Assembly (NCBI GenBank): GCA_047967505.1
Contig: CM106538.1
Origin: Dipteris shenzhenensis
Taxonomy: Eukaryota
Direction: 5' to 3' (one strand)
DNA length: 64,000 nucleotides
The position numbers and the translations under genes are program-made. Positions 1-64,000 of this stretch are shown piece after piece; the first letter of the stretch is position 1, and each line of letters begins with the position of its first letter. The notes under the pieces were generated by a model, which was not told the origin of the DNA, ran no database searches, and saw only the letters and a program-made list of their open reading frames with translations.

Positions 1-826
1 GCTCAACTTGGAGGGAATAATTCACACAGCTGGAGAAGAGTTTGAGAGGGCTTTCTGTGCAAAACTAAACCTTGAATACCAAAGTAAGTTCACCACAGAG
101 CATAGATGAAGTAGTGCGTCTTTTTGTATGGGACAGCTGCGCCTTCTTTGACTGTCTTTTCTCTGATTTCTCCTTGCTCCAGCAAGCATTGGCCTTCAAA
201 ATTCACTAGCAGTAGGCTCTAGGCATGGACCAACTTGTGCTCAGGGAAGGGCTGAGCAGAAAGGCGAAATTGCACGATTTGACGTATGAGCTTGCTTGGA
301 TCAGCGCGGGTGTTTTACTCCATCTCTAAGAAAATGCTTTGGGCCAGAGGAGCGCCCCATAGTGTAGAGTCTTCATCTAGGAGGGCTTGGCAAAAGACGC
401 AAGGGATGAGGAGAACAGAGCTAAGCCATTTTTGAGAAGGAAGGAGAAAGAAAGCTCAAAAGGAGGTGGTGGAGAAGATGATGAGGTGGCACTACCAAAA
501 TGGGTTCTCCAAAGCCTACCGCTCTGATACCAAATGTAGAAGAGTGTGGGGTAGAAGATATGCATCATGGCACAAATAGTGTGAGCACAAGTGAGGCAAA
601 CTCCATGTATATCAGTGGCAATCAGCCCCTACATCAGTGGGACTGGCCTAAATCAAAGGAACCTCCTATGTGGGAGCCTTTGGCTTACATCATCACTTAG
701 GTCACACACTAGAAACATCATAGCACTAGATCTGCATCTACAACACACACACACACACACACATGTGACTCCCCTAGATGCACACATGCACCTTAGAGCA
801 AGCCCTTGACCATACTTATCCCAACA
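1..826 (-). mobile_element. 5' end of an LTR retrotransposon (Copia-like): LTR 535-826, PBS 521-532, leader running off the window start
   Basis: Minus strand reads TGTTGG...TACA (826-535), TT, then TGGTATCAGAGC (tRNA-iMet PBS). It truncates the Gypsy RT region at 827. Superfamily is inferred from the termini only. Confidence 0.75.
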
Positions 827-1870
827 TGTTGGACAAGTTCTGTCAGTCCAATAGCGATGTCCGAATAGAAATGTACGGACCTCCTATAATATCCCACATG
901 TCCTAAAAAATACTTCACCTCTTTGGGTGTACGAGGGATTGGCAATGAGATTATCACATCTACCTTGGCAGGGTCGGTAGTCATCCCCTCAGCAGAAACA
1001 ATATTTCCAAGGAGAACACCTCTGAGTGTGAGAAAGAAGCATTTGTCAAGGTTTAAGCACAAGCAGGCTTCTCTGCACTTATCAAATACCCATCTCAACT
1101 TGTATAGATGATCATTTTGTATCAAGATGAGAGGCGGCTTTACCATTAAAACAAAGAATTCATCTAGAAAGACTTCAAGAAACTTGCCTAGATTCTCCTG
1201 AAAGAGTTTGGTGAGAAGTCATTGGAAAGTTGCCGGTGCATTACTCAACCCAAAGGGCATCATTCTGTAGGCGTACGTACCCCATTGAGTGACAAATGTG
1301 GTCTTTGACTGATCCTATTCTCTGACTCGAACTTGGTTGCATCCACTATATCTGTCCATGAATGAGCATAGAGCATGACCTGCCACCGTCTCCAACACTC
1401 TATCGATTAAGGGAACGGGAAACCTATCACGTCATGTTGCAGCATTCAAGCTCTTGTATTTAACACATACCCTGAGTTTGCCAGTCTCTCTTTTGGGCAC
1501 AATGACAATCTTGTTGACCCAATCAGACTAATCAACCGAGTAGATTAACCCTTCTTGCTCCATTTTTTGTATATCAGCTCTGATTTGCCTTGCCATAGTT
1601 GGGATTCATGCGGTATGGACCTCTAATCATAGGGTCTGCATTTGGGTATAAGTCGATGCGATGCTCCATGAATTCAGCTGGCACCCCCTTCAGATCTTTG
1701 TAGGACCAAGCAAATACATCCACAAATTCATGGAAAAAATCAGTTACTGCTAGAAAGATAATACCTTCAAATGCCAAGGTTGGGGTCCTCAGTCCCGATG
1801 TTGAGGTACCGCCAATTCCGTGCCTCATCAATGGGGGTAATGCTTTGGGATGTGGAGGTACTTGGCTCAC
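827..1870 (-). pseudogene. Gypsy A reverse transcriptase, disrupted
   Basis: ORFs 1574-1870 and 793-1146 plus intervening frames carry Gypsy RT motifs. Confidence 0.85.
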
Positions 1871-2834
1871 CCATACCCAATCCTATATGTGCGGGAGAAG
1901 CTTGAAGGGGAAAATCCCCCTCCATTTCTCGCAACCAAGATGGTGGAAAAGTAACTGGTGTGTTCTCTTGCACAGGTTGAGATGTAGAGTCAGTAGGTGT
2001 TATGTTCCTTTGATGCCTCCGTGCCTGTTTGAGCATTCCCCTGTAAGGTAATCCTTCCACCTCATAAGTGGTTCCAGGAAGTCTGCTATGGAGGGGTGAT
2101 CCGCCTCTAATAAGTAAAGGTCAAGTAGAGTCAGGTCAGCCATGTCCTCATCTCCATATCCGGTGTGCACCCTGTGTCTCCCCAAGACATCAAGCTCTTG
2201 GTGTTGATCCCGCTCAAGATCAGCCATGTCTGTGTCAGTGTCTACTAAAGCACCATCACCATCAGTGTCTTCTCCACTACTGCTAATGTCCTCTGCATTA
2301 CCATCATTGTACTCCGTAGTCCTATCATTGTACTCCATAGTACCATCATTGTGCGCTGGAGTACCATTGGTGTCCTTTGCAATACCGCCATTGTACACAG
2401 TATTACCATCATTGTATGCTATAGGACCATGAGCATTCGCTTGACCAATGTCATCAATGTCGGCCACCGGATTAGCAGAAGTGTTCACTGTAGTACCATC
2501 ATTGGCCTCGGTTTGACATGAATAAGTCATAACCTCTGCCTCCACTACCATGTCGCCTTGTCTCGGAGGCATATTTCTTCCCTCACCACCACCTTGTCCA
2601 GTACCTCTAGTCAACATTCTCTGATACATGTGTGGACACCACTTTAGCCAGACCGTGTGCACATGCATCCTGGTTTATCTCTGATACCCTACTTGTAGTG
2701 CCAAGGTGTTCCTTAGAATCTTCTTGTTGGCATAGTTTCACCATGTTGACTGCTAAGGAGCCTAGGGTTCCCATCCAATCAAAGATGACAGCTTTCTCCT
2801 CTTCTTGGTCAGCCCGATCCAATAAGTAGGTCAA

Positions 2835-4289
2835 GGTGGGAGAGGGGACCTGCATCATCTTTGGGGTCTTGAAAAGCTTTCCGGAGGCTTCCAGAGGAGA
2901 CCAAGTCTCAGTTGACAGGACATCTCAGAGGGAGTGCAGGGAGGATCTTGCAGATTGAGGTAGCCCTTCCAGAGGAGTGGGTAGACACATATGATATGCC
3001 ACTCACTTGCTCCACTTGGGCAGGTACTTTTTTGAGAGGCAGTGTTCCGCTTCAGGTTTTGGCCTTTTGAGATGCACAGGAGGACGCTTTGGTTTTTACT
3101 GTGCAGGATGGTGGCAGATTGCTGAAATCCACAGAGGACATCTTGCTTGAGTCTGCTTTTCAGCCTATCAGGGTCGTAGGTCTTTTGGTGTAGGGATCAG
3201 ATTCAGAGTGGTTCCTCGACCCAGACCCCCGGCTTCTCTCCACCGAGTCTTGGAGGCTTTGGCTTTACGGGGGAGTTCCCATTAGGTATTTGCAGTGGGA
3301 CCCTGGAGAGTGGGAGTGGATTGACGCAAGGCATCGAGAGAAGAGCATCCCCTTCTTTTGTTACACAGTCAGTAATGCCAAGAGATTTCAGCTCAGTGAT
3401 AGAGGTTGGAGGCCTTCCAAAGTTCCTCATTGGGAGACATTTGATATCACAACGAATCTGCAGAGGTGCTTCTGAAGGAGACTCTGGAAATCCCACAGGA
3501 ATAGAAAGATCACTCTTTTCTTTTGGCTTTCTATCCATGGTGGGATTGCAGTGAACCTTTGGAGATCCAGGTTCAGAGCCGACCCTACTTGCCCTCGTTG
3601 CCTCTCTGCTTCGGAGTCTATTCAGCATTGTTTATGGGACTGCAGACAGGCGAGGATGATTTGGATGGGGGTAGCCAGGATTTTCAGCCACTTTGCCCAC
3701 CCCCCATTCTTTATGACATGGGGCTCAGTGGCTTGGCTTTCTCTTACAGGGCCTCAGGTATTCTATGAGAGACTTGACTCCTCTCGGGCCATTTTGGTTT
3801 GACGTCATCAGATTGAGTCCTGTTCGTTCGATGTGGTACCACACCTTCCTTTTACAGATGTACATGTCTCGGTTGGATACTTCTTGGGAGATTATAGCGA
3901 GCATTGCATCCTGGCATATCTGGAGGGCCAGATGTACAGAGACTATGGAGGGTACTCGGGTTCATCCCTCGCACACTTGGGCTAGTATCTGGACAGATAC
4001 CGTACATACTTTGATGGCCATATGGATGAGGATACAGGGAGACTCCCTTGCAGCCTCAGCTAGGAGGGCTTCTTTCTTCAGGGAATCGAAGGACTCTCCT
4101 TTCTTCTCTGAGACTCTTACAGGGTTGAGGTGGCACTTTCAGCCTCAGCCTTGGTTGTTTTTCACCTCACTTTGAGGGGGTTTTATTTATCCTCATGATT
4201 TCATGATGTTGTATTTTCGCTCAGAGCTTGCTCTAGCGAGTTTCTTTCTTACTTAATAGAAGTCTCTTTTTTGAAAAAAAAAAAATAAT
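2835..4289 (+). mobile_element. 5'-truncated copy of the dominant L1/Tx1-type LINE with 14-bp TSD
   Basis: AATAAGTAGGTCAA at 2821-2834 and 4290-4303; poly(A) from 4274; zf-RVT CPRCLSASESIQHCLWDC and the family 3' tail. Confidence 0.93.
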
Positions 4290-4363
4290 AATAAGTAGGT
4301 CAACCTCTCGAGCCCTTCCAACGCCCTTGTCTCTTCTTGCCCATCTTGGTCACCGCCAATTGG

Positions 4364-5031
4364 CTAGTCCCCAAAAGCCCAACACTCCTCTTCCACTTCA
4401 AAATCCTCTTCTCCTACTTCTATTGGGAGGTGTCGTGCCTTTACTGTGACCAAAGCTATTTCTAGATATGTGGATCCCAAGGGCAACCGAACTTCATCAG
4501 TTGACCAATCTTGAATGGCCTTTGTTGATCGCAACCAAGGGCTTCCAAGAAGTAGAGGATACGTTTGTTCATTTTCGGTCATATCGAGGACAACAAAATT
4601 AGACATGAAAGTTACTCCACCAATCTTCATGTGAACACCTTTGACTGTCCCGTTGGATTCACTTTGCGCTGATCAGTCATGCGCACTTGAAAATGAACAT
4701 CATATGTCAACTTCAAACCAAGTTGTTTCAATGTACCTTTTGGCATGATGTTCACAACTGCCCCACCATCTAGAAAGATGTCGCTCAGCTCCACTCCATT
4801 AATATCCACCGTGAGCTTTGGACTTTGTTCACATTTGAGGGCAGCGTAGGTGGAGCAGTGATCTGCTGTCAACCCATGTTGAACCGGTATTGTCTCCGGA
4901 ATGGATACCCTATGTCGTCCTCTTGGCATGCGATTGAGAAATGCAATGGTCTGATGCTTGATTTGGGGAGACAACAAACAAAGTTGTCGTAGAGTGATGT
5001 TGGGCTTGAAATCCAGAAGATCTTCAAACAA
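4364..5031 (-). pseudogene. Gypsy A aspartic protease region, frameshifted
   Basis: LDGGAVVNIM active-site-like motif; FVVLDM...YPLLLGSPWL. Confidence 0.8.
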
Positions 5032-7122
5032 AGAGTAGGGCTGGACACTAGTGGTAGCCTTTGTGACCTCATCCTTCTAGCTTATGGCCGAGGGTTAAAG
5101 CTTACGCGAGGGCGAGGATGTACTTTAGTATTGTGAGTCATTGTCTCCTGTGGTGTCTCTTCCATCACCCCTTTCCCTTTTTCTTGGTCACTACTAGGTC
5201 TTACCCCCATATCCTTCTCTTTGTTGAGTCTGTGGCTGGGGAAAAAGTGGATGGACCTGCTTGTGCCGCAGTCTCCCTGTGCTGTCCTAGGGTTGTCACC
5301 TCCGTTGCAAAGCTCACTGTTTTGGACTTGCAGGAAGGAATCTGAGGTGTGCTACCTTCATCCTCAGAACTAGATTGAAGACCTCTGGTAACACTCTTAA
5401 CCACCTCCTAGTACCTTAAAGGCATAGAGTGATCTCATCGAAAGATGAGGCACTTCTGGAGCTAGTGGTAGACCTTGATGACTCTGTGTCCTTCGAAATT
5501 GTTTCTGATCAACTATCAAGAAAAAGCAAGGGTGGTCTATTCCTCAGCATACTATGTACCTTGGAGGGAGGGGATGACTTTGGTGGGGATACACTTGTGG
5601 TACTGGTCAGTGATGAGGCCTCCGGTCCTGATTTTGAGTCGTCCTTACATTTGTCACCTTTTGTTTGTGACCTTGTCACCGCTCCCAATACTGTGCCAAT
5701 CAAGTGGGGGTTGTTGCCCTCCCCCGCCTTAGCCATATTGACTTGAGATGATGGTTCCACTCTTCCATTGGGACAATCTCTGGTGTAGTGGTCATTTGTG
5801 TTGCACTATGTACAAGAGGGTCCCTTGAATGGATGTGTACAATCATCTTGGCCATACTCTCCACATCTGTAGCACATGATGGGTCTTTGAAAGTTGGTAC
5901 CTCTGCCTGCACCTCCACGTCCACCTCGAAAACCACCCTGTCGACCACGTTGATAAGGAGGTCCATATCCACCTCCTAACATAGGTGGTTGGTACGGTGC
6001 ATAGTAAAGCTGATGATATAATATGGGGTCCCAACCGGATTGGGTGCAGGAGCTTGGAGGAAAGGTAGATTAGGAAGTAATGGAGGCAGAATGATAGGTA
6101 CGGGTGTCGGGCTAGAAGTTATCGGTGCGGCTGTGTTGACTGTAGCAACTAGCGGTTCCCCCGAAGAATACTCTGGAAGAAGCTTCCTTAAGTCTTTGAG
6201 GTACCTACACTCAGAGGCATCATGTCCATGGATATCACAAAATATACAAAATGAGGTAGAAATAGGTATCTTACGCTTAGAGGGACACTCCCAGTGACCA
6301 TGGCCAGAACCCTTGCATTCTGTGCACCAAAGACTACTTCTAATATGGGCCTCAAAGGACGACTGGCCATCCACCTTTGTATTCTTGAGACCTTCATTGA
6401 TTTCTTCCAACTCCTTCTTTAGTTGCTACCATGCGGACGAGCCCTCCTCTCTGGGGAGCTGGGTGGTCGAAGTTGATGATGAGGCAAAACTTAACTGTGA
6501 CCGTTCCATCTTGACTGCTTCCTTCAGGATTTCTTGGAGTGAAGCATGTTCAGGGATTTTGTCAACCAGCCTTATACAATGATAGGGGGTGATGCTTTCA
6601 AAAACCACCCCTTCATGACAACATCATTAGGTGATACATACATCTTTGCCGCCAAGACCCTCATCCTTGTGTACATCTTAGAGATGCTTTCCCCAAGCTT
6701 CATGGTGTCAATGGACAACTCCTGGACAATCGTATGTTCAAACTTCTCAAGTTTGAAAGTCCCTAAATATTCCTCCCTTAGAGCTGCGTTTGAAAATGGT
6801 TAGGGGAAAATTGACTATGCCATACAACAGCTGCATCCTCTAATGACGATAGAAAGATGCGAAGGAAGGCATGCTCGTTCTCCACACCTTTTTTTTTTTT
6901 TCAAAAAAGAGACTTCCATTAAGTAAGAAAGAAACTCGCTACAGCAAGCTCTGAGCGAAAATACAACATCATGAAATCATGAGGATAAATAAAACCCCCT
7001 CAAAGTGAGGTGGAAAACAACCAAGGCTGAGGCTGAAAGTGCCACCTCAACCCTGTAAGAGTCTCAGAGAAGAAAGGAGAGTCCTTCCATTCCCTGAAGA
7101 AAGAAGCCCTCCTAGCTGAGGC

Positions 7123-7579
7123 TGATACACTATTTACTACCATCTGTTCCTTTCGTCCAATCACGGGCAATCACAGGCGATGACATCGTATTTTTCCTCC
7201 CAGCCTCTCTCATGGATTGCATGCACACAAAGATATGTAATTACATTCCTTCATGCCTATCCACAAGCCCACAATTCCCTAGATGGTTCCCTCCTGCCAC
7301 ATGTCATCATTTTAGACCTTTAGCTTGGTACACCATTTACCCCTCTCTTGGGGCACAATTAAAACATTTTCCCCTTGGCATTCTCACACATTTAGATGCA
7401 CCTAGGCCTAAGCACTCAGAACCACCTAGTCGATGTCAATACACCCTCACCTAGGACCTTGGCAGTTACTTCCCTTGACCATTTAATTTACGCACATGAA
7501 ATATTACAGAAGTCAGTCATTTAAGAGAAAATGCCCACCGATCTTTCCGAGGTCATGCTATCTCAGCTAGAGCATAACA
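7123..7579 (-). repeat. 3' LTR of Gypsy B
   Basis: Direct repeat of 19486-19942; TG..CA termini; adjacent purine tract GAAGAGGGAAGGAA on the minus strand. Confidence 0.95.
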
Positions 7580-10500
7580 TTCCTTCCCTCTTCAAGCATC
7601 ATCATCCTCGATGATGAAATCTAGGAATACTCTCCGTAACTGGTATACGGATTCCCAGGTAGCTTTTGATAGAGGTAGACCATGCCATGCAACCAACACC
7701 GTGGGTATCTTCCGATTGCGCACTTGCATTGTTCCTCGGTCCAGGATTCCTGTTGGTTTGCGTCTTGCATTATCCTCTATCTCCTGAAACAAAACAACAC
7801 CTTCGATTAGTGAGTCACCTGTATGCAAAAATTTCTTTAAATGAGAAACATGAAACACTGGTGGGTGCACCTTACACCCCTGTGGTAATTCTAATTTATA
7901 GGCTACCTTGCCTATTCTTTTTAGAATTAACCATGGCCCACAATATCGAGGTGATAACTTAGTACACTCTCCTGCAGTCAAAGACTTAGAGTGCGAAGGA
8001 ACTCTGAGAAAAACTTTTTCCCCTTCCTTAAATTCTCTAGCGAATCGATTTTCATCCGCATACGCCTTGGCTCTATCCATAGCTTGGCGGATGTTAGCTC
8101 TCGCAAGTGCTAGCATCTCCCGCATCTGAACCACAAAGTTCGTGGCACTAGGCACTTTCTGAGGTATTCCAACTATAGTTGGATTCGTTGGTCTATAACC
8201 ATAGTTCAACTCAAACGGACTGAACCCTGTAGAGGAATGTTTTCTATCATTGTAGGCAAACTCTAACAATGGCAACCACTTGTCCCATGTATGTTGCCTC
8301 AATGACACATATGCTCTAAGCATATCCTCTAAAATTTGATTGATTGTTTCTGTCTGACCATCCGTTTCCGGATGATCCCCACTACTCATTTCTAACTCAG
8401 TCCTTAGTGTCTCAAATACCGCAGTCCACAAATGACCGGTAAATTTGACATCTCTGTCTGACACTATGGATTTGGGTAATCCATGCAGACGAAATGTATG
8501 TCTAATAAACAAATCCGCTACTTGCGGAGCACTAACAGATTCTCTAGTTGGAATGAAGTGAGCCATCTTGGTAAGATGATCAATCACCACAAGGATAGAA
8601 TCATATCCACCTTGTCGTAGGCCGTCCTACAATAAAGTCCATGGAAATGCTCTCCCACTTAGTGGTATCTCCAAAGGCTGTAAAAGTTCGGGTGGCTTCA
8701 CCCACTCTGCCTTACTTACCTGACACGAAAAACAACGTGTCACATATTCATGAATATGCTTTTTCATCTTTGGCCAAAAGAAATCTCGCTTCACGAGATC
8801 ATATGTCTCTCGACTCCTAGATGTCCCGTACATGGGCTATCATGGCATTGTTGAATGACTCTCTGCCTGAGATCATTTTGATTAGGTACTACTACCTTGC
8901 CATTTCTTTTCAGCATACCATCCCTTATGGCATATCTTGCATAAGTTTGGCCTTTTCTGGATGGCAGGTCATCCTTTTTCCCGGGTTTTAACATATGAGC
9001 CTTAGGCCATAGGCTCTGGACAAACTCGTCCACCTTTTGAGTTTCTCTAATCTTGGCCATTAGAGCACTCTCTAACACTGTGAAACTCATGTTATGCATA
9101 ATGTGTGACAACGCATCAGCAACTTTATTATCCTTCCCTCTTTGGTACCGGATCATCAAATTAAACTCCTGCATGAGTTCTGCCCATCTAGCTTGGCGGC
9201 CTCTTAAGTCAGGTTGTTTACAAAAATGTTTCAGAGTATCATGATCAACATCCACATAAAACTCTGATCCATACAAATAATGTCTCCATGTTTTCAAAGC
9301 ATGGACAACAACATACAGCTCTAATTCATGAGTTGGCCAATTTCGTTGAGAGGGAGAAAGCTTCTTGCTTTCAAAGGCTACTGGCCTTCCCTCTTGGAGG
9401 AGAATTGCTCCAACCGCAATGCCACTTGCATCGGTTTCAAGAAACAACGGTTTCTGGGGATCAACTATTTTTAACACCGGTCCTGAGACCACAGCTTGTT
9501 TTATGGTGTTAAAACTTTCTTGTTGATTCAGTCCCCATATAAAAGATACTTTATCTGAGGTCAGATCAGTCAATGGCGCTACTATTTTGGAATATCCTTT
9601 GATATGCCTTCGATAAAATTGGACAAATCCCAAGAATGATCGCAAAAAGCGGTCAAACTCTAAGGGATTGGCCAAGTCAGTATTGCAACCACTTTCTTTG
9701 GATCCATTTCTACCCCCTCTGGAGTAATTATGAATCCTAAATATTCAAGTCTAACCATACACAGTATAGTTTTCTTCTTATTTACATAAAGATTGGCTTT
9801 CCTCAAAGTACTGAACACTATTCTTAAGTGTTCATGATGCTCAGTAATACTTTTACTGAATACCAGAATATCGTCAATAAAATGTACTACAAACTTTCCA
9901 ATATAAGGACGTAGTAAATCATTCATAAGCATGACGAATGTAGCTGGAGCATTGGTAAGTCCAAAGGGCATTACCAAAAACTCATAATGACCAAATCTGC
10001 TTCTAAAAGCGATTTTATGCACATCCTCGGCTCTAATACGGATCTGACACTCGAGTTGCTGCTCCTCCCCGCTCCCTTGCTGCACCCTCTCCCTTAGCCC
10101 GTCCCTCCCTCTCTCCCTTGCCCTCAGCCCCTCCCTCTCCCTCAGTCGCTCCCTCCCTTCCCCTCCTCCCCTTCAGCCTGCCCCCTTCCTGCTCACTTTC
10201 TCTCCTCCCCCTCTCAGCCTGCTCCCCTGCCCCCTCCCCCTGCCTGCTCCCTCGCCCCCTCCCTACCCCTCCGCCCCCTCCCTGCCTACTCCCCCGCCGC
10301 CTCTCTGCCTCTCCGCCCCCTCCCTGCCTCTCAGCCCGCCCCCTGCTCCCCCGCCCCCTCCCTGCCTGCTGCTCCCCCGCCCCCTCCCTACCTCTCAGCC
10401 AGCCCCATGCTCCCCCACCCCCTCCCTGCCTGCTCCCCCGCCCCCTCCCTACCTCTCCACCCCCTCTCTGCCTCTCAGCCCCCCGTCCCCTCCTCTCCCT

Positions 10501-10904
10501 CTCCTCCCCCTTCCCTTCACTCGCCGCTCCCTCTCCTCCCCCTTTCAGCCTGCTCCTCGCCCCCTCCCTGCCCCTCCCTCTCCTTCCTCTCCCTCTCCTT
10601 CCTCTCCCTCTCCCTCTCCTTCCTCTCCTCTCCCTCTCAGCCCTTCCCCTCCCAGCCCGCCCCCTTCCAGCTTCTCCTTCCTCTCCCTTTCCTATTCCTA
10701 GCCTGCCCCCTCCCTCCCTCTCAGCCTGCCCCTCTCCCCTTCAGCCTCTCAGCCTCTCCCCTTTACCCCTCCCCTTCTCGCCCCTTCCCCCTGCTCCCTC
10801 CTCGCCTCCTTTTCCTTTTTTCTACCCCCCTTTCTCCCACAGCTTTTTTTGGAGCAGAAGGAGCCTTTAATTTGTTAGAGTCGGCCTCCTCACCTCAATT
10901 GGCG

Positions 10905-12223
10905 ATGGATACTCCGTCAGCCATTCCTACTCCACCTCCACCGGCCGCAAAAACTATTACCTTTTCTAAAGACGAGTTGCAGCAGCTCAAGAAGGATGTA
11001 GAGATTGAATGCTCTACCACGTTGCTAGCATGCATCTTTGGGTCTCACCCCTCCAGATCCCAAGCCAGAGACTGGATGCTTGCGGCTCTCCCCCTAGACC
11101 TCACTCCACGATTGTTAGATGTTCGTCTTCTGGGATGAGGTTTTTTCCAGGTTGTTTTTGACACTCCAGAGGCTGCGAGCACTGTGCTCAAGGCTGAGTT
11201 TTTACACCTGGGACACAGGAAGATCTTCTTTGAAGCCTTTCATATTGGTTTCGACCCAGTGGAGGCAGATAAGAAAATATTTTCGCTCTTCATCAGATTC
11301 CCCGGGCTTCCCTATGTTTACCATCGACTTCTTTCTGTTATTGGGAAGAATTTTGGCGCAGTTGCTGAGATCCCACCCCTCCCTGGGTTGCCATTGACTA
11401 CAGCAGAGGCAATCAAGGCTGATGGGGTTCCTAGAGTTAGGGTCCTTTGTAAGGATCCTAACCTCAAGATGGATTATGTTATGATCCAACGCCCAGATGG
11501 TTCCTTTTTTCGCGAGAGAGTAGAGATTTCAGGCAGACAGGACCAGTGCAGGATTTGCAGGACCTCTGGACACTTTGCCAGGGATTGCCCCAGGAAGAAG
11601 AAAAGACCCAAGAAGCCCTCTAGTACAGCTACCGCCCCATGGCCTCGATAGGGTGGGCAGGGGGGTGGTATAGGTCCAGCACTTGCTCCTCGGCCTCGAC
11701 AGAGGGGTGGTATAGGTCCAGCACCTGCTCCTCGACCTTCGCATGGCGGTCCTCCTCAGATTGGTGGTGGTACAGGTCCAGGACTTGCTCCTCGGCCTCG
11801 ACAGGGGGGTGGTTGAGGCAGGAGAGGTCTCCGCGGCTGGGGCAGACACACGATAGAGAGCATTCCTCACTTCCTCCCTTGGATAGGGGGAAGGGGATAG
11901 CTTACACTATTGATCCTCTTTCCTCACAAGGGATCCTTCGCACTCTGGTGTCTGGCTTGCTCCACAGGAACTCGTTTTCAGCCTTGGTAGAGGGTTCAGA
12001 TTTCCCAGAGGAGGAGTTTGTGCCCGCTACTTTTGGAGAGCCAGTGATTGGGTTTCCTGTTGACAGGGCTTCTTCTTCAAGTGCCAGGGTTCTTTCCCCT
12101 GTTGATTTTCTGCCACTTGGTTCCATCCCTCCCTCCTCGAGCAGGTGGTCTTCCCCTGTTGAGGGGTTTGTTTCCGCCACTAGGTCGGGTAAGGTGTTCC
12201 ACTCTACATCCTCCCGTCGATGA
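10905..12223 (+). pseudogene. LINE ORF1 (gag-like, zinc knuckle), with premature stops
   Basis: MDTPSAIPTPPP start; DVRLLG*GFFQV; CRICRTSGHFARDC followed by basic PRKKKRPKK; Gly/Pro-rich repeats. Confidence 0.85.
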
Positions 12224-15200
12224 GGATTATTAGTTGGAACATACAGGGCCTAGGTGGCATCCCACATCGCCGCCGTAGACAGCTGATCCGGGATCAACTT
12301 CATCCAGGTGTTACTGGGGGTTCCATTGATATATTATTTATTCAAGAGCACAAGCTGGATTCTAGAGATTGTGCCAAGTCAGGCAAGTTGCTTTCTGGCC
12401 ATACTTTTTGGTCGCCTACCTTGGGCACCAGGGGGGGCACTTCTATTTCAGTTTCGCAGTCGGTTCTCCCCTTAGTTGTTGGACACGGAGTCATTATTCC
12501 CTCTAGAGCTCAGTGGATTATTCTTTTGATTGGAGGGCATAAGGTTGGTTTCCTTAACCTGTATGCCTCCAACATTAGAGGGGAACGTGTCCTTATGTGG
12601 AAGACTTTGCTATCCTGGGCCCCCACTGTGGATTCATGGGTGATTGGAGGTGACTTTAACATGGTTCAGTTACTGTCAAACAAAAAAGGGGGTAGAGAAG
12701 GCGGACTTCACTCTTTGGAGAGAGCAGCTTGGGATGCCTTCCTTTTTCATTTCTGTGGCAAAGATACTTGGTGTGATGATGCCTTTCTTATTCAACCACA
12801 GTCCCTCATGTTCTCTTGGTCGAACAGGAGGCAGTAGATGCCTATTCATGCACGCATTGACAGATTCTATGTAGATGACTGGGCACTAGACAGAGGTGGA
12901 TCGGTATGCGTTGACGCTGGGGTTTCCACTTCAGACCACTTTCTTGTTGTGCTGGCTATCTCAGAGCCTCACTTGAGAGGCCGGTCTGCCAGCATCAAGA
13001 TTCCAGATGCCTTTTACACAGAGGAGGCCCTTACAGAGGCAGCCCTGTAGATATGGGTTGCTCATGTCCAGGGTGGGCAGCCATATCCATCACATGTAGC
13101 CGCTGCCCTTTCTGGTATTAGTGACTTCTACCGCTCAGTTGCTTGTACCAGGAGACGAGATATTCTCAGACGTGAGATTGGTGTTCGCCAGCAGTTGGCA
13201 GCTTTGCAGAGGGAAGAGCAGAAACGGCCTTCAGATGCTTGGATTCAGGAGCGCCTTGCTGCAGCAAGGGCTCATCTGCAGTTATTGCTTGATCAGAGAG
13301 CAGAGTATGCCTTTCATGCATGGGAGTCCTTCTGGATTCAGATGGGTGGTAGAGTCAATAAACACTCTTGGCCCTAGACATAGTAGAGAGAGTGTATCCC
13401 AGCTTATTGACTCACATGGGGTTTTACAGACAGAGCCTGATGATGTCTTACGCATAGCTTCAGATTTCTATGCCACCCTTCTTACTGCTGATCCTGAGAC
13501 ACATGATAGAGAGGATGCTAGACAGGCTATTTGGCAGAGCATCCCTATGTTGGTGAATCCGGGTATGCATGTTCTACTCGACGCACCTTTCACCAACACA
13601 GAGTTCAGGACTGCACTTTCAGCCCTTCACAAGGGCAAGTGCCCAGGTTCAGATGGCCTCACCCCGTCTTTTTTCATTGCATTTTGGGATATGATTGGAG
13701 ACTATATTACTTCAGCCCTACAGGCCATTTGGGACTCTGGCGAGATGCCTGGGTCGCTTACAGAGGATCTCATCCACCTTATCCCAAAAGGAGGTAGCAG
13801 AAATTTAGTGTCCCAGTGGAGGCCTATCACACTTCTGGGGACTTGTTACAAGATTCTGGCCAAGGCTAACAGCCTCCAATTGCAGCCACTTCTCCATGAT
13901 CTCATTCATGACACTCAGACGGGATTTGTGCATGGCAGAAGCATTTTTGATAACATTTCTTCTTTCTGGGAAGCTTCAGAGTGGGCCATGCAGAGTGGCC
14001 AGAATCTTGCCATTCTACTTTTGGATTTTGAAAAAGCTTATGACAGAGTAGATTGGAGTTTTTTGGAGGGCACCCTTCTACGCTTTGGCTTTATTGATGC
14101 TTGGATCAGAGGTGTTTCCTCTTTGTACAGATCAGCCCACAACCAGGTACTTATTGGTGGGGTAAGGGGTGAGAGATTTCAGATTTCGAGATCAGTCCGT
14201 CAGGGATGCCCCCTTGCTCCTTTCCTTTTTTTGTTCGTGGCCAAAGCTATGAGTATCTATGTTAGATCTCAAGCTGACATCTTTGGGCTGAGACTTCCCA
14301 TCAGAAGGGAAGAGGAGCTACTTGACAGTGAGTTGGCAGATGACACAGCAGTTTACTTGGATGCCACTCCACAGACGCTCACTTCTTTCTAGACAGCATT
14401 GAATTTATTTTGCTTGGCGGCAGGGGCGCAGATAAATTGGCATAAATCCAATGGCTTTTGGATCAGTGATGAGGACACTCCAGTTTGGGGGCTTGACATA
14501 GGATTCACTTGGGTTTAGAGGGGTGAGCCTATCAGGTATTTGGGCTGCCAGGTCGGCTTGGATATTTCTACCACGCAGCAGTTTGCTCCCGTTTTGGAGA
14601 GCATCAGAAGGAAGCTTCTTTTTTGGAGCTCAGCCAAGCTGGATCTTGCCTCTAGAGTTGTGGTGGTCAACCAGGTCCTCTTGGCCACAGCCTGGTTTGT
14701 TTGTTCATGTTGGTGCCGTTCTAGGGACTGCATCATTCAGCTTAGAAGATCGATCAGAAACTTTCTCTGGAGTGGGCTTGATGGCACAGTAGATGCCTTA
14801 GCCAGGGTGGCTTGGGAGACCCTCATCCTCCCTACACAGGAAGGAGGTCTCAATATTATTGATCCATATTTACAGTGCAGAGCTTTACTTTGCAAGATGG
14901 TGGTGCGGGGACTTATGCCAGGGCAGGAACCGTGGAAGGACTTTCTTATCAGCAGCATACAGAGGTGCACACCTTCTTCAGGAGGAGACTGGATGAGCAG
15001 TGTTAGATGGATCTTCACCACAGCACACCTCAGATCACCTTCGTCCCCTCTCATGCCATTCTGAAAGCTTGGGCCAGTTTTAGAAGCACTCTTCGGAGGA
15101 TTCCTCCTTCCTCTCGGGAAGAGATTGATAGGCAACCCATCATGTGGAATGACAGTATTTTAGATGATCTTGGCAGACCACTGGGTGCCTCACTCTACAT

Positions 15201-16552
15201 GCAGTGGTCCAGGTGGGAGAGGGGACCTGCATCTTCTATGGGGTCTTGGAAAGCTTTCCGCAGGCTTCCAAAGGAGACCAAATCAAGGTTGACAGGACAT
15301 CTCAGAGAGAGTGCAGGGAGGATCTTGCAGATTGAGGCAGCCCTTCCAGAGGTTTGGGTAGACACAAATGATATGCCACTCACTTCCTCCACTTGGGCAA
15401 GTACTTTTTCGAGAGGCGGGGTTCCCCTTCAGGTTTTGGCCTTTCGAGATGCACAGGAGGATGCTTTGGTTTTTAGTGTCCAGGATGGTGGCAGATTGCT
15501 CAAGTCCACAGAGGACATCTTGCTTGAGTCTTCTTTTCAGCCTATCAGGGTTGTAGGTCTTTTGATGCAGGGATCAGATTCAAAGTGGTTCCTAGACCCA
15601 AACCCCCAGCTACTCTCCACCGGGTCTTGGAGGCTCTGGCTCTATGGGGGAGTTCCCATCAGGTATTTGCAGTGGGACCCCGGAGAGTGGGAGTGGATTG
15701 ACGCAGGGCATCGAGAGAAGAGCACCCCTTCTTTCGTTACACGGTCAGTAATGCCAGGAGATATCAGCTCAGTAGTAGAGGTTGGAGACCTTCCAGAGTT
15801 CCTCATTGGGAGACTTTTGACATTACTGCGGATCTGCAGAGGTGCTTCTGGACGAGACTCTGGAAATCCCACAGGAATAGAAAGATCACTATCTTCTTTT
15901 GGCTTTCTATGCATGGAGGGATTGCAGTGAACCTTTGGAGGTCCAGGTTCGGAGCCGACCCTACATGCCCCCTCGATGCCTTTCTGCTTCGGAGTCTATT
16001 CAGCATTGCTTATGGAATTGCAGACAGGCGAGGATGATTTGGATAGGGGTAGCCAAGATTTTCAGCCACTTTGCCCATTCCCCATTTTTTATGACATGGG
16101 GCTCAGTGGCTTGGCTTTCTCTTACAGGACCTCAGGTTTTCTATGAGAGAGTTGACTCCTCTCGGGCCATTTCGGTTCGATGTCATTGGATTGAGTCCTG
16201 TTCATTGGATGTGGTACCACACCTTCCTTTTACAGCTGTACATGCCTCTGTGGATACTTCTTGGGAGATTCTAGCGAGCATAGCATCCTGGCATATCTGG
16301 AGAGCCAGATGCACAGAGGCTTTGGAGGGTACTCAGGTTCATCCCTCGCACACATTGGCTAGTATCTGGACAGACATCGTACGTACTTTGATGGCCATAT
16401 GGACGGGTATGCAGGGAGACTCCTGTGCAGCCTCAGCTAGGAGGGCTTCTTTCTTCAGGGAATGGAAGGATTCTCCTTTCTTCTCTGAAACTACTACAGG
16501 GTTGAGGTGGTACTTTCAGCCTCAGCCTTGGTTGTTTTCCACCTCACTCTGA
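12220..16552 (+). pseudogene. LINE ORF2 (APE endonuclease, RT, zf-RVT), disrupted
   Basis: MRIISWNIQGLG, IQEHK, GGDFN, RIDRFY, SDH; WRPITLL, LDFEKAYDRV, VRQGCPLAP, LADDT; CCHC finger and WHIWRARC. Confidence 0.93.
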
Positions 16553-18040
16553 GGGGGTTTTTTATTTATCCTTATGATTTCATGATGTATTCCGCTTTGA
16601 GCTTGCTCTCGCGGGTTTTTTCTCTTACTTAATAGAAGTCTTTTTCTTGGGGAAAAAAAAAAAAAAACGGATCTGATGGTAGCCACACTTAAGATCTATC
16701 TCACTGAAAATTACGGCCCCATGTAATGCATCTAGCAAATCATCGATGCGAGCCATCGGATACCTATGCTTAGTAGTGATATTATTCAGTGCTCTGTAAT
16801 CTATACAGAGATGAAAAGTATCATCTTTCTTCTTTTTTAATATCACTGTGGCGAAGCAAAAGGTGAAAAACTGGGTTGAATCTGCCCCAGCTTGAGGTAT
16901 TCTTCCAGTTGTCTTCGCACCTCAGCTTCTTCTGTAAAGCTTAATCTATAGGGAGGTCTATTTACAAGTTCTGCCCCTGGGATAAGCTCAATTTTATGCT
17001 GAACATTCCGCTCTGGAGGTAACCCATAAGGTAACTCATCCCTAAAACAATCAGAGTACTTCTCCGATATCTCTTTAGCCAACTCGGCCATTTCCCCATC
17101 TTGGGTAGCCTTAGTGCTAGTCGATACATCATCAATCGACTCTACCGATGCTATACACAGACACAGAAACTCTTTCGGAGTCTTCCGAATTTCCATGGCT
17201 GAAATCAATGGTCCTCGAGGTAAATCCTTTTCACCTCGCAAAACATATTCTACCCCGTTCATCTTGAACTGGTAAATATGCTTTTTCCAATCAATGGCTG
17301 GATTTTTCCAAAAATGCCAAGCCATGCCTAGGGCTATATCTGCATGAGCAAGCCTGGTCAACTCAAAGTCCAACTTCTCAACATAGTCATGAATTCAAAG
17401 TTCCAACTGGGTAACCCTCTGGTCCCATACTTAACTGAACTTCTGTCCGCCATCCTGACGGTCTAAGCATAGTTAGATGGACTAGTTTTCAACTTGAGCC
17501 TCTTAATAAGCTTCCAGTTAATTACATTGTGTGTTGATGCTGAGTCAAACAACACAATCACATGATGATTGGCTACTTGCCCTTTCATTTTAATAGCATC
17601 CTTTCAAACCCCGTTGCTACGGGCTTTGAAAGGATGTTATCGGGTGCACCGCTTGCTAACTTAGTAACAGACACACTTAACAACACAGGTACTAACCTTT
17701 GAGAAGGTCCCGCCAATTGCATCTACATATGTTCCGCATTGGGACTCTCCTGCATTTCCGCGTCGCATTCAAATATTATCATATTGGCCATGCGATGGTC
17801 TTTGTTTAGTGGACAATCTTTCCACTGATGTCGCTGAAGGCAGTCGAAGCACAATCCTTCTTTTCTAGCTTTTTCTTTTTGCTCAGGGGTCAACGAGGAC
17901 TTTGACCAAGCCTGCCATTGGAGTTACTTTTCTTTTCACCCCAATGGTGGTACTTGTCTTTGCTTGTCCCTCAACCGGCTACTCATGCTGAGTCCGTGCC
18001 TGCACAAATCCACTAGATTTGCCTCTGGCATCCTCATAGT

Positions 18041-18700
18041 TCAGGGTACTGCAATAGATTCATCTAATGTAGTCAGATATTTAGCCTGAACTTCCATTTT
18101 AATCTTGTCGTTCAATCCATAGATATAGTCTTTCAACTGAACTGACACAGTGAGAGGGTTTTTTATTTTCATAACACATTCCCTGAACTTGTCAGTGTAC
18201 TCTGCCACTGACAAATTCCTCTGGCGAAGGTTTCTGTAAGCATCCCAAGCTCGGGACTCTTCATCAGGTGGAAGAAAGTGTTTCTTAAATTCAGCCTTAA
18301 ACCCTTCCCAGGTGGTAGGGGCAACCTGATCTTTCTGTTGCTTTATCCACCACCTATCCACTGCCTCAATAAATAGGTGAGTGGTCTCGCGGATTTTCTT
18401 TAGATCAGATCTGATTTCACAAATGGCGAAGGCTTCTTCCCACTTGTGTAACCAAACCTCGATCACATCAAAACTATGCTCGGTCATCCGACCAGCGTAC
18501 TTTTCCGGTCTATAGTTGGCAATATTAGGTACCTTGACCTTCGCACGTTCTGATGAGGTATACTGGGCTCTGGCTCTACTGGAGCTTTGCCCTTTTCATT
18601 TCTAGATGGTCTAGCCAACAAGGCTTGCACCATCTCTCTAATTTCATTTTGACCAGCGTTCACTTGAAGCTGCTAGTTCATGATCTGTTGTAAGGCATCT
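18041..18700 (-). pseudogene. Gypsy B gag
   Basis: TWEGFKAEFKKHFLP..LRQRNLSVAEYTDKF..YIYGL is a typical retrotransposon gag; it lies between PBS and PR. Confidence 0.85.
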
Positions 18701-19485
18701 TCTAATACAAAAATCCTACCCACCAGAGTAGGTGTTGTGTGATGGGATACTTGTTGTGTAGACCGCGCTCTAGATTCACCAGGATTTACCCTGGAATCTT
18801 GTCCCTCTGCCTCCATTCTTTCAAAAGGGAAAATAGTTTTTTTTTTTCTTCTTTCCGTACGTCAAAAACCCCGAAAAGATATCACACTTCGAATTCCCCC
18901 TTTTTTTTTTGCTGTACAGGAATAATGGACTGCAACTGAAAAGTTGTATAGAAGGGAAAAAAAAGATGCTCCCTGGAATATCCCGGAGTCCCGAACTGCT
19001 CTCTGTTTCGGAATCTGCCTCAGCCCACGGGCTATCTACGTGACCACAAATAGCACACGTCATCACACGCCCTGCATATGATACCAAAATGATACGCTTC
19101 CACAGCATAATCCTGCGTTGAAGCCTTGCTTCTAGTCCCGTTGACCGAACCGGTACCCGACCCCTTCGTTAAGGCAATCAGCCATGTATCGCCGTCCAGC
19201 CACCATGTAGCCAGCCGTCTTGCGTATTCCCAGCGACAGTCCAAAACTGAGCTATGCCATGATCTGCCCACGGTGCGCTGCTTGCTACGTTTGCCCAAAT
19301 CGTCACAATAGCTTTTGCATCATGATCCTGCGCGGAAGTCTCGAATTCCTTTGCGTAATACCACTACAAGGCTGCAGCTGTGCAGCTACGGTAGGTTGAT
19401 ACATGCCCTGCGCTCCTCGCCGTACCTCGTCGAGCCAATCAGCCATGCTGATTTCCGTCGTCCAGCCCGATGCTCTGATACCAAA

Positions 19486-19942
19486 TCATACACTATTTAC
19501 TACTATCTGTTCCTTTCGTCCAATCACGGGCAATCACAGGCGATGACATCGTATTTTTCCTCCCAGCCTCTCTCATGGATTGCATGCACACAAAGATACG
19601 TAATTACATTCCTTCATGCCTATCCACAAGCCTACAATTCCCTAGATGGTTCCCTCGTGCCACATGTCATCATTTTAGACCTTTAGCTTGGTACACCATT
19701 TACCCCTCTCTTGGGGCACAATAAAAATATTTGCCCCTTGGCATTCTCACACATTTAGGTGCACCTAAGCCTGAGCACTCAGAACCACCTAGTCGATGCC
19801 AATACACCCTCACCTAGGACCTTGGCAGTTACTTCCCTTTACCATTTAATTTACGCACATGAAATATTACAGAAGTCGGTCATCTAAGAGAAAATGCCCA
19901 CCGATCTTTCCGAGGTCATGCTATCTCGGCTAGAGCATAACA
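19486..19942 (-). repeat. 5' LTR of Gypsy B
   Basis: Direct repeat of 7123-7579, followed on the minus strand by TT-TGGTATCAGAGC. Confidence 0.95.
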
Positions 19943-21499
19943 GAGGCTGCACGGGAGTCTCCCTGTATCCTCAGCCATATGGCCATCAAAGTATGTACGA
20001 TATCTATCCAGATACTAGCCAAAGTGTGCGAGGGGTGAACCTAAGTACCCTCCATAGCCTGTGTACATTTGGGCCTCCAGATATGCCAGGATGCAATGCT
20101 CGCTAAAATCTCCCAAGAAGTATCCACCGAGACATGTACATCTGTAAAAGGAAGGTGTGGTACCATATCCAACGAACAGGACTCAATCTGATGACGTCAA
20201 ACCAAAATGGCCCGAGAGGAGTCAAGTCTCTCATAGAATACCTAAGGCCCTGTAAGAGAAAGCCAAGCCATAGAGCCCCATGTCATAAAGAATGGGGAGT
20301 GGGCAAAGTGACTGAAAATCTTGGCTACCCCCATCCAAATCATCCTCACCTGTCTGTAGTCCCATAAACAATGCTGAAGCAGAGAGGCAACGAGGGCAAG
20401 TAGGGTCGGCTCCGAACCTGGATCTCCAAAGGTTCACTGCAATCCCATTCTCCACACCTCTAGCTTTGCATGCCGTGAGGAATTTCCTCACATGAGCTTG
20501 CACATCCTCATGGAGGTGACCTTTGAACTTCTGAGTCTTCACATGGACCTTGTTGAGTAACTCAACAAGTCTATCTTTTTCTGTAGGACTAAGAACCACC
20601 ATACCCACCCTAGGGGCTGAAGCAAGCGGAACAGATGACGGGCCTCCTGATGGAGCAGTACTAAATGTGGGTACCATGGAGACACACGGTGGAGAGGATG
20701 ATGAGGCAACACTCCATGCAGAGGACCACACCGGTGAAGTTACTACCTATGTAGCCATAGAGAAAATAGATTGTACCACATATGTTGCAGGCACTAACGT
20801 TACGAAAGTAGATGGTGAGGACATAGGGAACATGGAGGTCAAAGAGGATGCAAGGGTAGTTGGGAAAGAGAAGGATGGGGTCGAAGCCATGTATGATGGA
20901 TAAGTAGTAGGAAAGGACAGAGATAATGGAAAGGACAGTGTAGAGGGTAGGGATATGACTGGATAAAGATGAGAACCCACGGGTGGATGTCAAAACTAGA
21001 CTTGAAGGACCGGGGTTATGCATAACAAAGGAAATAGTAGCTTGACCACTGGATGTAAAGTTCGGTGCTGAAGTAGGTATTACTCCCGTTGAAGTGGCCG
21101 AAGTGGGTGCTGCAAATGAAGACATCATTCCAAGAGGAGAAGAGGGATTGTCTTGACCTTGATGAGCTTCTGAGGAGCCCTCATCCTTCGTACTTTCCTC
21201 TTTCACCCATTCTCTGCTTTTGTACTTCTTCTCCAGAGTCCGGATCAGACTACCACGGATCTTGTTGGTCCAAATCGATGAGAGTTTTGATAAAGTTACT
21301 TGCTCTGGCTACTACGTAGGTTCACTTTGTGCTCGCCCTTAAGACTTTGTGAACTTCCACCTCGTGTAATGCTTTTTGTATCGAGTTTGGTCAGCCAGAA
21401 GTCTTCTCTCAACTCTCCTTAAGTACCTCCTAGTTCTCTCACTAGCTCCTTTCAGGGTATCAAAACTACCTAGCATAAGGACTCTCTCCTCTAGGAACC

Positions 21500-24400
21500 T
21501 AGAACTCCACTTCCCTCCTCCCCTGCCTTTCCCCGTCCTTTCTTCGCCCCCCTCCCACCCCTTCCTCCATCCCTACCCCCGCCTCTGCTCTGCCCTCCCA
21601 GCTCCCCCTCTCTCAGGCCCTACCCCCACACCTACCCCGCCCCTACCCCCGCCTCTACTCTCAGCCCCTACCCCCATCCCTACCCCGCCTCTACTCCGCC
21701 CTCTACAGCCCCCTCACCCCACCTCTACTCCGCCCTCTATAGCCCCCTCACCCCGCCTCTACTCTGCCCTCTATAGCCCCCTCTCTCAGCCCCTACCCTC
21801 TCCTCTACCCTCAGCCCCTTCTCCTCTCCTCTACCCCTGCCCCCTTCAGTCCCTCCTCCACCTCCTTTGAAAGATCATAGTGGTAGGCAGAGAAGCAAGC
21901 TAACACTAGGAATGGAAAGGAAAGATAACAAGCATAATGGAAATGAAATGGAAAGAAAATGAAAGCAATGGACAAGTCCTCACATGATACCAAAAGAGCT
22001 TGATGTTGACTGATGTGTTAGACAATAGACAAGTATAACACTATATAGTGTGCCACTAGACTTTAAAAAGTCACAATGTCTATGGGATATCTCCCAATAT
22101 GACATGTGGTATGTCTAGGACGCACTAGACTATAAAACCACACCTAGACCACCTAGAACACTCATTTTAGACTCACTTTGGCTTCATATTCCAACATCCT
22201 TTACCCTACCCTATCCTCACTCCTCCTCCCTCTTTCAGCCCTTCTCCTCCCCTCAGCTTCTCCCTGCCTACCTCAGCTCTCTCCCCTTCCTGTCTCCTGC
22301 CTTCAGCCTCTTCCTTCTCCTTCCTTGCAGAATTTTAGTCGGACGGAGTTCAACTGTGTTCGCGTCGGCCTTTCCACCCCGATTGACGATGGCTCAGCCT
22401 TTAGCCAATCCTCACCCGTTTCCACTGGCCGCAAAAACCGTCATTTTCTCAAAAGACGAGCTGCAGTAGCTCAAAAAAGATACAGAGCAGGAGAGCTCGA
22501 CTTCCCTCTTTGCTTGCATCCTTGGGTCCCACCCTTCTAGGTTACAGGCCAGGGACTAGATGCTCGTTGCTCTACCTGAAGACCTCGCAGGGCACTTCTC
22601 AGATGTTCATCTGCTTGGGCAAGGTTTCTTCTAGATTGTTTTTTTTTTTTGGGTGTACCTCGCCGCCGCCGCAGGCAGCTGACTCGTAACCAACTTCATC
22701 CAGGTGTTACTAGGGGTCCCATGGACATTTTGATGATTCAGGAACACAAGTTGGATGCCAAGGATTGTTCCAAGTCGGGTAAGCTTCTTTCAAGCCACAC
22801 TTTTTGGTCACCCGCCTTGGGAAGCAGGGGAGATACTTGCATTTTTGTTTCTTCTTTAATACTCCCCTTGGTGATTGGACACGGGATCATAGTCCCTTCC
22901 AGAGCTCAATGGATTATACTTTTGATTGGTGGGCATAAGGTTGGTCTCTTAAACCTTTATGAACCCAATTGTAGAGGGGATCTTGTTCTTTTTTGAAAGA
23001 AATTGCTCTCTTGGTCACATATTGTAGATGCTTGGATTATAGGGGACGATTTCAACATGGTTGAAATGCCCTCAGACAAAAGGGGTGGTAGGGAAGGTGG
23101 CATTCACTCCCTAGAGAGACCAGCATGGGATGTCTTCCTTTTTTAGTACAGTGGCAGGGATGCTTGGCATGATGATGCTTTTCACACTCAGCCACATTCT
23201 CTCATGTTTTATTGGTCGAACAGGAGATTGCATATGCCTATACATGCACGGATTGATAGATTTTATGTGGATGATTGGGCTCTTGACACAGGTGGTATTG
23301 TTTGCATTGCAGCTAGGGTGTCCACTTTGGATCATTTTCCAGTGGTTTTGATGGTCTCAGATCCCCATGTGAGGCCCTGCTCTGCTAGTGTTAGGATTCC
23401 AGATTCCTTTTATGCAGAGGAGGGCCTTACAGAGACAATGTTGAGGACCTGGGTATCTCATTTGTAGGATGGGCATCTTTCTTCTTCAGACTTAGCCGCA
23501 GCCCTCTCTAATTTCAGTGACTTTTATCTTTCAGTTGCTCGTATCAAAGGGGGTGAGATTCTCAGGCATGAGATAGGTATCCGCCAGCAGTTGGCTGCCC
23601 TCCAGAGGGAGGAGCAGAAGAGGCCTACAGATGCTTGGATTCAGAAGTGCCTTGCTGCAGCAAGGGCTCAGCAGCAATCACTTTTAGATCAGAGAGCAGA
23701 GTATGCCTTTCACGCGACAGAGTCTTTTTGGACACAGAAGGGAGGTAGGGTCAACAAGCAGTTCTTCTCTACTCTTGGCCCCAGACATAGTAGCGAGAGC
23801 ATCTCACAGCTTGTTGACTCAATCGGAGTTCTTCAGACACATCCAGATTCCATCTTATAGGTTGTCACCGATTTCTATGCCTCCCTTCTTACAGCAGATC
23901 GAGACACTCAGGCCACAGATGATGCTAGAGTGGTTATTTGGCAACACTTACCTGGGTTGGTGACAGGGGATATGACTATTTCACTTGATGCACCCTAGAC
24001 TTCAGGACTGCTCTCTCCGCCCTTCACAAGGGCAAGTGTCCTAATTCAAATGGACTTACCCCCTTATTTTTTATTACTTTTTGGGATCAGATTGGGGATC
24101 ACATTACCTTAGCCCTGCAGGGTCTATGGGACTCGGGTGAGATGCCAGACTCACTTACGAAGGTCCTTATTCATTTGATTCCGAAAGGTGGTTGCAGGAA
24201 TTTAGTGTCTCAGTGAAGACCGATTACCTTGCTGGGAAAAATCCTAGCTAAAGCTATCAACCTTCGTCTGCAGCCCTTTCTACCAGATCTTATCCATGAT
24301 ACGCATACGGGTTTTGTGCATGGCAAGAGCATCTTTGAAAACATCTTCTCATTTTGGGAGGCTTCGGATTGGGCCATGCATAATGGCCATAGGCTGGCCA

Positions 24401-26067
24401 TTCTACTCTTGGACTTTGAGAAAGCTTATGACAAGGTAGACTGGGGCTTTTTGGAGGGCACACCTACTCGTTTTGGCTTCTCAGATGCATGGATCAGAGG
24501 GGTGTCAGCCCTCTACAGATCAGCCCACAGCCAGGTTCTTATTGGTGGAGTTAGGGGAGACAGGTTTGAGATTACCAGATCAGTCCGTCAGGGATGCCCC
24601 CTAGCTCCCTTTTTATTTCTTTTTGTGGCTGAGGCTATGAGCTATTACATTAGAGCTCAAGCTGGAATTGTAGGGCTCAGGCTCCCTCTGAGGCATGAGG
24701 ATGAGCTCTTAGATAGTGAGTTGGTAGATGACACGACTGTATTTTTGGATGCCACTCCACAGACACTAAATTCATTCAGGACAGCATTGGGTTTGTTTTG
24801 CATTGCAGCAAGTGCACACATTAATTGGAACAAATCCAATGGCTTTTGGATCAGTGATGAAGATACTCCAGTTTGGGGGATTGACATAGGGTTCACTTGG
24901 ATTCAGAGGGGAGTCTCCGTCAGATATCTGGGATGCCAGGTTGGGTTGGGCATCTTTCCGGCACAGCAATTCGCTCCCGTGTTGGAGAGTATCAAGAGGA
25001 AACTCATCTTTTGGAGTTCAGCCAAACTTGACCTTGCATCCAGAGTTGTGGTCGTGAACCAAGTATTATTGACCACTGCTTGGTTTGTTTGCTCATGTTG
25101 GTGCAGATCTTTTGGAGTTCAGCCAAACTTGACCTTGCATCCAGAGTTGTGGTTGTGAACCAAGTATCATTGACCACTGCTTGGTTTGTTTGCTCATGTT
25201 GGTGCAGATCTAGAGGTTGTATCGCTCAGCTCATGAGACCTATCAGGAACTTTCTATGGAGTGGTTTAGATGGCACCTCAGATGTTGTAGCTAGGGTGGC
25301 TTGGGAGACCCTCATTCTCCCCACAGGAGCAGGGGATCTCAATATTGTTGACCTGAGCTTGCAGTGTATGGCCTTTCTCTGCAAGTTTGTCATACGTGGA
25401 TTGATGCCTGGACAGGAGCCCTGGAAGGATTTTTTCTCACGCAGCATTCAGTCTTGCACCCCTTCTCATGGGGGAGATTAGTTGGACAGCAGTAGATGGA
25501 TCTTCACTTCAGCCCATCTCAAATCTCCCCCTTCCCCTCTCATGGCTGCTATTCTGAAAGCTTGGGGCTGCTTCAAAGACACTTCATAGGGTTCCACCCA
25601 CCTCTCATGAAGAGATTCAAAGCCAGCTAGTCATGTGGAATGACTTGATTTTGGATCATCATGGCAGGCCACTTAGAGTGTCACATTATATGCAGTGGTC
25701 TAGATGGGAGAGGGGACCTGCCTCTTCTGTAGGCGCTTGGCAGGCCTTTATGAGACTTCCAGAGGATCAAATACTTTTAGTAGTTGGCCACCTTAGAGGG
25801 AGTGCACTCAGGATACAGCAAATACATGAAGCCATTCTGCCAGAGTGGATTGACACAGATGACATGCCGCTTACAGAGTCCACTTGGTGGGGAGCGTTCT
25901 CAGGGATGGGCATTCTGTTACAGATCATTGCATTGCAGGATGCACATGAGGATACCCTTGTCTTTGATGTTCAATCGGGAGGCAGACTTATCAGATCTTT
26001 TGATTATATTCTTTTGGGGGTTGCATTTCAGCCTCTCAGGATTGCAGGATCTAGGCACCAAATTTTG
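21500..26067 (+). mobile_element. Degenerate LINE copy (5' UTR, ORF1 start, ~1 kb deletion at ~22645, EN-RT), 3'-truncated
   Basis: C-rich leader, homology to the 10048 copy, ORF 24229-25158 with RT motifs; start approximate. Confidence 0.88.
21868..22196 (-). mobile_element. Solo LTR (Copia-type family) with 5-bp TSD
   Basis: Minus strand TGTTGG...TTCA; TCCTT at 21863-21867 and 22197-22201; homologous to 45864-46157 and 59691-60192. Confidence 0.88.
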
Positions 26068-27102
26068 TGATCAACAGAGTGAGCTTTCATTTCAGTACGT
26101 CTAAAGGGAAGAAGAGATACACAAGAAGAAAAGTTTTTCAGTTCTTCTCTATCTAAGGGTTTAGGAGGTGGAGAGAAAGATTGAGAGAGGGTTTCAAAGG
26201 AGGCTTTATCATGAGGAGAAAGAAGATAAAGGTTGATGAAACTATGAAAATTGTTGTTTGAAGGGGCAAGACCAGCAGGGATGGGCGAGAAAAAACACCC
26301 GTGAGGATGATGATGTCATGGGCAAGACCATGAATGATAGAATGATACTAATTTAGAGAATTAGTATCATTAAGGTCAATGGCAGCAAGATTGGAGACAA
26401 CTCTCTGAAGTCTAGTAAGGGCACCATCACTTCCACTACGAGAGAACTTTAGGAGCTTTATCTAGTCATTGAGAGAAAGTATTTTGATAAGTAGAGGAGC
26501 ACTTTTAGCGAGCGTTTCGAGATCACGAGTTCTAGTAAAAGCGAAGAACTCAAATTGTTGAAAGCAAGTACCACTTGGGAAGCAGGAGAGGGAGTCAAAA
26601 GTGGGTTGTTGAGAGACTTTGATTGGAACGAGATGTCCCATGAATGTTTCTGAAAAGAGAGGAAAAGAGGTTAGAAAAAATTAATAAGTTAGAGAAAGTA
26701 GTAATGTCTGAGGGGGAAGTCCGCTCACTTCCGGAGGTGTTACCGGAGGCCTAAGGCCACTGATGTGAGAAGCGTGAAGTGGGTGATGCGTAGACCTATG
26801 ACAAAACTCTACCTTAGCTGCACTACACGTGATGCATGAAACTATGACACAACACTAGTCCAAGGTGCTACGGAGTGTTGAGTGCTAGAACATGAAGAAC
26901 AAACCCAGAAAGGAGATAGGAAGGAACAACACTAATAATAGATAACGGAAAAAGCGATAGACAAGAGCATAACGCGAGCAAGTGCGTATCATAGAATGAA
27001 GGGATCCTCATACACTAGTCTCTCCGAAACAGAGATCAAAGATCACTTCTCCACAGTAGCAATTCAGAATTGTATGGGGATTGAGAGTGAGAAGGTGAGA
27101 GG
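26068..27102 (-). mobile_element. Probable LTR-retrotransposon 5' fragment (partial LTR 26761-27102 plus leader)
   Basis: 26830-27063 is homologous to 28525-28760; minus strand reads ...CATCA-G-TGG, a PBS-like position whose tRNA I cannot identify. Confidence 0.55.
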
Positions 27103-28186
27103 TGGCATAAATCCAATGGCTTTTGGATCAGTGATGAGGACACTCTAGTTTGGGGGCTTGACATAGGATTCACTTGGGTTCAGAGGGGTGTGCCTGTCAG
27201 GTATTTCGGCTGCCAGGTCGGCTTGGATATTTCTTCCACGCAGCAGTTTGCTCTCATGTTGGAGAGCATCAGGCTTTTTTGGAGCTCAGCCAAGCTAGAT
27301 CTTGCCTCTAGAGTTGTGGTTGTCAACCAGGTCCTCTTGGCCACGGTCTGGTTTGTTTGTTCTTGCTGGTGCTATTCTAGGGACTGCATCACTCAGATCA
27401 GGAGACTGATCAAAAATTTTCTTTGGAGTGGGCTTGATGGCACAGCAGATACCTTAGCCAGGGTGGCTTGGGAGACCCTCATCCTTCCTACATAGGAAGG
27501 GGGTCTCAATATTATTGATCCAGATTTACAGTGCAGAGCTTTACTATGCAAGATGGTGGTGCAGGGACTTATGCCAAGGCAGGAACCGTGGAAGGCCTTT
27601 CTTATTAGCAACATACAGAGGTGCACACCTTCTTCAGGAGGAGACTGGATGAGCAGTATTAGGTGGATCTTCACCACAGCACACCTCAGATCACCTCCGT
27701 CTCCTCTCATGGTTGCCATTCTGTAAGCATCGGCCAGTTTCAGGAGCACTCTTTGGAGGATTCCTCCTTCCTCTCGTGAAGAGATTGATAGGCAACCCAT
27801 CATGTGGAATGACAGTATTTTAGATTATCATGGCAGACCACTTGGTGCCTCACTCTACATGCAGTGGTCCAGGTGGGAGAGGGGACCTGCATCATCTTTG
27901 GGGTCTTGGAAAGCTTTCCGCAGGCTTCCAAAGGAGACCAAATCTCAATTGACAAGACATCTCAGAGGGAATGCAGGGAGGATCTTGCAGACTGAGGTAG
28001 CCCTTCCAGAGGAGTGGGTAGACACAGATGATATGCCACTCACTTGTTCTAGTTGGACAGGTACTTTTACAAGAGGCGGCGTTCCGCTTCAAGTTTTGGC
28101 CTTTCAAGATGCATAGGAGGATGCTTTAATTTTTATTGTGCAGGATGGTGACAGAGTGCTCAGATCCACAGAGGACATCTTGCTTG
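27103..28186 (+). mobile_element. Internal LINE ORF2 fragment (RT C-terminal region)
   Basis: Closely matches 14437-15530 (WHKSNGFW..SSAKLDLASRVVVVNQV..). Confidence 0.9.
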
Positions 28187-29363
28187 TCACGCGAGGTGGA
28201 GGGTGCAAATAGTGAATGTCCAGCCATTGACTCATGTGACGTCTCTTCCAGCACCTGATTCCCTTTGTCTTGTGCTGCACCATGTCTCAAATGTCTAGCA
28301 TGTGACTCATGTAATGTTTCTTCTATAACCTACTTCCCTTTATGTTGTGCCATACCATGTCTCAAGGGCCCTCTTTCTTGGAGGAGATTGGAAGGTCCTA
28401 GTTGCTCCTCCGTACCCTTGTTCTGTCCTAGGATTGTCACTTCCTTTGCGAACTGCACTATTCTGAACTTCCGGGAACGAAACTGAGGTGTGCTTCCCTC
28501 CTCCTCAAAACTACTAGCACTGCATGATGCGCGAACCTATGGCACAACACTAGTCGAAGGTGCTACGGAGTGCTGAGTGCTAGAAGAGGAAGAACAAACC
28601 CAGAAAGGAGATAAGAAGGAACAATGCTAATAACAAATAACAGAGAAAGCGGTAGACAAGAGCATAGCGCGAGCAAGTAAGTATCATAGAGAATGAAGGG
28701 ATCCTCATAAGCTAGTCTCTCCGAAACAAAGATTAGAGATCACTCATCCTAAGTAGCAATACACCATAACAATGCAACAGGCAAGCTCGTAGCTGTAGCC
28801 TCTCTCCTTCTCACTCTCAATCCCCGTACAATGCTGAATGAATCCCCATCCCCCTCATCTCCCCTCTTCACCCTCGCCTTCCGGATGGGAAATCCCCTCT
28901 CTTTCTCCTATTGATTGTCTCCTCATCCTTAGCCATCCCTCCACTGAGTCTCTTCATGTCTCTTGCAATGGCTAGGTTGCGCTGAGTTGATGCGTTGTAA
29001 CTACTCCATGTGCACTGCCTGCAACCACCCTGTATTTGACAAGGCACCGTGAGATGAAACATCTATGCCACCAATAAGTCAGGTCTACAGAGGTTGGCAG
29101 AGCGTAACTGCGCGACCTGAAGACCCTTGACGCATGACCATGTGCTTGGGTGATATGTCCTCTTGATGACTATGTCCCCATGTGACTATGTCATCCCGGT
29201 GACCATGTCCTCTCCATGACTTATGTCATCTTGTGACCATGTTGACTTGTGTCAACCTTGTGACCATGTCATCGCCATGACTTGTGTCATCCTTGTGACC
29301 ATGTCATCCCCTGACTTGTGTCATCCTTGTAACCATGTCATCCCCTCACTAAGTGACTGGACA
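28187..29363 (-). mobile_element. Gypsy A-like internal fragment (28187-~28512) joined to a partial LTR (~28515-29363) containing TGACCATGTCATCC-type tandem repeats
   Basis: 28400-28510 resembles 5265-5370; LTR part matches 26830-27063; repeats at ~29135-29345; ends in CA at 29363. Confidence 0.6.
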
Positions 29364-29739
29364 TAGCTAGTCCTGCATGATCTCTTTATAACAATTCAAG
29401 AAGCCAAAAGAGGCTTTAATGACTTAAGTGTACTATGTGTAATCATCCAAAAGTTTCAAGGGAAAGAGCATGTGTGTGGAATACTTCCAAATACACACAA
29501 ATAGGGTCACACTAATGCAAGGGGTTCATCGCACGCACACATAGACAAACACTTTTAGCTCCGAATTCCTAACACATGCACACTTCTTTTTTTGGTAAAT
29601 TTTTTATGCTTTATATTATACAGTAATGGGGAGCTCAAAAGTACATCAGCAGAATATCTCACTATATGATAAGTATACATGATAGTCTATGTAATGAGTT
29701 TGCGACAATCAAACGAAAGATTGTTCTTGAGAGTGTTGA

Positions 29740-30350
29740 AAAAAAGAAAAAAGAGGATCACCAAAGACTCTATGATTTCTATCCTTCCATAGAGTCCAAA
29801 GTGCCCAATAAACGACAACTCAAACCCTGTCTGCGTGGGTGAATCCCAAAAAGCTAGAAATTCTTGCCAAAGGTAGCATTAGGAAATCTAGCTCTCAAAC
29901 ATTGTCGAAGAAGACCCAAGAGTGGACAATGATAGAGGAGATGAGGCACAGATTCCTGTGGAGCCAAACATCTATGACAAACAGCCAGAGCAATATGTCT
30001 TCGTGCCAAGAGCTGTCCAGACAGAAAAACCCTCAGCATCAGCCGCCATAAAAAACCCTGCTGTCCAAGAGGAACTTTGGATCTCCAAAGTTGCCACAAT
30101 CTCTTCCTACCGGGAATTTATGCGCTAGACTTGATTTGCCTTATGTGAAACCCAAGGTGGAAGCAGCAAAACTTTATATAAGGAAGGTACCGTAATGTGA
30201 GATAGCCTCAAAGAACGGGCTGATGAAGCAAGGGAATGACAAGTCCAATCTTCAAGCCTATCCTGAAGCTCAAGTGGAGGTACCGGCAAAAAAGGCTGAA
30301 GCATATGAGCAATATTTGCCTCAGAGGACGATAATGCATCCCTATTGCAA
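29740..30350 (-). mobile_element. Fragment of a different L1-clade LINE (zf-RVT region)
   Basis: WQLWRSKVP..FLWRL..CHRCLAPQESVPHLLYHCP; not alignable to the dominant family at DNA level. Confidence 0.7.
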
Positions 30351-30539
30351 TCAAAGAAAAAGATATCATGGTACCATCATATGAACGGCATCAACCACAG
30401 AGTGGGATCCCTTTGAAACTAATAAAGTAGGAACGTCTAGGTTTCAAGCCCCCCCCCCCCACACACACAGAGGTCCAAATTCCTAATGCACACACACAAC
30501 AACAAATACTCAATATCTTTTCCTTTTTATAGCTGAGTC

Positions 30540-31492
30540 TATGGGCTTCGTCTTGCAAGCTATTAGTTAGGGGACATTGGGGCTCTCTCTTCTGATTACG
30601 CAAGAGTAGGAGCTATAAGATACTGAGTTTGCAGATGACACATCAATCATAGTCAGGGCAGATCAGCAGAACTCACCACCACTGCCACATCCATTGATTG
30701 GTTTTGCCTAGCCTCAAGAGGACTTCTTAACGGGAATAAACCAAAAGGATTTTTGGCAAGTGCTGTGCAAGATCCTCTAGATTGGGTTGCTGAAAAACGT
30801 TCTTTTTTGGGTTCCTAGAGGCACTTCCACTAGTTATCTTTGCTTTCATTTAGTATTGATGTGTCTTTGGCTCAATAGTTTACACCTGTGTTGGAGAGTA
30901 TACGAAGGAAGCTAGCATATTGGAGCAATTCTAGACTTTGCACATCAAAGACCAAGGCATCCACATCCGTATCTTGCCGGAGACAGTCAATCTCTTGTTA
31001 TGAGGAGGAAGGGATCCTTCGAAGAGAATTCTTGAGACTGCCCCAACCTTTTAAGATGGAAGCCATAAGGGGAAAGTCAAGCATCCTGAAGTGTGTCGAC
31101 AAAAAGATCCATCGAGTGTTGTCCATCCAATCACCACCTGAGGAGGGGCACTCAAAGCCTGAGTAGTGTCACCCTTCTCAAATCTTGGCCAGTACTTGGA
31201 CAGATATGATACACACTCTGATGGCCATTCGGGCGACCATGCAAGGATCATCTCGAGCAGCCTCCTCCAGGAGAGTTACTTTTCTCAGAGATTGGAGAGA
31301 CTCTCCCTTCTTTGCTGAGACTTCTACAGGGTTGAGATGGCATTTTCAGCCTCAGCCTTGGTTTCTTTCTACCTCATTCCTCTGAGGTGTTTTTATTACA
31401 TGCTTAGCATGGTGTATTTCCGCACAGAGCTTGCCCTAGCGGGTTTCTTTCTTACTTAATAGAAGTCTCTTTTTTGAAAAAGAAAAAAAAAA
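30540..31492. mobile_element. LINE debris: old RT fragment (+, ~30540-30945), inverted piece (-, ~30985-31150), 3' end with poly(A) (+, ~31165-31492)
   Basis: TEFADDT and LESIRRKLAYWS; family 3' tail TTACTTAATAGAAGTCTCTTTTTTG-A(n). Confidence 0.75.
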
Positions 31493-33107
31493 GAGTAGAG
31501 TCAATATTGTTGTTCAATGTTAAAGTCTAGTCTTTCCTCTCTACAAAGAAGTCATAGGCATCCAAGCAATAAGTCTCCTTTCAACCAAACAGCCTTTCTT
31601 CACATGCTCAGAAGGACTCATCTTGAATCGTATTATTTTTCATACACATACGTAATTCTTCATTTTTACTTTTCTTCAAATCGTGGACACAAGGTGCCCC
31701 AATTTAGAAGACTCCTTGCTATATTTAGCTGCTTGCTAAACCTTTCTTACCCTTCCCATGTCTTCACTGATTCACTAACATTATTCTTCCCCTTAGGCAT
31801 GTATCTCTAGGTGCAATGTTAATGAACTAACCTCGAGGCCCCAAATCCTTCTAGTTGTCTCGGACCTCGATCATCAAAGAGACTCTTGGCAGCTAATCCT
31901 TGATCAATCTTATAACCGACCAAAACAATCAAAATGAGCCTCAGAGCTTCAAGGATGCTCAGCATAATCTGGCATGGCAGAAAGATATGGAAGCTGGGAT
32001 TAAATCCATTGAGAAGAATGCCACATGGGACTTGGGTTTTTTTTTTTTTTTTTAAATGAAAAGTACTTCATTAAGTATGAATAAAAATCGCAGAGCAAGC
32101 TCAAGTGCGGGAGTACATCATGTCAAGCATGAGAAAAAACAGCTCAGAATAAGCAAACAAAAATCCCGGGTGGTGGCTGAAAATGCCACCTCATCCCTGA
32201 AGGAGAGTCAGAGAAGAAAGGACAATCCTTCTAGACTCTGACCTAGCAGTAGCAGTCTGGAGGTTCCCTGCATGTTTGCCCAAATGGCCATCAAAGTGTG
32301 TATAGTATCTGCCCAGATATCTGCCCAAATACTAGCCATAGTCTGAGAAGGGTGAACTTGGGAGTCCTCCAAAGCCGTTCTACATCTAGCTCTCCAAATA
32401 TGCCATGCTGTGATACTAGCTAGAATCTCCCAAGATGTGTCTACAGAACCATGGGGAGCTCTGAATGGAGTAAACGGAACATCCTGGAGGGAGCATGACT
32501 CCACAAGATGCGCCCATTGGAAAAAATGTGGTTGGCACGAAATGGATTTATAAGGTGAAATACCATTTAGATGGCACAGTTGAGAAATACAAAGCCCGTT
32601 TGGTTGCCAAGGGGTATGCACAAGAGGAGGGAATAGATTATGAGGAGACTTTTGCTCCAGTGGCCAAGATGACCACCATTCGCTCTGTCATCTCTCTTGC
32701 TGTGTTTTATGGTTGGTCAGTGTACCAGATGGATGTCAAGACCGCTTTCCTCAATGGAGATCTTAAGGAGGAGGTCTATGTACATCAGCCCCAAGGTTTT
32801 GAGGTGAAGGGGCAAGAGCACAAGGTATGCAAGCTCAAGAAGGCTCTATATGGGCTGAAGCAAGCACCTTGTGTGTGGTATCAGAAGATACATCAGTTTT
32901 TTATGTCCCAGGGCTTCGTAGACACTCATACAGAGCCAAATCTGTGTTTTGCAGCAAAAATCAGAATTGGTCATGTTGGTACTATATGTGGATGACATCA
33001 TACTCATTGGCACTGATTTGCAGCAAATTACAGCAGTGCAGTCCGCTTTATGTCACAACTTTGACATGACAGATTTCGGCCTATTGCATTATTGTCTTGG
33101 CATTGAG
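31493..33107 (+). mobile_element. Ty1/Copia pol fragment (INT-RT linker and RT), interrupted by a LINE
   Basis: [68 protein letters not shown]. Confidence 0.93.
32037..32505 (-). mobile_element. 5'-truncated LINE inserted in Copia RT
   Basis: Poly(T) 32037-32053, family 3' UTR, WEILASITAWHIWRARC; no TSD visible. Confidence 0.88.
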
Positions 33108-36100
33108 TTTTTTTTTTTTTTTTGCAAAAAGTAACTTCTATTAAGTATTAAAGAAAAACCGTTAGAGCAAGCTCCATACGGGATACATCATGCAAGGCAC
33201 GAAAAGCTCAAGAGCCAAAAAGAAAGGATTGAGGCTGATAGTGCCATCTCAATCCGGTAGAAACCTCCAAGAAAAAGGGGGAACCCCTCCAAACTCGAAG
33301 ATAGTCCTTCTAGAAGAGGCTACCCGTGAAGGGCCCTGCATGCTAGCCCATATGGCTATCAAAGTGTGAACCGTGTCAGTCCAAATACCCGTGAACACCT
33401 GTGATGGGTGTATCTGGGTGCCATCCAAGGCCTCAGTACATCTGACTCTCCAAATGTGCCAAGAGGAAATGCTAGCCAAAATCTCCCAAGAGGTGTCCAC
33501 TGAAACATGAGAAGCTCTGAAGGAAGTAAGTGGTACATCTTGAAGAGAGCAGGGCTCTATCACCTGTCGGCGGACCGAGAGTGCCCAAGAAGAAGCCTCA
33601 CCCTAATAAAACACCTGGGCCCAGTAAGGGATAACCATGCAACCGAGCCCCAAGTCATGAAGAAAGGGGAAGTGTGAAAGATGCTGAGTATCCGAGCAAC
33701 CCCTTTCCAAACAATCCTCGCCTGACCACAGTCCCAAAGGCAATGTCACGCTGACTCCTTTGCAGAATGACATCGAGGACAAGTGGGATCAGCCCCAAAA
33801 CGTGATCTCCACGGGTTCACTGCAATCCCTCCATGAATAGAAAGCCAAAAGAAAAGAGTGATCTTTCTATTTCTGAGGGATTTCCAGAGCCTCCTCCAGA
33901 AATTTATACGCAAATCTGCAGTGATGAAGAAGCTTTCCCAATGGGGGGCTCTGGAGGAAATCCAACCCCTACTGTTCAGCTAAAATCTCCTGGCATTACC
34001 AACCTTGAAACGAAAGAAGGGAATCCCCCTCTCTCGGTGCCCATGATCTATCCACTCCCACTCTCCTGGGTCCCACTGCAAGCACCTGATAGGTGCACCT
34101 CCATATAACCACAACCTCCAGGATCCCAAGGCCAAGAGCAGAGGGTCGGGGTCTAAGTACCACTGCAAGCCCGCTCCATGGTCTACAAAACCAGTGATCC
34201 TGACAGGCTAAAAGGCAACCTCAAGAAGAATGCCATCCTTGGATGTAGAAAGTAAACCTCCATCCCCAACATCAAAGACCAGTGCGTCTTCCACGAGACC
34301 TCGGAGAGCGATCACCTGTAAAGGAACCGTCCTCGAAAAAGCCCCCATCCAAGTGGTGGAAGTAATAGGCAACTCAACTGTCCATTCCACCGGTATGGCT
34401 GCATCTATCTGCTGAATCCTACGTGCTACCCCTCTGAGGTGACTCACGGACTGTAGTCTCTAATCCTCAGGTAGCTTGATAAAAGCTTTCCAAGTGCGTG
34501 TAGGTGGGGCCTCTCTCCCATTTAGACCACTGCATGTAATGGGAAGTGCCCAATGGTCTGGCATGCTTGTCAAGAATACTATCATTCCAAATGATCGGCT
34601 GCCTATCAATCTCTTCGACGGTAGAAGGTGGAATCCTTCAAAGAGTGTTCCTGAAGCTCCCCCAAGCTTTCAAGATGGCAGTCATGAGAGGAGAGGCAGG
34701 AGATCTGAGAGGGGCAGAAGTGAAAATCCAGCGAGGGCTGTCCACCCAATCATCTCCCAAGGTTGGTGTGCAAGCCTGAATGCGTCCAAAAAAGAAATCC
34801 TTCCAAGGTTCCTTCCCAAGCACGAGTCCCCTCACCACCACCTTACAAAGCAATGCCCTGCACTGCAAGTTCGGGTCGATGACATTAAGGCCCCCTTCAC
34901 ATGTAGGGAGAATAATGGTCTCCCAGGCCACCCTTGCTGCAACATCTGTTGTGCCATCAAGTCCACTCCATAAAAAAAAACTGACTGGTCTGATGAGCTG
35001 AGTGATGCAATCCTAGACCGGCACCAGCAAGAACACACAAACCAGGAGGTGGCCAAGAGAACCTGGTTCACTACCACAACTCTATATGCAAGGTCGAGTT
35101 CGGCGGAGCTCCAAAAAAGGAGCTTTTTCCTTATACTTTCTAGTACTGGGGCAAACTCCTGTGCTGGAGAGATGTCCAATCCTACCTAGCATCCCAAATA
35201 CCTGATAGGAACACCCCTCTGAATCCAGGAAAAACCAATGTCAACTCCCCAGCCTGGAGTGTCCTCATCACTGATCCAAAAGCCAAAGGATTTATGCCAG
35301 TTAATGTGTGCCCTTGCAGCTGAGCAAAAAATATCCAAAGCTGTCCAGAAAGAATCAAGTGACTGCGAAGAGGCCTCAATAAAAATAGCAGTGTCATCAG
35401 CCAACTCACAATCAAGAAGCTCCTGCTCCTGTCTCAAGGGCAATCTCAGCCCAAAAAGCTCAGCCTAAGATCTAAGGAAGATACTCATAGCTTCTGCCAC
35501 AAAAAGAAAGAGGAAGGGGGCTAAAGGGCATCCCTGATGAACTGATCTCGAAATCTGAAACCTGTCACCCCTTACCCCTCCAATCAAAACCTGGCTGTGG
35601 GCTGATCTGTAAAGGGAGGCCACCCCTCTGATCCAAGCATCTGAAAATCCAAACCGTAGAAGAGTGCCCTCAAGAAAACCCTAATCTACTCTGTCATAGG
35701 CTTTCTCAAAGTCCAGGAGTAGAACTGCTAGCCTCTGCCCACTCTGTGGCTTCCCAAAAGGAAAAGATATTATAAAAAATGCTCCTACCATGCACAAAGC
35801 CTATCCGAGTATCATGAATGAGGTTTGGAAGAAGGGCCTGTACTCAGATGCTGATCGCCTTGGCAAGGATTTTGTAAAGAGTGCCCAAAAGAGTGATGGG
35901 TCTCCAATGGGATACAAAATGTGTTGCCACCTTTCGGGACAAGGTGAAAAAGTCCCTCGGTCAGTGAGTCAGGCATCTCACCCGAGTCCCAAATGCCCTG
36001 CAGGGCTGAAGTAATATGATCACCTATCATATCTCAAAAGGCTATAAAAAAAGGAGTAAGACCATCAGAACCAGGGCATTTGCCCTTATTCTGTGTTGGT

Positions 36101-38950
36101 AAAGCGTGCATCAAGTGAGCATAACATCTCTGGGGTGACCAACACAGGTAAACTCTGCCAAACTTCATCTCTAGCCACCTCTCTAGCCTATGAGTTTGGA
36201 TCTACGGAAAGTAGGGAGGCATAGAAAGCTGTCGCTAAGTGCATGACGGTTTCCAGATGGGACTGCAAAACGCCGTCAGAGTCAATAAGCTGCCTGACAC
36301 TCTCTCTACTATGTCTGGGACCAAGTGTAGAGAAAAAGTGTTTATTGACTCTCCCTCCCATCTGTATCCAAAAGGACTCTCGTGCATGGAAGGCATACTC
36401 TGCTCTCTGATCAAGCAAGGTCTGCAAGTGAGCCCTTGCCGCAGCAAGGCGCTTCTGTATCCAAGCATTTGATGGTCGTTTCTGCTCCTCCCTCTGTAGG
36501 GCTGCCAACTGCCGGCAGATACCGATCTCTCGCCTGAGTACCTCAACTCACCGAGCACTAGCAACGGAGTGATAAAAGTCACTGATACTGGCAAGTGCTG
36601 TGGCCACATGTGAAGGACCGGCCACCCCCCCCTACATATGAGAAACCCAGATCTCCAACACTGCCTCTGTGAGAGTCTCATCTATGTATAAGGCGTCGGG
36701 GATCCTGATACTGTGAGACCGTCCTCTCAGATGAGGCTCTGAGATGGACAAAATTACCGGAAAATGGTCTGAAGTGGAAACACCGGGTGCAATGCAAACT
36801 GTCCCCCCTCTATCAAGAGCCCAGTCACCCACATAGAATCTGTCAATCCGAGCATGGATAGGCATCTGCACCCTATGGTTCGACCATGAAAACAAAAGTG
36901 ACTGAGACTGAACAAGAAATGTATCATCTGACCAAACATCTCTGCCACTGAACCTGAACAAGAAGGCATCCCAGGCTGCTCTCTCAAGGGAGTGGATACC
37001 ACCTTCTCTGCCCCCTTTCTTATCAGAAGGTGCCTCAACCATGTTGAAGTCACCTCCAATAATCCACGAATCCGCAATGTCAGCCCACGAGAGCAACTCT
37101 TTCCAAAACAAAACACGGTCCCCTCTATTGTTCGGAGCATAGAGGTTGAGGAAACTAACCTTATGTCCGTCAATTAGAAGTAAAACCCACTGGGCCCTGG
37201 AGGGGGTTATGGTACTTTGTCCAATGACCAGAGGGAGAATAGAATCTGAAACTGAAATGCATGTACCTCCTCTGGATCCCAAGGCAGGAAGCCAAAAAGT
37301 CTGGCATGAGAGCAGCTTACCTGACTTGGAGCAATCTCTGACATCCAGTTTGTGTTCCTGAAGAAAAAGAATGTCTAGGGAACCACTTGAAACACCTGGA
37401 TGGAGCTGATTCCTGATCAACTGTCTGCGATGGCGATGAGGGATGCCGCCCAATCCCTGTATATTCCAACTGGCTATCCTCATCGGCAGGAGGAAGTGGG
37501 TTGGAATACCTTACCCGACCTGGTGGCGGAAAAAGAAACCTCTATCGGAGCAAACCTCCTACCATACACACGAGGTCCAAGGGGAGGAAAGTCCACAGGT
37601 GAGAGAGAGAAGGATCTCTCAAGAGGGATGGCTCTCCAAAAGTAGAGGGTACAAAATCATCATCTGGGAGGCTAGAGAGGTCCTCCAAAGCGGAAAATGA
37701 GTTCCGTTGAGCCAACCCTAGGGAGGGGGTACGAAGGATTCCTACCGAAGCAGGAAGAGAATGTAAAACCCCCTTCCCTCTATCCAAAGAGGGAGACACC
37801 TGTACTGGATCTTGATCAAAAAGTGGTGCGGACAAGGTGCCAACAACCTGCGCTACTGAGGAAGGTACAGCCTAATGCAAGGGTGGAGTCGAACAAGGCT
37901 CCTGAACACTAGTCTCCTCCCGAGGCTCCAAGGGGGTAGCCTCCGAAGAGGTGGAGGAGTGAACTAAAGTAGAGGGCCTAACCGCGATCGGAACCCACCG
38001 TGGGCCAGAGGTGGTGCGGGGTGCCGAAGGGACTCGAGTAGCCCTAGGAGGGGGGGGAGCCCATGTCTGAGGCCGTGTTTGTGGAGCGGTAGGTCCTACT
38101 CCAACTCTCTGTCGTAAGCTAGTACGAGCTGGTTGCTTTCTGGGCCTCTTTTTCTTCTTTGGGCAATCTCTGGCGAAGTGCCCCGAGGATCTGCAAATCC
38201 TGCACTGGTCCTGCCGACTTGCAACCTCGAATCTCTGGCAGAAGAAAGACCCATTGGGTCGCTATAGCATGATGTGGTCATCTGAAATATTGGGGTCTTG
38301 GACAATGACCCTAACCTTGGGTACCCCGTCCATCCTGACCGCCTAAGCAGCCGAAGAGGGCTCGCCAGGAGAGGGGGGATCTCTGCTACCACACCAAACC
38401 TCTCGCCAATAACTGAAAGAGTCCGGTGATAAACTGAGGGAAGACCAGGGAACTTGATGAAAACAGAAACTCCCTGCTTGTCCTCTTCAACTGGGTCAAG
38501 TCCCAATTGAAAAGGAAACAAAAAAATCCTCCTGTAGCCTAGAAGTAGAAAACTGGCCTGTAGGAGGTCTCTCATGACGTCCGGGGAATCTAGGCACACC
38601 TGAAAGAAACCCCGTCCCAACAAACGAACATCCTTGATGTGGGGGGCAAGGTCCTGAGGAAGCGCCGCCAGCATCTAATCTCTAGCTTGTGACTTGGAGG
38701 GTTGTGAGCCATGAATGCGTGCGAAGAGAGTCGTGGAACACTCATGCTCCAAATCCTTTTGCAACTACTGCAGCTCGTCTTTTGAAAAAGTGACAGTTCT
38801 CGCGGCCGGTGTGAGCGGAGACGGATTGATTGAATGGGAACCCATTCGTCAGTCGAGGTGTGTTGGCCGATTCAAACACAAAAAATAAAAAACTCCGTCC
38901 GCTTTCTTGAAACCCAGGAGACCCCTATAAGAGACACGCAGAGTCCACCC
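33108..38950 (-). mobile_element. Near full-length, more diverged LINE subfamily copy (ORF1 ~38845-37480, ORF2 37483-~33210)
   Basis: Poly(T) 33108-33123; EN ORF 36632-37483 (MRIASWNIQGLG..SDH); LADDT; zf-RVT; ORF1 38096-38674. No C-rich leader; 5' limit approximate. Confidence 0.92.
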
Positions 38951-38969
38951 CAAACTTGGATCTCTACAC

Positions 38970-41900
38970 GTTAATTGCAGTCCCACCATGAATAGAAAGC
39001 CAAAAGAATAGAGTGATCTTTCTATTCCTGTGGGATTTTCTAGTGTCTTCTCCAAAAAACTCTGTGCAAATTAGCAGAAATCTGAAAATTCTCCCAATGA
39101 GGAGCTCTAGAAGTCTCTAGCCTCTGCAAAAATGATCTGAAACTGCCTGGCATTACTTACCGTGTTTTGAGAGAAGGACATGAATCAGAATCTTCTCTTG
39201 ATGCCCTTCATCAAACCATTCACGCTCTCTTGGGTCCAACTGAAAAAATTATTAGGGTCCCACCATAGAGCCACAATCTCCATGAACCTAAGGCCAAGAG
39301 AAGTGGGTCAGGGTCTAAGTTCCACTAAGAGTCCGCGCCATGCTCTACAAATCCAATGGTCCTGATAAGCTAGAAAGCAATCCCCAAAGAACTTCATCAG
39401 AAGATCTAGACAGCCTACCTCCCATCTAGACAGTGAAAACCAAAGCATCCTCATGTGGTCATGGCAAAACAATAACCTGAAGAAGAATGCCCAATCTTGA
39501 GAAGGTTCCCATCCAAGTGAAACAAGAAATAGGCATATTATCCATCTCAATCCAATCCACTGGAATGGCTACATCAATCTGTTGAATACTTCCTGCACTT
39601 CCTTTGAGCTGCCTTACTAGTTGCATTTTTCGGCTCTGGAAGCTTTCTAAAAGCTTTCCAGGATTCTACAGAGGAGGCAGAACCTCTCTCCCATCTCAAC
39701 CACTGCAAATAATGTGATAATGTGACCGGCCTAACGCTCTGCCATGCTCACCGAGTATGCTCTCATTCCACATGACCGGCTGCCTGTCAATCTCTTCCAT
39801 AGAATGGAGTGCGCTTTAGGAAGTGCGAAACAGAAAGTGTAGTGCGTTTTTGTGAACCACAAGTGCTGAAAAAAGTGAATGTTTGTGAAAAATGTGTGTG
39901 TGGTGTCAAGAGCTAAGCATACAGGATGGAAAATGTGTGTGTGGTGTCAAGTGCTAAGAATATAGGATGGAAAACAATGGGGCGTATGGCTTACGGCTGA
40001 ACGCAAACTGTCCTAACCTCTAGTACAAACTACCCCAAAGTTTCGGGGGTCTCTTGATCCCACAGTTCCTTACGAAAGGTGTTTCTAAATCTACTCAAAG
40101 CTTTCAGAATGGCTTCCATAAGAGGCGAGGAAGGAGATTTGAGGGGGGCTGAAGTAAAAATATATTTGTTGCTACCCATCCAGTCTCCACCTAAAGGAAT
40201 ACATGCCTGAATGCTTTGAATAAAGAAAACCTTCCAAGGCTCTTGCCCAGAAAAAAGTCCCCTTACCACAAACTTGCAAAGTAATGCCCTGCACTGCAAG
40301 TCCGGGTCTATAATATGAAGACCTTCTTCTTTTGTGGGAAGAATCAATGTCTCCCAATCCACCCTAGCCACAGTATCGTTAGTGCCATCTAGCCCATTCC
40401 ACAAGAAATTCCTTATAGGTCTCTTGAGCTAACTGATACAATCCTTAGAGCTGCACCAACAAGAGCAAACATACCATGCCGTGGCTAACCAAACCTAGTT
40501 AAAGGAGTTTCCTCCTGATGCTCTCCAACATTGGAGCAAAGTGTTGTGAGAAGAAGAGATACCCATACCAACCTGGCATCGTAGATATCTGATGGGAACC
40601 CCCCTTTGAATCCAAGTAAAACCAAAATCAGCCCCCCAATTAGGAGTGTCCTCATCACTGATCCAAAAGCCATTGGATTTGTTCCAATTAATGTGTTCAC
40701 CAACTACAATACAAAACAAATCCAAGGCTGCCGTGAAAGAAGAATCTGCTGAGAGGAGGGAGGCATGAATGTCTGTAGCTATGTGCAAGAGGCATTCGGA
40801 TCTGTCTGCAAAATCTTGTGTGAGTCAATAAGCTGTGAGACACTCTCTCTACTATTTCTGGGGCCAAAAGTAGAAATGTCTGTGAGACACTCTCTCTACT
40901 ATGTCTGGGGCCAAAAGTAGAGAAGAAATGTTTATTGACTTTACCTCCCATCTGAGCAATGACTCATAGGCATGAAAGGCATACTCTGTTCTTTGATCAA
41001 GTAACATTTGCTGTTGAGCTTCACTGCAGTAAGGCGCTCCTGAATCCAAGCATTTGTAGGCCGTTTCTGCTCTTCCCTCCTCTTCAGGTTCCCAACTACT
41101 GGCGAATACCAAACTCCCGTCTCCTGGTACCAACAATAGATGATAAAAGTCACTAATACCAATCAATGCTGTGCCACTCCATCGTGCATATGTGACACCC
41201 AGATCTACAAAACTACCTCCATGAGGTCCTCCTTTGCATAAAAGTCATTGATCCTAGCAGAGCATTCTCTCAAATAAGGCTCATAAATCATCAATACCAC
41301 AAGAAAGTGATCTGAAGTGGAAAACCTAGTGGCAATGCATACTGACCTACCTCGGTCCAGAGCCCAATCATCAACATAAAATCTATCAATCCGGACATGT
41401 ATAGGGATATGTAATCTCATGTTCGACCATGAAAACAAGAGAGATTGAGGCCGAGTGTGAAAGGCATCATCAAACCACACATCTCTACCACTAAAACAAA
41501 ACAAGAAGGCATCCCAAGCTTGACCAAAAGGTGTAACTTGAAACAAGCTTGCGAAACTTGGCACAATCTCTGGCATTCAATTTGTGCTCTTGAATGAAAA
41601 GAATATCAATGGGGGCCCCCAGTAATACTTGGCTGAAGCTGATTACGAATCAGCTGCCTACGACGTGTGGCACACCGCGAAGGCCCTTTACATTTTAATT
41701 AACAACCCTCATCGGTGCAAGGAAGGCGAATGGAACACCTTACCGGACCTAGAAGCTGAAACAAACCTTTCTTGGGTAGAATTCCTCCTGCCAAGTGGAG
41801 GAAAATCCACGGGAGAAAGAATCCCTACACTGTGGAGGAGGACTCTCTTTCGATAGGGATTTCCATAACATCATTTCCAAAAAGTAGAGGGTACAAACTC

Positions 41901-42201
41901 CTCCCCAATATCCGCCATATCTGCCAGTACAGAGAAGGAGCTCCTGTGAATCAAACTTGGCAAAGGATTATGAAGAATCCTCGCACTCAAAGGGAGAGGG
42001 TCGAGGGAGGGGCGGGGGAGCAGGTCGAGGGGAGGAGCTAGGGAGAGGGGGAAGGGGCAGCGAGGGGGAAGGGGCTGGCTGAGGGAGGGAGGGGGAGGCT
42101 AAGGGAGAGGGGAGAGGGGAGAGGCTGAGAAAGGAGGAAGCAAGGGAGGGGGACAGTCTGAGAGGGGGCAGCAAGGGAGGAGATGGGGAGGAGCAGCAGC
42201 T
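38970..42201 (-). mobile_element. Heavily deleted LINE copy retaining its 5' start motif
   Basis: Collinear pieces of 5' UTR, ORF1 end, EN, linker and post-RT region with large internal deletions (RT core missing at ~40735). Confidence 0.8.
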
Positions 42202-42218
42202 CCTAGCAGTCGGAAACT

Positions 42219-42891
42219 TCTACTTCCTCCATTTGGGTACGTGTCTTTAGTATCTCATTCTCTGCTTGAAGTTTGATGACTATGGCTTCCAGCTCTTTTA
42301 TCATTGAGGCATGCTAGCTGGTCTTGGCATCTAATACCCAGTTCTACTCTTCTTGCATTTGACCTAACTGAATCTCCAGTCGTGTTTGCATTTCATCTTT
42401 CCATTTGTTCATAACCTCCTCCATGGAAACATGCAGTATACGCATGGTTTTCTCAGGGTCTTTGTCTTTGTTTTCTCCTAGCTTCTTCTGCAAATTATCC
42501 ATGTCTGCATGCTGCATTTTAGAAACCTCCTTGAACTCCTCTAGAGCTTTGCATGCCTTTGTTTTCTTCCCCTCTTATGCTTGGAGGGTCTTCATTTGTG
42601 CCTTGACTGTACTCAGCTCCTCATTCAGAAGTGGCTCAATCTCTACTTCCTCCATTTGGGTATGTGCCTTGAGTATCTCGTTCTCTGCTTGAAGTTTGAT
42701 GACTTATCATTGAGGCATGCTAGGTGGTCTTGGCATCTAATGCCCAGTTCTACTCTTCTTGCATTTTACCTAGCTGAATCTCCAATTGTATTTGCATTTC
42801 CGTTTTCCATTTATTCATATCCTCCTCCATGGAAACACACAGTCTATGCATGGTTTCCTCAGTGTCTTTGTCTTTGTTTTCCCCTAGCTTC
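42219..42891. repeat. Diverged direct duplication (~270-bp units, period ~423 bp) with degenerate coiled-coil-like coding on the minus strand
   Basis: TCTACTTCCTCCATTTGGGTA.. at 42219 and 42642; minus frame MEEVMNKWKDEMQTRLEIQLGQMQEE. Confidence 0.7.
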
Positions 42892-44027
42892 ATTTAAGAA
42901 ACCTCCTTCATTGAGCAAGACATGATTTAAGGTGCTGGTCAGCAATTTTTTGAGTACTCATCCAGATTGAGCTATATTTCCTTTCCTTCTCACCTTCGGT
43001 TCTTTTGTCCGGTGAACTGTCCATGCTGGACAGGTACTACACTATTTGTAGCCCTCCCTCCCCAGAGGAAATAGCATGGGCTGAAGGAGATCTTGATCTC
43101 CTAACAATCCCCTTCTTTCTTGGGCTACCAGAAACCAAAAGAGCATGAATGGTGGTTCTTTGAGAAATGGGATAAAGGGAAAGGAGCCCAAGAGAGTCCT
43201 CAAGAAAGGCCAAGTGCATAATGGGCCCATATTCAGCCTGTGAGGGATCAAGCCTCACTGTCAAAGAGAGCTGCTGGCTGGAATAACCAGCCACCCCTTA
43301 GGCAACCAACGGCGGAAGCATCAGGGGTGTCGAGGATTAGAGCCAGTCGGGGGGGACTAGTGATGAGACCAAGGAGAGCAGAATGAAGGCCAATGAGAGA
43401 GGAAAAGGGTACGGAAGGATGGAAAGGAGACCGGGGGAGGTGAAATAATTTGGAAAGAGTAGGGGAGCAGAGACAGCTGGTGCAGAGAAAGAGCTCGCTT
43501 TAGGGGTACTTGGGACAGACTGGCTAGAAGCAAAGGGGGAGCAAATGCAGGAGAGCTGGGAGCAGTTCAGAAAGGAGAAAAGGACAGAAGATGGAAGAGG
43601 CTGAGATAGGAGGAGGGATGAGGGCCAGAGCTGGTAAGGATCGGTTTGATGGGAGGCAGGGCCACTAGCAGGCCATGGGAATGGGAGATCAGCTTTCCCC
43701 ACATTGGTGACACTTGCAACTATCATAGCCTCATTAACTTTGCATTATAGGGGCATGCATGATTGACTTCATCGGCCCTTCAAGTCGGTATATGAGCCAG
43801 GCGACTCCTATGGGTATGACTGGGGCTGGTCAATTGTGAGCCAAGACTGTCCAACTTGGTGCCAGTGGCAGAGGTCCAAGTCAGCATCTCAAGCTATACG
43901 GATGGTTGAAATTGACTGCTTTTCAAGGCAGGTCATAACTTTTTGGTGCTCCCTTTGGAGATAGATTTGTGATTTTGAGCTGTAATAAAAATTTCCCCCA
44001 AAACAAGGATTAAGAAACCCTCTAACT

Positions 44028-44054
44028 TAATAGAAGTCTCTTTTTTGGAAAAAA
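44028..44054 (+). mobile_element. 27-nt LINE 3'-end insertion with 16-bp TSD
   Basis: AAGAAACCCTCTAACT (44012-44027 and 44055-44070) flanks TAATAGAAGTCTCTTTTTTGGAAAAAA. Confidence 0.9.
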
Positions 44055-44217
44055 AAGAAACCCTCTAACTCTAACAAAAACCAGTACAAAAAACATTTCT
44101 GACCTTTAAAGGAACTCTACTTCTGTTTCCTTAAAGGAGAGAGTTGCTATTGAAAATGAGGAGCCTCAAGGAGGCATTGTTAAAACACTACAAGTAAAAG
44201 GATAAAATTCAAGGTAC

Positions 44218-44532
44218 CTGGTAATACCACAAATTGAAAGGGAGAATTTGAAATAAACTCGCTTTTATATCCAACAGTCAGAGAATATTTTCCAGATATG
44301 GTCGGAACAAAAGAAATTGTTTGATATCCAGTTGCCTGTTCCAACCCTTTGACAATCTTTGGAGACATCTCCTTGTCATAAAACCTAATTGTCACTACGA
44401 AATCAACATATGTGAGCCTTGTCACAAGGTTTCCATAAGCGTCCATTAGTGTGATGTTCAAAATTACTGCTGTCCCTGCTTTGAATAAGCTCTCCATCAG
44501 TGCACCTTTGCAAGCAGGAATGGAAATAGATC
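44218..44532 (-). CDS. GEX2: Internal exon (315 nt, phase 1-1) encoding a filamin/Ig-like repeat of a probable GAMETE EXPRESSED 2-like protein
   Basis: ACAG|GA acceptor and CAG|GTACC donor; open frame GSISIPACKGALMESLFKAGTAVILNITLMDAYGN..TISFVPTISGKYSLTVG..ISNSPFQFVVLP. D-x-[YF]-GN and SPF-x-x-V are filamin-repeat hallmarks. GEX2 identity is from recognition, not a search. Confidence 0.75.
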
Positions 44533-44678
44533 CTGTTCTCCCAACAGATCAACTGTCAGCGGTACTGATTAACACTCCAAACATGCTAAGAATACTTGTG
44601 CTATAGACGTGGAAAAAAAGGAAAACTATAGCTGCCGATTCCTACATGATATATTTATTGGAAGTTATAGATGCGCAC

Positions 44679-45005
44679 CAACAATGACCTCAAATGAGAA
44701 AGGTGACCCAGGGACATGAAAGGTCTCATTTCCAATAAAGAAGTAAAACCGTCCAGCCTTTTTTGTCATAAACTCACAAATAGTGTACCCGGAGTCTCCT
44801 TCACTATGCATTTGTATTTGTGGAAATAGATCCTTGTTACCAGCTTCATCAAAGATTTTAAAACCAAAAGCAAGTAAAGGTGCTGCCAATAGAGGAGCAT
44901 TAGATTTGTCACATAGCCTTATTCTGAACTTTGCTTGAGTCCCAGCAATGAATATATTAATGTTATCAGCCCAATTTCCTCGGCAGAGAGGTAGATATAA
45001 TGCAC
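44679..45005 (-). CDS. GEX2: Internal exon (327 nt, phase 1-1) encoding the preceding filamin/Ig-like repeat of the same gene
   Basis: TTTCAG|GT acceptor and G|GTGCG donor; open frame GALYLPLCRGNWADNINIFIAGTQAKFRIRLCDK..KAGRFYFFIGNETFHVPGSPFSFEVIV; splices in frame over a 146-nt intron. Confidence 0.75.
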
Positions 45006-45265
45006 CTGAAATTGTTTTGGGATTTATTACAGGAACATCAAGAATTGTGTGACAACTTTCTGTAAATCAAAGTAAACTTTAAACTACTCTACAATCAAGA
45101 GACATAAGGTTTGGATTAGATTTGAGTGTTAGAAAGAGATGATTAGAGTAATGGTGTACCAAAGTGAAAACATATAGAATAGACTAGGAAGGAAAAAGAA
45201 TTATCCACGGTCAAGAAATGGAGAGAGAATTATCCTATTCATATGAATAGCTGTTATGACAGATT

Positions 45266-45863
45266 ATTATTTTTTCAATGAAAAGACTTCTATTAAGTAT
45301 GAAAGCTACCTCAAGAGCAAAGCTCATGGAAAATGCATCATGAAACGAATAAGATACAAAAAAATTTCGGGCCAAATAACCTACTCATCAGAGAGATCTA
45401 AAAAAGCACCAAAGTTGAGGCTGAAAGTGCCACCTCAAACTTGTGGTGGACTTCGAGAAAAACGGGGAGCCACTCAACTCCCTAAGGAAAACAGCCTGGG
45501 AATAACCCTATATGGTCACCCAAATAGGCATCACATTGTGTATAATATCTATCCAAATACTAGCCAACATGTGTGAAGGGTGGATCTGGGAGCCATCCAA
45601 AGCCTTTGTATATTTAGACCTCCAAACATGCCATGCTGAAATGCTCGCCACAATCTCCTGCCTGTCATAAAATACCTAAGGTCCCAAAAGAGAGATCCGA
45701 GCCATCAAACCCTAGGTAATAAAGGGAGAAGGAACAAAAGTGCTAATAAATCTAGCAATATTCTTTGAGATAAACCTCACTTGTCTGCAATCTCATAATC
45801 AATGCTGAATGGACTCCTCAACAAAAAGGCAATGATGGCAAGTAGGGGCTGCCCTGAACCTAG
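45266..45863 (-). mobile_element. Old LINE 3' fragment
   Basis: Short T tail, GACTTCTATTAAGTA tail, degenerate zf-RVT. Confidence 0.8.
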
Positions 45864-46157
45864 TGAAGGCACATGGTAGGAGGAATGGAATGGAAAAGAA
45901 ATGGAAGAACTAGAAAGCAATGAAAGGAAATGAAAAGTATAAAGCAATGATAACCAAAATACTCACATGATAGAAAAGCTTGATGTAGACCACTCTAATG
46001 TGACACTAGACAAGTACAACACTATATACTGTAACACTAGACTCTAGAAATCCAAAGTGTAAATGGGATAACTCCCAATATGACATGTGGCATGTGTAGG
46101 ACTCACTAGACTATAAAAACACACCTCGAACACTCACTCCAACTTCATGTTCCAACA
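45864..46157 (-). mobile_element. Solo LTR without matching TSD
   Basis: TG..CA termini, homologous to 21868-22196; flanks CCTAG vs CCACC differ. Confidence 0.82.
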
Positions 46158-48337
46158 CCACCCCATGAAGGAAATGTGAGGGACTACTGGAATGGAACCA
46201 AAAACTGAATATGACAATGATGGAGTCTACTGCTTTGTGCACCCCAGGTAGCTCAGAGACTCAAATGAAGCATGGCTACCTGACCAACACATCGGTCTAG
46301 GGAATGCACTAGCATCCTGGAACTTGGCCAAGCCTGATAAAGAGACCCATCACTGTGGCTGGGAATTTGGAGTCCTCATCTGTGCCTGCACTTTCTCGAT
46401 CGTCCTGACTATGGCAGGAACAGTCTGCGGAAAAGTACATGTCGCCCCTTCGTGGTCAGAAACCAAGGTGACTGGGGCTGGTGCATCTAAAGGCCCCTCC
46501 TGATGTGGAACTGTAGTATCTAGGGCTACTGCAACATCCACCTCTGGAGTCTGGAAGGCATCTGTTTGAACAGGAGCAAGGGTCTCCTCCTGAGGTAAGG
46601 GAGCCGCTCTGATAGCTCTCCATCGTGGTATTGGCTGTGCTGCAGGCATTGGGCGCCCTGCTGCCCCTGGTGATACTAGGGTGCGTGCAGTAGAGCTCCC
46701 TGCTGCTCCAGGTGGTCCTGGAGTGCGTGGTATAGGGCGTTGGGAAGGTGTAGTCGAGGTAGTATGTGAAGGAGCGGCACCCAAAGACCTCTTGGGTCTT
46801 TTTTTCTTCCTTGGGCAGCAGTCTCTAGCAAAATGCCCAAGGGTCCTGCAAATCCTGCACTAGTCTGTCTACTTGAAATCTCGACTCTCTGTCGAAGGAG
46901 AGAGCCGTCTGGACGCTGAAGCATGATGTGGTCATCTGAGATGTTAGGGTTAGAGACAATGACCCTAACACGAGGCACCCAGTCTGCTCTGACTGCCTTT
47001 GTCAAGGAAGCAGGCATGCCAGGAAGGGGGGGGATCTCAGTGACCACTCCGAAAGTGGCTCTGATAGTGGCAAGCAGTCGATGGTAGACTTGAGGAAGAC
47101 CCGAAAATCTAATGAACAGTGATGTGACCTGCCTGTTCTCCTCGACCGGATCAAAGCCCAAGGTGTAGGGCAAAAGAAAGATCCTCCTCCAACCCAAAGC
47201 CAGGGGATTAGCTTTGAGAACAAGGGCTGTGGACTCATGGGAGTCGAAAATCACTTGGAAGAATCCACGTCCTAGAAGTCGAATATCCCTGAGGTGTGGG
47301 GCAAGATCTCCTGGTAACGCCGCCAGCATCCAGTCTCTAGCCTGTGATCTAGAAGGGTGTGACCCAAAGATGCGGGCGAAGAGTGATGTGGAGCCCTCTA
47401 ATTCCACATCTTTCTTGAGCTGCTGCAACTCATCTTCTAAAAAAATGACAGTTCTCGCAGCCGGTGGAAGTGGACCGAGATTGGCTGAATGGGGATCCAT
47501 TCACCAATCGATGTGAAAAGGCCGATTCCAACACTGTTAAAGCTCCATCCGTGAAACTACTGCCCAGGATGCCCTAAAACACGGGCGTAGGAAGGAGGAG
47601 AACAGGAGAGGGTAGGAGAGAGGGGAAGGGAAGGAGAGGATAGACTGAGGGGTTTAGATAGAGATAGGCTAAGGGGGAAGCATAGGGGAGCTAAGTTAGG
47701 AAGGAAGGGGGAGGGGGAGGGGGAGGGTGGGCCGGGGAGAGGAAAAGAGGGGGGGGGGGGGTAGGAAGGAGGGAGGGGGCTGATGGCGGGGAGAGAAAAG
47801 GGGGGCGGCGGAGAGGAAGGGAGGGGGCGGCCGGGGGGGGGGAGTGCTGGAGGGGGGCAGCGGGAGGGGGGGAGAGGGAGAACCAGGGGAAGGGGTGGGG
47901 GAGGGAGGGGGCGGGGGAGGGGGAGGGGAGGGAGGAGGGGGGGGGCTGTCGGGTGAGGGAGAGGGGGGTGGGGAGGGCTATCAGGTGAGGGAGAGGGAGG
48001 GCGGGGGAGGAAAGGGGCGGGGGAGGAGGAGGGGGAGGGGGGGCAGCGGGGGGGGAGAGGGAGGGCGGGGGAGGAGGAGGGGGCAAGGGGGCTGGCGGGT
48101 GGGGGAGAGGGAGGGCAGGGAGGGAGAGGGAGGAGGGGCCGGGTGGGCTGGCAGGGGGGGGGAGAGGGAGGGCGGGGAGGAGGAAGGGGAGAGGGAGGGT
48201 GAGGGATGAAGGAGAGGGGCCTGGCGAAGGGGAGGGAGAGGAGGAACAGCGAGGGGAGGGAGAGGGGGGGCAGCGAGGGTGAGGGAGAGGGAGAGGGGGC
48301 TGGCTGAGAGAGGGAGAGGGAGGGGGCAGTAGCTCAC
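46158..48337 (-). mobile_element. LINE 5' portion: 5' UTR (G-rich on plus, ~47590-48337) and ORF1 (47500-~46160)
   Basis: ORF 46676-47500 MDPHSANLGPLPP.. homologous to ORF1; start motif GAGCTACTGCCCCCT on the minus strand. Confidence 0.9.
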
Positions 48338-48344
48338 GAGGAGA

Positions 48345-49692
48345 GGATTGGAGGGCGTAAGATTGGTCTTCTCAATCTCTACGCTCCCAACAACAGAGGG
48401 GAGCGGATCTCCTTTTGGAAGGAGTTACTCTCTTGGGCCCCCATTGCAAATTCTTGGATCATTGGTGGCGATTTCAACATGGTTGAGTTGCCATTAGACA
48501 AAAAGGGAGGCAGACAGGGTGGAATTCATTCTTTGGAAAGGGTAGCATGGGATGCCTTTCTCTTTTAGTACAGTGGCAGGGACACTTGGTTAGATGATGC
48601 CTTTCATGTTGTGCCACAATCACTCCTGTACTCTTGGTCGAACAGGAGAATACACATGCCCATCCATGCACCTATTGACAGATTTTATGTAGATGATTGG
48701 GCACTTGACAGAGGAGGATCTGTATGCATTTCTACTGGGGTTTCCACCTCAGATAATTTTCCAGTGGGGGTGTTGCAGATTCTGGAGCCTCATTGGAGAG
48801 GACGCTCCGCTAGTGTTAGGATTCCGGATGCTTTTTATGCGGAGGAGAGCCTCACGGATGATATTTTACAAATTTGGGTTTCTCACATACAGGGTGGAGC
48901 TGTCCGCCCATCGCAGGTAGCTGCAGCCTTATCTGGAATTAGTGACTATTATCATACAGTCGCTAATGAGATCCAAGTTCGGAGCTGACCCGTCTTGCCG
49001 TCGTTTCCTTTTTGCTTTGGAGACAATACAGCATTGCCTTTGGGATTGCAGATAGGCAAGAATCATATGGAAAGGGATTGCAAGACTTTTCAGCACTTTT
49101 GTTCGCCTACCTTTCTATATGACCTGGGGATCAGTGGCTTGGATCACTCTTTCAGGGCCCCAGGTCTTCTTTGAGAGACTTGACTCCTCTTGGGCTCTTC
49201 ACATCCGATGACACCTTGTGGAGTCGTGCTCTCTAGAGGATGTTCCGGCCTCTATCTTCAGGGCTGCTCATTCATCGGTTGACTCTCCATGGGAGGTCTT
49301 AGCTAGCATTGCAGCATGGCACATTTGGAGAGCCAGGTGCACTGAGGCTTTGGAGGGTTCTCAGGTTCACCCTTCTCAAATCTTGGCCAGTACTTGGACA
49401 AATACGGTACACACTTTGATGGCCGTTTGGGCGACCATGCAGGGTACATCTCGAGCAGCCTCCTCTAGGAGCGTTACTTTTCTCAGAGATTGGAGAGACT
49501 CTCCCTTCTTTGCTGAGATTTCTACAGGGTTGAGTTGGCATTTTCAGCCTCAGCCTTGGTTGCTTTCTACCTCATTCCTCTGAGGTGTTTTTATTACATG
49601 CCTAGCATGTTGTATCATCGCACAGAGCTTGCTCTTGCGAGTTTCTTTCTTACTTAATAGAAGTCTCTTTTTTGCGAAAAAAAAAATAAAAA
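48345..49692 (+). mobile_element. LINE copy: EN segment fused (at ~48965) to zf-RVT/3' end, with poly(A)
   Basis: NLYAP..GGDFN..IDRFY jumps to RSKFGADPSCRR; about 3 kb including RT is absent. Confidence 0.85.
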
Positions 49693-49808
49693 ATTAAGTG
49701 TTCCAATTCTAGAATTTGTTTGGTTCTCAGCCAATGCTTTGAACTCCTTAAACCAATTGAACACTTCATATTTGCTTTTCCTGAGAAAGACCCAAGTGAA
49801 TCTAGAAT
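49693..49808 (-). pseudogene. Copia integrase fragment
   Basis: Minus strand translates SRFTWVFLRKSKYEVFNWFKEFKALAENQTNSRIGTL. Confidence 0.85.
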
Positions 49809-50448
49809 TATTTTATTTTTTTCCCAAAAAGATTACTTCACTAAGTATGAATGAAAACTGCAAGAGCAAGTTCTAATGCGGGAGTACATCATGCAATGCA
49901 TGAGAAAAAAAAACCAGCTCAAAAAGAGCTAACAAAAAACCAAGGTGGAGGCTGAAAATGCCACCTCAACCGTGAAGGAGACTCCGAGAAGAAAGGAGAT
50001 CCTCTCCAAACTCTGAAAAAGGTATCTCTCCTGGCTGTAGCATCTCTAGAGGATCCTTGCATGCTCTCCCAAATGGCCATCAATGTGTGTATAGTAGCAG
50101 TCCATATATTGGCCATAGATTGGGAAGGGTGGACCTGGGAACCCTCCATCGCCTCCGTACATCTAGCTCTCCATATATGCCAAGCTCCAATGCTAGCCAG
50201 AATCTCCCAAGATGTTCCTATTGAGGCATAAGCAGCTCTGAAAGGAGTGAAGAGAACATCCTGGAGAGAACATGACTCCACAAAGTGTCATCATATAATG
50301 AAGGCTGAGTATGAGTCATGTCCCTCGAAAAACACCTGAGGGCTAGTAAGAGATAACCATGCCACTAATCCCCAAGTCATGAAGAAGGGTGCTCTATGAA
50401 ATATGCTAAAAATCCTAGCAACACCCTTCAAGATCGTCCTCGCCTATC
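49809..50448 (-). mobile_element. 5'-truncated LINE
   Basis: T tail, family 3' UTR, ORF 49919-50281. Confidence 0.88.
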
Positions 50449-50964
50449 TGGAGGATTACCAAAAGACAAGTGACAAAAACCGAGCGAGCCAAAAAAAGCG
50501 AGTAATAAAAAACAACAAAAGATTTATAAATCCCCCATTTCAGTAGCAAAAAATAATAACTTATTCAAAAGTCCATATGTTTCCTCAATGCCAGAAGGTT
50601 AAATAAAATATGCATATAACTTTCTGAGCCACTAACACTAATTTCACATCATCCATGAGATAGTTTGTATGTTCAATTTCCAATTCATTGTTTGTATTAA
50701 AGCCAAACCCTACAGTAACTGCAATCAAGTTCTCTCTTTCCACTAGAGTAATTGAGATCATCAATGCAACCTTCCACACAGGTGGGGTGTTTCCAAGGAC
50801 TCCTTGCATGGATTAGTCTAGATTCCATGCATATGTAAATGCTTAGCTTTTTTAACTCTGTTCACTCTTGGAATGAAACCCATGTTTCTTTGTTACCGGA
50901 AAAATATTCTTCCCTAATGATTTATTCTTACCTCCCACTAATCTAACCAATGCAACAAATTAAC

Positions 50965-51384
50965 CACAAATTCATATTTTGGTGCATTAAATTTTACTAG
51001 ATGGTGCACAAAGACATGATAATCATCTAAAGTATGCCTTGCCATTTGATTTGATATGTAACACGACCCTATTTGGACTTGTAAATCAAAAGATATAAGG
51101 ATGTGAAAATGTCATCTTTTGGGCCAAAACAAGGAGCGCGTTAATGCACTCCCTATTTTGGCCCAAAAGAGGACATTTTCACATCCTTGTATTTTTACAA
51201 GATGTCAACATATGATTTTTTTGGCCCAAAATATGAGTTTTTAACATCCTTACATCTTTTTATTATCAAATATAAATGGCATAATGTTACATATCAAATC
51301 AAATGACAAGGCATGATTTAGATCAATATCATGCCTTTTTGCACCATCTAAAAAAATTGTGTGCATCAGAATATGAATTTTGTG
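50965..51384. repeat. AT-rich foldback/MITE-like inverted repeat with nested palindrome
   Basis: 50965-51129 is reverse-complementary to ~51216-51384; inner palindrome ~51094-51191 centred on TTAA 51141-51144. Confidence 0.85.
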
Positions 51385-51739
51385 AAATTCTGTCCAATTT
51401 TTTGCACCAAGTTTAAAGCAAGGTTTCCCATAATGGGGAGCGAGAAGACACTGTCTATTTTGGCCAAAAAAAACCAAAATTTAAAATCCTCTACCTTTCA
51501 ATTGCACTCTGGGGATCACTCTTCATAAACCCATAAAGCATGTGCAAGCAAGCATATATTAAAAAATACCCCTATTCTTGCAATTTACATTTTGTCATGT
51601 GAATGCTTGAACCCATGTATGTGTTTACATTTTTTTTTTTTTTCCATGAAAAAGACTTCTATTAAGTAAGAACAAAAACCCGCGAGAGCAAGCTCAAAGC
51701 GGAATACATCATGAAATCATGAGGATAATAAAAAACCCC

Positions 51740-54700
51740 TCAGAGTGAGGTGGAAAGAAACCAAGGCTGAGGCTGAAAGTGCCATCTCAACCCTGTAGTA
51801 GATTCAGAGAAGAAAGGAGAATCCTTCCATTCCCTGAAGAAAGAAGCCCTCCTAGCTGAGGCTGCACGGGAGTCCCCCTGCATACCCGTCCATACGGCCA
51901 TCAGAGTGTGTACGATGTCTGTCCAGATACTAGCCAATGTGTGCGAGGGATGAATCTGAGTACCCTCCATAGCCTCTGTGCATCTGGCTCTCCAGATATG
52001 CCAGGCTGCTATGCTCGCTATAATCTCCCAAGAAGTATCCACAGAGGCATGTACAGCTGTAAAAGGACGGTGTGGAACCACATCCAACAAGCAGAACTCA
52101 ACCCGATGACGTCGAACCGAAATGGCCCGAGAGGAGTCAAGTCCCTCATAGAAAACCTGAGGTCCTGTAAGAGAAAGCCAAGCCACCGAGCCCCAAGTCA
52201 TAAAAAGTGGGGAATGGGCAAAGTGACTGAAGATCCTGGCTATCCCCATCCAAATCAATCTCGCCTATCTGCAATCCCATAAGCAATGCTGAATAGACTC
52301 CGAAGCAAAAAGGCAACGAGGGCAAGTAGGGTCGGCTCCGAATCTGGACCTCCAAAGGTTCACTGCAATCCCTCCATGAATAGAAAGCCAAAAGAAGATA
52401 GTGATCTTTCTATTCCTGTGGGATTTCCAGAGCCTCCTCCAGAAGTACCTCTGCTGATCCGCAGTAATACCAAAAGTCTCCCAATGAGGAACTCTAGAGG
52501 GTCTCCAGCCTCTACTACTGAGCTGAAATCTCTTGGCATTACTGACCGTGTAACGAAAGAAGGGGATGGTCTTCTCTCGATGCCCCGCATCAATCCACTC
52601 CCACTCTCCGGGGTCCCACTGTAAATACCTGATGGGAACTCCTCCATAGAGCCAGAGTCTCCAAGACCCGATGGAGAGTAACTGGGGGTCAGGGTCTAAG
52701 AACCACTCTGAATCTGATCCCTGCATCAAAAGGCCTACGACCCTGATAGGCTGAAAAGCAGACTCAAGCAAGATATCATCTGTAGATCTGAGCAATCTAC
52801 CACCATCCTGGACACTAAAAACCAAAGCATCCTCCTGTGCATCTCGGAAGGCTAAGACCTGAAGTGGAACCCCGCCTCTCGAGAAAGTACCTGCCCAAGT
52901 GGAGGAAGTGAGAGGCATATCATCTGTGTCTATCCAAGTCTCTGGAAGGGCTGTCTCAATCTGCAAGATCCTCCCTGCACTCCCTCTGAGATGTCCTGTC
53001 AACCTTGACTTGGTTTCCTCTGGAAGCCTACGGAAAGCTTTCCAAGATCCCAAAGAAGAAGCAGGTCCCCTCTCCCACCTGGCCCACTGCATGTAGAGTG
53101 AGGCACCCAGTGGTCTGCCACGATCATCTAAAATACTATCGTTCCACATGATGGGCTGCCTATCAATCTCTTCCCGGGAGGAAGGAGGAATCCTCCGAAG
53201 AGAGCTTCTGAAACTAGCCCAAGCTTTCAGAATGGCAACCATGAGAGGGGATGAAGGTGATCTGAGGTGTGCTGTGGTGAAGATCCATCTAACACTGCTC
53301 ATCCAGTCTCCTCCTGAGGAAGGTGTGCACCTCTGTATGCTGCTGATAAGAAAGTCCTTCCACGGTTCCTATCCTCGCATAAGTCCTCGCACCACTATCT
53401 TGCAAAGTAAAGCTCTGCACTGTAAATCTGGATCAATAATATTGAGACCCCCATCCTGTGTAGGGAGAATGAGGGTCTCCCAAGCCACTCTGGCTAAGGC
53501 ATCTGCTGTGCCATCAAGCCCACTCCAGAGAAAGTTCCTGATCGGTCTTCTAAGCTGAATGATGCAGTCCCTAGAACGGCACCAACATGAACAAATAAAC
53601 CAGGCAGTGGCGAGGAGGACCTGGTTGACCACCACAACTCTAGAGGCAAGATCCAGCTTGGCTGAGCTCCAAAAGAGAAGCTTCCTTCTGATGCTCTCCA
53701 ACACGGGAGCAAACTGCTGCATGGTAGAAATACCCAAGCCGACTTGGCAGCCCAAATACCTGATAGGCACACCCCTCTGAACCCAAGTGAACCCTATGTC
53801 AAGCCCCCAAACTGGAGTGTCCTCATCATTGATCCAAAAGCCATTGGATTTATGCCAATTTATCTGCGCCCCTGCCACCAAGCAAAATAAATCGAATGCT
53901 GTCCTGAAAGAAGTCAGTGTCTGTGGAGAGGCATCCAAATAAATCGCTGTGTCATCAGCCAACTCACTGTCAAGCAGCTCCTCCTCTCTTCTGATGGGAA
54001 GTCTCAGCCCAAAGATGTCAGCTTGAGATCTAACATAGATGCTCATAGCTTCGGCCACGAATAAAAAAAGGAAAGGAGCAAGGGGGCATCCCTGACGGAC
54101 TGATCTCAAAATCTGAAATCTCTCACCCCTTACCCCACCAATAAGTACCTGGCTATGGGCTGATCTGTACAAAGAGGAAACACCTCTGATCCAAACATCA
54201 GTGAATCCAAAGCGTAGAAGGGTGCCCTCCAAAAAACTCCAATCTACTCTGTCATAAGCTTTTTCAAAATCCAACAGTAGAATGGCAAGATTCTGGCCAC
54301 TCTGCATGGCCCACTCTGAAGCTTCCCAGAAAGAAAAAATGTTATCAAAAATACTTCTGCCATGCACAAATCCCGTCTGAGTGTCATGAATAAGATCAGG
54401 GAGAAGTGGCTGCAATCGGAGGCTGATACCCTTGGCGAGAATCTTGTAACAAGTCCCCAGAAGTGTGATAGGCCTCCACTGGGACAATAAATTTCTGCTA
54501 CCTCCTTTTGGGATAAGGTGGATGAGGCCCTCTGTAAGCGACTCAGGCATCTCGCCAGAGTCCCAAATGGCCTGCATGGCTGAAGTAATATAGTCTCCAA
54601 TCATATCCCAAAATGCAATGAAAAAATACGGGGTGAGGCCATCTAAACCTGGGCACTTGCCCTTGTGAAGGGCTGAAAGTGCAGTCCTAAACTCTGTGTT

Positions 54701-56085
54701 GGTGAAAGGTGCGTCAAGTAGAACATGCATATACGGATTCACCAACACTGGGATACTCTGCCAAATAGCCTGTCTAGCATCCTCTATATCGTGTGTCTCA
54801 GGATCAGCAGTAAGGAGGGTGGCATAGAAATCTGAAGCTATGCGTAAGACGTCATCTGGCTCTGTCTGTAGAACCCCATGTGAGTCAATAAGCTGAGATA
54901 CACTCTCTCTACTATGTCTAGGGCCAAGAGTGGAGAAAAAGTATTTATTCACTCTACCACCCATCTGAATCCAGAAGGACTCCCGTGCATGAAAGGCATA
55001 CTCTGCTCTCTGATCAAGCAATAACTGCAGATGAGCCCTCGCTGCAGCAAGGCGCTCCTGAATCCAAGCATCTGAAGGCCGTTTCTTCTCTTCCCTCTGC
55101 AAAGCTGCTAACTGCTGGCGAACACCAATCTCACGTCTGAGAATATCTCGTCTCGTGGTAGAAGCAACTGAGCAGTAAAAGTCGCTAATACCAGAGAGGG
55201 CAGCGGCTAAATGTGATGGATGTGGCTGCCCACCCTGGACATGAGCAAACCATATCCGTAGGGCTGCCTCCGTAAGGTCCTCCTCTGTGTAAAAGGCATC
55301 TGGAATCCTGATGCTGGCAGATCGGCCTCTCAAGTGAGGCTCTGAGATAGCCAGAACAACAGGGAAGTGGTCTGAAGTGGAAACCCCCGCAACAATGCAT
55401 ACCGATCCACCTCTGTCTAGTGCCCAGTCATCTACATAAAATCTGTCAATGCGTGCATGAATAGGCATCTGTTGCCTCCTGTTCGACCAAGAGAACAGGA
55501 GGGTTTGTGGCTGAATAAGAAAGGCATCATCACACCAAGTATCTCTGCCACAGAAATGGAAAAGGAAGGCATCCCAAGCTGCTCTCTCCAAAGAGTGAAG
55601 CCGCCTTCTCTACCCCCTTTTTTGTCTGAAGGTAACTCGACCATGTTAAAGTCACCTCCAATCACCCAAGAATCCACAATGGGGGCCCAGGAGAGCAAAG
55701 TCTTCCACATAAGGACACGTTCCCCTCTAATGTTGGAGGCATATAGGTTGAGGAAGCCAACCTTACGCCCTCCAATCAAAAGAATAATCCACTGAGTTCT
55801 AGAGGGGATAATGACTCCGTGCCCAACAACTAAGGGGAGAACCGACTGCGAAACTGAAATAGAAGTGCCTCCCCTAGTGCCCAATGCAGGCGACCAAAAA
55901 GTATGGCCTGAAAGCAACTTGCCTGACTTGGCACAATCTCTATAATCCAGCTTGTGCTCTTGAATAAATAATATATCAATGGGACCCCCAGTAACACCTG
56001 GATGAAGCTGATCCCGGATCAGCTGTCTACGGCGGCGATGTGGGACGCCACCTAGGCCCTGTATGTTCCAACTGATGATCCTCAT
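51740..56085 (-). pseudogene. LINE ORF2 (~1450 codons): one frameshift (~55600) and two in-frame TAG stops (~53369, ~52265)
   Basis: ORFs 55432-56088, 53369-55591, 52265-53302 and 51740-52258 together give EN-RT-W-rich region-zf-RVT. Confidence 0.93.
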
Positions 56086-56095
56086 CAACAGGGAG

Positions 56096-56646
56096 TGACA
56101 GAAAAAGTGGTGGTGGAGGGGGGGTTGACAGAAAAAGTGGTGGTGGTGGTGGAAATGGTGGACGGAGTTTGGAGGACGGAAAATAGAGATAGACGGAAAA
56201 TATGGAGGCTTAACGGACTTTGGAGAAGGGAGTGGCTAGCAAAAGTGTGGGGAAAGAAATGAGGGGTGTTGGTGTTGCTTTTATAGGATGTGGGGGGATT
56301 AAGGGTTAATTTTGGGTGTTTAGTGTATTAATGTGATTTTGTAAGTCAACATTATCCTTTTGCATTATTTGGAAGCATTTTTCCACTCCTTTGCCTTGAG
56401 GGATGTATCTTGAATGGTTTTTCGAAGGGGGTTCTTTTTCACACATCCAAGCACATGCTCCACTTTTGCTTCAGGCGCTAACCTCCTCGGCAATGGCACC
56501 AAATGTTGTCTCTGTTTTACCCAAGTACAGGTTCCGAGGGTGTTGGTCACCTACAGTCGTGCCATTGCTTGTTGTAGCATAGGTGTTCAGAAGTGTAGCA
56601 TAGGTCCTCAGGTCGTGTTCCGGTGTGAGAGCTGTAGGCTAAAGCA
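56096..56646 (-). other. Foreign insert, possibly LTR-derived, with a TATA-like CCTATAAAA (56287-56279, minus)
   Basis: Absent at the same position in other copies (compare 12197-12226); TG..CA ends possible; no TSD. Confidence 0.7.
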
Positions 56647-57921
56647 TGTAAAGTGGAACACCTTACCCGACCTAGTGGCGGAAACAAACCCCTCAACAGG
56701 GGAAGACCTCCTGCTCGAGGAGGGAGGGAAGGAACCCAGTGGTGGAAAGTCAATAGGGGAAAGAATCCTGGCACCTGAAGAAGAAGCCCTGTCAATAGGA
56801 AACCCAACCACTGGCTCCCCAAAAGTAGCGGGCACAAACTCCTCCTCTGGGAAATCTGAACTCTCTGCCAAGGCTGAAAACGAGTTCCTGTGGAGCAATC
56901 CAGACACCGGAGTACGAAGGATCCCTTGTGAGGGAAGAGGATCAACAGTGTAAGCTATCCCCTTCCCCCTATCCAAGGGAGGGAGTGAGGAATGCTCTCT
57001 ACCCTGTGTCTGCCCAGCCGCGGAGATCTCTCCGTCCTCAAGAGGAACATCTGGCACTGCTGGATCTAAGGAAGAAGCTGCAACTAGGGAGGAGGTCGAA
57101 GCTTCAGCGTCTCGGACTGTGCAAGGTGAGACAGGAAGGACAGCTCGAGGTGAAGCAGAGTCTACTAAGGTACCCTCGTGAACTGAAGGAGGGACCTGCA
57201 CATGTACTGGAACCCACTGTAAAGCGTCGCGTGTGCCTGAGGGAGGTGGGGGTCGAGGAGCAGGTGAAGGACCTGTACCACCCCCCTGTCGAGGCCGAGG
57301 AATAAGTACTGGACTTGTACCACCACCTGACTGAGCACACCTGACTGAGCAGGACCGCCACGTGAAGAACGAGGAGCAGGAGCTGGACTTGTACCACCCC
57401 TCTGTCGAGGTCGAGGGGCAAGTGCTGGGTCTAATCCCCCCCTGGTCCCCCCTGTCGATGCCCTGAGGCGGTAGCTGTACCAGAGGGCTTCTTAAGGCAA
57501 TCCCTGGCAAAGTGTCCCGAGGTCCTGCAAATCCTGCACTGGTCCTGCCTGCCTGAAATCTCCACTCTTTGGCGAAAAAAGGAACCATCCGGGCGCTGGA
57601 TCATGACGTGGTCCATCTTGAGGGGTTAGGATCCTTGCAAAGGACCCTAACTCTAGGAACCCCATCAGCCTTGGTTGCCTCTGTTGCAGTCAATGGCAAC
57701 CCAGGGAGGGGTCGGATCTCAGCAACTGCGCCAAAATGCTCCCCAATAACAGAAAGAAGTCGATGGTAAACCTGGGGAAGCCCGGGGAACCTGATGAAGA
57801 GCGAGAAGATTTTCTTATCTACCTCTACTGGGTCGAAACCAAGGTGAAAGGCTTCAAACAAGATCTTCTTGTGTCCCAGGTGTAAAAACTCGGCCTTGAG
57901 CACAGTGCTCGCAGCCTCTGG

Positions 57922-59690
57922 ATAGGTGTGATGGGAAGTGGACAAGAGGGCGGAACTGCATTGTGAACCTCAATTTGGGAAACGTGCTACCCATGTGGGC
58001 CACCGGCGTTACAAGATCTATCGCAAAGGCGTGGCCTCCCTCGGTGAGCCAAGCCACCATCTCCCACATGAAATCCCTTCTCATCCTACGCATGCTGGCA
58101 ACAATCCTGAAGGACGCTAGCCATATCTGTTGTGCGACAGGGCAGCCCCAAAGACAGTGTAGGATCGTCTTTAGAGCTCCATCATCCATACAACCAGCGC
58201 ATCTGCCTATCCTCATCTACTCCAGCTATGGGCCAATGGGCAGGCCTCCATGCGCCAATAGACAAAAGAAATAGGAAATCTACTGCGAGCGCAGACGGTG
58301 CCAAAAGCAGCCTATGACCTCACGCGGGACATCCTACTCTAGCCAGTGACATTCCCTCATGGGGGGCCATGCTACTGCCTCAAGCTGCAAACGGTGCCCA
58401 ATACGAGTAGTGTATGAGAAGGAGACCTCTTCCACTTGGTCTGAGTGCCAGATGTGAGCTGGCCAAACCAATCCCCTAGGTCCCACTGAAGGTCGCATAA
58501 AGGTCTGCCCTCCCAAATCCATAAGCGCCATACTTCCCTCAGGAGTCGATAAGACTATGGAGTGGTCGATGTACCATGCCCTGCCTAAGCGGCCCACTAT
58601 CCTGACCCTCTACTACTCTAAGCCCCCTATGTCCACCTCTGCCTCCTCATCCAACTCCGACTCAACTTGTAGAGATCCTCCCGGTCCCACTTGGTAAAAG
58701 CAAGACTGAGGGAGGCCAAGAGTCTCCCGAAAGAAGCATATCCGGAGCGATAATCTTGTCTACGAGAACTGACCTGACCACCAGTGGGGGTTCTAGTAAT
58801 CCCTCCCACCAAGAGTCCGAGATTGCCTCCTCAATCTCTTGTATCCTTGTGCCTGCTCCTAGGAGATGAGAGAGAGTCTCCGAGCCTCTTTCTCTCTTGG
58901 AAATCGTTGCCAAGTCCCAAAGGATCTAGCCGGTTTGTTGTCCCACTGTGCCCATCCAATATGAGTCCGTTGCCCAAGCATGTGCCCCTCTGAGTCTCTG
59001 ACCTCCGGGTGCCAAATGAGCGGCTGCCTCTCAAACTCCTCTCTACAAGACAGCCCAGTCTGGGTAAGTCCTGCCAATCTCTGGCACACTCTGTAGAGAC
59101 TCCGCATTAGCGGAGAACCCTTCCCTGTCAGCGACACCTCAAAGAATATCCACGTGTAGGACTGCTGCCAGTGGCTCCCAATGCGAGGCGTGTTCCCAAG
59201 GAGCGCCCATTGTAGTAGGAGCTTCCACGGTTCCGAGGCCTCACACTACCAGTTTGCCCAAGAGGGCTCTACTTTGCATCTTACGATCAATAATGTCAAG
59301 TCCACCCTATGCTTGGGAAAAAGTCATTGTTTGCCAGGGCACCCTAGCTCTAGTTTTGCGGGTGCCATATGATCTCGGCCAGAGGAACTTATAAACCAAT
59401 CGACGTAGCTGTCCCATGAAACCTTTGTGAAAACACCAACAAGAAGCGATGTACCAGGATGTAGCTAGGAGTACCTGGCTCACCACTAGAGCTCGACCTG
59501 CAAGAGAGAGTTTCGCGGAGCTCCAATACAAGAGCTTCCGCCGAACACTCTCCAGAACCGGGCTGAACTACTGCTTTGCCAAAATGTCGATACCCACTTG
59601 GCAGCCCAGGTATCTAGCCGTCTGTCCTTTCGAATCCACCGAAAGCCAAAATCTGTGCCCCAGCCTCGAAATTCCTGGCTCTCCTCAGTG
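57922..59690 (-). mobile_element. Fragment of a second, related L1/Tx1 family (RT C-terminus to zf-RVT)
   Basis: RYLGCQVG..WSSAKLSLAGRALVVSQVLLATSWYIASCW; CAGCMDDGALKTILHCLWGCP; diverged at DNA level. Confidence 0.85.
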
Positions 59691-60590
59691 TGTTAGGAAA
59701 TGGAGTCAAGATGAGTTGGTTTGGTGTGTTCTAGTGTGAGTTCTAGTCTAGTGTGTCCTATGGATGCCACGTGTCACATTGGGAGTTATCCCATATGCAT
59801 TGGTGTTCATATGTGTGTGTGCTCTATATAAGAGTTGTACTTGTCTAGTGTCAAATCAATCAAGTATCAAGCCTACAAGCTCTTTGGTCTATATGTGAGT
59901 ACTTTCGTTTTGTTCATTGCTCTTGCTATTTCATTTCCATTTCACTATGTCTCTCTTTGAGTATTATTATCTCTCTCCCTAGCCTACCCTCTCTCTCTCC
60001 CTCTGTATCTAGGATTTTGTAGCCATTTTTGGCATCTTAGCTGTATTACGATGAGGCCACCTAGTTGGCGCATCGTTGATGATGTATTTTCCTTTCGGAT
60101 GATTTTGTGTCCCATAGGCCATGTATGGCCTTCCGTGGACCTTTAATAAAATTTCTTTCTTTCTTTCTTTCTTTCTGCACCATGCACCTTCATGTGGTAT
60201 TAGAGCCTCCTTTCCCACCTTTCCCTTTTCCATGCTTAATCTAGAGGATGAGGGAAGTCCGCAAATGGAAGCCATCCTCTCCTCCTTGATTGAGCTCCTT
60301 ATCACTCCTTTCTCCCCAACTAGTTCTCCTCTCCTACCTTAGCCTCACCTTCGGAAGCTATGGAGCTTGGTTTGTTGCCCACGTGAAAAGGAGCAACTCG
60401 GTCACCATTCTTTTGGGAATTTGTGGGCGTCTTTGTAGATGAAAAAGACAGCCTGTTTTTTGCTCAAAACAGCCCGTTTTTTGCTAAAAAACAACTTGTT
60501 CTTGCCGTTTTGGGAGCATTTTTGTGAAGGAAATAGTTGCTTACATTGTCAGCCCGGGAGATGTTTCTACAAAAAATGCCAATGTTAGTT
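59691..60590 (+). mobile_element. 5' end of a Copia-type LTR element: LTR 59691-60192, PBS 60195-60206, leader
   Basis: TGTTAG..CCTTCA, then TG, then TGGTATTAGAGC (one mismatch to the tRNA-iMet PBS); LTR homologous to the two solo LTRs. Confidence 0.78.
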
Positions 60591-60592
60591 TT

Positions 60593-62942
60593 GGGCTACT
60601 GCTCCTCCCCGACCTTTGCTGCTCCTCTCCCTCTCCTCAGCCGTATGACCGTACGGCCCTCCCTCCCTCTCCCCTCTGCTAGCGCTCTCCTCTCCCTCCC
60701 GTACCTCCTCTCAGCCTTGCCGCCCTCTCCTCTCAGCCTCGCTCCCTCTCCTCTCAGCCCCGCTCCCTCTCCTCTCAGCCCCGCTGCCCTCCTCCTATGC
60801 GGTACAGCCGTACTGCCCCCCTCTACGCCTACCCTCTCCTCTCCGCCCTCCCTCCCCTAGCCTCTCTGTCCTACCCGCCTACCTCTAGCCTCTCGGCCTA
60901 CCCTCTTCCCTAGCCCTCTCTCCCTTTGCCTACCCTCTCCTCCCCCTTCCCTCTCCGCCCTTCCCTCCTTACACACTCTCCCTCTCCCTCCCTGCTGCCC
61001 CCCTTCTCCCCTTGGCCCTCACCCTCTCCCTCTCCCTCCTTGCTGCCCCCTTCTCCCCTTAGCCCTCACCCTCTCCCTCTCCCTCCCTGTTGCCCTCTTC
61101 TCCCTTGCCCTCACTCTTCTATCCTCTTCCTCCTCTTCCTCCTCTTCCTAGCCATTCCTAGCAGCACTTTTGGTCGGATGGAGCTTTTTGTATTCGAGTT
61201 AGCCTTCACACCTTGATTGACGATGGCCCAACCTTCAGTCAATCCTCGCCCGCTTCCACCGGCCGCGAAAACCATCACTTTCTCAAAAGACGAGTTGCCA
61301 GTAGCTCAAAAAAGATACGGAGCAGGAGAGCTCGACATTGCTCTTTGCTCGCATCCATGGGTCCCACCCTTCGAGGTTACAGGCTAGGGACTAGATGCTC
61401 ACCGCTCTACCTGGAGACCTCGCAAGGCACTTCACATATGTTCATCTGCTTGGGCGAGGTTTCATCCAAATTCTTTTTGACTCATCGGAGGTAGCACGTA
61501 CAGTGCTTCAGGCTAATCCGTTAGCACTGGGCTCCAAGAGGATGTTTTTGACCCCTTTTTCATTGGGGTTTGATCTTGTCGAGGAGGACAGCCCAACAAT
61601 GTCACTCTTCATCAGATTTTCAGGCCTTTCTCGAGTGTACCATCGATTGCTACATTCCATTGGAGCCGCCTTTGAAGTGGTTACTGAGATCCCCCTCTCC
61701 CTGAGATGCCTACTTCAGCAACAGAGGCAGTCAGGTCCGATGGGGTACCGCGTAGGTCATTGTCTTTGACCCTAACATCTCGAATGACCACATTATGCTT
61801 CAGCGTCCAAATGGCTCCTTCTTCAGACAGAGAGTCGAGATTGCAGGGAGGCAGGATCAGTGTAGGATTTGCAGGAACCTTGGGCACTTTGCCAAAGATT
61901 GCCCAAGGAAAAAGAAAAGACCTAAAAGATCCACGGGTGCGCCTCATAGCTTCACCCGACTTGGACCTCCCTCAGAGCCAGTTCCTACCGCTCTAAGTGC
62001 TGCTAAACCTTTGGCTTCATAGCCAGGACCATCAGCCTCTCGTCCTGGTACTTCTACAGCGCGGACAAAGACAGTCAGCATGTCCTGTTTCAGTCGTCCC
62101 CCTGTTAGGTGCATGTTAGAGTTGGGGAGCCAGTACCTCAAGCTACCACTGATGGGGCCACGGACCCGTCTCTTCAACCAGGAGACATTCCTGTCATGGG
62201 TCCATGTGCTCATGTACAGGAGCGCTCACCTAGGGAAAACCTTTCTCCAGAGACTCGTGCCTTACTTGAGAACAATGCCAAAGTCGTGGGTGGCTAAGGT
62301 CATGCAGATTCATGCTGAGGTCATGCAGCGGGATCCCCTTTCTTCTCTTGCACGGCTGTCTACATTGGTTCCACTCCTTTCGCAGGGCTCCTTCGCACTC
62401 CTACGCCAGAGGTACTTCGTAGGAATTCATTTTCAGTTCTGGCAGACTTGGTTGAGTTTGAAACAGAGGATGAATTTGTACCCTCTACGCTCGGGGAGCA
62501 CATCTTTCAGACATCTGTGGATAGAGTTTCCCCCTCAACAGGTGTGGGTTTGCTTTCCCCAGTTGACTTCCCTCCTCTTGATAGGAGGAACTTTTCGCAG
62601 GAGAGGATTTTCTCCGCCAGTCAGGTAGGATCTTCCATCCGGCCTCCTCCTCTTGCAGATGAGGATTGTCAGTTGGAACGTTTAGGGCCTCGGGGGTTTA
62701 CCTTGCCGCCGCCGCCGCAAGCAGCTGATTCATAACCAACTTCATCTAGGTGTTACTGGGGGTCCCATGGACATTCTGATGATTCAGGAATACAAATTGG
62801 ATGTTAGGGATTGTGCCAAGTCGAGTAAGCTTCTTTCAGGCCATACTTTTTGGTCACGCACCTTGGGCACCAGGGGAGGTACTTGCATTTCAGTTTCTTC
62901 TTCTATACTCCCCTTGGTGATTGGACACGGGATCATAACCTC
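60593..62942 (+). mobile_element. LINE 5' portion (C-rich UTR, ORF1, start of EN)
   Basis: GGGCTACTGCTCCTCCCC start; CRICRNLGHFAKDC; MRIVSWNV at 62659. Confidence 0.9.
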
Positions 62943-64000
62943 GGCACTTGCCCTTGTGAAGGCCTGAAAGTGTAGTCCTGAACTCTGTGTTGATGAAAGG
63001 TGCATCAAGCAAAACATGCATATCCGGTTTCACCAAGAAAGGGATGCTCTGCCAAATAACCTGTCTAGCATCCTCTCTATCCCGTGTGTCAGGATCTGCA
63101 GTAAGAAGGGCGGCCTACAAATCTGAAGCTATGCGCATGACATCATCTGGATCTGTCTGTAAAACCCCATGTGAGTCAATAAGTTGGGATACACTCTCTC
63201 TACTATGTCTAGGGCCAAGAGTAGAGAAAAAGTGTTTATTGACTCTGCCACCCATCTGAATCCAGAAGGACTCCCGTGCATATGAAAGGCATACTCTGCT
63301 CTCTGATCAAGCAATATCTGCTGATGAGCCCTTGCTGTAGCAAGGCGCTCCTGAATCCAAGCATCTAAAGGCCGTTTCTGCTCTTCCCTCTGCAAAGTTG
63401 CCAACTGCTAGCGAACACCAATCTCACGTCTGAGAATATCTCGTCTCCTGGTACAAGCAACTGAGTGGTAGAAGTTGCTAATACCAGAAAGGGCAATAGC
63501 TACATGTGATGGATATGGCTGCTCACCCTGGACATGACAAACCCATATCTGCAGGGCTACCTCTGTGTACAAGGCATTTGGAATCCTAATGCTGGTAGAC
63601 CGGCCTCTCAAGTGAGGCTCTGAGATAGCCAACACAACAGGAAAGTGGTCTGCAGTGGAAACCCTAGCAGCAATGCATACCAATCCACCTCTATCTAGTA
63701 CCCATAGAATCTGTCAATGCGTGCATGAATAGGCATCTATTGCCTCCTGTTCGACCAAGAGAATAGGAGGGACTGTGGCTGAATAAGAAAGGCATCGTCT
63801 AACCAAGTATCTCTGCCACAGTGGTGAAAAAGGAAGGCATCCCAAGCTGCTCTCTCCAAAGAGTGAAGTCCTCCTTCTCTACCCCCTTTTTTGTCTGATG
63901 GTAACTCAACCATGTTAAAGTCACCTCCAATCACCCATGAATCCGCAATGGGGGCCAAGGAGGGTAAATCCTTCCACATAATGACACGTTCCCCTCTAAT
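62943..64000 (-). mobile_element. LINE ORF2 fragment (EN to RT start), running off the window
   Basis: Closely matches 54652-55731. Confidence 0.92.

Follow-up and report, generated by a model that had tools for sequence, protein, structure and literature searches.

The 3′ ends of the LINE copies in this DNA raise the question of whether a plant L1 element can carry, within a very short untranslated region (UTR), an RNA hairpin by which its protein recognizes its own transcript, as a sequence-only reading of the locus had proposed. The family is abundant and, to judge from its sequence, belongs to the plant type of the L1 clade; its copies occupy much of the window (the whole 64-kb stretch of DNA that was analyzed). 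In the longest copy (about 51643-57600 at least, minus strand), the Pfam domains Exo_endo_phos, RVT_1, and zf-RVT follow in this order on consecutive open reading frame (ORF) pieces. An APE-type endonuclease (Exo_endo_phos, E = 1.7e-5) lies N-terminal to the reverse transcriptase (RT; RVT_1, E = 1.1e-25) on adjacent pieces, and zf-RVT (PF13966; E = 6.3e-7, passing its cut-off) is C-terminal in ORF2. The Exo_endo_phos/RVT_1 pair is also present in two further copies, and one other copy has a zf-CCHC piece upstream of the APE domain. By its domain set, the family, first labeled “L1/Tx1,” matches plant L1 elements. The nearest named relatives of ORF2 are green-plant proteins, from the fern Adiantum (53%), then Riccia and Chara; identity to its nearest neighbors, green-plant RT proteins, is 30-63% in a neighbor search. 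The ORFs of the longest copy (whose tail is copy 51655 below) are interrupted.

Our reference for the tail is a 5′-truncated copy (the focal copy) that sits between the two halves of a 14-bp target-site duplication, AATAAGTAGGTCAA (2821-2834 and 4290-4303). Because ORF2 stops at 4173-4175, the 3′ UTR is only about 100 nt long (4176-4273), and 4176-4289 is the entire 3′ UTR plus A-tail of this copy.

2835..4289, plus strand: focal LINE copy, 5′-truncated, about 1.45 kb (BLAST against the longest copy; flank words)
4173..4175, plus strand: ORF2 stop codon TGA (ORF list; identical stop in copy 16626, C-terminal translation)
44028..44054, plus strand: extremely 5′-truncated insertion of 27 nt, consisting of the last 20 nt and an A-run

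The 27-nt insertion is flanked by a 16-bp duplication, AAGAAACCCTCTAACT, at 44012-44027 and 44055-44070. A-runs follow all 11 tails; a crude boundary search found target-site duplications for two of the 11 insertions (14 and 16 bp), both opening with A-rich words. The suggestion that SINEs could share this tail found no support within the 64-kb window: a covariance-model scan for SINEs or other non-autonomous elements returned only LINEs (10 tails and the truncated insertion), ARAGORN found no tRNA-like sequence, and the sole tail-only copy (at about 44024), a candidate SINE, was ruled out as the 27-nt truncated LINE with its 16-bp target-site duplication.

From 5′ to 3′, the UTR consists of a CAUG/CAUG hairpin, a linker with UGUA, a bulged G(CUUG)C hairpin, the ACUUAAUAGAAGU block, and a U-tract that leads into poly(A). 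In the focal copy, these features are placed as follows.

4193..4206, plus strand: hairpin 1, TCATG-ATTT-CATGA (fold and alignment)
4206..4216, plus strand: linker AUGUUGUAUUU, with UGUA/UUGUAU (segment identities)
4216..4240, plus strand: hairpin 2 (fold, alignment, and RNAalifold)
4250..4263, plus strand: near-invariant tail block TACTTAATAGAAGT (= UACUUAAUAGAAGU) (sequence and motif count)
4264..4273, plus strand: U-tract CUCUUUUUUG (sequence)

The A-rich tail (4274-4289) directly follows the U-tract. The lower stem of hairpin 2 is formed by TCGCT (4217-4221) and AGCGA (4235-4239), with a U-G pair (4216-4240) below it; above a bulged C (4222), the upper stem pairs AGAG (4223-4226) with CTCT (4231-4234) under the loop CTTG (4227-4230), for a local free energy of -10.6 kcal/mol. 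The small CATG hairpin reported ahead of it is indeed found, at 4193-4206, and 39 of 40 cells of its CAUG/CAUG core pair (counted from the alignment rows). Since CAUG is its own reverse complement, pairing between two conserved CAUG words is automatic; the alignment contains no two-sided change in hairpin 1, only one-sided ones, three wobble-compatible and two breaking.

BLAST and the covariance-model scan located 10 LINE tails with hairpin 2 in the window, in addition to the 27-nt truncated insertion. The bulged GAG-CTTG-CTC hairpin had been described as persisting across diverged subfamilies, and so it does: it occupies a fixed position in the 10 tails, at a constant distance from the tail block in every one, and the CUUG loop is closed by G-C in 8 of 10 copies. 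Stem coordinates given earlier for five copies (4217-4239, 49618-49640, 16592-16614, 31420-31442, and 33159-33181 on the minus strand) all match our alignment. A CUUG loop with a G-C closing pair is a stable tetraloop class. Besides the focal copy, hairpin 2 takes the following forms.

6936..6958, minus strand: copy 6912; a private C-to-G change breaks one upper pair
16592..16614, plus strand: copy 16626; lower stem CCGC/GCGG, internal loop UUU/UC, then GAG-CUUG-CUC
51680..51702, minus strand: copy 51655, the tail of the longest copy; weak form as in copy 16626
31420..31442, plus strand: copy 31453; outer pair C-G, mismatches A.A and A.C
49618..49640, plus strand: copy 49651; outer pair U-A, A-U at pair 34-49, all paired
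33159..33181, minus strand: copy 33134; CCGU/ACGG, with pair 33-50 changed from C-G to U-A and G-U at pair 37-48
32088..32110, minus strand: copy 32065; outer pair mismatched (C.A), 1 nt deleted; an addition to the earlier list
49858..49881, minus strand: copy 49826; two G-to-A changes break the hairpin, closing pair A.C; likewise an addition
45309..45331, minus strand: hairpin 2 region of copy 45286, the most diverged; loop CUUUG, register uncertain

The hairpin is weakest (4 bp and 3 bp on either side of a 3x2 internal loop; -8.4 kcal/mol) in the subfamily that includes the longest and least broken copy. The 14-nt tail block, allowing at most two mismatches, occurs nine times against 0.39 expected, a number that none of 100 shuffles reaches; GAGCTTGCTC is found 13 times when no more than one mismatch is allowed (6.47 expected; 1 of 100 shuffles reaches 13), and nine of these 13 occurrences are inside LINE tails.

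Covariation was assessed in alignment A2, whose columns give the pair numbers used here and which holds 10 copies from about five lineages, all somewhat decayed. With this alignment as sole input, RNAalifold returned hairpin 2 as the only consensus structure, as the sequence-only reading would have it, but the structure lacks pair 34-49 (leaving 8 pairs) and the covariation term of +0.28 amounts to no net bonus. Within hairpin 2, the paired fraction is 83.1% of 89 cells and drops to 35-51% if the partners are slid by 1-3 columns, and two-sided changes occur in three of nine pairs (30-53, 33-50, and 34-49; six cells), against at most one pair in the slid controls. Among 500 shuffles, two reach the observed pairing and seven the covariation score. 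The earlier observation that the lower stem changes in pairs is borne out for these three, with the reservation that pair 34-49 is unpaired in four of nine scorable copies.

Shared ancestry was taken into account with a tree-aware null, in which the tree was built from the flanks and per-column rates were set by parsimony. Three or more double-changed pairs arise under this null with P = 0.024-0.052 for 10 copies and 0.003 for nine, and six or more double-changed cells with P = 0.001-0.014. Over these settings, the count of double-changed pairs has P of about 0.003-0.05, and percent pairing was non-significant in several of them (P = 0.15-0.47). Support for covariation in hairpin 2 is fragile, coming from few copies and weakening under high transition bias: at a bias of 8, with all 10 copies, the double-change count has P = 0.052.

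The individual changes differ in how they could have arisen. At pair 30-53, C-G became U-A twice on the tree, in the focal subfamily and in copy 49651; copy 31453, the 93-94%-identical sister of the latter, retains C-G. Copy 6912 belongs to the focal subfamily (98% identical) but was inserted independently, as its flanks and truncation point differ; because two independent insertions carry the focal-subfamily U-A, it was present in an active master. Pair 30-53 has cytosines on both sides, in CCG/CGG and adjoining a CpG. Plant methylation would make the CCG/CGG context prone to C-to-T change, so that paired transitions at this position would be less surprising. The change of pair 33-50 from C-G to U-A in copy 33134 is outside CG or CHG context, and the flip between A-U and U-A at pair 34-49 takes a transversion in each arm.

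The UTR as a whole is also constrained. In three frame-secure comparisons between lineages, its identity is 0.74, 0.65, and 0.67, against 0.58, 0.48, and 0.54 at third codon positions in the corresponding comparisons (first plus second positions, 0.75-0.85). The UTR has thus changed less than third codon positions have, by a modest margin. By segment, mean identity between lineages is highest in the linker CAUGAUGUA (0.91), followed by the tail block (0.81) and hairpin 2 (0.68). Folding energies are unremarkable: whole UTRs fold no more stably than their shuffles do (z between -0.33 and -1.71 for nine copies, +0.82 for one), and 1-22% of shuffled UTRs give a local hairpin at least as stable, the fraction falling below 5% for only one of six copies tested.

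A selected RNA structure at hairpin 2 is plausible, because the hairpin is fixed in position, its paired changes go beyond the tree-aware null, and the UTR changes more slowly than third positions. A contrary reading, which we consider rather unlikely, denies the hairpin any structural role. It sees a short, GC-rich near-palindrome that persists because the copies have diverged little or because the primary sequence is constrained, and the paired changes would reflect chance together with symmetric, methylation-driven C-to-T decay. Unremarkable folding energies, the RNAalifold term, and the transitions at CCG/CGG of pair 30-53 fit this reading, as do P values of only 0.003-0.05 for a structure picked after seeing the data, with percent pairing non-significant in several settings. 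Copies 31453 and 49651 differ at 6 of 26 columns inside the hairpin region and at 4 of about 58 outside it, which would suit a mutation-prone stretch, and it is the least broken subfamily that has the internal loop. The same reading is harder to reconcile with the double transversion at 34-49, with a change at 33-50 outside CG and CHG context, and with U-A pairs that are common to two independent insertions of the focal subfamily and hence passed through retrotransposition. Nor does it sit well with the fall to 35-51% pairing and at most one double change when partners are slid, or with a UTR better conserved than third codon positions.

A second fold of the same nucleotides has to be weighed, since it overlaps hairpin 2 and the two are mutually exclusive.

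4224..4243, plus strand: alternative hairpin, GAGCUUGC-UCUA-GCGAGUUU; 8 bp, four of them G-U/U-G

Its local free energy is -8.2 kcal/mol in the focal copy. We regard it as quite improbable that the functional fold is this alternative, in the general form GAGCUUGC-(Y)CU(N)-GCGRGUUU, or that the RNA switches between both hairpins. The alternative does appear in the whole-UTR minimum free energy (MFE) fold of 4 of 10 copies, and 71 of its 80 cells pair, including all eight pairs in the six copies of the two largest lineages; moreover, the G-to-A changes of copy 49826 that break hairpin 2 convert G-U/U-G pairs of the alternative to A-U/U-A, and its loop includes UCU, the conserved loop motif of the monocot L1 hairpin (PMC3472496). 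Against this, it has no two-sided changes, contains 3-4 wobble pairs, has the weaker local energy in 6 of 10 copies, and is broken at two of eight pairs in copy 33134, where hairpin 2 has a compensated pair. The covariation of the 5′-arm columns 30, 33, and 34 is left unaccounted for by the alternative; because these three columns fall outside it, the covariation speaks for hairpin 2 specifically.

Two further pairings were rejected as candidates. A UGAGG/CCUCA hairpin at about 4125-4146 lies in coding sequence, where the end of ORF2 is conserved, and its inner pair varies uncompensated. In the MFE of two copies, GAUUUCAU pairs at long range with AUAGAAGUC, but this 5′ partner is missing in other lineages.

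The remainder of the tail resembles a signal for 3′-end formation. According to the accessible part of a review of plant terminators (PMC10082929), these comprise a U-rich far-upstream element with UUUGUA motifs at least 30 nt upstream, a near-upstream element that is rich in A (13-30 nt upstream), and a cleavage element that is rich in U. The LINE tail fits this layout in position (the criterion being position only): UGUA lies about 60 nt and AAUAGA (4255-4260) 14-19 nt ahead of the start of poly(A), and the U-tract abuts it. Most likely, the tail block and U-tract are the element's own poly(A) signal (near-upstream and cleavage elements) and lie outside any recognition structure; the UGUA linker may possibly act as the far-upstream element. 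The near-invariant block and U-tract (4250-4273) are present as first described, and they are better read in this way than as part of a recognition structure.

Extending this to the whole 3′ UTR would make it a module for 3′-end formation and stability, in which the hairpin aids processing, termination, or stability and RT recognition is relaxed via poly(A), as in mammalian L1; we judge this to be somewhat improbable. In its favor are that the best-conserved UTR segments are primary-sequence blocks (0.91 and 0.81) and the stem reaches only 0.68, that block positions match the plant layout in what is available of PMC10082929, and that the junction between U-tract and A-tail differs among copies (G, GG, GGG, GGGG, GCG, or GC), as expected from imprecise cleavage. 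Most plant L1 lineages are, in addition, thought to be relaxed (Ohshima 2012, PMC3472496). A pure 3′-end module, however, leaves unexplained why the 5′ arm of hairpin 2 has paired changes, and hairpins are absent from the required poly(A) elements named in the accessible text of PMC10082929. The likeness to a plant terminator therefore concerns the order and spacing of a UGUA-bearing U-rich stretch, AAUAGA, and a U-rich cleavage site; the differences, again relative to that portion of the review, are the hairpin and blocks far better conserved than plant poly(A) signals usually are. The two functions are compatible, and a recognition hairpin with the tail block and U-tract assigned to polyadenylation already incorporates much of this account.

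U-rich runs on either side of the hairpin, with the U-tract abutting poly(A), also bring to mind an ENE-like RNA, in which U-rich strands would clamp poly(A) in a triple helix and protect the transcript from deadenylation, a role demonstrated for Evade of Arabidopsis. The excerpt available of PMC12501189 places ENE motifs in plant transposon RNAs; the ENE of the Arabidopsis element Evade (Copia93) is, like the present hairpin, a structured 3′ UTR element of a plant retrotransposon near poly(A), and it raises mobility. As described there, however, an ENE requires two facing U-rich strands that form an internal loop between G-C-closed stems. Such paired U-rich loops are absent here, where the internal loop is a single C (focal subfamily) or UUU/UC (another), and the flanking U-runs are not enclosed by any lower stem that is conserved; Evade is moreover an LTR element and not a LINE. 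Rfam gave no match to the whole window at gathering scores, and the best hit of a lax scan of 4100-4300 (E = 0.8) is noise. With facing U-rich strands, enclosing stem, and Rfam match all lacking, this possibility is disfavored and in our view very improbable.

The explanation that we tentatively favor is that hairpin 2 is a stringent-type recognition signal of a plant-type L1 LINE, with the tail block and U-tract as its poly(A) signal. In the sense transcript, a 9-10-bp hairpin would be maintained by selection in replicating lineages. Its lower stem reads YCGC(N)/(N)GCGR and its upper stem (A)GAG/CUC(U), the two being separated by a bulge or internal loop that varies, and a G-C pair closes the CUUG loop. 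This hairpin would serve as a cis signal through which the ORF2 protein selects its own RNA and positions the template for target-primed reverse transcription, and the poly(A) tail would still prime, at A/T-rich nick sites. We infer folding of hairpin 2 in vivo and its reading by the protein from sequence. Of the structured 3′ recognition element originally proposed, the fixed hairpin, the paired changes beyond the tree-aware null, and the UTR constraint stand; an alternative hairpin that is equally compatible and a sample of 10 copies only count against it.

Stringent L1 elements have been reported from Chlamydomonas and from one lineage of monocot L1 (Ohshima 2012, PMC3472496). The monocot lineage has a conserved 3′ hairpin with compensatory changes that SINEs also carry (PMC3472496). 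Because that stem-loop is already published (PMC3472496), a stringent-type plant L1 tail is not new, and the Dipteris case would be a further instance. Monocot group 1a (LINE1-1_ZM, with maize ZmSINE2/ZmSINE3 and sorghum SINEs; PMC3472496) shares with the present family a plant L1-clade LINE ending in poly(A), a conserved 3′ hairpin whose stem varies by compensatory changes under a conserved loop, and a reading as stringent-type template recognition together with poly(A). The two tails have no sequence similarity. The maize hairpin has a GC-rich stem, a pyrimidine loop with UCU, and a CGAG block abutting poly(A) directly (PMC3472496), whereas the hairpin described here has a CUUG loop and ends 34 nt before poly(A), with the poly(A)-signal-like block and the U-tract between. 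The maize L1 has SINE partners (PMC3472496), unlike this LINE within the 64-kb window. The contrast in conservation is also much weaker here, with tail identity of 0.64-0.83 against 0.48-0.63 at third positions, compared with divergence of 0.144 against 0.570 in that paper (PMC3472496). Finally, the host is apparently a non-seed green plant, from the ORF2 matches, and not a monocot; a GEX2-like exon, compared with longer proteins, yielded no match that would place it further.

More distant systems offer partial parallels. The 3′ ends of UnaL2 and ZfL2, LINEs of eel and zebrafish, are short tandem repeats, unlike the poly(A) here. As far as the accessible part of PMC4176376 goes, these L2-clade elements use a short 3′ hairpin, with a conserved loop over a variable stem, as the protein's handle on its own RNA; they belong to another LINE clade, and their function was demonstrated by retrotransposition assays (PMC4176376; Kajikawa and Okada 2002, cited in PMC3472496), whereas the function of ours is proposed from sequence. 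The 3′ stem-loop of human L1 and Alu (available text of PMC5135761) is likewise a computational claim for a positionally conserved structure just upstream of poly(A) in the L1 clade; mammalian L1 is relaxed by assay, and its sequence and architecture are unrelated. Among the papers listed in a literature search that covered few subscription journals, none connects a CUUG loop with a LINE, and none of those listed for plant LINEs and SINEs deals with the LINE tail of a fern or other non-seed plant.

A fuller version of the recognition reading is possible, if on the doubtful side: that of a non-seed green-plant L1 LINE with a two-part signal, in which a CUUG-capped bulged hairpin addresses the ORF2 protein and poly(A) provides priming. 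This LINE could then be a living case, outside monocots and green algae, of Ohshima's “ancestrally stringent” plant L1, with a single 100-nt UTR, its hairpin between poly(A)-signal blocks, serving both 3′-end formation and template choice. If hairpin 2 is a true recognition signal, it would join the two cases on which the idea of an ancestrally stringent, later relaxed green-plant L1 is based, as a third plant lineage that is separate in phylogeny. It would also provide a compact, testable RNA-protein pair (about 25 nt) for studying template choice by L1-type RTs, and the host genome would be expected to contain SINEs with such a tail. Should the hairpin be only a palindrome that arose by chance or part of a poly(A) signal, the anatomy would be ordinary for a transposon.

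Relatives outside the window were sought by several routes. A pattern scan of metagenomes for the tail gave four loci, and the three compared (L001-L003) are unrelated chance matches; the same kind of scan gave no match in genome-contig and viral-contig collections, where a protein-guided locus search with the ORF2 C-terminus also found no relative. No RNA run carrying the family is among those listed, and none of the listed run contigs covers the hairpin plus both flanks, so that they add nothing on covariation. The family itself is partly present, as short contigs only, in four sequencing runs, three under one organism label and one from an algae metagenome.

In the focal LINE tail, the bulged CUUG hairpin (hairpin 2) drawn in the sequence-only reading is present with its stem, bulge and loop, and the coordinates given there for the stems of other copies all proved correct when the tails were aligned. 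With the ORF2 stop placed by the ORF list and codon comparison, the 3' UTR is only about 100 nt long and is nearly all taken up by the elements below, as read from the focal sequence. Other repeats in the window are included.

Features of the focal copy and other repeats
2835-4289, plus: focal LINE copy, 5'-truncated, with a 14-bp duplication on both sides
4173-4175, plus: ORF2 stop TGA
4193-4206, plus: hairpin 1, CAUG/CAUG, 5' of hairpin 2
4217-4221/4235-4239, plus: hairpin 2 lower stem
4222, plus: hairpin 2 bulge, C
4223-4226/4231-4234, plus: hairpin 2 upper stem
4227-4230, plus: hairpin 2 loop, CUUG
4250-4263, plus: tail block, TACTTAATAGAAGT
4264-4273, plus: U-tract
4274-4289, plus: A-rich tail
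about 7595-10172 and 18044-18595, minus: Ty3 fragments
32474-32992: copia fragment

A weak third hairpin lies at 4244-4262, where AGAAG of the tail block pairs with UUUCU, and occupies the same place in the tails at 32065 and 49826. A lineage with one A missing from the block has a UUCAU arm pairing with AUGAA; the tail at 45286 does not match the pattern.

The LINE family accounts for a large share of the window, with more than 30 segments matching the longest copy by BLAST; its fragments are nested, lie in both orientations and come from several subfamilies. ORF pieces 5' of the tails match Exo_endo_phos, RVT_1 and zf-RVT, one copy has a zf-CCHC piece 5' of the endonuclease, and no copy in the window retains an uninterrupted ORF2. 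The nearest named relatives of an RT piece are green-plant proteins (Adiantum at 53%, then Riccia and Chara), and its best unnamed matches are at 49-63%. BLAST with seven tails and a covariance model built from the tail alignment agree on 10 hairpin-bearing tails plus a fragment at 44024, two hairpin-bearing tails more than had been listed. The tail block occurs nine times with at most two mismatches (0.39 expected), and the loop-stem word 13 times with at most one mismatch (6.47 expected), 9 of the 13 inside LINE tails. The hairpin region has no Rfam match.

For the 10-copy alignment, the sole RNAalifold prediction is this same hairpin with eight pairs, lacking the pair between alignment columns 34 and 49. 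Across the nine pairs that we specified for counting, 83.1% of 89 cells are paired, versus 35-51% in controls with partners displaced by 1-3 columns, and three pairs (6 cells) show two-sided changes versus at most one in every such control. Shuffles matched hairpin 2 in pairing in 2 of 500 cases and in covariation score in 7 of 500. Because shuffles are blind to relatedness, we constructed a tree-aware null, with a tree from the flanks and paired columns simulated independently, each at its own parsimony rate. With all 10 copies, P was 0.024-0.052 for at least three double-changed pairs and 0.008-0.014 for at least six cells; leaving out the poorly alignable copy 45286 (9 of 10 copies) gave 0.003 for pairs and 0.001-0.003 for cells. 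On the tree, C-G became U-A twice independently at the outer pair (30-53) and once at pair 33-50, and pair 34-49 shows an A-U/U-A flip. The U-A pairs of the focal subfamily are common to two insertions with differing flanks and truncation points, and were thus carried by an active master element.

The proposal that the lower stem changes in pairs is upheld in part: three pairs changed on both sides (null P 0.003-0.052), but the RNAalifold covariation term for the 10-copy alignment is +0.28. Percent pairing is non-significant under several settings of the tree-aware null (P up to 0.47), and the double-change P reaches 0.052 under a strong transition bias. At the outer pair, all changes are transitions and fall within CCG/CGG, where plant DNA is prone to methylation. 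An alternative hairpin that overlaps hairpin 2, GAGCUUGC/GCGRGUUU, has 71 of 80 cells paired and lies within the minimum-free-energy fold of the whole UTR in 4 of 10 copies; in 6 of 10 copies it is the locally weaker of the two, and none of its pairs has changed on both sides. Hairpin 2 has an internal loop and just seven pairs in the subfamily with the longest copy, and hairpin 1 shows no two-sided changes among the tail copies compared. Whole-UTR folding is ordinary (z of -0.33 to -1.71 in nine copies, +0.82 in one), and 1-22% of shuffled UTRs contain an equally stable local hairpin (six copies tested). Between the tails at 31393-31478 and 49591-49676, which are 93-94% identical, 6 of 26 columns differ in the hairpin region and 4 of about 58 outside it, which suggests faster change in the GC-rich stem than in the AT-rich sequence around it.

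Constraint on the UTR was judged against codon positions, read in the copy 16626 frame, which holds securely over about 670 nt 5' of the stop.

Identity between lineages in three frame-secure comparisons
First and second codon positions: 0.75-0.85
Third codon positions: 0.48-0.58
3' UTR: 0.65-0.74

UTR identity above that of third positions indicates some purifying selection on the UTR in replicating lineages; a fourth comparison, with copy 33134 and across frameshifts, gives a weaker contrast (0.63 against 0.67). Within the UTR, identity is 0.91 in the CAUGAUGUA linker, 0.81 in the tail block and only 0.68 in hairpin 2. The last ORF2 codons, GLRW-H/Y-FQPQPW (4122-4160 and equivalent sites), make up the best-conserved 20-nt stretch in the last 300 nt (identity 0.88); within them, an inverted repeat, UGAGG/CCUCA, shows no compensation across copies.

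A LINE must carry a poly(A) signal inside its own transcript. In these tails AAUAGA stands 14-19 nt 5' of the A-tail, with a U-rich stretch at the junction and another, containing UGUA, about 60 nt upstream. The position of the tail block is consistent with the plant terminator layout as outlined in a review (PMC10082929). The boundary between U-tract and A-tail varies by 1-4 bases among copies (G, GG, GGG, GGGG, GCG or GC; 4273-4274, 16649-16652, 31476-31478, 49674-49676, 33122-33124 and 51643-51645), which fits imprecise cleavage, though read-through into the source locus could also produce it. Given this position and variation, the block, which had been described as near-invariant, and the U-tract are most likely the poly(A) signal of the LINE itself.

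The observation of a conserved hairpin in the LINE 3' tails is thus confirmed, and we lean toward an RNA hairpin under selection. Among the explanations considered for hairpin 2, a putative role in template recognition ranks first, and we put it forward tentatively. The kind is already known from a monocot L1 lineage that has SINE partners and whose conserved 3' hairpin shows compensatory changes in its stem (Ohshima, 2012; PMC3472496); an L1/SINE pair was also described in Chlamydomonas, and ancestral green-plant L1s were proposed to be stringent. The LINE hairpin here would add a member to this kind, from another host lineage and with a different architecture: the maize tail in the supplementary figure of that paper has no similarity to ours, and the maize hairpin drawn there adjoins the poly(A) directly. 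An ENE triple-helix element, as described for Evade (PMC12501189), was rejected, there being no facing U-rich internal loops.

SINEs sharing the tail had been suggested as a check; no SINE partner with the hairpin tail was found in the 64-kb window. The tail-only match at 44024 was ruled out as a SINE: it is a severely truncated LINE, a 27-nt insertion (44012-44070 with flanks) comprising the last 20 nt of the element and an A-run and bounded by a perfect target-site duplication of 16 bp. Two ORF pieces at 44183-45066 (minus) have matches to the N-terminal Ig-like domain of GEX2 (E = 1.7e-16 and 3.7e-20) and are probably exons of a gamete-expressed gene; no match to longer proteins was found for them, and the tail at 45286, just past them, perhaps sits in an intron. 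The 27-nt insertion lies about 110 nt from the piece at 44183-44548 (minus) and illustrates how short the reverse-transcription products of this LINE family can be.
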